Source: Squalus acanthias (Eukaryota). Taken from it: DNA of 64,000 nucleotides. The translations under genes and the position numbers were made by a program. The DNA is taken from contig CM059432.1 in NCBI GenBank assembly GCA_030390025.1, positions 21,888,001 to 21,952,000 of the forward strand, written 5' to 3'. Below, one piece after another: positions 1 to 64,000 of this stretch. Position 1 is the stretch's first letter. Every line of letters starts with the position of its first letter. The notes below the pieces were generated by a model. It saw only the letters and a program-made list of their open reading frames with translations, did not search any database and was not told where the DNA came from.

Positions 1-1468
1 GGGATTTATCGGCCTTCAATCCCGTCAATTTCCCTAACACCATTTCCCTACAAATACTGATTTCATTCAATTCCTCCCTCTCATTAGACCCTATGTTCCC
101 TGACATCTCTGGGAGGTTATTTGTGTCCTCCTTTGTGAAGACAGAACCAAAGTATGTATTTAATTGGTCTGCCATTTCTTTGTTCCCCATTATAAATTCC
201 CCTGATTCTGACTGCAAGGGACCTATGCTTGACTTCACCAATCTTTTTCTCTTCACATATCTATAGAAGCTTTTACAGTCAGTTTTTATGTTCCCTGAAA
301 GCTTACTCTCATAATCTATTTCCCCCCTCTTAATTAATCCCTTTGTCCTCCTTTGCTGAATCCTAAACTGTTCCCAATCCTCAGGTTTGCTGCTTTTTCT
401 AGCCAAATTATATGTCCTCTCCTTGGATCTTATGCTATCCCTAATTTCCCTTGTTAGCCACGGTTGAGTCACCTTTTTTGTTTTATTTTTATGCCAAACA
501 GGGATGAACAAATTCTGTAGTTCATCCATGCGATCTTTAAATGTTTGCCATTGCCTATCCACCATCAACCCTTTAAGTAATGTTCCCCAATCCATCCTAG
601 CCAACTCGTGCCTCATACCATTGTAGTTTCCTTTATTTAAATTCAGGACCCTAGTCTCTGAGTCAACTACTTCACTCTCCATTTTAATGAAGAATTCTAT
701 CATATTATGATCGCTCCTCTCCAAGGGGCCTCGCACAACAAGATTGCTAATTAATCCTTTCTCATTACATAATACCCAGTCTAAGATGGCCTGATCTCTA
801 GTTGGTTCCTCGACATATTGGTCCAGGAAACCATCCCGTATACACTCTAGGAATTCCTCCTCCACAGTATTGTTACTAATTTGGTTAGCCCAATCTATAT
901 GTAGATTAAAGTCACCCATGATAATGACTGTGCCCTTATTGCACGCATCTCTAATTTCCCATTTAATGCCATCCCCAACCTCAGCATTACTGTTTGGGGG
1001 TCTGTATACAACTCCCACTAACATTTTCTGCCCCTTGGTATTTCTCAGCTCTGCCCATACAGATTCCACATCATCAGAGCTAGTATCCTTCCTTACTATT
1101 GTGTTAATCTCCTCTTTAACCATCAATGCTACCCCACCTCCTTTTCCTTTTTTCCTGTCCTTCCTGAATATTGAATACCCCTGGATGTTGAATTCCCAGT
1201 CTTGGTCACCCTGGAGCCATGTCTCCGTAATCCCAATTATATCATATCCGTTTACATCTATTTGCGCAGCTAATTCATCCACCTTATTACGAATGCTCCT
1301 CGCATTAAGACACAAAGCCTTCAGGCTTGATTTTTTAACACTCTTAGTCCTTTTAGAATTATTATTTACTGTGGCCCTGTTTGATTTACACCCTTGATTT
1401 CTCTGCCTTCCACTTTTGCTTTTCTCCTTCCTGTCTTTTGTTTCTATCCTTGCTTCCCTTTCCTCTGT
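1..1468 (-). CDS. CR1 ORF2 N-terminal part (apurinic-like endonuclease plus linker), partial, open to the window edge
   Basis: Manual translation: LCLNARSIRNK...GITETWL...YRPP...IMGDFN...ILDWVL...SDHN...PWLT...KSFYRYV...KADKS. No stop seen between ~1468 and 1. Confidence 0.85.
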
Positions 1469-1500
1469 CTACCTGCACAGGTTCCCAACCCCCTGCCATT

Positions 1501-2451
1501 TTAGTTTAAACCCTTCCCAACAGCACTAGCAAACACTCCCCCTCGGACATCGGTTCCGGTCCCGCCCAGGTGCAAACCGTCCAGTTTGTACTGGTCCTAC
1601 CTCCCCCAGAACCGGTTCCAATGTCCAAGGAATTTGAATCCCTCCCCCTTGCACCATTCCTCTAGCCACGTATTCATCTGAAATATCCTTCTATTTCTAC
1701 TCTGACTAGCACGTGGCACTGGTAGCAATCCTGAGATTACTACTTTTGAGGTCTTATTTTTTAATTTACCTCCTAACTTCCTATTTTCAGCTTTTCGGAC
1801 CTCATCCCATTTTTTACCAATATCGTTGGTACCTATATGCACCACGACAACTGGCTGTTCACCCTCCCCCTCCAGAATGCCCTGCAGCCGCCCTGAGACA
1901 TCCTTGTCCCTTGCACCAGGGAGGTAACATACCATCCTGGAGTCTCGTTTGTGGCCACAGGAACACCTATCTATTCCCCTTACAATAGAATCCCCTATCA
2001 CTATAGCTCTCCCGCTCTTTTTCCTCCCATCCTGTGCAGCAGGACCACCCAAGGTGCCAGGAAGTTGGTTGCTGCTGCCTTCCCCCGATAAGCCATCTCC
2101 CTCAACAATATCCAACGTGGTATATCTGTTTGAAAGGGGGATGGCCACAGGGGACACCTGCACTACCTGCCTGCTCCTACTACTCTGCCTGGTGGTCACC
2201 CATTCCCTTCCTGCCTGTGCAGCCTTTACCTGCGGTGTGACCAACTCCCTAAACGTGCTATCCACAATGTCCTCAGCATCATGAATGCTCCAGTATGTAT
2301 CCATTCGCAGCTCCAGCGCCGCAATGCGGTCTGTCAGTAGCTGCAGCTGGATACACTTCCTGCACACATGGTCGTCAGGGACACAGGAAGTGTTCCTGAT
2401 TTCCTACATAGTGCAGGAGGAGCATGCCGCGGGGCCGAGCTGTGCTGCCAT
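1501..2451 (-). pseudogene. CR1 ORF1 (N-terminal CxxC pairs plus SGNH/GDSL esterase), two in-frame stops
   Basis: MAAQLGPAACSSC..CRKC, IGDSIVR, LPGA, VHIGTND, DGLHL, ending GLN*. TAG codons at ~2404 and 1597 sit where W is expected. Confidence 0.9.
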
Positions 2452-2909
2452 GACTTACCCTTTAATTAATTCAAATTAAATTAAATCAAATCAATACCAC
2501 TAATTACACTACAATTAAATGATATACTCAAGGGCCCTTGTTTACTAGCACTCCCCGCTACACAACAGAGACCCTAGAAACTATAAACCACAAAAATTAA
2601 TTTGGAAAAAAGCGAGAAAGAGAGAAATACTCACCAACCAATCACTTACTTGCTTTCTGGTGGCGTCACACTTCGATTACTTTTTACTTCTCTCTGCTGC
2701 CACTGGTGAGTCTGGGCTGCTCTCTCTCTCCCCGCTCCTTAACTCCTCAGGCTCTTCATAAATAATTCCTCTGCCTGCTGTTTTATAAACAAAATAAATG
2801 GGTTTACAAATTTATTTAAAAAGACCACAAAGGAATTGCACCTGCACAGTTTGATTTCAACTGAAATGTATCTAAGCAATAGATACAAATGTGAAGTTCC
2901 AGGTCACCT

Positions 2910-3155
2910 TAAGAACATAAGAACATAAGAATTAGGAGCAGGAGTCGGCCATATGGCCCTTCGAGCCTGCTCTGCCATTCAATAAGATCATGGCTGATCT
3001 TCGACCTCAACTCCACTTTCCTGCCTGATCCCCATAGCCCTGGCGTTCCAAAATCTATCTATTTCAGCCTTGAATATACTCAACGACTCAACATCCACTG
3101 CCCTTTTGAGTAGAGAATTCCAAAGATTCACAACCCTCTGAGTGAAGAAATTCCT
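2910..3155 (-). mobile_element. CR1 LINE 3' end fragment
   Basis: (AAGAACAT)n tail plus the CR1 3'UTR hairpin (ggagcaggagtcggcc...ttcgagcctgctc) and RT C-terminal sequence. Confidence 0.85.
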
Positions 3156-3519
3156 TACTGCTGATAATTACACTGTGAGCTTGTAACTTTGCTATGGCTG
3201 GGATTGTCCGCTTCAGCATTGTTGGTGCACACCAGACTGATTCTTGCCCACGATTGTCTGACCATCCATTCAACAATCTGCGTTCCCATCATTCGCGAAG
3301 AACACTGAAGCAAAAAAATCCCGATTGATATGTATAGTTTGAGGTTAATGATGGGTTGATTAGCTCCTTTGAAGAAAAAATGTATTGGATGACTACATAA
3401 GGGCTGATCGAACGTTCATGGCAAGGAGCGGTGCTTGCGGGGAGTGCTAGGCTGCATTCCCTGATTTCCCCCCGTCCCCCATTCATTTCTCTTTTGACTT
3501 CGCTGTCAAGCACAGAACA

Positions 3520-3592
3520 AATGCTTAGGGATGGGCAATAAATGCTGGCCTTGCCAGCGACGCCCACATCCCACAAACGAATTAAAAAAAAT
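3520..3592 (+). mobile_element. 3' end of a second CR1-group LINE family
   Basis: gggcaataaatgctggccttgccagcgacgcccacatccc plus A-tail. The same end recurs on the minus strand at ~27660 and ~52000. Confidence 0.6.
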
Positions 3593-4149
3593 GGAGTGAT
3601 TGGAGAGGAAACTAGCAAGTCATGAATTTAGAATTCATGGGCGGTCATGTGATGGCAACTTGTTTAGATGTGCAACCTTCTGTTACAGTCGCAGTTTCTT
3701 AATAGGATTGCCAGATTTTCTGCCCATTGGCTGTGAATAGATGGAAATCTAGATTTTTTTGTTTATTTGACCACGTCAGTGTGATTGACAACTAGAACTT
3801 TTATTGGAACATGTCATAGAGAGATAGCATGGCTTATACGTACCAATAGTTATCGTTGAGAGAGTGCAAAATACTCATGGTATTCAAAAGAACAGCTCAC
3901 GCAATTTATATATTCAACAGAATCCTCTAATGTGTTGAAGCCTAGTACATACACATGAACTACGTTCTGTATAACAAATACACAGTTAAGCATTAGTTAA
4001 TGCTCCCCTAACAGCTCAAATGAGCAGCCCAGTGTGGAACTGGGCCATACAGATCCAAATGGTTCCAGGTGCAGTTTCTACTCTGTGTTAAGTTGGCTGA
4101 TCTCAAATAGAGAGATAATATAGCACTACAACAGACCTTAGCATCTGAA

Positions 4150-4760
4150 AGTTATGGAGCATTCAGCACATGATGGCAATCCTGGAGATTCTCTGCGGGT
4201 TGTACTCCAGGCAGCAAAAGCATTGCTTGAGGATGCTGATGGTTTGCTCTATCAGGGTTCCGGTAGAGTCATGGTTTTGATTATATCTAATCTCTGCATC
4301 TGTGCATGGGTTCCTGACAGATGTCATGAGCCACGTCTGCATGGGACAGCCCTTGTCTCAAAGCAGCTAGCCTCTGATCCAAAGGTCTGGATGAAAGAGA
4401 GGAGGAACTGAGAAGTGGTGCAAAATGAAGGCATCATGACAGCTGCCAAGATACCTGGCACAGACCTGCAGGATGCACCGCATGTTGTCACACAGCTACT
4501 GTACGTTCCTGTTGACGTATGCCCCAGGGTGTTGCATTGGGACACGCCAGGCTACATGTGTGCAGTTGATGATGCCCTGCATCGGCAGGAGGCCTGCCAT
4601 TCGTGGCCTCTACAGGGAAGGAGACCAAGTCATTGGATCTGGTGCAGAGTGCTTCCGTCACCTGCTTGATACAGGTATGCACAACAGATTGACTAATGTT
4701 ACTAATGTCGTCTGCTTCAGCCTGGAATGACCCAGAGGCATAAAGAGGGAAAGACTTCCA
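4150..4760 (-). pseudogene. Degenerate PIF/Harbinger DDE transposase remnant
   Basis: YASGSFQ..DISNISQS.VHTCIKQVTEAL and downstream GIINCTHV / VQ*LCD / PGILAAVMM fragments across several frames, matching the transposase at 24566-25654. Confidence 0.85.
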
Positions 4761-5824
4761 CACTAAGAGGATATGAAAAAGAATAACATTTGAATTTGAA
4801 TTCGAATTGGCAATGGTGCAACATCTCTTGATGCCAACACAGCTTGGATGCAGAATGGGATCTGATTCATCATTTTTATTCCCTAATTTCAGCAACATTT
4901 TATATGCTGAAAAGGTACATTATCTCATTTTAAGCAACACAACTGATGTGTGCAAAGGTTTAGAAGAGATAATTGCTCTTCTGCGTAGGCAGCTTACATA
5001 ATACTAGCTGGTACTCCAAAACTGCAAACGAAAGACTGAATTTATCAAATTTCTAGATTTGATTATTCAAGTAAAATTTATCTTATGTATAATATGAGAA
5101 ATCTGCATGAACTTAATCAATCATTGTCCCTTGTGCAATAAATATTTGATTAAATAGTGCAACAAGTGAAATGAAAAATCATTATAGGTAGTTTCCATGT
5201 TAAAGGGGAGTATTAGCACAGAAAAAAAATGCTGTCATATGAAAAGTTAAAAGATTTTAAAGATGATTGAAGCTAGTCCAAATCCCCTCCAGGTGACCAA
5301 AATTGATTAAATGGTGGAGAAAATTTCAATTTCTGATCAATTTGGATTATAAATTTGTTTTCAGACATTATTCCTGTTCAATGTTCGCAATGTTTCAGAC
5401 AAGGCTTTGTGAAGTATGTAGTAACAAGGGCTGTACATCTTTGATGGGTGTTGTCGGTTCTCCTCTTGCAAGAAAATTTAAATGTCTCATGGTTCCTCAA
5501 TGTCATCCAGGATAGTAATTCCTTCAGATTTGGATTCAGTGGGTTAGAAACTGGACCTCATTGTGCCTGTTTAATGGCAGTAAAGCCAATGCAATTAGAG
5601 TCAATTTCAGGGACCCAAAGCCCCCGCTCAAGGTACGCCTGAAAGACATCTAACTGGATATTGGGTCAGGCCATTTTTCAGGCCTCCCTGTCGACAACCT
5701 AAAACAGGCATGAGGTCCGGCCTAACGTCTGTTCTAGGCCCCGTCTGCTAAATTGGACATGGCAGAGTGCAGCTCTGTCACTGTGTATCCACCAGGTTAT
5801 AATCCAACAGATTTATTTAAAATT

Positions 5825-5858
5825 ACAAGCTTTCGGAGCTGTCGCCCCTTCGTCAGGC
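5825..5858 (-). ncRNA. Minimal type I hammerhead ribozyme motif in the PLE terminal repeat
   Basis: Minus strand reads CTGACGA-A-GGGGC GACA GCTCC-GAAA-GCTT-GT: conserved core, stem II and palindromic AAGCTT stem III as described for PLE hammerheads. Confidence 0.7.
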
Positions 5859-5929
5859 AAAGTTACTGTGAGAGAATCTATCAGAATTCACAGAATATAA
5901 AAACACAGAGAAAATGCATAGATTAAATC

Positions 5930-6569
5930 TTTTCCCTACGTCGTCCAGTACTTCCCCGGAGCGGAGAAACTATGCCATGTTCTTCGCAGCCTTCAACATG
6001 TCATCGATGACGACAAACACCTTGCTAAGGCCATCCCCACGCCTCCACTACTCGCCTTCAAGCAGCCGCCTAACCTCAAAAGTACCATCGTTCGCAGCAA
6101 ATTACCCAGCTGTCAGGAGAACAGCGACCACGACACCACACAACCCTGCCACGGCAACCTCTGCAAGATATGCCAGATCATCAACACAGATACCGTCATC
6201 ACACGTGAGGACACTACCCACCAGGTACATGGTACATACTCATGTGACTCGGCCAACGTTGTCTACCTGATACGTTTCAGTAAAGGATGCCCCAGAGCAT
6301 GGTACATCGGCGAGACCATGCAGACACTGAGACAACGTATGAACGGACACCGCGCAACAATTGCCAAGCAGGATGGTTGCCTCCCAGTCGGGGAACACTT
6401 CAGCAGTCAAGGGAATTCAGCCTCGGATCTGCGGGTTAGCGTTCTCCAAGGCGGCCTTCGTGATACACGACAACGCAAAATAATCGAGCAGAAACTGATA
6501 GCCAAGTTCCGCACTCATGAGGACGGCCTCAATCGGGATATCGGGTTCATGTCACGCTATAGAACGTGA
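5930..6569 (+). pseudogene. Penelope-like ORF C-terminus (linker plus GIY-YIG endonuclease)
   Basis: P.LAFKQPPNLK..IVRSK, PCHGNLCKIC, SCDSANVVYLI...WYIGETMQTLRQRMNGH...VGEHF...EQKLI.KF.T..DGLN. Confidence 0.9.
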
Positions 6570-8371
6570 CTTGACATCGTTGCCGGTCTTTCCAGTTTGT
6601 AAAAAAAAACAAACAAACACAAGAAACAAACACAAAAAATGGAGAGGATATGCAGCCAGCAGGTGTTCTGACGCGTTGGACCCCCTGGGACACATCTCAT
6701 TGTCTTGGCTGTGCTCTTAGTGTGTCTTTGATGTAGGGAAAGATTTAATCTATGCATTTTCTCTGTGTTTTTATATTCTGTGAATTCTGATAGATTCTCT
6801 CACAGTAACTTTGCCTGACGAAGGGGCGACAGCTTGTAATTTTAAATAAATCTGTTGGACTATAACCTGGTGTTGTGCGACTTCTCATTTTTGTCCACCC
6901 CAGTCCAACGCCGGCATCTCCGCATCATGACTGTGTATCCAGGCAGAGCAGGTGTGCTCCCCCGACTCCATAGTATACCTATCAACCTGTTAGCGCTCCA
7001 TCCCCTCCCCATCCACCCCCCGTGCCCCCTCCCCGCCAACTCCTGGGACTTATCTTAAGGCAACTGCCAGTGAGGCAAGCAGCCTGATATTCACTTTCCT
7101 CAAATGACGAGCTGCCTGTGGAGGCACATCTGACTCAACTAAAATCAAGAGGCCCAAGGCCCAATTTTAGGCCGGCTTCAGGCTTCCCTGTTCGAGCACA
7201 CGTTGTAGCCGCATCGTCGCCTTCGCACCCAGAACCGGCTGATGACCAATTACTAAAGCAGTATATCTGCTTGCAGATATCTAGGCTGGGAATTTCCTCG
7301 GACCTGCTTGCCCTGCGCCAACGTTTCTTAGCCAGAAGTGTGGCAGAAACACCGTAGGCGTGCTCCTCCAAACCCCATAAAAATAATCTGGGCCGCTGGA
7401 CCCTCCCACTCCTCCCGCTCACAACCATTGCGAACCTCCCCCCGCACCACCCCCAACCAACCCCTCCGCCTCCCCCCAGGAGTTACCTTGCTGCCAGCTG
7501 GCTGGGCTTTGATCAGTCCAGTATTGCTCAGCCCAATTTCGGCAAGCTGCGTCGGAGTGGATGTTTGAAGCCCATAGCTCACTGATTCTATTTAAATGAG
7601 TCCCAGGCCTTAAAATGGCTCCGGCCACTTTGCTACTGACATGGGCAGCCAATTAACTCTTCTAGATGGCAGCCCAAAAGTTAAAATCTACCATTTATTC
7701 CTTTCAAATCTCCAGGCACAGAAGATGATGGAGGGTCCTCCTCGCTGATTGAGGCCATAACTTTGATTCATTTCAGCCAAAATCTGATTCGGTTCTTCGT
7801 ATCGGCTAGACATCTAGATGGTCAATCTATTAATTACATTGTTCTGCAAATATTCACCATCTTCTGAAGAACTTAAAGATACCATCATTAAAACCTTCCT
7901 TTTTGCACAGTCTGTGGGATTGCTTGGACATCCTCAAATGCTACTGTATCTGTTGTATCAATTCATTCAGAAGCTATCCCTGTAGTGAATCCTTACAGTG
8001 AATCTACCTCCACAAGTTCGAATTGTAACATAGGAACATACAGCCGGTTTTAGAGTTATACCAATTGTGGCATTAAATAGTTTTAGTTTGATACTGTGTC
8101 TTTATTCTCTTTTTAATAAAATGGCTGATTTTCTTCGGTTCTGTGCCCAGGTCCCTTCTTGCTCAAGTCAGTTAACCGTTGCCATAGTAGAATAAAAATA
8201 AACATTCTTCAAGCTGCAATTTGGCCTTGTGTTCAACATGTTCACGTCCTATAATGCCCCGGCACACTTTTTATATTCAGGGTCCTTCTTTCCTTAATAT
8301 GCATGTAATAAATGTGACTTGTCTTATAACAGGTAGCAGTTGTACTTAGTGCAATTTCTATTTAAACAAAA

Positions 8372-8732
8372 TAATTTATATAGTGCCTTTCATGACCTCA
8401 GGACATGGCAAAGCGTTTTATAGCCAATGAAGTACTTTTATAGTGCAATCACTGTTGTAATGTAGGAAATTTGCGCACAGCAAGCTCCCGCAAACAGCAA
8501 TTAAATAAATAGCCAGATAATCTGTTCTTGTTGGTGTTGGTTGAGGGATAAACATTGGCCATGGGATTTTTTACGTCCATCTGAAAGGGCAGATGGAGAT
8601 TTGGTTTAATGTCTCATCTGAAAGATGGCATCTCCGACAGTGCAGCACTCTCACAGTACTGCGCTGGAATGTAAGCCTAGATTATGCGCTCAAGTCTCTG
8701 GAGTGGGACTTCAAACCACAACCTTCTGACTC
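8372..8732 (-). mobile_element. Deu-domain tRNA-SINE (SacSINE1/AmnSINE1-like)
   Basis: Deu-domain motif (gcactgtcggagatgccatctttcagatgagacattaaacc on minus strand), L2-like tail, tRNA B-box region. Confidence 0.8.
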
Positions 8733-8795
8733 ATAAGAAATAAGAAATAGGAGCAGGAGTAGGCCAATCGGCCCCTCGAGCCTGCTCCGCTCGGC
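8733..8795 (-). mobile_element. Short CR1 3' tail
   Basis: ataagaaataagaaataggagcaggagtaggcc...cgagcctgctccgc. Confidence 0.75.
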
Positions 8796-9924
8796 CAAGG
8801 CTGACTCAGCCAAGGCTGACGTCTTTGATCATTATTAATGCCATCGTTGGTTCTAAAACCAAGATTTCATATAATATTATTGTAATAGGCAACTTTCACA
8901 TATCATGCATTACGTCAGAATCCTAAACAAACACCTATAGTTGTATCCTACTTAATGACAATATATTCCTATCTCCTTATCGGTCAAAGCAATGTAAAAA
9001 GAGAATGTCAAAGAATGCATTGGAATAACAGAGATATATTAAAACCTATGACAAATTAGATGTATAGCATTCATTTTTAATTTGCCTCAAGAAGTCATAA
9101 AGTAGCATTTTGCTGAATTCAGATCCACCCCCTAATATTTGCCCTAATTAATAATGAACACATTTGGGTTTAATCCTAGGCAGAAGGTACAGTCCAGCAG
9201 CCTCAGTGGCAAAATGAACATTTTATACTCAATGATAAATAAGTGGTAACATTACCAAATCCTTCCAATTCCCCCCCCCCCACCCACCCCCAAAAAAGTG
9301 ATTAAATAGAGAGAGAAAACAAAGCAACAAATAATGCAGATGAACCAAATTACGAGACAGGGCAATATCTCAATTTGGATCGGCGTAAAGCTCTGTTTAT
9401 TATCTAAAAAAAAACTTTTGCCCCCAACATTACTCGGAGAAAACTGATTATTTTAATTTGCCTCTTAAAACGCAGAATAAAGTTGACAGGTGGCTCGAAG
9501 GGCTCGAATGCGCTCATGAGTTTATTCAGACACAAACTAAAATAACGCTGCTTTGCAGTCCTTCAGCAAGATATTTTTATATTTATAATTGAAGGTAAAT
9601 CAGCCTTGTAATGCAAGAAAAAAAAAATGTCTGACAAAAAAAAATGAATTGGAACTATTTTAGTGAGTTTAATTACGACCTGCTTTGACTGGAGCATTAT
9701 GTGGTTAAAATACACATCATTATTCTTGCATGTATAATGAGGGCTGGTAACAGCTGTGTGAAATAAGCTGCATATGATACAGCCCTGTGGTGTTCCGCAT
9801 AAAATGATTATGGCTTGTGCGGCATAGTATTATGCTCGACACCTTTCAGGCTTTTTCATGGATTGCTGGAACAATATGAAACTGAAATATATAACTCTCT
9901 CCACCCTCTCATCTCACCTCCTCC

Positions 9925-9976
9925 TACACACGCACACACACACACACACACGCACACACACACACACACACACACA
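9925..9976. repeat. (CA)n microsatellite, imperfect
   Basis: Directly visible CA run with two CG interruptions. Confidence 0.97.
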
Positions 9977-10237
9977 GGCATTGATTTTTGCAAAGTTTTT
10001 ACACTCTGTATCCATTGGTTTTTCTTCACAACGCGCTCAGCACTGTCACTGCCAGACATTTTCTTCCGATATATAAAATGCTTATGCATATACATGTACC
10101 ATAGATATAGGTAGCGGAAAAGATTGGCCTGATTTTCCTGGATCGCATTTACGCAGAAATTGCACCAGAGCTTTTGATGGTTTCTATGCCAACAAAAATT
10201 GATATCGAAAGAGGAAAACGAGCCAAGGTTGAATAAA

Positions 10238-10340
10238 GTATCAGCTTAGCTGAGTGGTAGCACTCTTGCCTCTAAGTCAGAAAGTGGTGGGTTCCAGACC
10301 CATTTAAGGCCTTGAGCATATAATCTAGGCTGACATTTAG
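10238..10340 (+). mobile_element. tRNA-derived SINE head fragment
   Basis: tagctgagtggtagcactcttgcctctaagtcagaaagtggtgggttcc, matching the SINE head at 29020. Confidence 0.7.
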
Positions 10341-10589
10341 TGTACAGAAGAAATCCTACCTTCCCCAATACAAATCTTGATTTGTTCTTCTCTTAAAAGA
10401 TGCAATGCTTTCTATCTCAACTACTCTCTATAGCACAGTATTCCGATCGCTAACAATTCTATGCGTAAAGAAATTTCTCCGAACCTCTTTCCTCATTCTC
10501 TTGGATGTGAAGACATGTGTTTCTCCTGAAAGAAAGGAAAAGAAGAACTATTGCATTTGTATAAAAACTAGAGAGAATTGAGACACAAA

Positions 10590-11333
10590 GGGCTGGATTT
10601 TGATACTGGGGCGGGTTGGGGTCGTGTTATCCACTTTTTGTGTTATCCACCCGACTGCAATTGGATGTGGGAGATTGATGCGATTTTCACCTAATTGGGC
10701 AATTGAGTTCCAACATGTGGGAACCCATGACCCAATTAGTGTTTTCAGTCTAAAAGTCGCCTCTGATGATGTCATCATTGCTGCTGCATTGAAGGTCTGC
10801 AAAGACTGCCTGGCCTTTGCTGTGAGAGGACCTGGATGCAAAATGAGCAGCATCTCAGAGAGAGAGAGAGAGAGAGAGAGAATTTTTTTGCAACCAAGTC
10901 CTCCCAGGCAGTCTCTGAAGACATTCAATGCAGCAGCATCAGAGGCGACTTTCAGACCTAATACTACTACTACTACCTTCATCACATCTCCGTTGCAATA
11001 GTGGACCTGCAGCTGATAGTCAGCTATCCACTTGTACTCCTGCCAGGTTTCACTGCCGTGTTTCACATCAGGTGTACTTCATGTCAGAAAAGGGTTAAAC
11101 TAGCTAAAACGTTTCAAAATGGCATTACAGAGCCAATTTAGGGCTTGTTAAGGGCTTTAATGGCCTCTCCCGTCTCTTGGAGGTGGGATGGAGTCGGGAA
11201 CCCCGTGACCGATTTTGTCAAAATTGCGTGGAGGCACAATGGAGTCAGGATGGGGTCGGGACCCCCGAATCTGCAACTTTAACCCCCCACACGCCTCCAA
11301 ACCCAACTCCACGGGTCATTGAAAATCCAGCCC
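10590..11333. mobile_element. Harbinger-derived MITE
   Basis: 12-bp TIRs GGGCTGGATTTT / AAAATCCAGCCC. The interior is homologous to the Myb-side terminus at 16330-16541. Contains a (GA)n run at ~10857-10880. Confidence 0.85.
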
Positions 11334-11339
11334 ATAATT

Positions 11340-12097
11340 CTGTACTGCTACCAGCTGAGGTGACTAAGAATTGCAGAAGTCAGCAGAAAAATGACTAGAG
11401 ATAATTAGCTTACATCAGCAGAAAACCTTAAAGGAATACCACTGGAAAAGGGTATAAATATTGAACTCTCAAATAGGATACTCGACTCGCTGTAAAGGGG
11501 CAAAGCGATTCTCGGCTTCAGAGGCAGGCTCTGTAAGTCTACAACTCTTTGTACCTCGGGGATCAAAGGTACTGTACTGTATTTGATTTTGGTGGATATC
11601 CTGAATCAACTTTAAGAACTGTAAAACTGTAGTGAAGTTAAGATTTGAGAATAAGGATCTCTGATAAGATTGTAAAGCTTTCTCTTTTTGGAACTGTTAA
11701 TGTTGCGATTGACTCACCAACGGTAAAATACATGTCGGTTCTTTAATAAATCTATATATTTTTAGAATTGTCTCACATAATACTTCTGTATCAAACTCGC
11801 AAACTCAATCTCTGTACGCTCTTTGGTGAGGAGTTGCAGAATTCTGAGGGAGTTTTCCGGACCTTCATAATATCCGGAATGTTACAGTCTAGCTAAACTT
11901 ATTAAAAGTGCTATCTGGAGGACGGTAACATTTTCAGGTTGTTCCTTTCCTTTAGGGAGAGATAGTCCAGACCTTTAGACCCAATTAAGCATCTTTAGGA
12001 TTCGGCTACCTCCAACTTTAGTTCAAAGTGAACGTCTGGGGAATACACCTGATCTGGGGTAGCCCTAAAAGGGCTAGGACTAGTAATTATCCCTTCA
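11340..12097 (+). mobile_element. LTR, 5'-truncated (same family as 29189-30650)
   Basis: Reverse-complement match to 29189-~29950. TATAAATA at ~11453, AATAAA at 11745, ends ...CCCTTCA. Confidence 0.8.
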
Positions 12098-13834
12098 GCC
12101 TCAGCCTTTCATTTCTTGATTCTGCTGGTGTCTGAATGTGGCAAGGCCATAATGAGTGTTTCCAAACCGAATGCTGCTCTACGCTTCAAAGAGGACTCCC
12201 TCCAAGCTCTTGTGGAGGGAGTAAGAGGGCGCAGGGAGATTCTGTTCCCTCCCGATAGCCAGAGGAAGCCTCCTCAGCAAACCAAGGCAGCCTGGCTGCA
12301 CATTACTGAGGAGGTCAGCGCAAGGTCCTTGTGTTCACCCAACTGGATCCAGTGCCGGTAATGTTTAATGATCTTCTGCGATCAGCAAAAGTGAGTATCA
12401 CATCACACTTACCTTCAATCTGCTTCCCTTCTCTTCTCATCACCAGCACTCTGCTTTGTAAGCCTGCTCCTCCACATCCCACCTTACCCTTACTTCCCTT
12501 GCACCCTAACCTATCCATCTCTCTCTCTGACCTGAATCACCTCACCATCCTGCTATGCAGCCCTCACACTCGCTCTCACTGTTATGCAATAACACCAACT
12601 AAGAACGCACAGGGAGCTAGCTTCCTCTTGGCACCTCACTCCATCTTTGTCTCCCTCTAACCTTCAATGTTATGGATTCTTCACAGTCACTCCATCACTC
12701 TTGCTGAAACTTCACTTGTGTCCCTCCTTGCAGGAAAAGATAGCCCACAATAAGAGGGAAAAAGCAAAGACAGGAGGAGGCACAACATCCCTCGCTACAT
12801 TGACAAGTGCTGAGGAGGCTGCACACGAGATCATTGGAGGTGGTGAGGAGCTGGAAGTGGGGATGGAGAGACGGGCACACTTGACGAAGCTGGTGACAAA
12901 ATAGAGTTTCATCCCTCTCATTTAGATTTCATGATTGACTGCAATGGCATATGATGTTCATCGAGATTCACTTTGTATCATCTGCAGAAAAGGATGTGTC
13001 TGCTACCTAAAATACAGATGTCTAACTCATGCCTTTACTCTCCCACAGGGCCATTGAGCACCCCCGTCCCCACTGTCCAGGAGGAAGAGCCGGATGACTC
13101 CTCAGAGGAACCTGCAGCCTCCGAGAGAGCAGAGTCACCATTACTCAGCACACCCAGCACCAGCGCAGATACGCACACCTTGGTGGGGCCTTCGCGACAC
13201 AGAGTAGTGTTGTCACCTGGTGTATTACAGCTCACAAGTGAGCGACAGCAGTGGAGAGTCCTCGTCGGAGGTCACAGGACTCTGCCAGCTGTGCTCAGCT
13301 GCATGCAGACACTTTTGCCAGGCCGAAGGAGGCGTGATTGGAGGCGTGTGAGGTGTTAAAATCGCAAAAAATGGCGGGCGGCTCTGATCCCGCTTCCATC
13401 CCGCCTCCGAGCAATTTTCCCACATTCGTGGTTTCAGACCCCGTTTCCATCCCGCCTCCAAGAGGCGGAATAGGCCCTTAAGGCCCTTAACAACCACTTA
13501 ATTGCCTCTATAATCCCATTTTGAGAGGCCTTTCTGATTTTAACACATTTCCCCCATCCTACACGCCTCCTCTGGAACACGGCAGTTAATCCTGGCGGCC
13601 TCATAAGTGCATTGCTTACTAACAGCTGCAGCTCCACCATTAAAAAGCAGTTTTCACCAATGATCACTTGCAGATGACAGAACTTTGTTGTCTCAGGTCT
13701 GGGGGAGCTATTAGCAGGCATACTCATTGTTGTGGAAGTTTGGAGCCTGACACCCATCTCCAGTGTGACCTTCTGGGAAACCCCTCTCCCCAACTTGACT
13801 GAGCGCTTCCTCAACTGAGGCATATGCCAGAAGC

Positions 13835-14062
13835 ATGGCGACCATTTGTTTCCTTTCCTCCTGGACATCAGATTCCGTACGAAGACCAGCCGTGGCGGCA
13901 GCAGAACCATGAACAACAGCACCACCAACAGCAGCAGCAACAACAGGAGCGCCAAGCTGCTGCTCACCCACCTGAAGCTTCACAGGCCAGAAGGCGCCAG
14001 CGCGTGGCCACAGTGCTGCCCGGGATGCAAGGGACACCCTCATGTTGGCCAGATTTGCTTAG
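13835..14062 (+). pseudogene. Harbinger transposase reduced to N-terminal Q-rich leader plus last ~18 codons
   Basis: MATICFLSSWTSD... matches the start of 18800(-), and ...RDTLMLARFA* matches the end of 17572(-). No DDE domain between them. Confidence 0.85.
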
Positions 14063-14320
14063 CCTGCACAATCAAACACTTTTGCCTCGCACCTTCTTAT
14101 CAGAGCATCGACAATGGACAAGAACCTGTGGATTCCTATCACTCTGACCACCATACTGACAATTGCAAGTCGCTCTAAGCCCTCAATGTGGAAGTTCCAC
14201 TTGCAAAATGACACAGGCCACAACTTCAACAGTTTGCCATCAGAAATTTTTATCACAACAAGCAACTGATGGCATTTCAAAAATAAACACAACATAACAC
14301 CCAAGTGACTACCCTTGTGA

Positions 14321-16262
14321 CTACTTGTGCATTATCTTCCTCTTATGCGTGCTCCTACGTGGTGCTTCCCCTATGGCTTCAGCAGATGTGGAGGCCCCTT
14401 GCTCACTTTCTTGCTGCTCCTGTCTCGACACCTTTGGCGGCCGTCCTCTGGGGTTGCGAACCTGTGGGGGCTCGGCAACAGTCTGCTGCTCCTGCGGCTG
14501 TGAAGGGGATGAGGAGCCTATCTCAGTTGGGTGAGGACTCTGGTGGGGCTCTGACCGAGGGCTTTGCAGTGGCATGGTCATGTGAGCGCTTGGAGAGGAG
14601 CCTCCACTTCCTTGTTGTCTGCCACCAACATCCCTCTCATGGGTCAGCCCCACTTCAGAGCTAGCAAGTGTCTTGACAGCACCTTGCTGCACTTCAGGGG
14701 GGCCATGAGGACCCGTTTCTGCACTGGAAGTCCTACTCCAGTGAACTTCCATGAAGGTCTGGTTTCTATGCACAATAGCTGACCATCGCTCCTCAAGAGA
14801 TGCCAGTCTATTCTGAACAATGACCATGTTTTCAACATTCTGGCGACTTAGCTCCTCCATGGCCGTAGCCATCCTCTACACTACCATAGCCATCCTTTCC
14901 ACGGAGGTTGCCATCCTTTCCGTGGTGATGCGTTCATGCGCCAATGCCTCCACAAAGGCTCTGCTCATGTTTGCGATGGACTCCTCCATTCGCTCCACAC
15001 TCGCAGCGACCCTGGATACAAAACCTGCCGGAGACTCCTGCACCTGTTCCTGGGGTTCCAGCACCGCTCTCCTTCTGGATGGACCCGGAGGCACAGGGTC
15101 AACATGCAGCTGAGCCGAGCTGGCAGAGTCCTGCGCCCTCCGACGAGGACTCTCCACTGCTGTCCCTCTCTCCACCATCTGCTGATGCTCACTTGTGATC
15201 TGTGATACACCAGGTGACAACACTACTCTATCTCGCGAAGGTCCCAATGAGGTGTGAGTGTCTGCGCTGGTGCTGGGTGCGCTGAATTCTGCTGAGGCTG
15301 CGCCCTCAGAGGTTACAGCTTCCTCTGAGGAGCCTTGAGGCTCAGGCTGTTCCCCCTGGACAGTGGGGACGGGGGCTCTCGATGGTCCTGGGGGGGAGTA
15401 AAGGAAAGAGTTAGAGATGTGAGGTCAAGGTTACATGCACATTGAATTGTACAGATAATCATAAGTCAATCTGTTAAAGCATCAGAATCATTATCAGTGA
15501 CTCATGCAATGTCAATGAGAGAGATGCCAAACTATTCTGTCACCAGCTTGCTGTGATGCGCCCGTCTGTCCGTCTCACACTTGGGAATCGTCCTCGACAC
15601 CGGCAATTTCCAGGGCCGCCTCCTCCCAGGTGGTGAGCTGGGCTACTGAGGGTGGCCCTCCTCCTGTCCTCACTCTTTCCCTCTTATTGTGTGCTCTCTT
15701 TTCCTGCAATGAGGGACACAAGTGGAGCTGGAGTGAGAATGAAGGAGTGAGTGTAGAGAATCCATAGCATAGATGCTTAGAAGGAGACAAAGGACCCTCC
15801 CTGTGTGTTGTAAGTTGTTGTCATTGCATCACAGTGATAGGGAGTGTGAGGGCTTCATGGTCGAATAGTTAAGTGAATGTGACCATAGAGAGAGAGGGAA
15901 TGGGTAAGGGTGCAGGGATGTAAGTGTCAAGTGGGATGTGGAGGAAGAGGTTGGCAAAGCAGAGTGCTGGTGAGGAGAGGCGATGGGGATCAGATTGAGG
16001 ATGATGGGAAGGTCATACTCACTTTTCCTGTGCGGAGAAGGTCATGAAACCTCTTCCTGCACTGCAGCCAGGTTCTGCGGCTCATAGAGATGGAGTTGAC
16101 CCCCTGCGCCACTTGCAGCCACACAGCTTTAGTCTGCTGGGGTGGCTTTTTTCTCCCTGAGGAAGGGAAGAGCACCTCCTTATTGGATCTTGCTCTCTCC
16201 ACCAGAGCTTGGAGGGAGGCCTCATCGAAGCGTGGAGCACACTTTGGCCTACTAGTGTACAT
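14321..16262 (-). pseudogene. Harbinger Myb/SANT-like gene, 3 exons (16262-16023, 15703-15544, 15387-14321), ~488 codons, two premature stops
   Basis: GT-AG introns of phase 0 and 1 give one frame. Stops at 15575 (TGA) and 14876 (TAG); no frameshift seen. Confidence 0.9.
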
Positions 16263-17571
16263 AGTGGATGAATGAAGGGCTTACAACAATGGTCATAAAG
16301 TTTCCAGTCTCCAGAAGAAGCAAGGCTGCTTGCAGGCCTTAAATCCAGCAGCATTGATGACGTCATCAGAGGCGACTTTCTGTATGAAAAGACTCATTGG
16401 GCCAGGGGTTTCCACACGCTGGAAATCAATTGCCCAATTAGGGGAAAATTGCACTTTTTTCCCACTTCACATCAGAGTCGGGGTCCTGACAGGAAAACCA
16501 CCTGACACGCCCCAGCCCGCCCCAATGGCAAAATCGAGCCCTGTGCCTCAGGGGCCATCCAGAAAGAGAGCGGTGCTGGACATCCAGGAACAAGTGCAGA
16601 AGTCTCCGACAGGGTTTGCATCCATGGTAACTGTGAGTATGCAGAGAATGGAGGATTCCATATCTAACATCAGCACTGTCTTTGTGGAGGCAATGGCGGA
16701 TGAACGTTCCGCCATGGAGAGGGTGGCAACCACCATGGAGGACATAAGTCGCCAGACTAATGAAAACATGGTGACTCTTCAAAATAGATTGTCTGCTATT
16801 GAGGAGAGATGGGCATCTATTGAGGAGAGACACCAGAGCTTCATGGACGTCCTTGTTATGAGGACTGACAGTACAGATACGGGTCCTCATGGCCCCACTG
16901 ATGTGCAGTAAGATGCTCTCCAGCCACTTGCTAGCACTAAAGTGTGGCTGACCCATGAGAGGGATGTTGGTGGCAGGCAACAAGGAAGTGTGGGCTCCTC
17001 TCCAAGCGTTCACATGACCATGCCACTGTGGAGCCCTCGGTCAGAGACCCACATTCCACACCCAACTGAAATGGCTGTTTCAGCCCCTGCACAGCCACAG
17101 GAAGAGCAGACTGTTGCAGAGCCCTCCCAGGCTCCCAAACCCAGAGGACACCCACCAAAGGTGCCTAAGCAGGCACAGCAGCAAAGTGAGCAAGGTGCCT
17201 CTACATCTGCTGAAGCCACAGAGGAAGAACCACGTAGAAGCATGCGTAAGAGGAAGATAAAGCACAAATAGTCATAAGGGGAGTCACTTGGGTGTTTTGT
17301 TCTGTTGTCTTTTGTTCTGTTTAATCTATGCCATTGTCATCCTTTTGTGAATGTATTAAACAAAAGTGATGGCAAACAGTTGAAGTTCTGGCCTATGTGT
17401 TCTGAGAAATGGAAGTTGCACATTGAGGGCTCAGGGCGACTTGCATTTGTAATGATGATGGTGAAAGTGATAGGAAAGCACCGTCTATTGCAGAGATGAT
17501 GTATGGTGTTTTAGAATGGTCGTCCACACATTCATAGCCATATGCTAGCCACCTGTGGTTGAAGACTAAGC

Positions 17572-18800
17572 TTACGCGAATCTGGCATGGATGAGTGCAT
17601 CCCTTGTGTGATGGCCAACAATGAGCTCGAGGGCTGCTGCATTGGTCACATCTGGACCCGCAAAGGGCGCCTCCTCCGCGTCCTCCTCCTCTTCTTCCGA
17701 GGATGCTCTGCGCTGAGCCACTTGTTCCTCAGGGAGTGCGAAGCCATGCTGCTGTGCGATGTTGTGCAGGGCACAGTAAATGATGATCATTCTGGACACC
17801 GTGGCTGGTGCATACTGCAGGGCTCCACCAGATCAGTCGAGGTATCCAAATCGCTTTTTGAGAAACCCGATGGTTTGCTCTATGATGCTTCTGGTGGAAA
17901 TGTGGCTCACATTGTACCGCTCCTCAGCCTCGTTTGATGGCCTCCTCATCGGTGTCATGAGCCACTTTTTCAGGGGATAACCCTTGTCGCCAAGTAGCCA
18001 TCCAGAAGTTGGGTTGGCGGATTGAAGAGCTGAGGCACAGTAGACTGCCAGAGGATGAAAGATTCATGGCAACTACCAGGATACTTGGCGCAAACATGCT
18101 TGATGATGTTCCTGTGGTTACACACCAGCTGGACGTGAAGCGAGTGGAAGCCCTTGCAGCTGACAAATACAGCTGGGTTGTGATGGGGTGCCCTAATGGC
18201 CACATGTATGCAGTCTACGATGCCTTGCACCCTTGGGAAGCCTGCCACATTTGCAAAGCCAACCGCACGCGCGGTTACACTTGCTTCATCCATGGAGAAG
18301 TAGATGTAATTGTGCGCCTTTGCAAAGAGGGCATCGGTGACCTGCGGGATGCACGCATGTACGGCCGACTGGGAGATGCCGCTGATGTCTGCAGATGATC
18401 CCTGGAAGGAGCCCGAAGCAAAGAAGTTGAGTGCGGTGGTGACTTTGACAGCCACTGGTAAGGAGTGTCCACATGCTCCTCTGGGCTCCAGGTGTTGGTG
18501 CAGCATTGTGCAGATGTCAGCGACTACCTCTCACGGAAGTCTCAGCCTCCTTTGACACTGCTGCTCAGTCATGTTGAGGAAGCTCATCCTCTGCCTGTAA
18601 ACCTGCCTGTTGGGGGTATCTCCTGCGGCGAGGTGCAGGCCTGCGCTGATGACCCTCTGCCCTGTACAGCAACAGGAGGCTGAGGAGAAGGTTGGCGCTC
18701 CTGCTGTTGGTGCTGCTGCTGTGCCTGGTTGCGCTGATGCCGCAGGCTGCTGTTCCTCCGAATCTGACGACCAGGATGAGAGGATATAAATGGTTCCCAT
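17572..18800 (-). pseudogene. PIF/Harbinger DDE transposase, frameshifted
   Basis: [66 protein letters not shown], acidic tail, ARFA*. Confidence 0.93.
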
Positions 18801-19464
18801 ACCGCTGGTATATATCTCAGTGGAGGAATGGAGGTTGTGTGCGCTCAGACAAAGTGGTCAGAGGGTCTTCACACATCAGATGGATTTCAGACTCAGCACT
18901 CTCAAGATTAGTTGAGCTGCAAAATGTCTCCCAAACCTCAAGTGGCATGTGAAAGAATGAGAGATTGCAGGACCACTTTTTAGCTGCTCGAGCAGCTGGC
19001 AACAATTCAGGTCCTAGCTCAACCCAGCTCGATTCACCTGACGTGTTTTTAAGAAGGCATGTTGAAAAACCTCCAAAATCAGATCAGCCCTTTAAAATAG
19101 GATCATCTCGGCAGTTAACGACCTGTTAACTGCCTTAACAATCTGTTCCGCTGTTTGGTGTCGGGCCAGTTTGGGAGTGGCTGACCCGACACTTCCCAAA
19201 GTCGTGTGAAAGGGGGACACTTCCCAAAGTCGGGTTTGCAGCCCACCCCAAATTTCTACGATTTTCGCAACAGACCCGCCTCCAAAGCCGCCCCCTCAGC
19301 ACAATTACATTTGCGGCCATATTTAGCTATGAGGCTGAGAAAGAGAGACCTTGAGAAGCAGGAAAAAGGCAAGGGGGAACTGAGACTGATATCTTAATGT
19401 CACAAGCCCAGGAGAAGGAATCCAATAGCACAACATTTAAAGATGGATTTTAGTGGTAGATTTT

Positions 19465-19582
19465 CCAGATTGGCACAGATGTGCGACTTGGGAGTGAGAC
19501 TAATTGGACAGCTCTTTCAAAGAGCCGGCACAGGCACGATGGGCTGAATGGCCTCCTTCTGTGATGTAAGATTCTATCATTC
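19465..19582 (+). mobile_element. CR1 3' end fragment
   Basis: ggagtgagactaattggacagctctttcaaagagccggcacaggcacgatgggctgaatggcctcc...ttctat. Confidence 0.7.
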
Positions 19583-20879
19583 GAGCCGTCTCTCTGTTGA
19601 GTCAGTTTCTCACATCCTTTGACAGGTTGGTGTGTCAGGGTCTGTAGGTGGTTGCATAATGTAGAACCCAGCTCAATCCTGATTTTAAAATTATAATATT
19701 GAAATGACGCCCCGGCTCCTTTTTGGCAAGACCTGGAGGCAGTCTGAATTGCCGGTGGAAAAATCGACCTTGGTGGCAAAGGGACGCAGATTTCAATCAC
19801 TCCCTGTTGGGCAAAAGTCAGCTTGATAGATCAAGAAAGATCAAATTAAATTTATGCCATTTTCGTTGGACTTGCATTCATCCTAATGCCAAGAATGTAT
19901 ACAAATTACGTAAGAGCAAAATCTGAGGGCTCTCATTATAGGCCAGTTTCCACTGTCTACTCAAGGGAGAGACAGGTGGCTCTTTCATTGTGATAGATAA
20001 TTGGTGTTCCACTGTATTCATTCTAGGCCCTGATGTAATCCTTCGGAAGAGGTCAAGCCTGTGCACACAGTGATTAATTATTTTAACTATTATTCCTGAG
20101 GGGCAAAAAATACTTCAAAGCAATCCAATAGCTAGACCTGTAATGAACTGAGGATGAGAATTTAAAAAAAAATCACCTCACAGCATTATCCATTGGTGCT
20201 TTAAGATTGGTTCTTAGCTTGCTGCTGATGGAGCTTTTTGTGCGAAAATACAAAAAGCCGTTGTGTTTCAGATTAATCGAAGGATCTGCCCAGGTTACAA
20301 AATCTCAAATTGATGTGAATCCATTTGAAGTGCAATGAATTTGTTCCACTTTACCTTCTGCCGTTCAGTGCTAAATATTTCCCTAGGCATTAGCAAAACT
20401 GTCAAAAAATATTGTGGCATGCCCAGCTTCTAGCACGTGTACCTTGATCCGTCTCACTTATCTCTTATCATTGCCTCAAATATAACAATGCCAAGTGCAT
20501 TGTTTTTTTAACAGCATTCTCAGAAAAGATTATAAACTGATGGACAATCTCAGGGCTAACTCTGAAGACAAAAAGGAACTGGTTTTCTGAATTACTCCGA
20601 TTCAATTATTCGGATGAAAATTGTCTTATACATAAAAGGAGGGTAATTAATGATTTCACTTTTCAATTTTTTTTTGGTGAGTTTTGTGCTCATTAAGGTG
20701 AAGGTTGTTATTGCTGAGGAATGGATATCCTTTGCATTAGTGTTATCAAGTACTCTCAAGCCAGGAAAAGCATGACAAAATGCAAAATAAAGTTTATTGC
20801 ATTGTGCCCAGCATTTGGCATGAAGTCCAAAGCATGTCACACAGTATGGTGATGTCCACTTATTGGTGTTTGTGAGATT

Positions 20880-21240
20880 ACATAAGAACGTAAGAAATAG
20901 GAGCAGGAGTAGGCTATTCAGCCCTTCCAGCCTGCTCAGCAATTCAATAAGATCATGGCTGATCTTTTACCTCAACTCCACCTTCCCGCACTATCCCCAT
21001 ATCCCTTGGTTCCCTTAGTATCCAAAAATCTCTTGATCTCCATCTTGAATATGCTCAATGACTGAGCGTCCACAGCCCTCTGGGGTAGAGAATTCCAAAG
21101 ATTCACAACCCTTTGTGTGAAGAAACTTTTCCTCATCTCAGTCCTAAATGGCCAACCCCATATTCTGAGACTGTGACCCTTAGTTCTGGACTCCCCAGAC
21201 AGAGGAAGCATCATCCCAGCATCTACCCTTTCAGGGTTCT
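20880..21240 (-). mobile_element. CR1 3' end (RT C-terminus plus 3'UTR)
   Basis: ORF ...GESRTKGHSLRI...FFTQRVVNLWNSLP... and an AAGAAC tail. Confidence 0.9.
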
Positions 21241-21329
21241 CATGCAACACTTTGCAACTCATGCAGTCAGTCTGACATATGGCCACCATGATGGCCGTTG
21301 CATCTGAGCCCTCCTGTAGGAGTCTGAGA

Positions 21330-21690
21330 CAACAAGAATAACTTATATTTATGTAGTAAAACGTCTAAAGGCGTTTCACAGGAGTGTTATCAAAGAAAAA
21401 ATTGACACCAAGCCACATAAGGAGGTATTAGGACTGGAAAGAGGTAGGTTTTAAGCTGTGTATTAATGGAGGAAAGAGAGGTAGAGAGGCGGAGAGGTTT
21501 AGGGAGAGAATTCCAGAGCTTCAGGCCTGACAGCAGAAGGTACGACCAATGATGTGATGAAGGAAGTCGAGATACGCGAGAGGCCAGAATTGGAGGGACG
21601 CAAAGCCCTCGGAGGGTTATAGGGATGGAGGTGGTTACAGAGCTAGGGAGGGGCAAGGCCATGGAAGGATTTAAACATTTGAGAAACTGA
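21330..21690 (-). mobile_element. L2 LINE 3' fragment
   Basis: FKSFHGLAPP / LKLWNSLP...LKTYLF motifs, homologous to 35240-35540. Confidence 0.8.
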
Positions 21691-21934
21691 ATGAGACAAA
21701 CATTCAAACTCCAGGGAAAAACAAACGTCGAAGTGTTCAGCAGAAATGAAACCCCTATGATTTTGTGAGTGAATCCTCATCCTGATTCTCTTCACAGATG
21801 TTTTCTTTTCAAGATGTATTACATAAATCTTCATCTGAACATAGTTCAGCTGCTTTGAAATCTCATGATGTTTCCAAGGCTATAAATGAAAAAAATTGTT
21901 TGAAAATTAATGATAAATATTAAGTATCATCATT

Positions 21935-22077
21935 AAGGCTAAGGGGATCAAGGGACATGGGGAGAAAGTAGGGACAGGGTACTGAATTTGGATGATCAGC
22001 CATGATCGCATTGAATGGCGGAGCAGGCTCAAGGGGCCGAATGGCCTACTCCTGCTCCTATCTTCTATGTTTCTATG
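21935..22077 (+). mobile_element. CR1 3' end
   Basis: gatcagccatgatcgcattgaatggcggagcaggctcaaggggccgaatggcctactcctgctcc plus (TTCTATG)n tail. Confidence 0.85.
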
Positions 22078-22433
22078 GGGGAAAAATTAGGTCGCGCCCC
22101 GTTTGGGGCGCAAATATCGTCTGGACGCAAAAATTAGCGCCTGGCGCTAATTATCGCCACTGACTGGAAACTTCACTTTTACCGCCCCGAGAGGTGAGTG
22201 GAGCGCTAAATCAGGCGCTGCACACCTGTCTTAAGGCGCAAAGGCCGAGCAGTGAGGCGCTAACTCAGCGCGCGAGCGCAGCACAGGTGCTGCCAGTTAG
22301 CGAGGGAACACAGACACACTGGCGCCGGCCAGTTCTTAAAGGGGGGGGCCAACTTGCTCCCCAGCCACACCCTGCTCATTGCAGCCTTGAATCTCGGCCT
22401 GGAGAGACCTGTGAATCCATTTTGCTGCCAAGG

Positions 22434-24253
22434 ATGGAGAGGGTGAGAGAACGAGCTCAGTGCTTCACCGAGCGGGCCTTGGATGCTCTGGTTGGCGCGG
22501 TGGAGCGCAGAAGATCTATACTCTTCCCTGAGAGTGGCAGGAGGCCTTTGCCACGCGAGTACCGAAGACTGTGGAGGGAGGTGGCTCAGAGCGTCTCCTC
22601 CAGGAGCATGGTGCCCAGGACCCATGTTCAATGCCGCAAAAAGTTCAACGACCTCACTCGGGTCGTCAGGGTGAGTGGCTTTTTCTCAATACCTCTCCAT
22701 CCCTCCATCTCAACCTCACTCTATGGCCAGAGGGTCTTAAAACCCCAATGCACAACACTCATCCAACACCTATGGCCCTTTCATGAAACACACACACACA
22801 TTCCACACTTTGCATACAGTAAGGGCTATTCACCTATGGGAGGCACATCAGGCAAGACCATGGCTGCATACAGTAAGGGCTATTCACCTATGGGAGGCAC
22901 ATCAGGCAAGACCATGGCTGTATATTTACTCAGATGCTGTCCTTTTTCTTGCAGGCCAAGCTGGCGCATAATAGGAGACAGCAGCAACGGACAGGTGGAG
23001 GGCGGCCTCAGCTGCAACCCCTCAGCGATCTTGAGGAGCGCGTCCACAGGATTGTGGCAAGCCGGGTGATCGGTCCCGTCGCCACTGGAGACGCCGACCC
23101 CGTTCTGGACAGCAATGGTAAGGTCATCACCTTTTTGTCCTCTGTCCTTCCACTTGTCCCTCACAACACCAGCCTTTGACACTTTCAATCCAACTTGCTA
23201 ACTCGCTGCACTTATTCCTCCCTTACTGCCACCCTGTCCTCACGCTAAAGCCACTCTTGTATCTCCCTGCTTTCAGATGGTGATTCACCAGCTGAGGAGA
23301 CGGGCCCTGAAGCTGCCAGTGGGAGTGAAGCTGCAGGCGAGGAGGAAGAGGAAGCTGGAGCATCAGTGCCACCCTCTCCCGAGGAAGCCCATGCCCACAC
23401 TGGGAACACGCCTTCCCTGGAGGGGAGCAGGGCGGAAGAGTCTGATGAGGGTTAAGCTCCAGGACCCAGCGGGCTGCAGCAACGCCATGGGGGTAGGGAA
23501 GAACGGGGGCCTTCTCCCCAGAGGGAGAGTATGCCAGCGACTCCTACTGCAATGGACGCAGAGGAGGAGCGGCTGATCGCAGAAATGAACACCCAGGCAG
23601 TGGGCATGCACACTGAGCTCATGGGTGCAGTGGGAAGGGTGCCCGAATGCACTGAGTCACTGGCAAGGAGTGTGGAGCACTTTGCTGTAGCACAGGCGGA
23701 TGCCACACTAAAGCTTAGTGCTGCAATTCAGTCACTGACTGCCGTGATCCCATCTCTGACTGCTCTCATGCAGACTCAGATTGAGGCCACGCGAGCACTG
23801 TCTGCTGCCAACCTCGATGGTTCATTCACATGTCCCCGGGGCTCTCACTGCGCCGCAGCAGGCCAGCAATCTGTGCTCCAGCAGATTGCTCCGGATGCTG
23901 AAGTGCTGCCCCGTGGGAGTGCCAGTGTGTCGGTCGAGCAGGGAGTTGCTGTCCTCTCTCACGATGACAGCATTCCTGCTGCCAACACTGTCACTTCTCC
24001 ACTGCACTTGCCACCGCCTGTAGGACAGACTGCTGCCGCCCATGCAGAGTTGGTGCAGTCTGCAGCCGGGCCCTCCAGGCCCAGAACTGGTCGAGGCCGT
24101 CCTTCAGGGGCATCTGCAGTGTCAGGGTCTGACAATCAGCAGCCTTCCACCAGCCTTGCTGCAGCCACTGAGGTCCCATTACGGAGGAGCAGTAGGGTTA
24201 GAAGGGGGGAAGTGCGCAAGGGAAGGAGATCACCCTCGAAGGGCAAAAAGTAG
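22434..24253 (+). pseudogene. Harbinger Myb/SANT-like gene, 3 exons (22434-22670, 22955-23117, 23277-24253), ~458 codons, one premature TAA at 23453
   Basis: F.E..LD.LV..VE.RR..LFP...W.EVA..V.......QCRKKFNDL. Canonical gtgagt/ttgcag and gtaagg/tttcag sites join in frame. Confidence 0.92.
22811..22918. repeat. Perfect 2 x 54-bp tandem duplication in Myb intron 1
   Basis: tgcatacagtaagggctattcacctatgggaggcacatcaggcaagaccatggc at 22811 and 22865. Confidence 0.97.
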
Positions 24254-24565
24254 GAGGTGTGACAAAATGCTGGTCATTTTTTTATTAAAGGCCGAGGTTC
24301 GTGGTCCAACTTTTGTCTAGTGTTTTGGACATTATCTCCAGGTTGTGAGAACCAGTTATGTTAATGACTGTTTTTTTGTGTTTATTTCTATGAGTTTGTC
24401 ATGAGGAAATGACACACACAGAGTTTGCAAAATAAATAAGTCTTTGTATTCAAAATATACATGTTTGGTGTTTGGAATCATTGGTGCCTTGGCCGGCTTA
24501 GGGGTTGCGTGCTGGGTTCATTGATGTTGTTAGCAATGGCAGAAGCCATTTCCACAGCAGGGGCC

Positions 24566-25654
24566 CTAGAAGCGGCTTGCTATCAGCCGTTGACGGACGG
24601 CCCTTGCAGTTTCACCATTGTGGGACGCCCTCCCGCCTTGGTGCTGCTGATGATCATCCTCCTCGTCCTCTTCCTCCTCTTCCTCCTCCTCCTCTGGTGG
24701 TGCTCCAAGGCCTGGTGGCATTGGCTGGGTCCTGACGATTGCCATGTTATGCAACATGCAGCACACAACTACGAAGTTGGATACTCGCTCAGGCGAGTAC
24801 TGCAGGGCTCCTCCAGAATGGTCGAGACAGCGGAACCGTTGCTTCAGCACGCTGATTGTGCGCTCAATGATGTTCCTGGTAGCTTGATGGCTCTCATTGT
24901 ACCGCAGCTCAGCAGGGGTGTTGGGCGTACGGAGCGGTGTCATCAGCCAGGTGCTCAATGGATACCCCTTGTCCCCGAGAAGCCAACCAACTGGCTGATG
25001 CGGTGCCTCGAAAAGTTCTGCCACAGTTGTCTGGCGCAGGATGAAAGCATCGTGGCAGCTGCCAGGATAGTGGGCGTTGACAGCGAGTATCAGCTGTCTG
25101 TGGTCACAGACCAACTGAACATTCAAGGAATGGAACCCCTTTCTGTTCCGGAAATCCTCGGCATTCTCATGTGGAGCACGCAAAGCCACATGCGTGCAGT
25201 CAATGGCGCCCTGCACCATGGGGAAGCCCGCTATCCTCGCAAAGCCCAGAGCGCGGTCACGCTGCTTGTCTAGGGTCATGGGGAAAGAGATGTACTCTCG
25301 TCTCCTTTTAAAGAGGGCATTTGTGACCTGCCGGATGCAGCAATGCACCGCAAACTGGGAGATATTGGCGAGGTCCCCAGCAGCAGCTTGAAATGAGCCA
25401 GTAGCATAGAAGTTGAGAGCCACTGTGACCTTCACTGCCACTGACAGAGACGTCCTGGACCTCAGTTGAGGCTGCAGATCTGGCTGCAGCAGGTGGCAGA
25501 GCTCAGTGACCACCTCCTTGCTGAATCGCAGCCTTCGCAAACACAGCTCCTCAGACAAATGAATGTAGGAGAGCTGTTCACGATATACCCTGGGAGGGTA
25601 AGCTCTCCTGTACAGACGCCTGTTGGCCCTCCTCCGTCTGGCCATCATTGCCAC
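24566..25654 (-). CDS. PIF/Harbinger DDE transposase (HARBI1-family nuclease), ~360 aa open ORF
   Basis: HTH region, GAIDCTHV (D), NRKGFHSLNVQLVCD, YPGSCHD, LLGDKGY (D), IIERTISVLKQRF (E), CCMLHN. An upstream ATG at 25724 is out of frame by one base. Confidence 0.93.
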   Translation of the reverse strand: MAMMARRRRANRRLYRRAYPPRVYREQLSYIHLSEELCLRRLRFSKEVVTELCHLLQPDLQPQLRSRTSLSVAVKVTVALNFYATGSFQAAAGDLANISQFAVHCCIRQVTNALFKRRREYISFPMTLDKQRDRALGFARIAGFPMVQGAIDCTHVALRAPHENAEDFRNRKGFHSLNVQLVCDHRQLILAVNAHYPGSCHDAFILRQTTVAELFEAPHQPVGWLLGDKGYPLSTWLMTPLRTPNTPAELRYNESHQATRNIIERTISVLKQRFRCLDHSGGALQYSPERVSNFVVVCCMLHNMAIVRTQPMPPGLGAPPEEEEEEEEEDEEDDHQQHQGGRASHNGETARAVRQRLIASRF

Positions 25655-27654
25655 TCTCTCTGCATCTCTGTGTCCTCCGATTCAGCTGGAGCAGGACGAC
25701 GCCCCCATTCAGTGCAGCCCCCATAGTCTCTTTGCAAGCAAAGTTATGAAGGACAGCAACCAAAGTACCAGCGAAGTTAGGATCAGTAGGCAAAACTACC
25801 TCACAAAACGTTGACTCAATGCAGAAGTCTCTCTTTCTCTCTCTCCGAATCTCTCTCTCTCTCTCAGAACGAGTGGTGCAAAAATGTCAACCACAGAAAA
25901 AGACAGGAAGAGGCCCCCTTTAAATAGCGCCCCCCCCAGCCCCACAGTGATTGATAGCGTTCCAGTGTTCCGGTCGTTGGATGCGCCAGGCGGTAAGGCA
26001 GGGGGCGCCACTCAATTTCCGCTCCGGGGCGCCACAAGGGCGTTGCACCATGGAATGACGTCACAATCTGCGCGCGCAGGTGGTCGTAGCGGTAAAGTTT
26101 AGCGCCGCCGCACAATGTCTAGTTAAGTTCCCGAGCGGCGCAAACATCACTGCGCCCGGGCGCTAGCGGCTTTGTGCCCCATTAGCGCCCTCTTAAGGCG
26201 CTAACGGGAGGCGCAACCAACTGAATTTTCCCCCCCAAGTTTCTTACTGCTTGGAAGCAATCATTTTTTCTTTTTCATCATAAGTGATCTTTTAGCAAAC
26301 ATTGACGTATGTTAGAGAAGCAATAGCCTACACTTGTTTTCCATGAATTTTTGTATTTTAATTTGCCCCCAGTGAAAATAAGGGAAAAAAGTGGTGGGAT
26401 AATTCATATTTTCGCTCTTTGTATTCAGAGACAGCATTGAGCAATTCTTTGCAAAATGGAGCACATGGTAGATGCATTGGAGAATTACACTTTCACTGTC
26501 CCTCAACTGTGGATTTCAGCTTATAGATGTAGAAGTCCTATTTTGCCAATGTACATTTCTTTTTCTTTCTATTTCGCCAAATACGATGTCTGATTTAAGA
26601 TCCGATTTCAATCCTGATGAGAATGGGAGTTAAAATGGAGGCAGCGTCCTTCCCTATGGAAACATGTCACACTCATGCCCACCGCTATTTTAACAGCAGT
26701 TGGGGTCCGATAATGTAATTCGGACCCCAACAAGAATTTAACCGGCAGATGCATGTTTGGCATTGAACGTGTGCCTTGCCAGGGAAACCAGGTGCCAAGG
26801 AGCAGGCCCAAAAGACGGCCCAGTAGATGAGGTTCGTTAATGGTTTTCTTGCAAGCCAGGAAGAGCAGAGGTGCTCCTCCGAGGTCCAAAAAGGAAATCT
26901 AGGGGTCCTCCCCTGTCCCGGACTTTCCCATCTGCGATCATCTGCACCCCCAATTCTTACCAGAATGCCGAAGACCATGCTAGAGGATCCCTGTCAGCGG
27001 CCTCCTGCTGCCATAAATCCTGCTCCCGCCCACCATCCAAGCATTGATTCCCTCTGCTGTGACTAGGATGTTTCTGAAGAAACTTGCAGCATAACACATG
27101 CACATCTCAGCATGATGCCACCGGAGTTTAGCTGATTCAGCTTTCATTGGGAAGAGGACCCTCCATCAACCAATTCCTCCAAACTGAGGCACTGCAGGTG
27201 TGGGTGCAGATGAGAAGGCAAAGAGCACCACTCGGGCAGCTCGATCTGCCTGGCATCCTTCCGCTGGCCCCCCTTTCCTCCGAACACAGCAGCTCGAAGT
27301 ATTCCTGGTGGAAAACCTTCTGGTACTAATAAAAGGGAGCTTGTAAATGCCTAAGTGCCAGTTGGTTAAAAAAAAAAGCAAAACAAAAGTACAAGAGGGG
27401 CCTTTAAAAGGCCGAATGCACTTACCTTTAAAATCCGTGGAAGAACCTGGTAAGCTTCAGGAAGTGGAGCCTGCAAGTCTGCACCAGACTTCCATCCTGC
27501 CAGGTTTTCATGGGTGATGTACAGTTGATGTACAGTTTTCTTTCCCTTAAGGCTACCCACCCCTTTAAGATGTTGCAGGCATCTGTGATGGTGGCCCTGC
27601 TAGACATTTCCAGAATGTTTTGGTTTTTCAATCATGTTTAATGCGAAAAACATT

Positions 27655-28290
27655 AATATTCGTTCTTGGGATGTGGAAGTCATTGGCAAGGCCAGCATTT
27701 ATTGCCCATTCTAGTTTCCCTGAGTTTTATATGATTGAGTGACTTGCTTTGCCACTACAGAGGGTAGTTAAGACTCAACCATGTTAGTGTGGGACTGGAG
27801 TCACATTTGGCCAGACCTGGTGTATTGGCAGGTTTTTTTTCCCTAAAGAACTGTTAAGTTCTGGTTCTAATTAGCTCATGAGACATCAGTTCAGCATATT
27901 ACTTTATTAGTCAAAAGTCCATGCAAACTTAATTAAACACTACATTAATAGACAGTTAACAAGAGTCTATCAAATTTATTCTAATACAAGCTGTAATTAT
28001 GCAGTTGACTGTATTCTCATGCTTGGGCAACTTGGCTGGGTTTGGATGCTGTCTCCTGTTGACAGATAGCAAGAGCTTTTTCCCCTCTTTATGTTCATTT
28101 CATGGTCACATTTGTGACTTTTACAATTCACTCAAGTCATCAAGTTTTAGATTGTGATCCTTAGGTCTTTTTAAAACTGAATTCAAATTCTTAAACTGCC
28201 GTGGTGAGATTTGAATTTACACTCTCTGGATTATTAGTCCAAGCCTCTGGATTACTAATCCAGTAACATAACCACTACACTACCATACAA
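27655..28290 (-). mobile_element. Short retroposon with the CR1-group 3' end seen at 3520, split by ~300 bp of other sequence
   Basis: gggatgtggaagtcattggcaaggccagcatttattgccc; resumes at ~28170 (aactgaattcaaattc...ccagtaacataaccactacactacc). Confidence 0.55.
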
Positions 28291-28547
28291 AATATTCATA
28301 CTGTACAATATGCAGAAGATCATTTTTTAACAGAACTTCTGTAGCTTTCACCTAAATGTTGAATAAAACAATTTTACAACATCAGTTTACCCGTCAACTT
28401 TTCTTATATTTCATTGGAGTAGATGAAACTTTTAACAAGCTGAAACAGGGCAACTTTCTTCAAGGAAACCATCTTATGATTTCCAAAAAATGTTATCTTA
28501 ATACCGAATCCTTCTTGACTCAATTACCTGCTCATTTTTTTTGCAGG

Positions 28548-28618
28548 GAGGGGGTGACTTTTCAATTAGGCAATTTGTGCCCGTTTCGCCGATTGCGCCC
28601 AAAGCGGAAACTCTACCC
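28548..28618. mobile_element. Isolated MITE terminus
   Basis: gcaatttgtgcccgtttcgccgattgcgcccaaagcggaaactctaccc matches 54970-55021. Confidence 0.7.
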
Positions 28619-29019
28619 AAAAGTGTTCACTTCATAGGTATTTTCAGCTGAAAGAGGTTCAGTATAACTGAATATAATGCAACAGACACAAAAAGCAAAT
28701 GGTATTGGTTTTCAATTTCTAGTCACTTAAGGAGAAATGTTGAATAGGATTGAGCACTGCAGCAATGGCACCATGTCAAACAGACTGCTGGTCGAGTTCC
28801 ACAATTCTTAGTGAGCAAGTTAAAAAAATGTAACTTCAAATTGGGCTACAGGCCTGAGTAGCAGTTTTTTTTTCTAACTATTTACAGCAGTGTTATTTTT
28901 CCAAATACAAGTAGAGAGACTCTTCATGCCTCCTGGACCCTTAAGAACCCCTGAATGTTATGGTGAATTAACTTCCAAAAAACGTCATTTCCTCCCTTCG
29001 CTGTGAGCTCGTCGTCAAC

Positions 29020-30925
29020 TGTGGCTCAGTGGTAGCACTCTGGCCTCTGAGTCAGAAGACTTTGGGTTCAAGTCCCACTCCAATGACTTGCGTGTGTAAT
29101 CTAAGCTGATACTTCAGTGAAGCATTGAGGGAATGTTGCACTGTCAGAGGTGCTGTCTTTCGGATGAGATGTTAAGCCAAGGCCCCGTTGAAAGGATTAT
29201 TACTAGTCCTAGCCCTTTTCGGGCCACCCCGGATCAGGCGTATTCCCCAGATGTTCACCTTCAACTAAAGTTAGAGATAGCCGAATCCTATAAGATGCTT
29301 AATTGGGTCTAAAGGTCCAGACTATCTCTCCCTAAAGGAAAGGAATGACTTGAAGTTGTTACCGTCCTCCAGATAGCACTTTTAATAAGTTTAACTAGAC
29401 TGTAACCTTCCGGATATTATGAGGGTCCGGAAACCCCCCCCCAGAATTCTGCAACTCCTCACAAAAGAGTGTACAGAGATTGAGTTCACGAGTTTGATAC
29501 AGAAATACTATTTGAGATATTTCTAAAAATATATAGATTTATTAAAGAACCGACATGCAGCTAACAGTTGGTGATTCAATCGCAACTTTAACAGTTCAAA
29601 ATACAAATAGCTTACAATTCTTCTCAGAGATCCTTATTCTCAAATCTTAACTTCGTTACATTTTTATATTTCTACTTATTCTTAATCCAGAATATCCACC
29701 AAAATCAAATAAAAGTACATTTTGATCCCTGAGACTCAAAGAGTTAAAAACTTACAGAGCCTGCCTCTGAAATTGAGAATTGCTTGCCCCTTCCAGCGAC
29801 TTCTGACTTCCTATCTGAAAGTTCCATATCTTTTACTCTTTTTGCAGTGGCATATCCTTTGAAGTTTTCTGCTGATGTAAGCTAATTATCTCTAGTCATT
29901 CTTTCTGTTGACTTCTTTCTAATCTTACTGTCAGTTCAGCTGTTAACTTGCAGACTTCTGTCTCTACCTTTAGGTGTTCAAATCTTATCGTAAAAAACAA
30001 TTTGACAGTAGTTTTTTATTTGATGCCATTCTTACGAAGGTCCTCCACTCAATTCTCAAACCACCCCAGCTGCTCGCAAGCCAGACTTCGCATCTCCCAA
30101 CTGTTCCAAGTTCAATACAAAAACCATGTGATTACTTGGTGCATCTATTGATGTAATATTTACAAAGTCTTCTGTTTGTACCTTTTACAATATGTAAATC
30201 AAAAACACTTCAACCAAGTACTTGATTGTTTCCCCAGCCATCTTAGTTGGTTATATTACAAACTTATGTCTCCTGTCTTTCATTTGATGTTACTTTTACA
30301 AAGGCACATGTTTCTTTAATGTTCTGCATTTCTGTTTGAAGCGTTAGTTTTTAACACTTTAAACTGGGTAATGGTATTGTGTTAGTTCCAAACTGCAGAC
30401 CTTCTGGAAGCAACCCTTTTCTTCTTCAATAGGGCCATTGTTTTAGTAGTTACAACCAATTCCCATTTCAAAAGCTTGTATGGTGTTTACAGCTTTGTGT
30501 TAACGACTCATCTTATCTCAGAAGCCTGTATTTACAGCTTTAGCTTGTTAAGGCTTTTAGATTTTTAAACCCAGTTTGTCATATTTTAATAATGTCAGAA
30601 TTCTGTTCATAGGATGGTGTATTTTTCTGAAATATGGCTATTCCTTTACACCGTCTTCCCTCTCAGGTGGCACTTATTCCAAGATGAACAGGGGAGTTTT
30701 TCCCAGTGTCCTCCTGGTCGACAATTATCCCTCAACCAACACCTTAAAAAGATGATCTGGCCATTTATTTCATTGCTGTTTACGGGAGCTAGCTGTGTGC
30801 AAATCAGCTGCTGCGTTTTCTACATTACAACAGTGACTACACTTCAAAAGTACTTCATTGACTGCACAGAGCTTTGGGGCGTCATGATTTGGGAAAGACG
30901 CTGTATAGATGTAAGTCTTTCTTTC
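29020..30925 (+). mobile_element. Deu-domain tRNA-SINE split by a solo LTR (29020-29188 + 30651-30925)
   Basis: A-box gtggctcagtggtagc, B-box gggttcaagtccc, Deu domain continuous across the CCGT duplication. Confidence 0.88.
29189..30650 (-). mobile_element. Solo LTR (1462 bp)
   Basis: TGAAAGGA...TCCTTTACA termini, 4-bp TSD CCGT at 29185-29188 and 30651-30654, AATAAA on the minus strand at ~29540. Confidence 0.9.
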
Positions 30926-31833
30926 ATAAGCTACGATGTCGGAGCCGAGCTGAACTTTTCCCTTTTCTTCTGGTGCACTACAATTGGTGGCTTTCTTTTC
31001 AAACTGATCCAAAAAAGCTTGGGATGACTGTGGGAAAGTCTAATGTGCCTGTCAAGCGCATTTTGATTCCGTGCTTCATTTTACAAGACGCTTAGTAAAT
31101 ACATGTAAATGTTGCATCAAAAAAATACCTGGCACGCACGTGACCATTGTCAGCTCAGCTTTATTCTGCTCGAGATTCTGACCAAAGGGAAAGATAAATT
31201 AAAAAAGACTAGTTTTAATTACAACACCAGTCTGTTTGAATGATTCATTTGCATAGTTCCAAACGCTGGAAGGGAAATAGAGTGGAAAAACGTAGAAGAA
31301 AGCAGGGAGAAGGAACTTCTGCGGAGCATGTCAGTGTATTATATATTAAAAAAATGAATAACTGACAGAATGATCAGGAGACCAGGCACTAAAAGCATTT
31401 TGTTTTTGAGTCACGAGAGGTTGTAAATTAACGTTTGCTTGCAATGTCATCTGTGCTTGTTTGTGGATTGGACAGCAATAATTCCAGAATGTTGGTGGTG
31501 GGGGCAGCAGCACTCGATTAACCCAGCCTTATTTTATACGGCTATTTGATGGGCAGGATCATAGGCCTACAGATTTTCCACCTGAATAAACTACAGTCAC
31601 TGCTGACATGTAGGGAAAAATAGCAGGCAATTTTCACACAGCAAGATCCAACAAACAACAATGAGATAAAACACCAGTTCATCTATTTTTTGGTGATGTT
31701 GAATGAGGGAGGCATACTGAATAGGGCAACTACATGCATTTATTTAATGCCTTTAACGTAGTAAAATGTCCCAAGGCATTTCACAGGACAGTTATCAGAT
31801 AGAATTTGACATCAAGCCATATAAGGAGATATT

Positions 31834-32567
31834 GGGCCGGATATTCCGTTCCCTACGGGTGGGTATGTGCTGTGTACTCACCCGTAGGGACATCGGAAAT
31901 GCCGGTTTCAGGCATGTACTGCGCAAGCGCTGGAAACTGGCATTTCTGATCTGTCATGAAAGCACTTGACAGATCGGACTCCTGCCCTGGAGAAGGGCCT
32001 CTGTGGGCGGATAGTTCGGCTTTCTGGAGACCCTCCGTCTGCAGAAAACCCTTACAATCCTTGCGCCTGGTAAAACCAGGATAAGAGTTGAAAAATTTTT
32101 TTTAAAAAAAAATGTCACTGATTTATCATTTAAAAATACTTTAAAAAAGGTAAATTTATTTTTAGTCCTGTAAAACACTTTAATTAATTTTTTCAAAAAT
32201 TTAAATTTTTGTTTAAAATAGTTAATTTATTGTAATTTCAAGTCATTTTAAAAATGTAATAAAAAAAAATTATTTAAAGTTTTACTATATATTTGGGGTG
32301 ATCTCCATTCATATATTTGACAGGTCTTCCTGTCAAGTGTATGAAGGGAGATTCCCTTCTGTGATTGGCTCCCCATGGCCCCATGTGATCCCAGGGACGC
32401 TGCGAACTACCTGCGCCTCTGGGATCCGTGGGCCCTGCGCACTGGCAGTTTGGAGAGGCCCAGCGTCGGAATTGTGTGCGTCCCGGGAGCCCTCAGGTAA
32501 GGGCGCAGATTTTTCCAGATCGCAGTCCTCCTGCCCGCGGGAGGCCTGCGATCGGAATATCTGGGCC
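31834..32567. mobile_element. Harbinger-type MITE with AT-rich core
   Basis: TIRs GGGCCGGATATTCCG / CGGAATATCTGGGCC; flanks ATT/ATG. Confidence 0.8.
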
Positions 32568-32749
32568 ATGAGTACAATAGCAAAATACTGCAGATGCTGG
32601 AAATCTGAAATAACAACAGAAAATGCTGGAAACACTCAGCAGGTGAGGCAGCATCGAGGAGAGAGAAACAGGGTCAGCGTTTCAAGTCAGGGACCCCTTT
32701 TCGAGGCTGCCTGACCTGCTGATTGCTTCCAGCATTTTCTGTTGTTACT
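32568..32749. mobile_element. Penelope-derived short fold-back element (second PLE family)
   Basis: aacaacagaaaatgctggaa..ctcagcagg inverted to cctgctga.tgcttccagcattttctgttgtt, with a half hammerhead (GAAACGCT on minus strand). Confidence 0.7.
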
Positions 32750-33807
32750 TAAGGAAATATTCGGACAGGTGACCAAAAGCTTGGTCAAAGAGGTAGATTT
32801 TAAGGAGCGTCTTTCTTAAAGGAGGAGGAGAGAGGAGGAGAGGCGGAGAGGTTTAGGGAGAGGGAATTCCAAAGCTAAGGGCTTAGACAAATGAAGGCCC
32901 ATCTGCCAATGGGGGGGGCGAAGGAAATCGGAGATGCACAAGTGGCCAAGAAATGGAGGAATGCAGAAATCTCAGAGGTTTGGAAGGCTATATCAGGTTA
33001 CAGAGATAGGAAGGGGTGAGGCCATGGAGGGATTTGAACAATGATGAGAAAGTTAAATTCGAGGTGTGGCTGGATGAGAGCCAATGCCAGTCAGTGATCA
33101 CAGGGATGATCAGTGAACAGAACTTGGTGTGAGTTGGAGCAAGTCTCAACTGGAATGGTAATACTAGTGTTACAGTTTCCTACTCAATGCCCCTGAGATA
33201 TGAGGGCAAAAATTGGCCCAGGGCCACACTCCTGATCATTATCCAGAAGGCAACATGCCCCTATGGAAGCATGCCCCAGCAAGGAGTCAGTGCCTTCAGA
33301 AGATGAACGGAGAGCAGAAAATTGGCAAGATAATACCCTGAGAAAGTCGAAAGAGTTGATTTAAAAATAACAACCACTTGGTTGAAATCAATACACAAAC
33401 TAATTGGTACAATGTCGAAAACATGCTAAAGGCAGAGATTAAGACAAATTGCTGTGGCTGGCAGTGTAACTGCTTGAAACAAAGTAACTGGGCCCACCTA
33501 CAGTCTTTAATGAATTCCTTACGGTGGATTAACACAGCCTATGTATGGATGCAAAGTTCAACAGAACAAATGAGATGACATTCAACGGAAGACCAAAATA
33601 TGAAGAAGCTCAATGTGCCGAGTACTCCAGGGAAGAAACAGATTAAAGAACAACCAGCCAAAATCCCAGAAACACAGCAATATTAAAACCTAAGGTATAG
33701 GAGTCCAACTAAACACCAGAAGTGGCCAAGTCTCTCCCTTTATTATTATATACTGTAAAGCGGCCAGCCTCAGCACTGCCTGTGTGTCTCTTTCTTCCTT
33801 TCTGTCT

Positions 33808-34085
33808 TTCGGATGAGACGTTCTGCTCTCTCAGGTGGACGTAAAAGATTCCACGGCACTATTTCGAAAATGAGCAGGGGAGTTATCCCCGGTGCCCTGG
33901 CCAATATTTATCCCTCAACCAAATTCACTATCTGGTCATTATCACATTGCTGTTTGTGGGACCTTGCTGTGAACAAATTGTCTGCCGCATTTCCCACATT
34001 ACAACAGCACTTCATTGGCTTTGGCACGTCCCTGAGGTTGTGAAAAGCGCTATATAAATGTGAGTCTTTCTTTCTTCTTTCTTTC
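33808..34085 (+). mobile_element. Deu-domain SINE, 5'-truncated
   Basis: tttcggatgagacgtt...ctctcaggtggacgtaaaagat...gcgctatataaatg plus (TTTC)n tail. Confidence 0.85.
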
Positions 34086-35558
34086 CTTCGGGTGGGGGTG
34101 GGGGGTCAATCTCCATATCTGGTCACGCTTGATGAAAACAAAATGTAAAAACAAAGGCAATGAATCGGCCCGTGTACCTGATCAAGCCAACATATCCATA
34201 CTAAATAAAAAACCTGACAAATAATCTGATTCAGAACTTAAACAATTGCAATTTCCCTCATGATACATTGTCCGAATTTCCAGATAGAGTAAATAACGAT
34301 TCTGCATTAAAACATGAAAAGGATATCTGGCTCTCGCTGACTATGAAAAAGCCACAGTTCTGCCTGTTGCTATGACAGCTTCTGGATTACTCCACACAGA
34401 GGTCGGCAGGGATACAATGAGCAATGATATAAAGCATATGGTACATCCACAATTGACTGCCCTACTGTTTCGGGAAGCAGAGTCGCATCATAAGGGACTG
34501 AGAATATATAAATATTGATGTTGCAGTGGCTTGCATAAAAGCAAAGATGCAGATATCTTTGGGTGTGGAGGAGGGGAGCAGGTTTTCTGCTATCCTTGGC
34601 CCTCTCCTATTTCTCATTACATGCTGCCCATTGGCGACAGCATCGAAAACACAGTGTCAGTTTCCACATGTACGCTGACGACATCAGCTCACCACCACTT
34701 CTCTCGACCCCTCCACGGTCTCTAAACTGTCAGACTGCTTGTCCGACATCCAGTTCTGGATGAGCAGAAATTTTCTCCAATTAAATATTGGGAAGACTGA
34801 AGCCATTGTTTTCGGTCCCCGCCACAAACTCTGTTCCCTAGCCATTGACTCCATCCCTCTCCCTAACATCTGTCTGAGGCTGAACCACACTGTTCGCAAC
34901 CTTGGTGTCATATTTAACCCTGAAGTGAGCTTCCAACCACATATCCGCAGCATAACTAAGACCACCTATTTCCACCTCCGTAACATCGCCCGTCTCCGCC
35001 CTTGCTTCAGCTCATCCGCTGCTGAAACCTTCATCCATGCCTTTGTTACCTCATACCTTGACTATTCCAATGCACTCCTGGCTGGCCTCCCATGTTCTAC
35101 CCTACGTAAACTTGAGGTCATCCAAAGCTTGGCTGCCCGTGTCCTAACTCACCAAGTCCTGCTCACCCATGACCCTTGTACTCGCTGATCTACATTGGCT
35201 CCCGGTTAAGCAGCACCTCGATTTCAAAACTCTCATCCTTGTTTTCAAATCCCTCCATGGCCTTGCCCCTCTCTATCTCTGTAATCTCCTGCAGCCCCAC
35301 AACCCCCCGAGATATCTGCACTCCTCTAATCCTGCCCTTTTGAGCATCCCTGATTATAATCGCTCAACCTTTGGTGGCCATGCCTTCTGTTGCCTAGGCC
35401 CTAAGCTCTGGAATTCCCTGCCGAAAAGCTCCACCTCTCTACCTCTCTTTCCTCCTTTAAGACACTCCTTAAAACCTACCTCTTTGACCAAGCTTTTGGT
35501 CATCTGCCCTAATTTCTCCTTATGTGGCTCGGTGTCAAATTTTTTATCTTATAATACT

Positions 35559-36010
35559 AAAAGAAAGAAAGACTTGCATTTATATAGCGCCTTTCACGAC
35601 CTCAGGATGTCCCAAAGCGTTTATACAGTCAATGAAGTACTTTTTGAAGCATAGTCACTGTTGCAATGTGGGAAACGCAGCAGCCAATTAGCGCACAGCA
35701 AGCTCCCTCAAACAGCAGTGTGATAATAACCAGATAAATCTGTTTTTAGTGATGTTGATTGAGGGATAAATATTGGCCAGGACACTGGGGCTAACTCCAC
35801 TGTTCTTCTTCAAAACAGTGCCATAGGATCTTTTACATCCACCTGAGAGGGCAGACAGGGCCTTGGTTTAACATTTCATCTGGAAAAACTGCACCTCCTA
35901 CAGTGCAGCACTCCCTCGGAGTGTCAGCCTAGATGTTTGTGCTTAAGTACCTGAGTGGGGTTTGAACCGACAACCTTCTGACTCAGAGTCGATGATGCTA
36001 TCAACTGACA
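35559..36010 (-). mobile_element. Deu-domain tRNA-SINE, near full length
   Basis: (AAAG)n tail, acttgcatttatatagcgcc, Deu domain, head at ~35960-36010. Confidence 0.88.
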
Positions 36011-36027
36011 CAGAAATAACACCAAGC

Positions 36028-36099
36028 TGTGATGGCCAGGAACCGAACCCACATCAACTGCTTGGAAGGCAGCGATGCTCTCCACTATACCACCATCTC
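36028..36099 (-). pseudogene. tRNA-Gly(TCC) pseudogene / tRNA-derived head
   Basis: Minus strand GAGATGGTGGTATAGTGGAGAGCATCGCTGCCTTCCAAGCAGTTGATGTGGGTTCGGTTCCTGGCCATCACA aligns end to end with vertebrate tRNA-Gly-TCC. Acceptor and T stems are disrupted. Confidence 0.85.
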
Positions 36100-37918
36100 C
36101 ACTATACTCCTGTGAAGCGCCTTGGAACATTTCACAACGTTAAAGGCACTATATAAATACAAGTTGTTGTTATTGCTCATCAAGGTGACCGATATGAATG
36201 TCATGATATAGAAGATTGTGCACTTTTCTTCCCCAGTGTCAGCATCAACCTCCACAGCAATGGCCACATACAGTGTGACACCCAATTTAATTTAAGGGTT
36301 GCCTCTGATGTCAGGGACACCATGGAAGGCACTCCCTGGCAAAATACTCAACTGATCTAAATAAATAAGGGGCAACATGTCAGATCAGCAATAATTATTT
36401 TACCACCAGGAATGACATATTGAACCCGCTTGTTACATCATTTCCCCTATGAAAAACGGTCAGTGCAAATCACAGAGAATTTTGTCAAATGCTGTGAGAA
36501 ATTTTCCAAGCTATTATTGTGAAAATATTTTAAAGTGCATCAACGATTCAAAACCGACAGCAGCAGTGGATCAATTTAATAATTAAGCCACAAATTCACG
36601 AGCCATTAAATATCTATCCATTTGTTAAATCACCACAGCAGTTAGACATCCTTGTTAAATCATATTTTCATCAGCAGTTTGACAAGTATCTTCCAGTGTG
36701 GTCAGCCTGGTGACTGAGCGGCTGACTCAAGAGTGGCATTGGTATAGGCAAGTTGGCGCACAATATGGGCCTAAGGACAAGAGGGGGTCGACTTTCCTCT
36801 TTGATGTACATCGGGCGGACGGTGGGGGAAGCAATCACGATGCCCGCCTGATGTCGTCACCAAGTTGCATTCAACTGCCAAGCTGCCAGCGTGTTCAAAG
36901 CGCTGATGGGCATCTCGCAAGTTGGGGCGGTGAATCCAGAGGGCCATCCACACAACAAGGGCCAGCAGCTAGGGATTAATGGAGAGGGCTAGGCCCTCAG
37001 GGGTGGGAGGGGTATTGGACAGCATTATTGAAGTGGGGAGGATTACAGAGCTGTTTTCAATAATCCTTTTGAGGGGCGCTGGTTCTGGCCATTGCCAACT
37101 CTGTATAGTGGGCAGTTCCAGCGCTCAGGAACTATACCCAAATGGCATTGGTGTCCTAACAACATCATAGGGCCCCAATTTGCTTTGAGTAATGAGGCTC
37201 CTGCTTGTTTCTGGCAGGACCGCTGGCTGTCTAAATCGAGGCCTGCTAGAAAATAGGCACAGGAGGGAGGTCAGCCTTAGGTTTATTTTCATTATTTTGT
37301 TTTTGTCACCAACCCATTCCTGCTGAAAATCATGGTGGTAGAGAGAGCAAAATCAGGACCCAGAAATGGAAACCAAATCCAATTCTGATGAAGAATTTAT
37401 ACGTGAAACGTTAACTGACTCGTGCATTTCCTTTAGAGCAGAACAGGAACAGAAAAGCACCTGATGGAATGGAAGTAGCGGAAAACTAAAAAAAAAAATG
37501 GAAGAAACGTATATTCCAGGGATTACCCACATATCTGTGTACAATGTATGCAGCATCCCCTCAAAGCTCCAAAATTGAGCACCATACACCGTGCCCAGCC
37601 AGGTTTGTTAGCATTGTGTCCATTCTCTTATCACACCTGAGGGATACACTCAGTAGCTGCGCATCACATGGCCCCGGACTTTGACTAATAATAACGGCCA
37701 GGCTATCAGCGCTCACCATTATTACAGGGTAAGTTTGAAAACAACTTTTGGCGTCCGCACATGCGCAATTAAACGCAAAAATCCAGGTCGTTGCTGTTGC
37801 AGATACCCTGCTCCTCCACAGGGTGCGCTGTTGCAGTCCTTGCTGATAGACTTGGCACTGAAATAATTGTAATGGCTGAACTGGGGTTACTTACCCACTA
37901 GTTCCGCACTATTCCACT

Positions 37919-39243
37919 GGAATCTATTATAAAGGATGCAATAACTAGGCACTTAGAAACTAATAGTAAGATTGGGCAGAGTAAACATGAATTTATGAAA
38001 GGGAAGTCCTGTTTGACAAACCTATGGAGTTCTTTGAGGATGTAACTAGTGGAGTAGACAAAAGGGAATCAGTAGATGTGGTGTATTTGGATTTTCAGAA
38101 GGCCTTCGATAAGGTCCCACACAAGAGGTTGGTGAACAAAATTAGGGCACATGGAATTGGGGGTGATATACTGGCATGGATTGAGAATTGGTTAACAGAC
38201 AGCAAACAAAGAGTTGGGATAACGAGTCTTTTTCAGGATGGCAGGCTGTGACCAGTGGGGTACCGCAAGGATCGGTGCTTGGGCCCCAGCTATTCACAAT
38301 CTATATCAATGATTTGGATGAGGGGACTAAATGTAACATTTCCAAATTTGCTGATGATACAAAGCTAGGTGGCAGTGTTAGTTGTGAAGAGGATGCGAAG
38401 AGGCTTCAAGGGGATCTCAACAGGCTCAGTGAGTGGGCGAGAACATGGCAGATGGAATATAATGTGGATAAATGTGAAGTTATCCACGTTGGTCGGAAAA
38501 AACAGAAAGGCAGAGTATTACCTAAATGGTGAAAGATTGGGCGTCCTTGTACATGAGTCACTGAAAGTGAATGTGCAGGTGCAGCAAGCCATTAGGAAGG
38601 CAAATGGTATGCTGGCCTTCATTACAAAAGGATTTGAGTACAGAAGTCTTACTCCAATTATATAGGGCCTTGGTGAGACCACACCTGGATTACTGTGTAC
38701 AATTTTGGTCTCCTTACCTAAGGAAGGATATACTTGCCATAGAGGGAGTGCAATGAAGGTTCACGAGATTGATTCCTGTGATGGCGGGACTGTCGTATGA
38801 GAAGAGATTGAGTAAACTAGGCCTGTATTCTCTTGAATTCAGAAGAATGAGAGGGGATCTCATTGAAGCATACAAAATTATTACAGAGCTTGATAGGGTG
38901 GATGCTGGGAGAATGTTTCCCTTGGCTGGGGAGTCTAGAACCAGGGGCCACAGCCTCAGGATAAAGGGTAGGCCATTCAGGACTGAGATGAGAAGACATT
39001 TCTTCACAAAGAGGGTAGTGAATCTTTGGAATTCTCTACCCCAGAAGGCTGTGGAGGCTCAGTCATTGGGTATATTCAAAACAGAAGTCGATAGATTTCT
39101 GACTAGTAAGGGCATCAAGGGATATGGCGACAGGGCCGGTGAATGGAGTTGAGGCAGAAGATCAGCCATGATCTCATTGAATGGCGGAGCAGGCTCGAAG
39201 GGCCGAATGGCCTACACCTGCTTTATTTCTTATGTTCTTATGT
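37919..39243 (+). mobile_element. CR1 LINE, 5'-truncated (RT domain, frameshifted) with 3' tail
   Basis: YLDFQKAFDKVPH, SGVPQGSVLGPQLF.IYIND, KFADDTK, RPHLDYC.QFWSP, plus (TTCTTATG)n. Confidence 0.95.
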
Positions 39244-39559
39244 AATGACGGTTGAAAAAGTTAGGGCTGGTGCATTTAGGAGTAAGTGAGTTTTTAACGG
39301 TGTAATAAATGATAATTACTGCTGAACAACATCTCTGGCCCTGAAAAATTTATTTTACAAGCGTGGAATCTTATTCGCTCAGAAGAAAATTAATGTTGCA
39401 GGTTTTAAAAAAAATTAAATTATTTGTCCTTTTTCTGTTTGCCTCTTTTATCTCTCTCCCTTAATACCATCTGTATGTCCCAATCTTTATTGTGCTTTCA
39501 TCCACATCATTTAAATCTAATTCATATTTCCTGCTTTATACTTCCTGATTTGGAATTTG

Positions 39560-40095
39560 TGGCCGGAATTTTTACATGGAGAACGGCAGGGGGCCCGGTA
39601 AAGCGCGCAAAATCTGGAATCCGGGCTTCCCAGCAGCGTGCGTGTGATGTCACGGACAGGCTCCCCACCTGATTGACAGGCTGGCTTCCAGTCGGGAAGG
39701 GAACACTGAAGAAGAGACTGCACCCCCAGGTAGGTACGAGCCCTGACCCCGGGGTGGGGACGGGTTCAATTCCCGACCCCGGGAGGGCGGTCTGATCCCA
39801 TAACCAGGGTGGGGGGGGAGGTCTGATTCTGCAGGGAGAGGTCCGATCCCTGAACCCTGGGGGGGTAGGGGGTGGTCTGATCTCGTGGTGGGGATCCAAT
39901 CCCCAATTCGGTGGGGGGTGGTGGTCTGATCTCGTGGGGAAGGGGTGGTGTTTGTATTGGGGGTGCAATGGTGGGGGAGCTTGTTGGGCCAGGGGAAAGC
40001 ACTCCTGCTCCTCACAGCCCACAAAGAGTGCTGCAAAGCAGGTTAAATCCGAGGCTTGCAGTCTCATTATCTTATTTAAAGTACAAACCCGCCTC
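39560..40095. mobile_element. Harbinger-type MITE fragment with G-rich short repeats
   Basis: Starts ggccggaatttt. Interior motifs (gcactcctgctcctc..gcccaca) resemble 56330-56390. Confidence 0.5.
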
Positions 40096-40590
40096 CGTGT
40101 GGTGAAGATACTCCCATAGTGCTGTTAAGGAGGGATTTTGACCCAGCGATGTTGAAGGAATGGTGATATATTTCCAAGTCAGGACGGTGTGTAACTTGGA
40201 GGGGAACTTGCAGGTGATGGTGTTCCCATGTGCCTGCTGCCCTTGTCCTTCTAGGTGGAAGAGGTCGCATGTTTGGGAGGTGCTGTCGAAGAAGCCTTGG
40301 CGAGTTGCTGCAGTGCATCTTATAGATGGTACACACTGCAGCCACAGTACATCGGTGGTGGAGGGAGTGAATATTTAAGGTGGTGGATGGGGTGCCGATC
40401 AAGCGGGCTACTTTGTCCTGGATGGGTGTCGAGCTTCTTGAGTGTTGTTGGAGCTGCAATCATCCAGACAAGTGGAGAGTATTCCATCACACTCCTGACT
40501 TGCGCCTTGTAGATGGTAGAAAGACTTTGGAGAGTCAGGAGGTGCAGAATACCCAGTCTCTGACCTGCTCTTGGAGCCACAGTATTTATG
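40095..40590 (-). mobile_element. CR1-group (Daphne/Crack-like) LINE fragment, RT C-terminus
   Basis: RAGQRLGIL...STIYKAQVRSVMEYSPL.W..AAPTTLKKLD / QDKVARLIG...SLHHRC.VAA. Confidence 0.75.
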
Positions 40591-41071
40591 TCTCTGTAAG
40601 AGCACTTCAGCTAGTCCCACTCCCCTGCCCTTTCCCCATAGCCCTGCAATTTTTTTTCCTCCCGATACTTATCCAATTCCCTTTTGAAAGCCACGATTGA
40701 GTCTGCCTCCACCACCCTTTCAGGCAGTGCATTCCAGATCCTAATCACTCGCTGCGTAAATTTTTTTTTCCTCATGTCGCCTTTGGTTCTTCTGCCAATC
40801 ACCTTAAATCTGTGTCCTCTGGTTCTTGACCCTTCCGCCATTAGGAACAGTTTCTCTCTATCTACTCTGTCCAGGCCCCTCATGATTTTGAACACCTCTA
40901 CCAAATCTCCTCTCAATATTCTCTGCTCTAAGGAGAACAACCCCAGCTTCTCCAGTCTATCCACGTAACTGAAGTCCCTCATCCCTGGAATCATTCTCAT
41001 AAATCTTTTCTGCACCCTTTCTAAGGCCTTCACATCTTTCCTGAAGTACAGTGCCCAGAATTGGACACAAT

Positions 41072-41884
41072 GGGGGCGATTTTGCCAGCCCTGGGGAGGC
41101 GGGTTTGGAGGCGGGACTGCCAGGAAACTGGCAGAATCTGGGGGCGGGTACCCATCCCGCTTCCGTGCCATCTTCCCAGGGGGCGGGTACCCGACCCGTG
41201 CGGGGTCCCATCTCCTGGAGGTGAGAAGGGGATTACAGCCACTTAACTGCCTGTTAACAGGTAGTTAACACGCAGTTAAGAGGATTATCCCCAATTTTTC
41301 CAACGGAGGTGCGGGCTTCCCGACGTCGGGAAACCCCGCCAGGGTCACCGAGGCGAGCAGTGGGTCTGCGGGGGTGAGAGGGGTCCAAAAGTGCGCTGTG
41401 GAGGTGAGTGATGGGTGCAAGTGTGGAGCGGTAAGTATGTGAGGTAAGTGAAAAGTGTTAGAAAAAGTTTCCTCACCTTTGTTTCTTCCTGCAGGCTTCA
41501 ATCGTTGGGGATCCGTTGGCTCTGGCATCTCCACGGCAGAGATGACAGAATGGCTGCTGCATTCTCCGCAGCAACAGCCCTCTGCTTTCTGCTCAGGAAA
41601 TAGGTTTGGTGAGTCTTGAATACAAGAACTCACCAAACAACAGAGAATGTCAGTGTTTGACAGCTTCACAGAGCTGTCAGATGATGACAAAGATGAAACG
41701 TCATACGCTGATGCTCTCTGTTATTGGCTTTCCCTTAATTGGCCTGCTAAGCAGGCTGGGCGGGCTTAACAAGGTCAATCAAGAGAAAATAGCATGGGTT
41801 GGCCAGACGTCGATGGAGGCGGGACTAAAACCTGACAAGCAGCAGTCCTGCCTCCAACGCGCCCCCATTGAGAAAATCACCCCC
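41072..41884. mobile_element. Harbinger MITE
   Basis: TIRs GGGGGCGATTTT / AAAATCACCCCC and a perfect 3-bp TSD AAT (41069-41071, 41885-41887). Confidence 0.92.
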
Positions 41885-42475
41885 AATACTCCATGTGTCG
41901 CTGAACCAGTGTTTTATAAAGGTTCATCATAACTTCCTTTGCTTTTGTACTCCGTGGGCTCGATTTTGCCAGGCCCAAGGATGCGGGATTGGAAGCGTGT
42001 GAGGTGTTAAAATCATGAAAAATGGCGGGCGGGCCCGATCCCGCCTCCATGCAATTTTCCCAAATGCGAGTTTTCTGACCCCATCTCCATCCCGCCTCCA
42101 AGAGGCGGGATAGACCCTTAAGGCCCTTAACAACCAGTTAAGTGCCTCTATAATCCCATTTTGAGAGGCCTTTCTGATTTTAACACTTTTCCCACGTGGT
42201 TCACGTCTCCTCTGAAACACGCCAGTGAAACCTGGTGGCAGCACAAGTGGAATGCTTACTGAACAGCTGCAGCTCCACCACTAAAAAGGAGTTTTCAGCA
42301 ATCATCATTTGCAGGTGGCAGAACTTTGTTGTCTCAGGTCTGGGGGAACTTTTAGCAGGTATACCTATTGTTGTGGAAGTTTGGAGCCTGACACCCATCT
42401 CCAGTGTGACCTCCTGGGAAACCCCTCTCCCCACCTTGACTGAGCGCTTCCTCAACTGAGGTATATACCAGAAGC

Positions 42476-42702
42476 ATGGGAACCATTTATTTCCTTTCCT
42501 CCTGGACATCAGATTCGGACGAAGACCAGCCGTGGCAGCAACAGATCCATGAACAACAGCAGCACCAACAGCAGCAGCAACAACAGGAGCGCCAAGCTGC
42601 TGCTCACCCACCTGAAGCTGCACAGGCCAGAAGACGCCAGCGCGCGACCACATTGCTGCCCGGGATGCAAGGGACGCACTCCTCTTGGCCAGATTTGCTT
42701 AG
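42476..42702 (+). pseudogene. Internally deleted Harbinger transposase (Q-rich N-terminus joined to RDALLLARFA* end, out of frame)
   Basis: MGTIYFLSSWTSDSDEDQ... vs MGTIYILSSWSSDSEEQQ at 18800(-); same junction as 13835-14062. Confidence 0.87.
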
Positions 42703-43817
42703 CCTGCACAATCAAACACGTTTGCCTCGCACCTTCTTATCAGACCATCGACAATGACCAAGAACCTGCGGATTCCTATCACTCTGACCACCATACTGAC
42801 AATTGCAAGTCATCCTAAGCCCTCAGTGTGGATGTCCCATTAGCGATATGACAGACGCCACAACTGCAGCAGTTGCCATCAGAATTTTTTATTTACAATA
42901 ATCAACTGATGGCTTTTCAACATTAAACATGACATTTCACCCAAGTGATTACCCTTGTGACTACTTGTGCATTATCTTCCTCTTACGCGTGCTCCTACGT
43001 GGTGCTTCCCCTGTGGCTTCAGCAGATGTGGAGGTCCCTTGCTCACTTTCTTGCTGCTCCTGTCTCAACACCTTTGGCAGGCGTCCTCTGGGGTTGCGAG
43101 CCTGTGAGGGCTCGGCAACAGTCTGCTGCTCCTGCGGCTGTGCAGGGGCTGAGACGCCGATCTCAGTTTGGTGAGGACTCTGGTGGGGCTCTGACCAAGG
43201 ACTTTGCAGTGGCATGGCCGTGTGAGCGCTTGGAGAGGAGCCCCCACTTCCTTGTTGTCTGCCACCAACATCCCTCTCATGGGTCAGCCCCACTTCAGAG
43301 CTAGCAAGTGGCTTGACAGTACCTTGCTGCACTTCATGGGGGACATGAGGACCCATTTCTGTACTGGAAGTCCTACTCCCGAGGACTTGCCTGAAGGTCT
43401 GGTTTGTTTGCTCAATAGCTGACCATCGCTCCTTAAGAGATGTCAGTCTATTCTGAACAATGACCATGTTTTCCATACCCTGGCGACTAAGCTCCTCGAT
43501 GGACGTAGCCATCCTCTCCTCTACGGTAGCCATCCTTTCCACGGATGTTGCCATCCTTTCCGTGGTGATGCGTTCATGCGCCAATGCCTCCACAATGGCT
43601 CTGCTCATGTTAGCGATGGACTCCTCCATCCGCTCCACACTCGCAGTGACCCTGGAGACAAAACCTGCCAGAGACTCCTGCACCTGTTCCTGGAGTTCCA
43701 GCACCGCTCTTCTTCTGGATGGACCCGGAGGCAGAGGGTCGACATGCAGCTGAGCCGAGCTGGCAGAGTCCTGTGCCCTCCGACGAGGACTCTCCACTGC
43801 TGTCCCTGTCTCCACCA

Positions 43818-45475
43818 TGTAGAGTTTCGCAATTATCGCGATTCAAATAACATGAGAGAAGCAGATTCATTTGATCGGTTTTATTAAACGGAATGCTGTC
43901 CTGATAATAAAGGACACAGAAGCCTGTAAAATGGCCGCCTTGCATCGTGGCAGAAGCTTCCAGAGACACAGTGGGCAGACAAGATGGCGTCGAATATACA
44001 TTCAGTATGAGATCATACTCGGTACACATTGAAAAGACAGGATGCAACCCGTTTGCATTTTGGACAATAGCAATGATATAAGTGCTTGAATCGTTTCATA
44101 CGCACAGTAAGGATCATTGAACTGAGCCATCGAAAACCCATCCAGACACATCAATACACAAATACCCCCCCCCGGCTCAACAATGAGAGAGACATTGGCG
44201 GGTGATTAAGCCAGTATTCGGGGGGCCCCAAAACCAGTCGAGGAGACGATTCAAACCCGCCCTGGCTGGCTCAACAATGGAGAAGGCATTAACGGATAGT
44301 TGGCCAGTTTCGGGTGATACCGAAACCCGTTAAGAAGATAATCGCCCCATGCTGGGAGTTTTGGGCACCAAAATCACACAAAGAATAAACGTTTAGATTT
44401 GAGCGGGAGATAAGGCCGACAAGGCAGTATAACTATAGGGAACAAATGTCCATCGGTCTCTTGACTCTTGGCTCTGGACTCTCCGCTGGTCTCTTCTCTC
44501 GTTCGCTGGTTCCTTCGGCGGGGCTGTGCTGGTCGGTTATTCGAGTGTTGGGTGGGGCTCAATCGGAACGAGCCGCCTCGACAGGGCAGGTAACAGGGTA
44601 CACCATCCCGAGCGTCGGTAAACGGTGTCCGGACCCAGAGGCCCGAGTAACAAGAAGAAACACAAGAAGCAAGACGAGAAGAAATTCCACGTGCCGCCGC
44701 GGTCAGTAAACCCCGACTGCGCCCGAAGATATAACGACAGAATCCATCTTTGAATTCTACAGGCTACTACTGCATGAACCGGTTTCTTTGAATTCTACGG
44801 ACTACTTCATGATCCGGTCTGAACCCATAGACCACTTCATGACATCAGGGAGTCTGGCTTACCCTCCGGCTCTTTGAACGGGTAGCCTGAGCCATCCGCG
44901 CCGAACTTTACCGGGGCCATCTCCAGTGGACCCATTCGCGGCAGCGAAAGTAAACAAGTCGGGGGCAGAAACCCTTACAGCTACGTGACAGCCAGGCGCT
45001 GCAGCGAAAGGAGCTGAGAGCCTCATTTTAAATTTCCGAAGTGAGCCGAGTGGTGAGCATGTTTTCCGATCCTACAAATCCAGACGTAGTTTAGGTATAT
45101 TAAGGGAGGGTGGTTTCTAAGGTTAATGTATAATGTGTTCCCCCTTTTACGATGTGTCGTGTGTTCCCCAGTTCCATAGACCAAGTTTTATGAACGTGTG
45201 TATACTGGTACTCTCTTTAATCTGCGCCTATGACATGTATTTCATGATTTTAGACGCCATGCAATAAAGACATTCATTTTGTGCTATTCAACCAGGTCTA
45301 TTTGAGTCTTTCTCTGCATTACTGCTCCTTGCATCTAAGTCCAGGTGTCAGAACCGTAAGGGCGAGTGGGTCGAACCACTCACAGGTGCTTATTGCAAAA
45401 GTCTGGCCGGAGACCAGAGCAAGCAATAGTATAGGCAACGAAAGCCTCACCTCGCACCAGTCCGTGACCCTTACA
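43818..45475 (+). mobile_element. Solo LTR (1658 bp)
   Basis: TGTA...TACA termini, 4-bp TSD ACCA (43814-43817, 45476-45479), AATAAA at 45263. The empty site is visible in the paralog at ~15175. Confidence 0.92.
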
Positions 45476-46225
45476 ACCATCTGCTGATGCTCACTTGTGA
45501 GCTTTGATACACCAGGTGACAACACTACACTATCTTGCGAAGGTACCACTGAGGTGTGAGTGTCTGCGCTGGTGCTGGGTGCGCTGAATTCTGCTGACGC
45601 TGCGCCCTCAGAGGTTGCAGCTTCCTCTGAGCTGTCTGGAGGCTCAGGCTGTTCCACCTGGATACTGGGGACGGGGGCTTTCGATGATCCTGTGGGGGAG
45701 TAAAGGAAAGAGTCAGAGATGTGAGGCCAAGGTTACATGCACATTGAATATTGCAGATGATCATAAGTCAATCTGTTAGAGCATCAGAATCATTATCAGT
45801 GACTCATGCAATGTCAATGAGAGAGATGAAAAACTATTCTGTCACCAGCTTGCTCTGATGCACCCGTCTGTCCGTCCCCCACTTATGCATCGTCCTCCAC
45901 TCCCATGATCTCCAGGGCCGCCTCCTCCCAGGGGGTGAGCTGGGCTACTGAGGGTGGCCCTCCTCCTATCCTCGCTCTTTCCCTCTTATTGTGAGCTCTC
46001 TTTTCCTGCAATGAGGGAAACAAGTGGAGTTTGAGTGAGAATGAAGGAGTGAGTGTAGAGAATCCATAGCATAGATGCCTAGAAGGAGACAAAAAAGATT
46101 CAGTGAGGTGGCAAGACCAAGGGCCCTCCCTGTGTGTTATAAGTTGTTTTCATAGCATCACAGCGATAGGGAGTGTGAGGGCTGCTTAGTCGAATAGTTA
46201 AGTGAATGTAAACATACAGAGAGAG

Positions 46226-46432
46226 AAAAGTGAGAAGTCGCACAACACCAGGTTATAGTCCAACAGCTTTATTTGAAATCACAAGCTTTCGGAGCGCTGC
46301 TCCTTCACCTGACGAAGGATCAGCGCTCCGAAAGCTTGTGATTTCAAATAAAGCTGCTGGACTATAACCTGGTGTTGTGCGACTTCTCACTTTTGTCCAC
46401 CCCAGTCCAACACCGGCATCTCTGCATCATGG
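46226..46432 (+). mobile_element. 207-bp fold-back Penelope-like mini-element
   Basis: Two opposed PLE termini matching 6810-6929, and a perfect 12-bp TSD ATACAGAGAGAG (46214-46225, 46433-46444). Confidence 0.93.
46305..46341 (+). ncRNA. Minimal type I hammerhead ribozyme motif
   Basis: TCAC-CTGACGA-A-GGATC AGC GCTCC-GAAA-GC-TT-GTGA: stem I TCAC/GTGA, intact core, one mismatch in stem II. Confidence 0.72.
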
Positions 46433-47280
46433 ATACAGAGAGAGGGAATGGGTAAGGGTGCAAGGATGTCAGTGTCAAGTGGGATGTGGAGGAAGAGGTT
46501 GTCAAAGCTGACCGCTGGTGAGGAGAGGCAATGGGATCAGATTGAGGGTGATGGGAAAGTCATACTTACTTTTCCAGTGCGCAGAAAGTCATGAAACCTC
46601 TTCCTGCACTGCAGCCAGGTTCTGCGACACATAGATAAGGAGTTGACCTCCTGGGCCACTTGTATCCACACAGCCTTCGTCTGCTGGGGAGGCTTCTTCC
46701 TCCCTGAAGAAGGGAAGAGCACCTCCTTATTCCCTCTTGCCCCCTCCACCAGAGCTTGCAGGGCGGCGTCATCAAACCTCGGTGCAGACTTAGGTCTACT
46801 GCTGGACATTTTGCCTGGAAGAAACTATCAGAGCAAAGGCCAAAAGGTTTGCAGTCTGCAGAAGAAGCAAGGCTGCGTGCAGGCCTTAAATCCAGCAGCA
46901 TTGATAACGTCATCGGAGGCGAGTTTCAGAATGGAAAGACTAATTGGGCCAGGGGTTCCCACACGCTGGAAATCAATTGCCCAATTAGGGGAAAATCGCA
47001 TATTTTTCCCACATCAAATGGGAGTCGGGTGGCTAACACGAAAAGCGGATGACACGCTCCCAGCCCGCCCCAATGACAAAATCGAGCCCTATGCCTCTAT
47101 TTATGAATTCCAGGATCCCGTATACTTTTTTAACTGTTTTCTCAACCTGCCCTGCCACCTTCAACGATTTGTGTCCATATATCCCCAGGTCTCTCTCTTC
47201 GTGTACCTCCTTTTGGATTGTACCCTTTAATTTATATTGCCTCTCCTTGTACTTCCTACCTAAATATATCACTTTGCACT

Positions 47281-47690
47281 TCGGCATGGACGGCTTCATT
47301 ATCTGAGGAGTTGCGAATAGAACTGAACACTGTGGAATCATCAGCGAACATCCCCACTTCTGACCTTATGTTGGAGGGAAGGTCATTGATGAAGCAGCTG
47401 AAGGTGGTTGGGAAGAGGACACAGCCTGAGGAACTCCTGCAGTGATGTCCTGGGGCTGTGATGATTGACCTCCAACCACCACAACCATCTTCCTTTGTGC
47501 TAGGTATGACTCCAGCCAGTGGATTCCCATTTTCTTCAATTCTACTACATCTCCTTGATGTCACACTCGGTCAAATGCTGCCTTGATGTCAAGGGCAGTC
47601 ACTTTCACCTCATCTCTGGAATTCAACTCTTTGTCCATGTTTGGACCAAGGCTGTAATGAAGTCTGGAGCTGAGTGGTCTCAGTCTTGGA
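47281..47690 (-). mobile_element. CR1-group LINE RT fragment (same family as 40095-40590)
   Basis: LDIKAAFDRV, P.G.VL.PTTFSCFINDLPS.IRSEVGMFADD. Confidence 0.8.
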
Positions 47691-48077
47691 TGCAGTGCAG
47701 GTAGCAGTTTAATAGCCTAACTAGGTCAGGAAAAGTGACTACATTTGCTGATTCACCTACACCCTGTGGTTTAAGCCCCCGCCCCCTTTCACTCTGTCTT
47801 ACCAAGCGTACTCCATCACATCACTCCTCACACCCACTTAAGTTTTAGCAACACCCATCCTTCACTTTCAATGCACTTCCTCACCTCCTCATGTACCCAT
47901 CCACAGTTGCCACCCACCCCAATCCTTAGGCAATATGATTCATCTGTCTGACTGTCACCCTCACCGAATGCACTGCATCCATTGGGTGAATACCTGACTT
48001 GCACTCACTCACAAGTCTGTTCTTTTGCCCCTTGTAGAAGAAGTGGTGGATTTAATTTGTTATTATTTCCAGTCTGA

Positions 48078-49882
48078 CTAACAACTGAAACTTTGAGCTA
48101 TGAGGGCATCTCTGCCATCCCAGGCAGCAATGTACACGGCTGGTCTGGTGATGCGTGCCCCATCTTCATATTTCTCCTCCTCCTCCTCTTCTACAATGTT
48201 GTCATCATCAGAAGATACCTGATGAGTGCTTTGGTTGCCCTCCACCTCTAATCCTCTTTGCTGTGCAATGTTATGCAGAAAACAGCACACTGCTATGATT
48301 CTGGAAAATCTCACTGGTGAGCACTGAAGGGCACCTACAGACCCATCTAGGCACCTGAAGTGCATCTTCAACATGATGATGGCTTGCTCGATGACACACC
48401 TGGAGGTCATGTGTCTCTCATTGTAACGCTCCTGTGCCTCATTGGTGGTATTTCTCACAGGTGTCATGAGCCAAGTTTGAAGGGGGTATCCCTTGTCTCC
48501 TACGAACCAGCCCTTAAGTCTGTTTCCTGGTTCGAGGGTCTGGGATGTTGGACTGCCGCAGTATAAAAACATCATGACAGCTCCCAGGGAATATGATGCA
48601 CACCTGCATGAATCTCTTGTGTTTGCACACCAGTTGTGCACTGATAAAAGCTCTGTGTTGATCTGGTGGTCCTCGGGTTGCCACGTGTGTGCAATCGATG
48701 GCACCCTGTACCTGTGGGGATCCAGCCAGAGAGCTGATTCAGAGTGCCTGCTCATTCTGGCTATTGTTGTCATAGGGGAAGTTGACATAATTCGCCATCC
48801 TGGCAAACAACCCATCCGTGACTTGCCATATACATTTATGTGCAGCTGACTGAGAGACCCTCAAGATGTTTCCGGTGGCGCACTGGAAGGAGCCAGAGGT
48901 AAAGAAATTGAGGGCAGTGGTGATTTTGACAGTGACGGGCAACACCATCAGGTCCAGCAAGGAGTAGCTCTTCTTGAAGGAGGCTGCAGATGTCTGTGAC
49001 CACCTGTCGTGTCAAGCTGAGCCTGCGGAAGCACTGCTCTTCAGATAGGTCAAGGAAGCTGAGCCTCTGTCTGCAGACCCTCTCACGTGGGTAGTGCCTC
49101 CTGCGACCTCGGCCCCTCTCTTGCTCTCCTCTCTGATGTTCTCCACATCTGTGTTGTGCACCTCTCTTTTGCACACCTCTCTCCTATGCACCTGCAGATC
49201 CCACCACAGCACGACGTCGCTGTCGTGGATGTCTGGTGAATGTCTTCCTCTTCTGATGTCCTCTTGAAAACAAAATTGAGAGGTCGCACAACACCAGGTT
49301 ATAGTCCAACAGTTTTATTTTAAATCACAAGCTTTCGGAGTTACAACTCCTTCGTCGGGTGAAGTGAGGAGATACAGAATCGTCAAAGCATATATAGATA
49401 GAGAACAATGCATGTGTAACTTACAATTGCAGACAACTGAATTCAATCATCCTGACTGTTTATCTGCCGAGGTGTGATAAAGTTAATCAGGTCAGCCAGA
49501 AAGGTACCACATCAAAGACATAGCAAGATACAACTGAGACAATGAGGTGGAATCGCATGGGGTCTAACGTGTCAAAAGCTGCCGTCTGTATGTAAAACGA
49601 TTAACTTTAAAATTTTTACTTTTTTACTGGGAATCACATCTGTGAACAAGCCAACGACGACTCGAGTCCGGATCACGTCATGTATCGTGACATAAACCCA
49701 AGATCCCGATTGAGACCGTCTTCATGAGTGCGGAACTTGGCTATCAGTTTCTGCTCGATGATTTTGCGTTGTCGTGTTTTCCTAAGGCCGCCTTGGAGAA
49801 CGCTTACCCGCAGATCCGAGGCTGAATGTCCTTGACTGCTGAAGTGTTCCCCGACTCTTGAAAACATCCATGGCACCCCCAT
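48078..49882 (-). pseudogene. PIF/Harbinger transposase, frameshifted, with a PLE inserted in the first codons
   Basis: RRRHYPRERV.RQRLSFLDLSEEQC.RRL, KITTALNFFTSGSFQ, GAIDCTHV, VGDKGYPL.TWLMTP, VIEQAI.MLK.HFRCLD, CCFLHNIA. Confidence 0.9.
49273..49854 (-). mobile_element. Penelope-like element 3' fragment (GIY-YIG C-terminus plus terminal repeat)
   Basis: VGEHFSSQGHSASDLRVSVLQGG...DGLNRD; perfect 12-bp TSD CTCTTGAAAACA (49261-49272, 49855-49866). Confidence 0.93.
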
Positions 49883-51124
49883 CCTGCTGTTGTTCGTTTG
49901 AACGCCTCCAAACTCCTCAAAAAACATCTATGTTCACAAGAGCTCTCTGCATTTTATAGGGGGAACTGAAAAAGCAGCTGCAAGTACTGAGGCTTTATTG
50001 ATATCAGACACTCTGAATTTTAAACTCCCCCATGAAGTGCCGTTCAATCTTGCCTCCTTTTCACTGGCGAGTTCCCGAGCCCCAGGAAACCCATGCTGGA
50101 GGCGTTAAATTGAAACGCCTGTTTAAATCAATTCAAAATCACCTCATTACCATGTGCTAATGATGTAAATAGCTGTGCTAATTACCGACTCGCCTGTCCT
50201 AATGATTGTGCCAACTGGTTGCAGGACACTCACATGCAGCTAAACGTGGCTCGGTTAAACCCGAAAGTTGGAGGCGGGTCATTGTCACGCGTGAAATTTC
50301 TACAATTTTTACTTCCGATCACAATCCGCCTGTTCATGGTGTTTAAAATTCCGCCCATTAATTTGGCTATGACCTGCACCCTTTAATATTTAGCAGTGGT
50401 AAAGTATTAACTCAAATGTACTAAATGTGCTGGCTGATGCCATTAAGAGAGCATTAGCACAATTCCTAGTGAGACCAGACATTTCATCAGCTACAGCTCC
50501 CTATGTCTGCATTTTAGAGATTGGACTAAACTTCCACAACCATTCATAATTAATGTTGAAACATTCGTTTTCCAAAAAAAAATCATTTGAATATAAAATT
50601 TGTAAGCTATTAATGTTGCAAGATTTGTCACCTTTTAGAAAAAAGTGGGAAATGGATTAGCCCCTGCCATTGTACAATGCAGCTTATAAGGAATATTGGC
50701 ACTAGACCCGTAGAACTGCAAATCACTAATTCCAAAGGGTCGGCAGCCCTTGGAACACATGTTTGCTTAATGTTATAGTGTACTATTAAGAAGTAAGTGT
50801 TTGAAACCTAAAATAACTTTCATGTATTTGCATTTATAAAGAAGATAACTCAACATTCCACAATTTACAGACTGCAAATATCAAAATGAAGACATGTTAT
50901 TAATAAAAGAATTATGACAGTTAACTGATTATCAGTGTTAATCATTTCATAGTCATGGCTTAATTAATTTTCATAATGTGTCTATTTTGAAATGCAGCGA
51001 TTACAGTTCTATTTTTGTTGACACTTTTAAATTTAATTGAAATCCCTTTTTTTCTTCCGTTCTCTCCAGAAGGTACCGATTCTTGCTGGGCTTTCATCCT
51101 ATGGGTGCCCAAAGCTCACTGGTA

Positions 51125-51390
51125 TCATAGAATCATACAGCACAGAAGGAGGCCATTTTGCCCATCGTGCCTGTGCCAGCTCTTTGAAAGAGCGATCCAA
51201 TGAGTCCCACTCCCCTGCTCTTTCCCCTTAGCCCTGGAAACGTTGTCCCTCTCATGGATGCATCTAATTCCCTTTTGAAAGTTACTATTGAATCTGCTTC
51301 CACCACACGTTTAGACTGCATTCCAGATCATAACAACTCACTGCGTAATCCAATTTCTCCTCAGATCCCCTCTGGTTCTTTTGAAAATCA
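51125..51390 (-). mobile_element. CR1 3' end fragment
   Basis: atcatagaatcatacagcacagaaggaggccatt...gtgccagctctttgaaagagc. Confidence 0.8.
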
Positions 51391-51994
51391 TCACTGATTA
51401 TTATCTTAGATCACTTGACCAGAAATCGCACAGGGAGCTCCTGGTTTCCAACTGTAACTCTGGCGGGACACTGGCGAAAATGACAGAGGTGCAGGGTGAC
51501 CCTTTTTTTAGATGGGTGCTCCGCTGGTCTCCTACAGCAGGAAACCGGGAGAACCCCAGCATAACTTCAGGGTCCTAGACTTTTTCTTCCTTGCATATGT
51601 TTAGAAATTATGGGCTGAATTTAATGTCAGGGCAGTGTTGCCACCAGAGATGGGTCAGGGAGGGACTTATACTTACCACCCTGACCCAGCTATGACCCTG
51701 GCCCATTATCCTGGGTAGGTGTCAATTATACATCTAGCTGTGTTCTACAAAGAGAGCCCATCACTACTCAACCAGGAATTCAAGTGGTACAGCAGAAGGG
51801 CACTTAATAGATGCCTACATTAGATTAGTGGCTCTTCTTCATTGGTTGTGAAGTGTTTTGGGATGCCGTAAGAACATGAAGGTTGCTATATAAATGCAAG
51901 TGCTTTCTTTACAGCTTTCAAATCAAGCTCTTTCTACACTACCCTATTAACATGTCTTAGCCCCAATCTTAGAGGACTATCTTTTATTTTAAGT

Positions 51995-52155
51995 CATTCC
52001 AGGGATGTGGCCGTCACTGGCAAGGCCAGAATTTATTGCCCATCCTTAGTTGCCTTTGAGAAGGTGGTGGTGGGCCTTCTTCTTGAACTATTGCAGTATA
52101 TGTGGTGAAGGTGCTCCCACAATGCAGTTAGCGAGTGAGTTCAAGGATTTTGACA
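51995..52155 (-). mobile_element. CR1-group LINE 3' end
   Basis: gggatgtggccgtcactggcaaggccagaatttattgcccatcc...gagaaggtggtggtg. Confidence 0.7.
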
Positions 52156-52159
52156 CTGA

Positions 52160-52580
52160 AATAAAAAGACTTGCATTTATATAGTGCCTTTCATGACCTT
52201 AGGGCATCCCAAAGTGCTTTACAGCCAGTAAAGTACTTTTGAAGTGTAGCCACTGTTGTAATGTAGAAAATGTGGTAGCCAATTTGCACACAGAAAGCTC
52301 CCACAAACAGCAATGATCAGATAATCTGTTTTAGCGATGTTGGTTGAAAGATAAATATTGGCCAGGACACTGGAGAAAACTCTCCTGCTCTTCATCGAAA
52401 TAGTGCCATGGGATCATATACGTTTATCTGAGAGGGCAGACGGGGCCTCGGTTTAATGTCTCATCCGAAAGATGGCACCTCTGGCAGTGCAGCACCCCCT
52501 CAGTACTGTACTGGAGTGCTCAAGTCTCTGAAGTGGAACTTGAACCTACAACCTTCTGACTCAGAGGAGAGAGTGTTGCC
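52160..52580 (-). mobile_element. Deu-domain tRNA-SINE
   Basis: Homologous to 35559-36010 and 8372-8732. Confidence 0.87.
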
Positions 52581-53379
52581 ATTGAGACATGGCTGGTACC
52601 CTATCACTTGATGCAGCATCAGAAGGGGGAGGAACCCCCTTAAGATCAATACGGTTTTCTGAAAATGGTTCAGAATGAGCCCATATTGCAAGAGCCGACA
52701 TTAGGAGGCCATAGGAGAGAGAAAGGTGGCCAGCAATCGGTTCTCTCCTTCCTTCGTAGCCTTCGGTAATTTTCCAGATGCTGAACGTTCAGTACCACCA
52801 CCCCCGTTCTGTTCTTACTGGGGGTTGACGCTGCTTTGGTGGGAAGGCATCGAAATTGGCTGGTTTCCCTTTGCCAATTTCCCTTCCACCATCTCTTAAT
52901 GTGGCAGGGCAGTCGAGGGACAGGCATCCGGGATTCCTGCTGCAGTGGAGGAAAATTTCCAATGGCTGATGTGGGGCAGAGATTTAGCAGGAGACCTTCT
53001 CGGACCATTGTACTTTTCTGGATGGCTGCTATCCTGCCGGGAAATCAAGCCCTCTATCTGGAGACATACAGTGAATATTTCCAAAATCAAAAGTGAGCTA
53101 ACCAGGTCTTTAGTACTTTTGATATAAAAAGATTTTGTTTCCTGAATTTGAATTCATTTTAAACTGGTTGCTTTTCCAAATAACAATGCTAAAAGGAATG
53201 TTACAGATGAGCAGATGTCTGGGTGAGAATAAAGACACACGATCTGATATACATCGAGACATTACTCTCAAGATAGGTATTAGTAGAAGCAATCATGAAG
53301 CTAAACTAGGAACAAGTGATAGCCATTGAGAAGAACCTGTTTCAGGTGTGCTTATGTGGACTTCAAAGCAAAGACACTG

Positions 53380-55021
53380 GGGTACAATTTCCGCTCGGTT
53401 GGGCAGGTTTTTTTGACGCAATTCAACTGAAATCGGGATAATCAGTGCAAAAGATCACGGAATTTTAAGCGCAAATTACGTTCAGCGCAAATCGAGTTTC
53501 CGCGATCTTTTGCGCTAATTTAAAAAACATTACGCTAGAAGCTGGCCCTGTTCACAAGACTGGCCATGCTCCAGGGTGAATTAATCACCATTGGGAGTTT
53601 TGCTAATTGCGTTCGTTTGCAAGCCTTCGAGGAGGCTTTAAAAATTAAGCTGGTTCTTTTGGATGCAAGGAGACTAATAGGTACGCTTTAAAAGCTTTTG
53701 GGGGAAAAATTCAGTTGGTTTGCGCCTCCCGTTAGCACCTTAAGAGGGCGCTAATGGGGCGCAAAGCAACTAGCGCCCGTGCGCGGCGATGTTTGCGCCG
53801 CTCACAAAATGAACTAGACTTTTTGCGGCAGCGCTAAACACTACCGCCACGATCTCCTGCGCCAGCAGATCGTGACGTCAGTCGAGTGCGCAATGCCCTG
53901 GTAGCGCCCCGGACCAGATATTGAGTGGCGCCCCCTGCCTTACCGCCTGCCGCTAGCAACAACAGGTTGAGGGGAGCGTTTTGCAGTCAGGAAGGGACTG
54001 GGGGAGTGCAATTTAAAGGCGACCGCTTCCTGCCTTTTTTTGTTGGTGACATTTTTGCACCACGCATTCTGAGAGACAGAGAGAGAGACTTCTGGAGAGA
54101 TTCAACGCTGTGTGAAGGAGTTTTGGATACTGAGCAGCACTTTGCAGGTTCATTTTGATTTGCCCTTCCTTGTATCGATTTAGAAGAGACTTTGGGGGCT
54201 GCACTCTGAGCTCTTTCCCTGGGCCTCTCCATTGTTCTTTCCAGCAGATTTGATGTACAGGTATCTCCAGGCTGAGGTTCAAGGCTGCAATGAGCAGGGT
54301 GTGGCTGGAGAGCAAGATCAATCCTCCCCTTTAAGAACTGGCTGGCGCCAGTGTGTCTGTATTCCATCGCTAACTGACAGCACCTGCGCTGTGCCCGTGC
54401 TCTGAGTTAGCGCCTCGCTCCTCGGCCTTTGCATCTTAAGACAGGTTTGTAGTGCTTGATTTAGCACTCCAATCACCTCCAGGGGCGATAAAAGTCAAGT
54501 TTGCAGTCGGAGGCGATAATTAGCGCCAGGCGCTAAACTTTGCGCCCAGGCCGATAATGGTGCCCCAAACGGGGCAATACCGAATTTTTCCCCCTTTGAG
54601 TATCATTTTATTTTTAATTTACTAAGAAACTGACTACTGTGCCCCAATATAACTAGTAAATGGTTCTGTATATTGTTAAAAGTCATTTTCACTAATTTAA
54701 AATCAGGTTACTCACAGTGGATTGATACTACTGTATAATTAAAAATGCTTATTTTTTGTGATTAAACCCATCTTAAGCTGTATTAATCAAACTGCACCAA
54801 GTTACCATTCTTAAATATATCAAGGAATATTTTTTTAAAGCAGAGCTTTTTTTTAAAAGATTATGTTTTAAAATGCTGCCCGATTGTGCTGGTATCTAGC
54901 AGATTTTGCGTTCACCGATAGCAAATGAATTTGGAAAAAAATACACTTCTCAAAACGGGCGCAATTTTAGGCGCAATTTGTGCCCGGATCGCTGATTGCA
55001 CCTAAAGCGGAAACTCTACCC
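53380..55021. mobile_element. Harbinger-type MITE hosting a second MITE
   Basis: Imperfect TIRs GGGTACAATTTCCGCT / AGCGGAAACTCTACCC. Confidence 0.78.
53700..54594. mobile_element. MITE derived from the 22078-26236 Harbinger family (both ends, genes deleted)
   Basis: TIRs GGGGGAAAAATTC / GAATTTTTCCCCC, TSD TTT/TTT. Left part is the reverse complement of 25710-26236, right part of 22078-22460. Confidence 0.93.
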
Positions 55022-55793
55022 GATAACTATAAGTGTTTTACGTGAGGCGGCCATAAGAGTCTGTGCCGAGTCATCATCTAAGTAGATGTTACTGAAAAGA
55101 ACTACTAAGCTCAGGGCAATTTGCTGTTTTGGAACAGGTTAAACGTTAAGTCAGTCAAGAATTGCTTATTGCTGGCTATATTTTTCTGCTTTTGTGCAAT
55201 CATCTCACTCGCAAGTAAATTGGACTATTGGTTTAAGTCTGAGTGGAACTCTCTGAATGCTATTTACTGTCTTTCAAAAATGGCTAGGTGAACATGGTGA
55301 ATAATCATATGGTTTCCAGTGTGCAATCTGTGGTAAGAGGATAATCATCCTATTCACAACACACACAAGTGTGCAAGTGTCAGGCCATAGGACACTGATT
55401 CTGGGAACTGCATTATTGCAGTAAACATCAGTTCAAAGTGTTGGGAATTAGGCTGTATTATAACAAATGCATTGTAGAAGAATGAGTTCAACTCGAATCC
55501 TTCTACTTAAATTGCTTCAAAACATAAAGGCATGGTTTTCCTTACACCTATTTGTGAAATGCCTATTTATATTAAGGATTCTATATAAATGCAAGTTGTT
55601 TTGAAAGCACCATTACCGAGCACCATTGAGTGCAATCAGATGCAGAAAATATTGTTTTAAATCACAAAATCGTAATTTTTTGCATTAAAACAAGAAATAC
55701 TGCAAAATTGAGGCATCTTTTCAATACAAAAAAGACGGAATATCACTCTTGCTCTTTTCTTAATTTTGCACCTAAACTCAGGCTCTCATTCAA

Positions 55794-58700
55794 GGGTCGA
55801 TTTTGAGTGCTCTGGCCTGGCCGGCCCCAATGTTGGCCTCATCAGCGATGTGTCCGGCTCCATTTTGAAAGGGGCTTTCCACTGGGTGTCTAAGGCTCCC
55901 CCCTGATTCAGGCGATCGGCCCATATGAATATGGAAATCGGGGTCCTAGGACGTTGGAGCCTGTGCAGTTCCATGGGCGATGGAAGAGAAGAGGCCCTCT
56001 AAAGGTAAGTGTTCCATTATTAAAAATAACCTGGGTTGCTGCCCCTCTGGGACTCCCACCCTCTGCAATCGCGCCATGCCACACCTCCACCCCATTCCCT
56101 CTGGCCCGATTTACAGGCTTCATTCTGGCGAGCCACGCCATGGCACAATGCAGCTCACCTTCTGAATTGAAATGAGGCCGAAGCATCAAAATGACAGCCT
56201 CTTTGTTGCCGGAATGGATGGTCGTTGCGGGTATGGTTGGGTGGGTGGGTGAGAGAGTTTCCAAGGCCTTTGGAAACTCGGCAGGTAAAAGGAGGCCGGT
56301 AGGGCAGGATCCATAAGAAAAGTGCCTTTACAACACTGCTTATGGGCCAAGATAAGCAGGAGTGCTTCCTCCAGGCCCAACAAGCTTACCCAGTGAACGC
56401 CCCACGAACTGCCTGCTCTCCCACTCACGATCCGACCTGACCTGACCACCATCTCACCTCTTTCGCGATCTCTCCCCCACCGACCACTATCTCCACACCC
56501 TGCGATCCCTCCCATGACAACCATCTTCACACCCCGTAATCTCTGCCCCACCGACCACTATCTCCACCCCCGCGATCTCTCCCCTGACCATCTCCACCCC
56601 CGCGATCTCTCCCCTGACCATCTCCACCCCCGCGATCTCTCCCCTGACCATCTCCACCCCCGCGATCTCTCCCCTGACCACCATCTCCATCCCCGCGATC
56701 TCTCCCCTGACCATCTCCACACCCCGTGAACTCTCCCCTGACCATCTCCACCCCCCGCGATCTCTCCCCTGACCATCTCCACCCCCGCGATCTCTCCCCT
56801 AACCATCTCCACCCCCGCGATCTCTCCCCTAACCATCTCCACCCCCGCGATCTCTCCCCTGACCATCTCCACCCCCGCGATCTCTCCCCTGACCATCTCT
56901 ACCCCCGCGATCTCTCCCCTGACCATCTCCACACCCCGTGATTTCTCCCCCGACCACCATCTCCACCCCCCGTGATCTCTCCCCTGATCACCATCTCCAC
57001 CCCCGTGATCTGACTCCCCCGACCACCATCTCCACCCCCACGATCTCTCCCCCATCACCATCTCTACCCCCCGCGATCTCTCCCCTGATCACCATCTCCA
57101 CCCCGCGATCTCTCCCCTGACAATCTCCACACCCACGATCTCTCCCCCATCACCATCTCCACCCCCGCGATCTCTCCCCTGATCACCATCTCCACCCCGC
57201 GATCTCTCCCCTGACAATTTCCACACCCACGATCTCTCCCCCATCACCATCTCTACCCCCGCGATCTCTCCCCTGATCACCATCTCCACCCCCGCGATCT
57301 CTCCCCTGACCATCTCCACACCCGCGATCTCTCCCCTGACCATCTCTACCCCCCGCGATCTCTCCCCTGATCACCATCTCCACCCCCACGATCTCTCCCC
57401 TGACAATCTCCACACCCGCGATCTCTCCCCTGACCATCTCCACACCCGCGATCTCTCCCCTAATCACCATCTCCACCCCCGCGATCTCTCCCCTGACCAT
57501 CTCCACACCCGCGATCTCTCCCCTGACCATCTCCACCCCCGCGATCTCTCCCCTGACCATCTTCACCCCCCGTGATCTCTCCCCTGACCATCTCCACACC
57601 CACGATCTCTCCCCTGATCACCATCTCCACCCCCGCGATCTCTCCCCTGACAATCTCCACACCCACGATCTCTCCCCCATCACCATCTCTACCCCCCGCG
57701 ATCTCTCCCCTAATCACCATCTCCACCCCCGCGATCTCTCCCCTGACAATCTCCACACCCGCGATCTCTCCCCTGACCATCTCCACACCCGCGATCTCTC
57801 CCCTAATCACCATCTCCACCCCCGCGATCTCTCCCCTGACCATCTCCACCCCCGCGATCTCTCCCCTGACCATCTTCACCCCCCGTGATCTCTCCCCTGA
57901 TCACTATCTCCACCCCCCGTGATCTCTCCCCTGACCATCTCCACCCCCGCGATCTCTCCCCTGATCACCATCTCCACCCCCCGTGATCTCTCCCCTGATC
58001 ACTATCTCCACCCCCCGCGATCTCTCTCCTGACCATCTCCACCCCCGCGATCTCTCCCCCGACCACCATCTCCACCCCCGCGATCTCTCCCCTGATCACC
58101 ATCTCCACCCCCGCGATCTCTCCCCTGACCACCATCTCCACCCCCGCGATCTCTCCCTTGATCACCATCTTCACCCCCGCGATCTCTCCCCATCACCATC
58201 TCCACACCCCGCGATCTCTCCCCATCACCATCTCCACCCCCGCGATCTCTCCCCCGACCACCAACTCCACCCCCGTGATCTCTCCCCTTACCATCTCCAC
58301 CCCCTGCGATCTCTCCCCCATCACCAACTCCACCCCCCGCGGTCTGTCCCCTGACCATCTCCACCCCTGCGATCTCTCCCCTGACCATCTCCACCCCCCG
58401 CGATCTCTCCCCGACCACCATCTCCACCCCCGCGATCTCTCCCCCATCACCATCTGCAGCCCCGTGATCTCTCCCCTGACCATCTCCACTCCCGCGATCT
58501 CTCCCCCATCAACAACTCCACCCCCCGCGGTCTGTCCCCTGACCATCTCCACCCCCGCGATCTCTCCCCATCACCATCTCCAGCATCCACGATCTCGCCC
58601 CCCCCGCCACTGGAACCCCCGACAGTGATCTCTCCCTACTCGCTCCTCCTCTGCATCCTTCTGCTGAAGGCCTTCCCGCCTGACAGGCAGCCAGCCAGCC

Positions 58701-58930
58701 TGTCAATCAGGTTGGTTGTCGAGCGGGAAACCTGGAGAAAAAATATAAAAGGCGTCCTGCAGTTAAAAACACCCAGAATTCCCCCCTCCCCACCCCCGCC
58801 ACTCCGAACACGCAAACCCGTAAATACCGGGGCCCATGTTTCCGGGCCTCACGCTGCCAATGTCCAGAAGGTTTGCAGTCTGCCTCGGGCCCTACCCACA
58901 CGGACTTCTGCCTCGGGCTCAAATCAGGGC
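55794..58930. mobile_element. GC-rich Harbinger-type MITE containing an expanded minisatellite
   Basis: Imperfect termini gggtcgattttgag / ctcaaatcagggc; GC-rich arms flank the array. Confidence 0.6.
56430..58640. repeat. Minisatellite, 30-bp unit TCTCCACCCCCGCGATCTCTCCCCTGACCA with 31-34-bp variants
   Basis: Exact 30-bp period at 56561-56650; homogeneous centre and degenerate edges. Confidence 0.97.
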
Positions 58931-61528
58931 TATAATCTCTGAATCGCACAGTAGCAACATCATTAGAGGCCTATTATATAAAGATACAGTAGTTATTGGT
59001 ATTGATGCGCACTGGTTAGACAGAAATCAATTCAGTTAATATCGAACTTCTTGAGCAGAAAAAATTAGTTCTATCTGTCATGTGTAGAGTTGAGTATAAG
59101 ACTTAGCTCATTGTGTAGAACTCTGGGTACAATTGAATGTAATTTAGAATGTATGTCTTCGCTTGCAGGTAGAAGAATAATGATGCCCTTGAAGAGCCCT
59201 ATGATTAAACCTGTAAATTTTCAACCACAAAGTAAAGTGGATGTGCTATCAACTCCCAGCGGCTCCATGGTTTCAAGGCGTCATACACAAAGAAATGAAC
59301 TGGGACCACTCAGAGCTGACGTTACGTCTTTCTACAAAATCCCCTGCCAGTTATTTTATAGCCTCATCAAGTATTTTTATTCATGGAGAATTCAAGAATG
59401 CAAATGCCGTTTGACTGCTTGTCTTCTGCTTTATTGGTTCTGGGCAACAATTAGTGATCCTTAAAGTTATCCAAGGGACATAAAATAGCTTTATTAAAAC
59501 TGATGGAACCAGAAACTGCTGGCCTGCAATGTTTATTTAATACAAATGTTTCAACATTTTTTTTCACCGTACAGCCATCAATATAAAAAGATTCAAGAAT
59601 TAGTATTTTAATTCTAAATGAACTGCAAAGCTAGGTAGCAGCACAGCTCAAACAGATCTTTTTTAGACTCGAATTTCATAAATAATATATTTGAAACATT
59701 GGGGGGAGGTTTTCAGGGGGTCAGCGTTTGGTGGCGGGTCAGTGGGATTTTTTTTTTGACAGCGGGTCAGGAACCTGCTGTCAATCCGCCACCATGAGAC
59801 TTTCCCAGATGTCAGGTCTGTCAACGCTGAACAGACCTGACACGCAGCAGCGGGGGAGGCAATTTAAGTCATTATGAACTTGTTAAGAGCCACTTAAAAA
59901 GTATTTTGAGCTCAGCTTTAAATTTTACGAGGTCGCCCACAGCGTCCCTGCTGCTCGGGGATCACATCAGGAAAGGAGGTCGGGAGTTGTGTTACCATGA
60001 AATCATCTCTTTACTTGACAGCTGCAAATGTGCTATAAAAGCTCCCATCTCACAGCTGTTCACTTTCCAAGCTCAGAAGCTGTTGCTTATTGCATTTGGA
60101 AGACAGATTGAGCTTTATTCAAGTTGCATGTGTTTGGAGTAAACACTCTATCCAGTGTCACCTTATTGGAACAACCTCTCTCACCATTGACAGATCGCTT
60201 CTGTCATCTCAACTTCACCTGCCATCTATTACATCAGCAACGGTGCCCTTGAAACTATCTCGCCTTGGTCCTCAGAATCACACCACGATCAGCAGCACCA
60301 GGCACACCAACAGCAGCAACAACAACACCAACCTTCTCCGCAATCACCTGATGCTGCACAGGACACAGGGCATCAGCACCTAACCGCATTGCTGTCCGGG
60401 AGGCCAGGGATGGCCTCACCATGGCCAGATTTACTTCACTTGACGCTGTACACCCTGGCTGCCACTAGATGTGCCAGGTTGGCACCACCCCACACCAACA
60501 CCATAAAGCATCCCTACAATGCCCAAGCCATTCTTTTCACACTCATCACCATTACAAGGGGTACTGTTATGTCTCACCATACACTGCAACTCACTAAGCC
60601 ACTTCCAAAGGTGCACAGCAATCTGTCCAAGAACGCAAAGTGCTGAAAATAAAGGTTTCAATGTTTGACAGCACAATAACAGAAACTTCACTTGAGCATT
60701 GCATAAAACACCCAAGTGCCGACCCTTGTGTGTTGTTAGTTGGTATGATTGCACTAGGATGAGGATGAGTTTGAGGGGTGGCTAGTGAGATGGGGAAGTG
60801 ATAATGTAGATAGAGAGGGATGGGTGGAGGTGCAAGGTAAGTTGGTGTAAGTAAGGATGTGCAGGAGTAGGGTAGGGAAGGCAGAGTGATGTGGATGTGA
60901 TGAGTGGCACAGCAGGATGAGGTTGAGTGTGGCTTTGCAGTAACGTTTTGTGATCTACTGAGATCAGAGAAACGTTTGCGCCACTGCAGCCTGGTCCTCC
61001 TGACAACATCCCTGCTTGTGCCCTCCTGTGCAATGTGCAACCAGGCTGCGTTGCTTTCCTGGGGCGGTCTCTTCTGCCCATTGGAAGGGAAGAGAACCTC
61101 CCTGCGTGCTGTGGCTCCCTCCATAAGCATATGGAGGGAGTCATGGGAGCGCCTGGGTGCAGTTGTGCAGCTTTGTGCAGTGCTTGTCAGTGTTTGCAGC
61201 ACCTCAATGCTGTAGAACACTGACAGCACAGGGAGAAATTCGGTATCGCCCCGTTTGGGGCGCTAATGATTCTGAGCTTCCCCTAAATTGGCTGTTAGCG
61301 CTCCAGGAGAGAACTGAAACGCTAAATCAAGCACTAATGACCTAAGGAGGGTGCTACAGGGGCGCTGCCAGCAGCGCGATAATGAATTGCAGGTGCTATG
61401 CAATCGGGAATGATCCTTCACACTGGCTCCTTCCAGCTCTTAAAGGGGAGATTACATCATTGTGCAGATCCTCATTATCAGCATTTCTGGCTGTGAAGGC
61501 AACCTGCTAACAACTCAATCCCCTGATC

Positions 61529-63365
61529 GTGTTGGCTGATCCCACTCCCAGGGAGAGAGCTCGTGGTTTCATGGGTGAGACATTGGCCGCGGGAGTGGAG
61601 CGATGGAGGGCAGTGCTGTTTCCGGACACTGGAAGGAGGCCATTGCCCCAGGTCTTCAGGGCAATGTGGAGGGAAGTGGCCCAGGGGGTCTCGGCCAATA
61701 GTGTAGGTGAACGCAGCCTGACACAGCGCCACAAGAAATTCAACGACCTGACTCGGGTGGTCAAGGTGAGTACATGCTTCAACAGGTCTACATACCAGCA
61801 TCTAAACCTCAGTCTGTACACACTGCACAAACCACCACACCCCCACCACTCACCCACCAAGCATCTGCACCTACTCAAACTCACATCCACATCTCACGCC
61901 TTGCCTACATTCACAGCTATTCAACTACGGCAGGCATATCTCCCAAACACATAGCTGGACTCTGACTGAAACACATTTGTTTCTCTTGCAGGCCAAGATG
62001 GCCCACAATAGGAGGGAGCAGCAGAGAACAGGCGGGGATGATGCGCAGCTCCAGCAGCTTTCAGACCTTGAGGAGCGAGTGCTGTGACTCATCGGGTGCC
62101 AGGTGGTGGGCGGCGTGGCCGTCAGCAACGTCGGCCCCTTGGGGTCAACAACGGTATGTTGATCCCCTCTCCTTCTCTCATCCCACTTCCCCCTCACACC
62201 ACAAGCCTTTCCCACTTTCCGGCTCCTGATGCTGTCTGCATTCCTTGTTCCCTTCCTGTCCCCCTGCCCTCACCTTAACGCAAGTCTCGTGCCTTTATGC
62301 ATTCAGAGAATCAGCAACCTGATGACCAGTCTGTCCATGAGCCTCCCACTGAGAGTGAAGAAGGAGAAGAGGAGGAGGAGCAACGCACCGCGTCACTGCA
62401 TCTCTCACCCGCAGGCACCACCTCAGATACTGACACTATGCAATCTTTAGAGGCAACTTTAGTAGAGGGGTCTGCACTGGGTGAGGCACCAGGGAGGAGC
62501 AGGCTGCAGCAAGGACGGAGGGGAAGGGTAGCTCGGGAGCCAGCTCCCTGGAGGGCGAGTTCTGCTGCACAGGACTCAGTTGAAGACCTCGATGGGGAGG
62601 CGTTCACAAGAAGGGTGATAGGCATGCACTCCGAGATGATAGGTGCAATGGCAAGGGTGCCTGAGAGCCTCTTGGCAATGGTAAGGAGCATGGAGGAGTC
62701 CGCCTCCAACATTGCACAGAGCTCTGCGCACACCATGGAGCCCATCATTTCCACTCTGCAGAGGATGGTAGACTCCCAGAGAGACCATGCGGATCCAGAT
62801 CTCATGGGCGATGTGGCAGCTTCCATTGCAGCACAGGCGGAAGTGATGCAATGTCTCATCAGTGCTGCCATGCAGTCAATGGTTGGTGGCATCAAATCTC
62901 AGACTGCTCTCATGCAGATGTCACACAAGCTCTGACTGTTGCCATCATCGCTGGGTCCACCACAGCCCACCGGGGATCTGACGGTGTCGCAGCAGGCCAG
63001 CAATCTGTGCTCCAGCAGATTGGTAGGGATGCTGAGGTGCTGCCCCGGGGGAGTGGGAGTGGGTTAGTGGAGCAGGAACCTGCTGTCCACTCTCAGGATG
63101 ACAGCATTCCTGATCCCATCACTGCCACTCCGCCATTGCACTTGTTGCTGCCTGTCATCCAGCCAGCCCAGACTGCTGCTGCCCTTCCTGAGGTGGCGCA
63201 GTGTACAGCCAGGCCTTCTAGAGCTGGTTGAGGGTGTTGTGCAAGGCCATCTGTAGTCTCTGGCACTGACACTCAGCAGCCTTCCACCAGCCCTGCTGCA
63301 GCCACTGGGGAGACACTACGTAGGAGCAATTGATTAGGAAAAGGCACTGTAAAGAGGGGAAGTAA
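61529..63365 (+). pseudogene. Harbinger Myb/SANT-like gene, 3 exons (~61529-61765, 61992-62153, 62307-~63365), disrupted
   Basis: RERARGF...GVERWR.VLFP.TGRRPLP...WREVAQ.VS...KKFNDLTRVVK|gtgagt; ttgcag|AKMAHNRREQQRTGG; exon 3 homologous to 23277-24253. Confidence 0.88.
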
Positions 63366-63552
63366 GGGTTTGCACAAGGGTAATTAGTTAATATTGTTGT
63401 TGTATACATGTGGTTCCAGAATTTGGATACATTTATTATTGGAATGTTGCAGATTTGGGGCTGTGTCTCATCTCAGCTTTGGGGTGTGGTATGGAATCAG
63501 AAATTGATGGAATGATGGGGACGTGCTGAGCAACCGGGAGGTGGCCTCGAAT

Positions 63553-63852
63553 TCATTGCAACCGAAGTCTGATGAGGCGGCCATGAGGAGAAATGCTGCC
63601 GGAATACCCTGGGAGGGTAAAGCCTCCTGTTGAGAGCCCACAAGGCCAATTGAGTGGCGGCCTCCTCCGTCGCTGCTGTTGGCGCTCCTCCTCCTCCTCC
63701 TCCTCGTCTCCCACTTCCTCCTCCTGAGGTGGTGCAGCTATGCATGATGGCCAAGTTATGGAGCATGCAGCAGACGACGACAACAACCGCTTGGCCGAGT
63801 ACTGGAGGGCTCCTCCCGAGCGGTCAAGGCAGCAGAACCGTTGCTTGTGCAC
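63553..63852 (-). pseudogene. Harbinger transposase C-terminal fragment, rearranged
   Basis: KQRFCCLDRSGGALQYS, VVVCCMLHNLAI, acidic tract, RLIRLR. Confidence 0.85.
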
Positions 63853-64000
63853 CCCGGAGGCGCTAACTTGAGGTGCTAAGGTACCAAATTTCTCCCCCTA
63901 AATTTGCGCATGGTCCCTTTAAGGAAACCGGCTGATGACATGTCATCAAATGACGTCATCAGACCCGCTTCCTTCAATTGGCCGGGAAACGCGCTTGGCG

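Follow-up and report, generated by a model that had tools for sequence, protein, structure and literature searches.

Zebrafish Harbinger3_DR/Harbinger3N_DR and rice Ping/Pong/mPing are two-protein systems in which a Myb-like ORF1 protein binds the element ends and partners with the transposase, both proteins being needed for Harbinger transposition (PMC2836001). Non-autonomous elements of these systems move in trans: a non-coding reporter is reported to be mobilised by the two proteins, and Ping and Pong to cross-complement (PMC2836001). The Harbinger3N_DR and mPing reporters encode neither protein, unlike the elements described here (PMC2836001).

Two other described systems come closer. The Harbinger-Snek solo-ORF variants of sea kraits are multi-copy vertebrate Harbingers bearing the DNA-binding protein only; 452 intact DNA-binding-only copies, ascribed to large deletions, are reported from L. 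colubrina, where solo-ORFs occur alongside full elements and short derivatives without coding capacity (PMC8437027). In Caenorhabditis inopinata, Harbinger-1M_cIno and -2M_cIno are MADF/Myb-bearing, DDE-less and expanded; they are described as currently active, with 15 MADF genes and a single DDE gene intact, and a DDE supplied in trans was proposed, which the authors call hypothetical (PMC13668399). Consequently, while a preliminary description of the present locus had suspected an undescribed system, multi-copy Myb/MADF-only Harbinger derivatives have been published (PMC8437027, PMC13668399), and the transposase-less, Myb-keeping design is already known from sea snakes and a nematode. The model of a transposase borrowed in trans was likewise common to that description and the nematode work. 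Finally, the NuwaI group of the PHIS superfamily combines GGG-starting TIRs with a Myb/SANT second gene in animal hosts (PMC4482050).

Two separate insertions of one Harbinger deletion derivative

In the window, by which we mean the whole 64,000-nt stretch of Squalus acanthias DNA analysed, elements A and C are two copies of one family that lost the transposase core and kept the Myb gene (Table 1). Setting C's two insertions aside, they are colinear over 13313-16549 and 41964-47097 at 86-91% identity. Their 500-nt flanks align with scores of 18 and 18, no better than shuffled sequence (left-flank shuffles: mean 18.9, maximum 29), so A and C are separate insertions carrying a shared junction, as had been proposed. 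Contig joints from 13310/13311 to 16541 represent the empty site of A, whose left TIR has lost its outer 8 nt. The subterminal motif has 7 exact matches in the terminal 500 nt of A versus 1 in the 2728-nt interior, a descriptive count given that the motif was chosen from these same termini; these may be candidate binding repeats.

Table 1. Harbinger elements and their parts in the 64-kb window (nucleotide positions).
Feature	Position	Strand	Description
Element A	13313-16541		Transposase-deleted, Myb-retaining Harbinger copy; interrupts element B within its Myb exon 3
A left arm	13313-13834	+	Shortened TIR, subterminal C(C/A)CGCCTC-type repeats, transposase-gene 5' region
A transposase stub	13835-14062	+	Q-rich leader 13835-14007 (ATG 13835), last 17 codons and stop (14009-14062)
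A Myb exon 3	15387-14321	-	Private stop 14876-14878; PRGRPPK motif
A Myb exon 2	15703-15544	-	Private stop 15575-15577
A Myb exon 1	16262-16023	-	SANT/Myb domain; PF13873, E 2.2e-10
A right TIR	16530-16541	-	12 nt, intact
Element B	12150-19312		Decayed two-gene Harbinger, host of A; Myb on + (12150-13312, 16542-17271), frameshifted transposase on - (about 17570-18800)
Element C	41956-47089		Same family as A; 12-nt TIR at both ends; flanks CGT / TAT
Insert in C Myb exon 3	43818-45475		1658 nt, TG..CA, solo-LTR-like, ACCA duplication
Element D	59701-64000		Distant family; transposase deletion in A/C register, junction about 60383/60384; split by E; extends beyond window
Element E	61231-63896		DDE-less, Myb-retaining, related to F; transposase remnant of another, scrambled kind; Myb exon 3 frameshifted
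Element F	22077-26236		Two-gene Harbinger, full length, from another family; 371-codon open transposase frame; single stop in Myb exon 3

Copies of this family are very numerous, and it is no local duplication: 86,149 contigs of run X1 and 31,362 of run X9 match it, totals that include copies of any junction state, which together with the unrelated flanks upholds the earlier reading of an amplified family. That A and C represent a domesticated host gene or a local segmental duplication is hardly credible. Harbinger Myb genes have been domesticated, as for NAIF1 (PMC5741667), but A and C have TIRs, unrelated flanks, stops in both copies and the many contigs counted above in one run, and show none of the features of a NAIF1-like domesticated gene (single copy, intact frame, no TIRs).

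Extent of the transposase deletion and its probable recurrence or transfer

The deletion junction of A, located from loose contig ends, lies at 14007/14008. Measured on the full-length neighbour B, whose leader is 77-80% identical to that of A and C and whose core matches DDE_Tnp_4 (E 3.3e-11), the deletion spans 1012 nt, in line with the loss of about 1 kb described before; A and C have no DDE core. The preliminary description joined the leader, up to CAGCGC, to the last ~18 codons. The fusion is confirmed, but the junction falls about 4 nt past CAGCGC and the tail comprises 17 codons plus the stop, fused out of frame; the stub of C is a chimera of 93 codons, relative to which that of A bears a private additional base. 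A Pfam search of the intact transposase of element F detected no HTH domain, so the HTH loss stated in the preliminary description is putative.

Thirteen contigs of run X9 match A to 14007 and then run on into a RRRRRYPQ-coding stretch, hence undeleted close relatives exist; known from short loose contig ends in this run only, they resemble A at 85% or more. Since both proteins are required (PMC2836001) and undeleted relatives exist, the family must have used a transposase from elsewhere, which agrees with the borrowing in trans suggested earlier.

Element D carries its deletion in the same register. It keeps Myb exon 1 (60945-61160, open) and has lost exons 2 and 3; together with the MITEs of the window, at least three of which have paired ends, it indicates that mobile relatives can do without Myb. 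Across the window, three deletion types keep at least the SANT exon (A/C, D and E), while one (G) keeps the transposase and has lost most of Myb. Although D shares the register of A and C, full-length relatives are closer to them, and the deletion therefore likely recurred or was transferred, as judged from sequence comparison. One very old deletion behind both junctions, with arms and Myb later replaced by recombination and the stub persisting as a long-lived module, seems very unlikely. D does align with A/C without gaps across the junction (28/40 bases on the left, 41-42/54 on the right), but its arms differ from theirs by 46-49% and its SANT exon has a pS of 0.65-0.70, against 32-42% and 0.53-0.59 for full-length B; moreover, the D leader is 29% different from that of B versus 37-39% from those of A/C, and undeleted relatives exist at the likeness given above. 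The alternative is an independent deletion at weak microhomology: the junction shows 8/16 matches in B, a score that 4% of core positions reach, and this is only a lead to the cause. D was also considered as proof of an ancient deletion and set aside as a main reading, being more distant than full-length B.

Structure and decay of the Myb/SANT gene

The Myb gene has 488 codons in A and in C, with GT..AG introns predicted to be spliced and zero frameshifts, so that the three-exon gene of ~488 codons announced by the preliminary description could be read in both copies. The PF13873 match of exon 1 is above the curated cut-off, and the PRGRPPK sequence of exon 3 is presumably an AT-hook-like motif. 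Two runs presumed to be RNA, and possibly DNA, cover all 30 bins with contigs, of which those listed cross the intron borders unspliced; among the 15 of 120 joints listed, none is a splice joint. This pattern speaks neither for nor against expression.

Lesions are copy-specific, as had been noted: codons 123 and 304 are stops in A, codon 121 is one in C, which also has its exon 3 insert and a short insert in intron 1, and none is in common. Both copies are dead and decayed, and neither encodes a full-length Myb protein today. In run X1, about 99% of the depth at A's two stops shows another base, and the frame is open in the family at these two tested positions. The privacy of A's stops was judged from 40 of 607 variant rows listed, and C's stop is called private solely because A lacks it. 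Three stops in two copies compare with 1.5-1.9 expected per copy at 2.5-3.5% neutral decay; the stop counts fit neutral decay.

Selection tests and apparent mosaicism in the Myb gene

Between A and C, dN/dS is 0.17 in exon 1 (p 8e-7) and 0.27 in exon 2, versus 1.28 in exon 3 (15 synonymous and 60 non-synonymous differences, Fisher p 0.48). The low value of exon 1 comes with a pS of 0.37, against 0.059 in exon 3 (p 6e-9) and 0.07 in the introns (p 7e-9), while its pN of 0.082 is at background level. Synonymous divergence in exon 1 being five times that of the introns, this exon likely has a separate, recombinant history. Differences between the two copies are clustered, 0 of 2000 permutations reaching the observed dispersion, and the depth of run X1 drops from above 1e5 to 230-1246 at 16278-16282, which makes the Myb start region of A a minority variant. 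Low dN/dS thus appears confined to exons 1 and 2, which look recombinant, whereas exon 3, nearest the junction, appears neutral. The purifying signals of exons 1 and 2 are real and may have arisen before or after the deletion. A whole-gene dN/dS of 0.57 (bootstrap 0.39-0.85) was rejected as proof of selection because it averages segments of differing history. Indels number 0 in 1467 coding nt and 8 in about 1716 non-coding nt, for 4.9-9.2 expected in coding sequence (Poisson p 0.007 to 1e-4), several of the non-coding ones lying in short runs.

These data bear on a second reading, the semi-autonomous model of the preliminary description, in which junction-bearing master copies would have made their own Myb. 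Selection would have kept this Myb because it is in short supply, works best close to its gene or recognises subterminal repeats particular to a subfamily, with the transposase supplied in trans. The strong synonymous excess in the SANT exon at a background pN, the missing coding indels and the family frame open at both tested stops would suit it, as would the C. inopinata MADF-only copies, which are reported to be expressed and to outnumber DDE copies (PMC13668399). However, had the two copies simply shared their history since the deletion, exon 1 could not exceed the adjacent intron so far in synonymous divergence; exon 3 is neutral, D does without two of the three Myb exons, and the proteins work in trans on Myb-less MITEs (PMC2836001). 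A neutral exon 3 is also expected under a selected helper if A-C divergence is mostly post-insertion, which makes the two-copy test weak. On balance we regard selection for an own helper as possible but rather unlikely.

Termini and classification

The TIRs of A and C start with GGG. C is flanked by CGT/TAT, a putative imperfect 3-nt duplication, and in A the left copy is deleted and the right flank reads TGT. Related MITEs are flanked by AAT/AAT, AAA/ATA and TTT/TTT, while the flanks of F and E do not match. A clean TWA pair, as in PIF/Harbinger sensu stricto (Han 2015), was seen in 0 of 7 elements examined, most of them decayed. Membership in NuwaI was rejected: the GGG start is present, but the sequence flanking the GGG..CCC ends of A, C and the MITEs showed no CWG duplication of the kind described for that group (PMC4482050). 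The idea of a 1-nt duplication at the termini was discarded as well, since the MITE at 41072-41884 has a perfect AAT pair. The A/C family is a multi-copy solo-ORF (Myb-only) PIF/Harbinger (PHIS) deletion derivative.

A HMMER search returned 45 proteins, the best 58% identical, none of which belongs to the A/C family; the 8 of 45 looked up are all from sharks or rays. The cartilaginous-fish Myb-like protein P0011 (XP_067827223.1, 465 aa) has the same layout, with an N-terminal SANT domain, a helical middle and PRGRPP plus a basic tail, and belongs to a different family (45% identity in SANT, 35% over 283 aa with the exon 3 piece of C). Word-index protein searches with exon 3, and with exon 1 against longer proteins, gave zero matches. 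Literature searches, with Repbase, Dfam and most subscription journals outside their scope, found no description of this shark family.

Discussion

We favour, with some confidence, the view that A and C are decayed members of a non-autonomous, abundant family of Harbingers, which would have been moved by the transposase of undeleted relatives, and that the Myb gene of this family is most likely a passenger rather than a selected helper. An internal deletion in one two-gene element would have spared its TIRs, its subterminal repeats and its Myb gene; the shortened element could then have multiplied, since the two Harbinger proteins work in trans on every element with proper ends. Young copies possibly fed Myb into a common pool to which autonomous relatives also contribute, so that selection on each copy's own gene would be slight. 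Myb 5' stretches may have been swapped with diverged subfamilies, importing the purifying signal of exons 1 and 2, and each copy would have decayed neutrally once inserted. This passenger reading is supported by the neutral exon 3, the stop counts, the mosaic exon 1, the trans source, the Myb-less relatives and the cross-complementation. Against it stand the absence of coding indels and the low dN/dS of exons 1 and 2; the SANT exon kept in A/C, D and E, against G as the one type that keeps the transposase and has lost most of Myb, also counts against it. A further combination appears improbable: recurrent loss, at a hotspot, of the same ~1-kb stretch of the transposase from shark Harbingers, with Myb-only lineages persisting as selected helpers that exchange SANT exons among subfamilies and leave the protein nearly unchanged.

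Compared with the described solo-ORF elements, A and C are decayed and mosaic, whereas Harbinger-Snek is young and horizontally acquired, with transposase-only copies (2263) outnumbering DNA-binding-only ones (PMC8437027). The shark family has far more copies than that of C. inopinata and undeleted relatives are present; here it is known from sequence alone.

No selection test appears in the main text of either solo-ORF paper: that of PMC8437027 contains neither 'purifying' nor 'synonymous', and in that of PMC13668399 selection-test terms were not found. Being old, abundant and rich in subfamilies, and marked by a diagnostic junction, the shark family would make it possible to ask directly whether such an element's own DNA-binding gene is selected or carried. 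If Myb is a passenger, the outcome is ordinary repeat annotation. A recurring same-register deletion in divergent families would point to a defined route to non-autonomous elements. Were the improbable hotspot and selected-helper combination true, it would be the first demonstration that, in nuclease-less elements of a two-protein DNA transposon, the targeting subunit is under selection.

Deletion junction and coding capacity of elements A and C

Harbinger-type elements are nested together within the 64-kb window, amid LINE and SINE fragments (Table). Two of them, A and C, belong to one family that lost its transposase and kept a Myb/SANT gene; aligned over their whole length, the inserts of C excluded, they are 86-91% identical, and their flanking DNA is unrelated. 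Public-run contigs link 13310/13311 directly to 16541, representing the empty site of A, whose left terminal inverted repeat (TIR) lacks the outer 8 nt. In both copies the transposase leader is joined, out of frame, to the final 17 codons and stop, a loss of 1012 nt with B as reference. The match to A ends at 14007 in 13 contigs of run X9, whose sequence beyond that point encodes RRRRRYPQ. A further two of the run-contig pieces listed start at 14008 and 14010, preceded by unaligned letters; together with the 13 contigs they place the junction at 14007/14008. Since the 13 contigs run past the junction into transposase coding sequence, undeleted relatives exist. The unrelated flanks and common fusion bear out the preliminary description of two independent insertions sharing one deletion; its loss of about 1 kb also stands, the tail of about 18 codons being 17 codons plus stop.

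The three-exon, 488-codon Myb gene likewise agrees with that description in both copies, with GT..AG introns, predicted splicing and no frameshift. A domain search places the Myb/SANT domain in exon 1, and the layout of the gene recurs in a 465-aa shark protein. The SANT homologues looked up (8 of 45) are all annotated proteins from sharks or rays, which points to a cartilaginous fish as host. Two stops in A, and one stop plus a 1658-nt insert in C, mean that neither copy can still encode the full protein; a second copy of this insert was not found within the window. About 99% of X1 contig depth carries a different base at A's stops (40 of 607 variant rows listed), so these are private to A, and to that extent the lesions are copy-specific as claimed.

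Table. Repeats and features in the window
Feature	Position	Description
Core fragment	4133-4745	lone decayed Harbinger transposase; no ends recognised
750-nt repeat	11349-12097; 29189-29945	inverted copies, 85% alike; first occupies expected left-end position of B
Element B	12150-19312	decayed two-gene Harbinger
Element A	13313-16541	inside Myb exon 3 of B
Myb 5' leader, first codons	16248-16300	hypervariable, 35% different A vs C
Element F	22077-26236	full-length Harbinger; transposase frame open 371 codons; one stop in Myb exon 3
Element C	41956-47089	12-nt TIRs at either end
Insert in Myb of C	43818-45475	1658 nt, TG..CA, 4-nt duplication, solo-LTR-like
Element G	47680-50356	decayed transposase kept, interrupted by another repeat; Myb exons 2-3 lost
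Internally deleted relative of F	53700-54594	TTT duplication
Tandem array	56470-58600	C-rich, units 30-34 nt
Element D	59701-64000	split by E; SANT exon 1 open, donor site degraded; Myb exons 2-3 lost
Element E	61231-63896	Myb kept, frameshifted; transposase remnant scrambled, unlike A/C/D deletion
E transposase remnant	63480-63896	in this order: C-terminal piece (KQRF..MLHN, acidic tail), N-terminal motif (RRLYPPRVFRQHF), last codons

Target sites and abundance

Two MITEs (10590-11333, 41072-41884) have termini like A's and share the left target half-site GACAC with A's insertion site; GCCTC on the right is common to A and C. These shared sequences suggest a longer target preference. Judged by target site duplication, the A/C family is a clean match for neither the TWA pattern nor the CWG rule of NuwaI (PMC4482050).

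The A/C family is very abundant. The stretch is present wholly or partly in 20 of the 24 runs listed (8 studies, 7 coded organisms plus unlabelled ones), at least half of its words occurring in 12 of the 24. Contigs aligning to it number 86,149 in X1 and 31,362 in X9, with a summed depth of ~1e5 to 2.5e6 per bin against ~15-50 for most single pieces listed, a contig depth that is not a copy number and pools junction-spanning contigs with those of related families.

Selection on the Myb gene

Between A and C, dN/dS is 0.57 (0.39-0.85) for the whole gene but 0.17, 0.27 and 1.28 for exons 1, 2 and 3. pN is at background in every exon (0.06-0.08), as in introns. The excess lies in pS, which is 0.059 in exon 3 and 0.07 in introns but climbs to 0.37 in exon 1 (p below 1e-8). 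Differences are unevenly spread over the element, with none of 2000 permutations equally clustered, and the Myb start region of A is a rare variant among aligned run contigs. These patterns are most simply explained if the 5' portion of Myb had a separate history and was swapped between diverged subfamilies. Purifying selection did act while the SANT alleles of the two copies compared drew apart, in elements that may have been either deleted or autonomous.

The three stops in A and C fit neutral decay (1.5-1.9 expected per copy). That selection kept the Myb of deleted elements themselves is a less probable alternative, although it too predicts a neutral exon 3 if A-C divergence is mostly post-insertion; it is also favoured by the absence of indels in 1467 coding nt (4.9-9.2 expected), against 8 in ~1716 non-coding nt, which counts against neutrality.

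Between A and B, Myb intron 1 (15704-16022 and 12392-12733) differs by 19-27%, exons 1-2 by 27-48%, and two exon 3 patches by only 5-7%. The likeness in intron 1 and exon 3 may reflect either inter-family exchange or DNA-level constraint.

Origin of the deletion derivatives

Across the junction D aligns with A and C without gaps (28/40 and 41-42/54 bases equal), yet in arms, leader and SANT exon it is more distant from them than full-length B is. The deletion therefore likely recurred in one register, or the junction was acquired by transfer. Compared in register, the two breakpoints in B have weak similarity (8/16), which 4% of positions reach. E retains ~45 nt of its right arm, and G is the reciprocal type of derivative, with its transposase retained and most of Myb gone. 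From the differing losses in D, E and G, deletion derivatives of all kinds are common in the window.

Harbinger transposition requires both proteins, the Myb-like protein binding the ends and partnering the transposase; both work in trans on non-coding reporters, and Ping/Pong subunits are interchangeable (PMC2836001, accessible text). We consider it fairly probable that a deletion sparing the ends and the Myb gene was followed by amplification on transposase supplied by undeleted relatives. The Myb of deleted copies may have joined a common pool, selection for it need not have acted, inter-subfamily exchanges would have produced a mosaic element, and individual copies would have decayed afterwards.

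A and C represent a real feature, but not the undescribed system first proposed: the accessible texts report multi-copy Harbingers encoding the DNA-binding protein alone in sea kraits (PMC8437027) and C. inopinata (PMC13668399), the latter with the same trans-supply model as that considered here, termed hypothetical by its authors. In the portions available, a teleost survey lists no single-ORF Harbinger (PMC9179366), and a newt study reports Myb-bearing Harbingers without describing transposase loss (PMC5741667). No account of the shark family was found among the papers listed by the literature searches. Two points are worth following: when selection acted on the exon encoding SANT, and why D carries a deletion in the A/C register.
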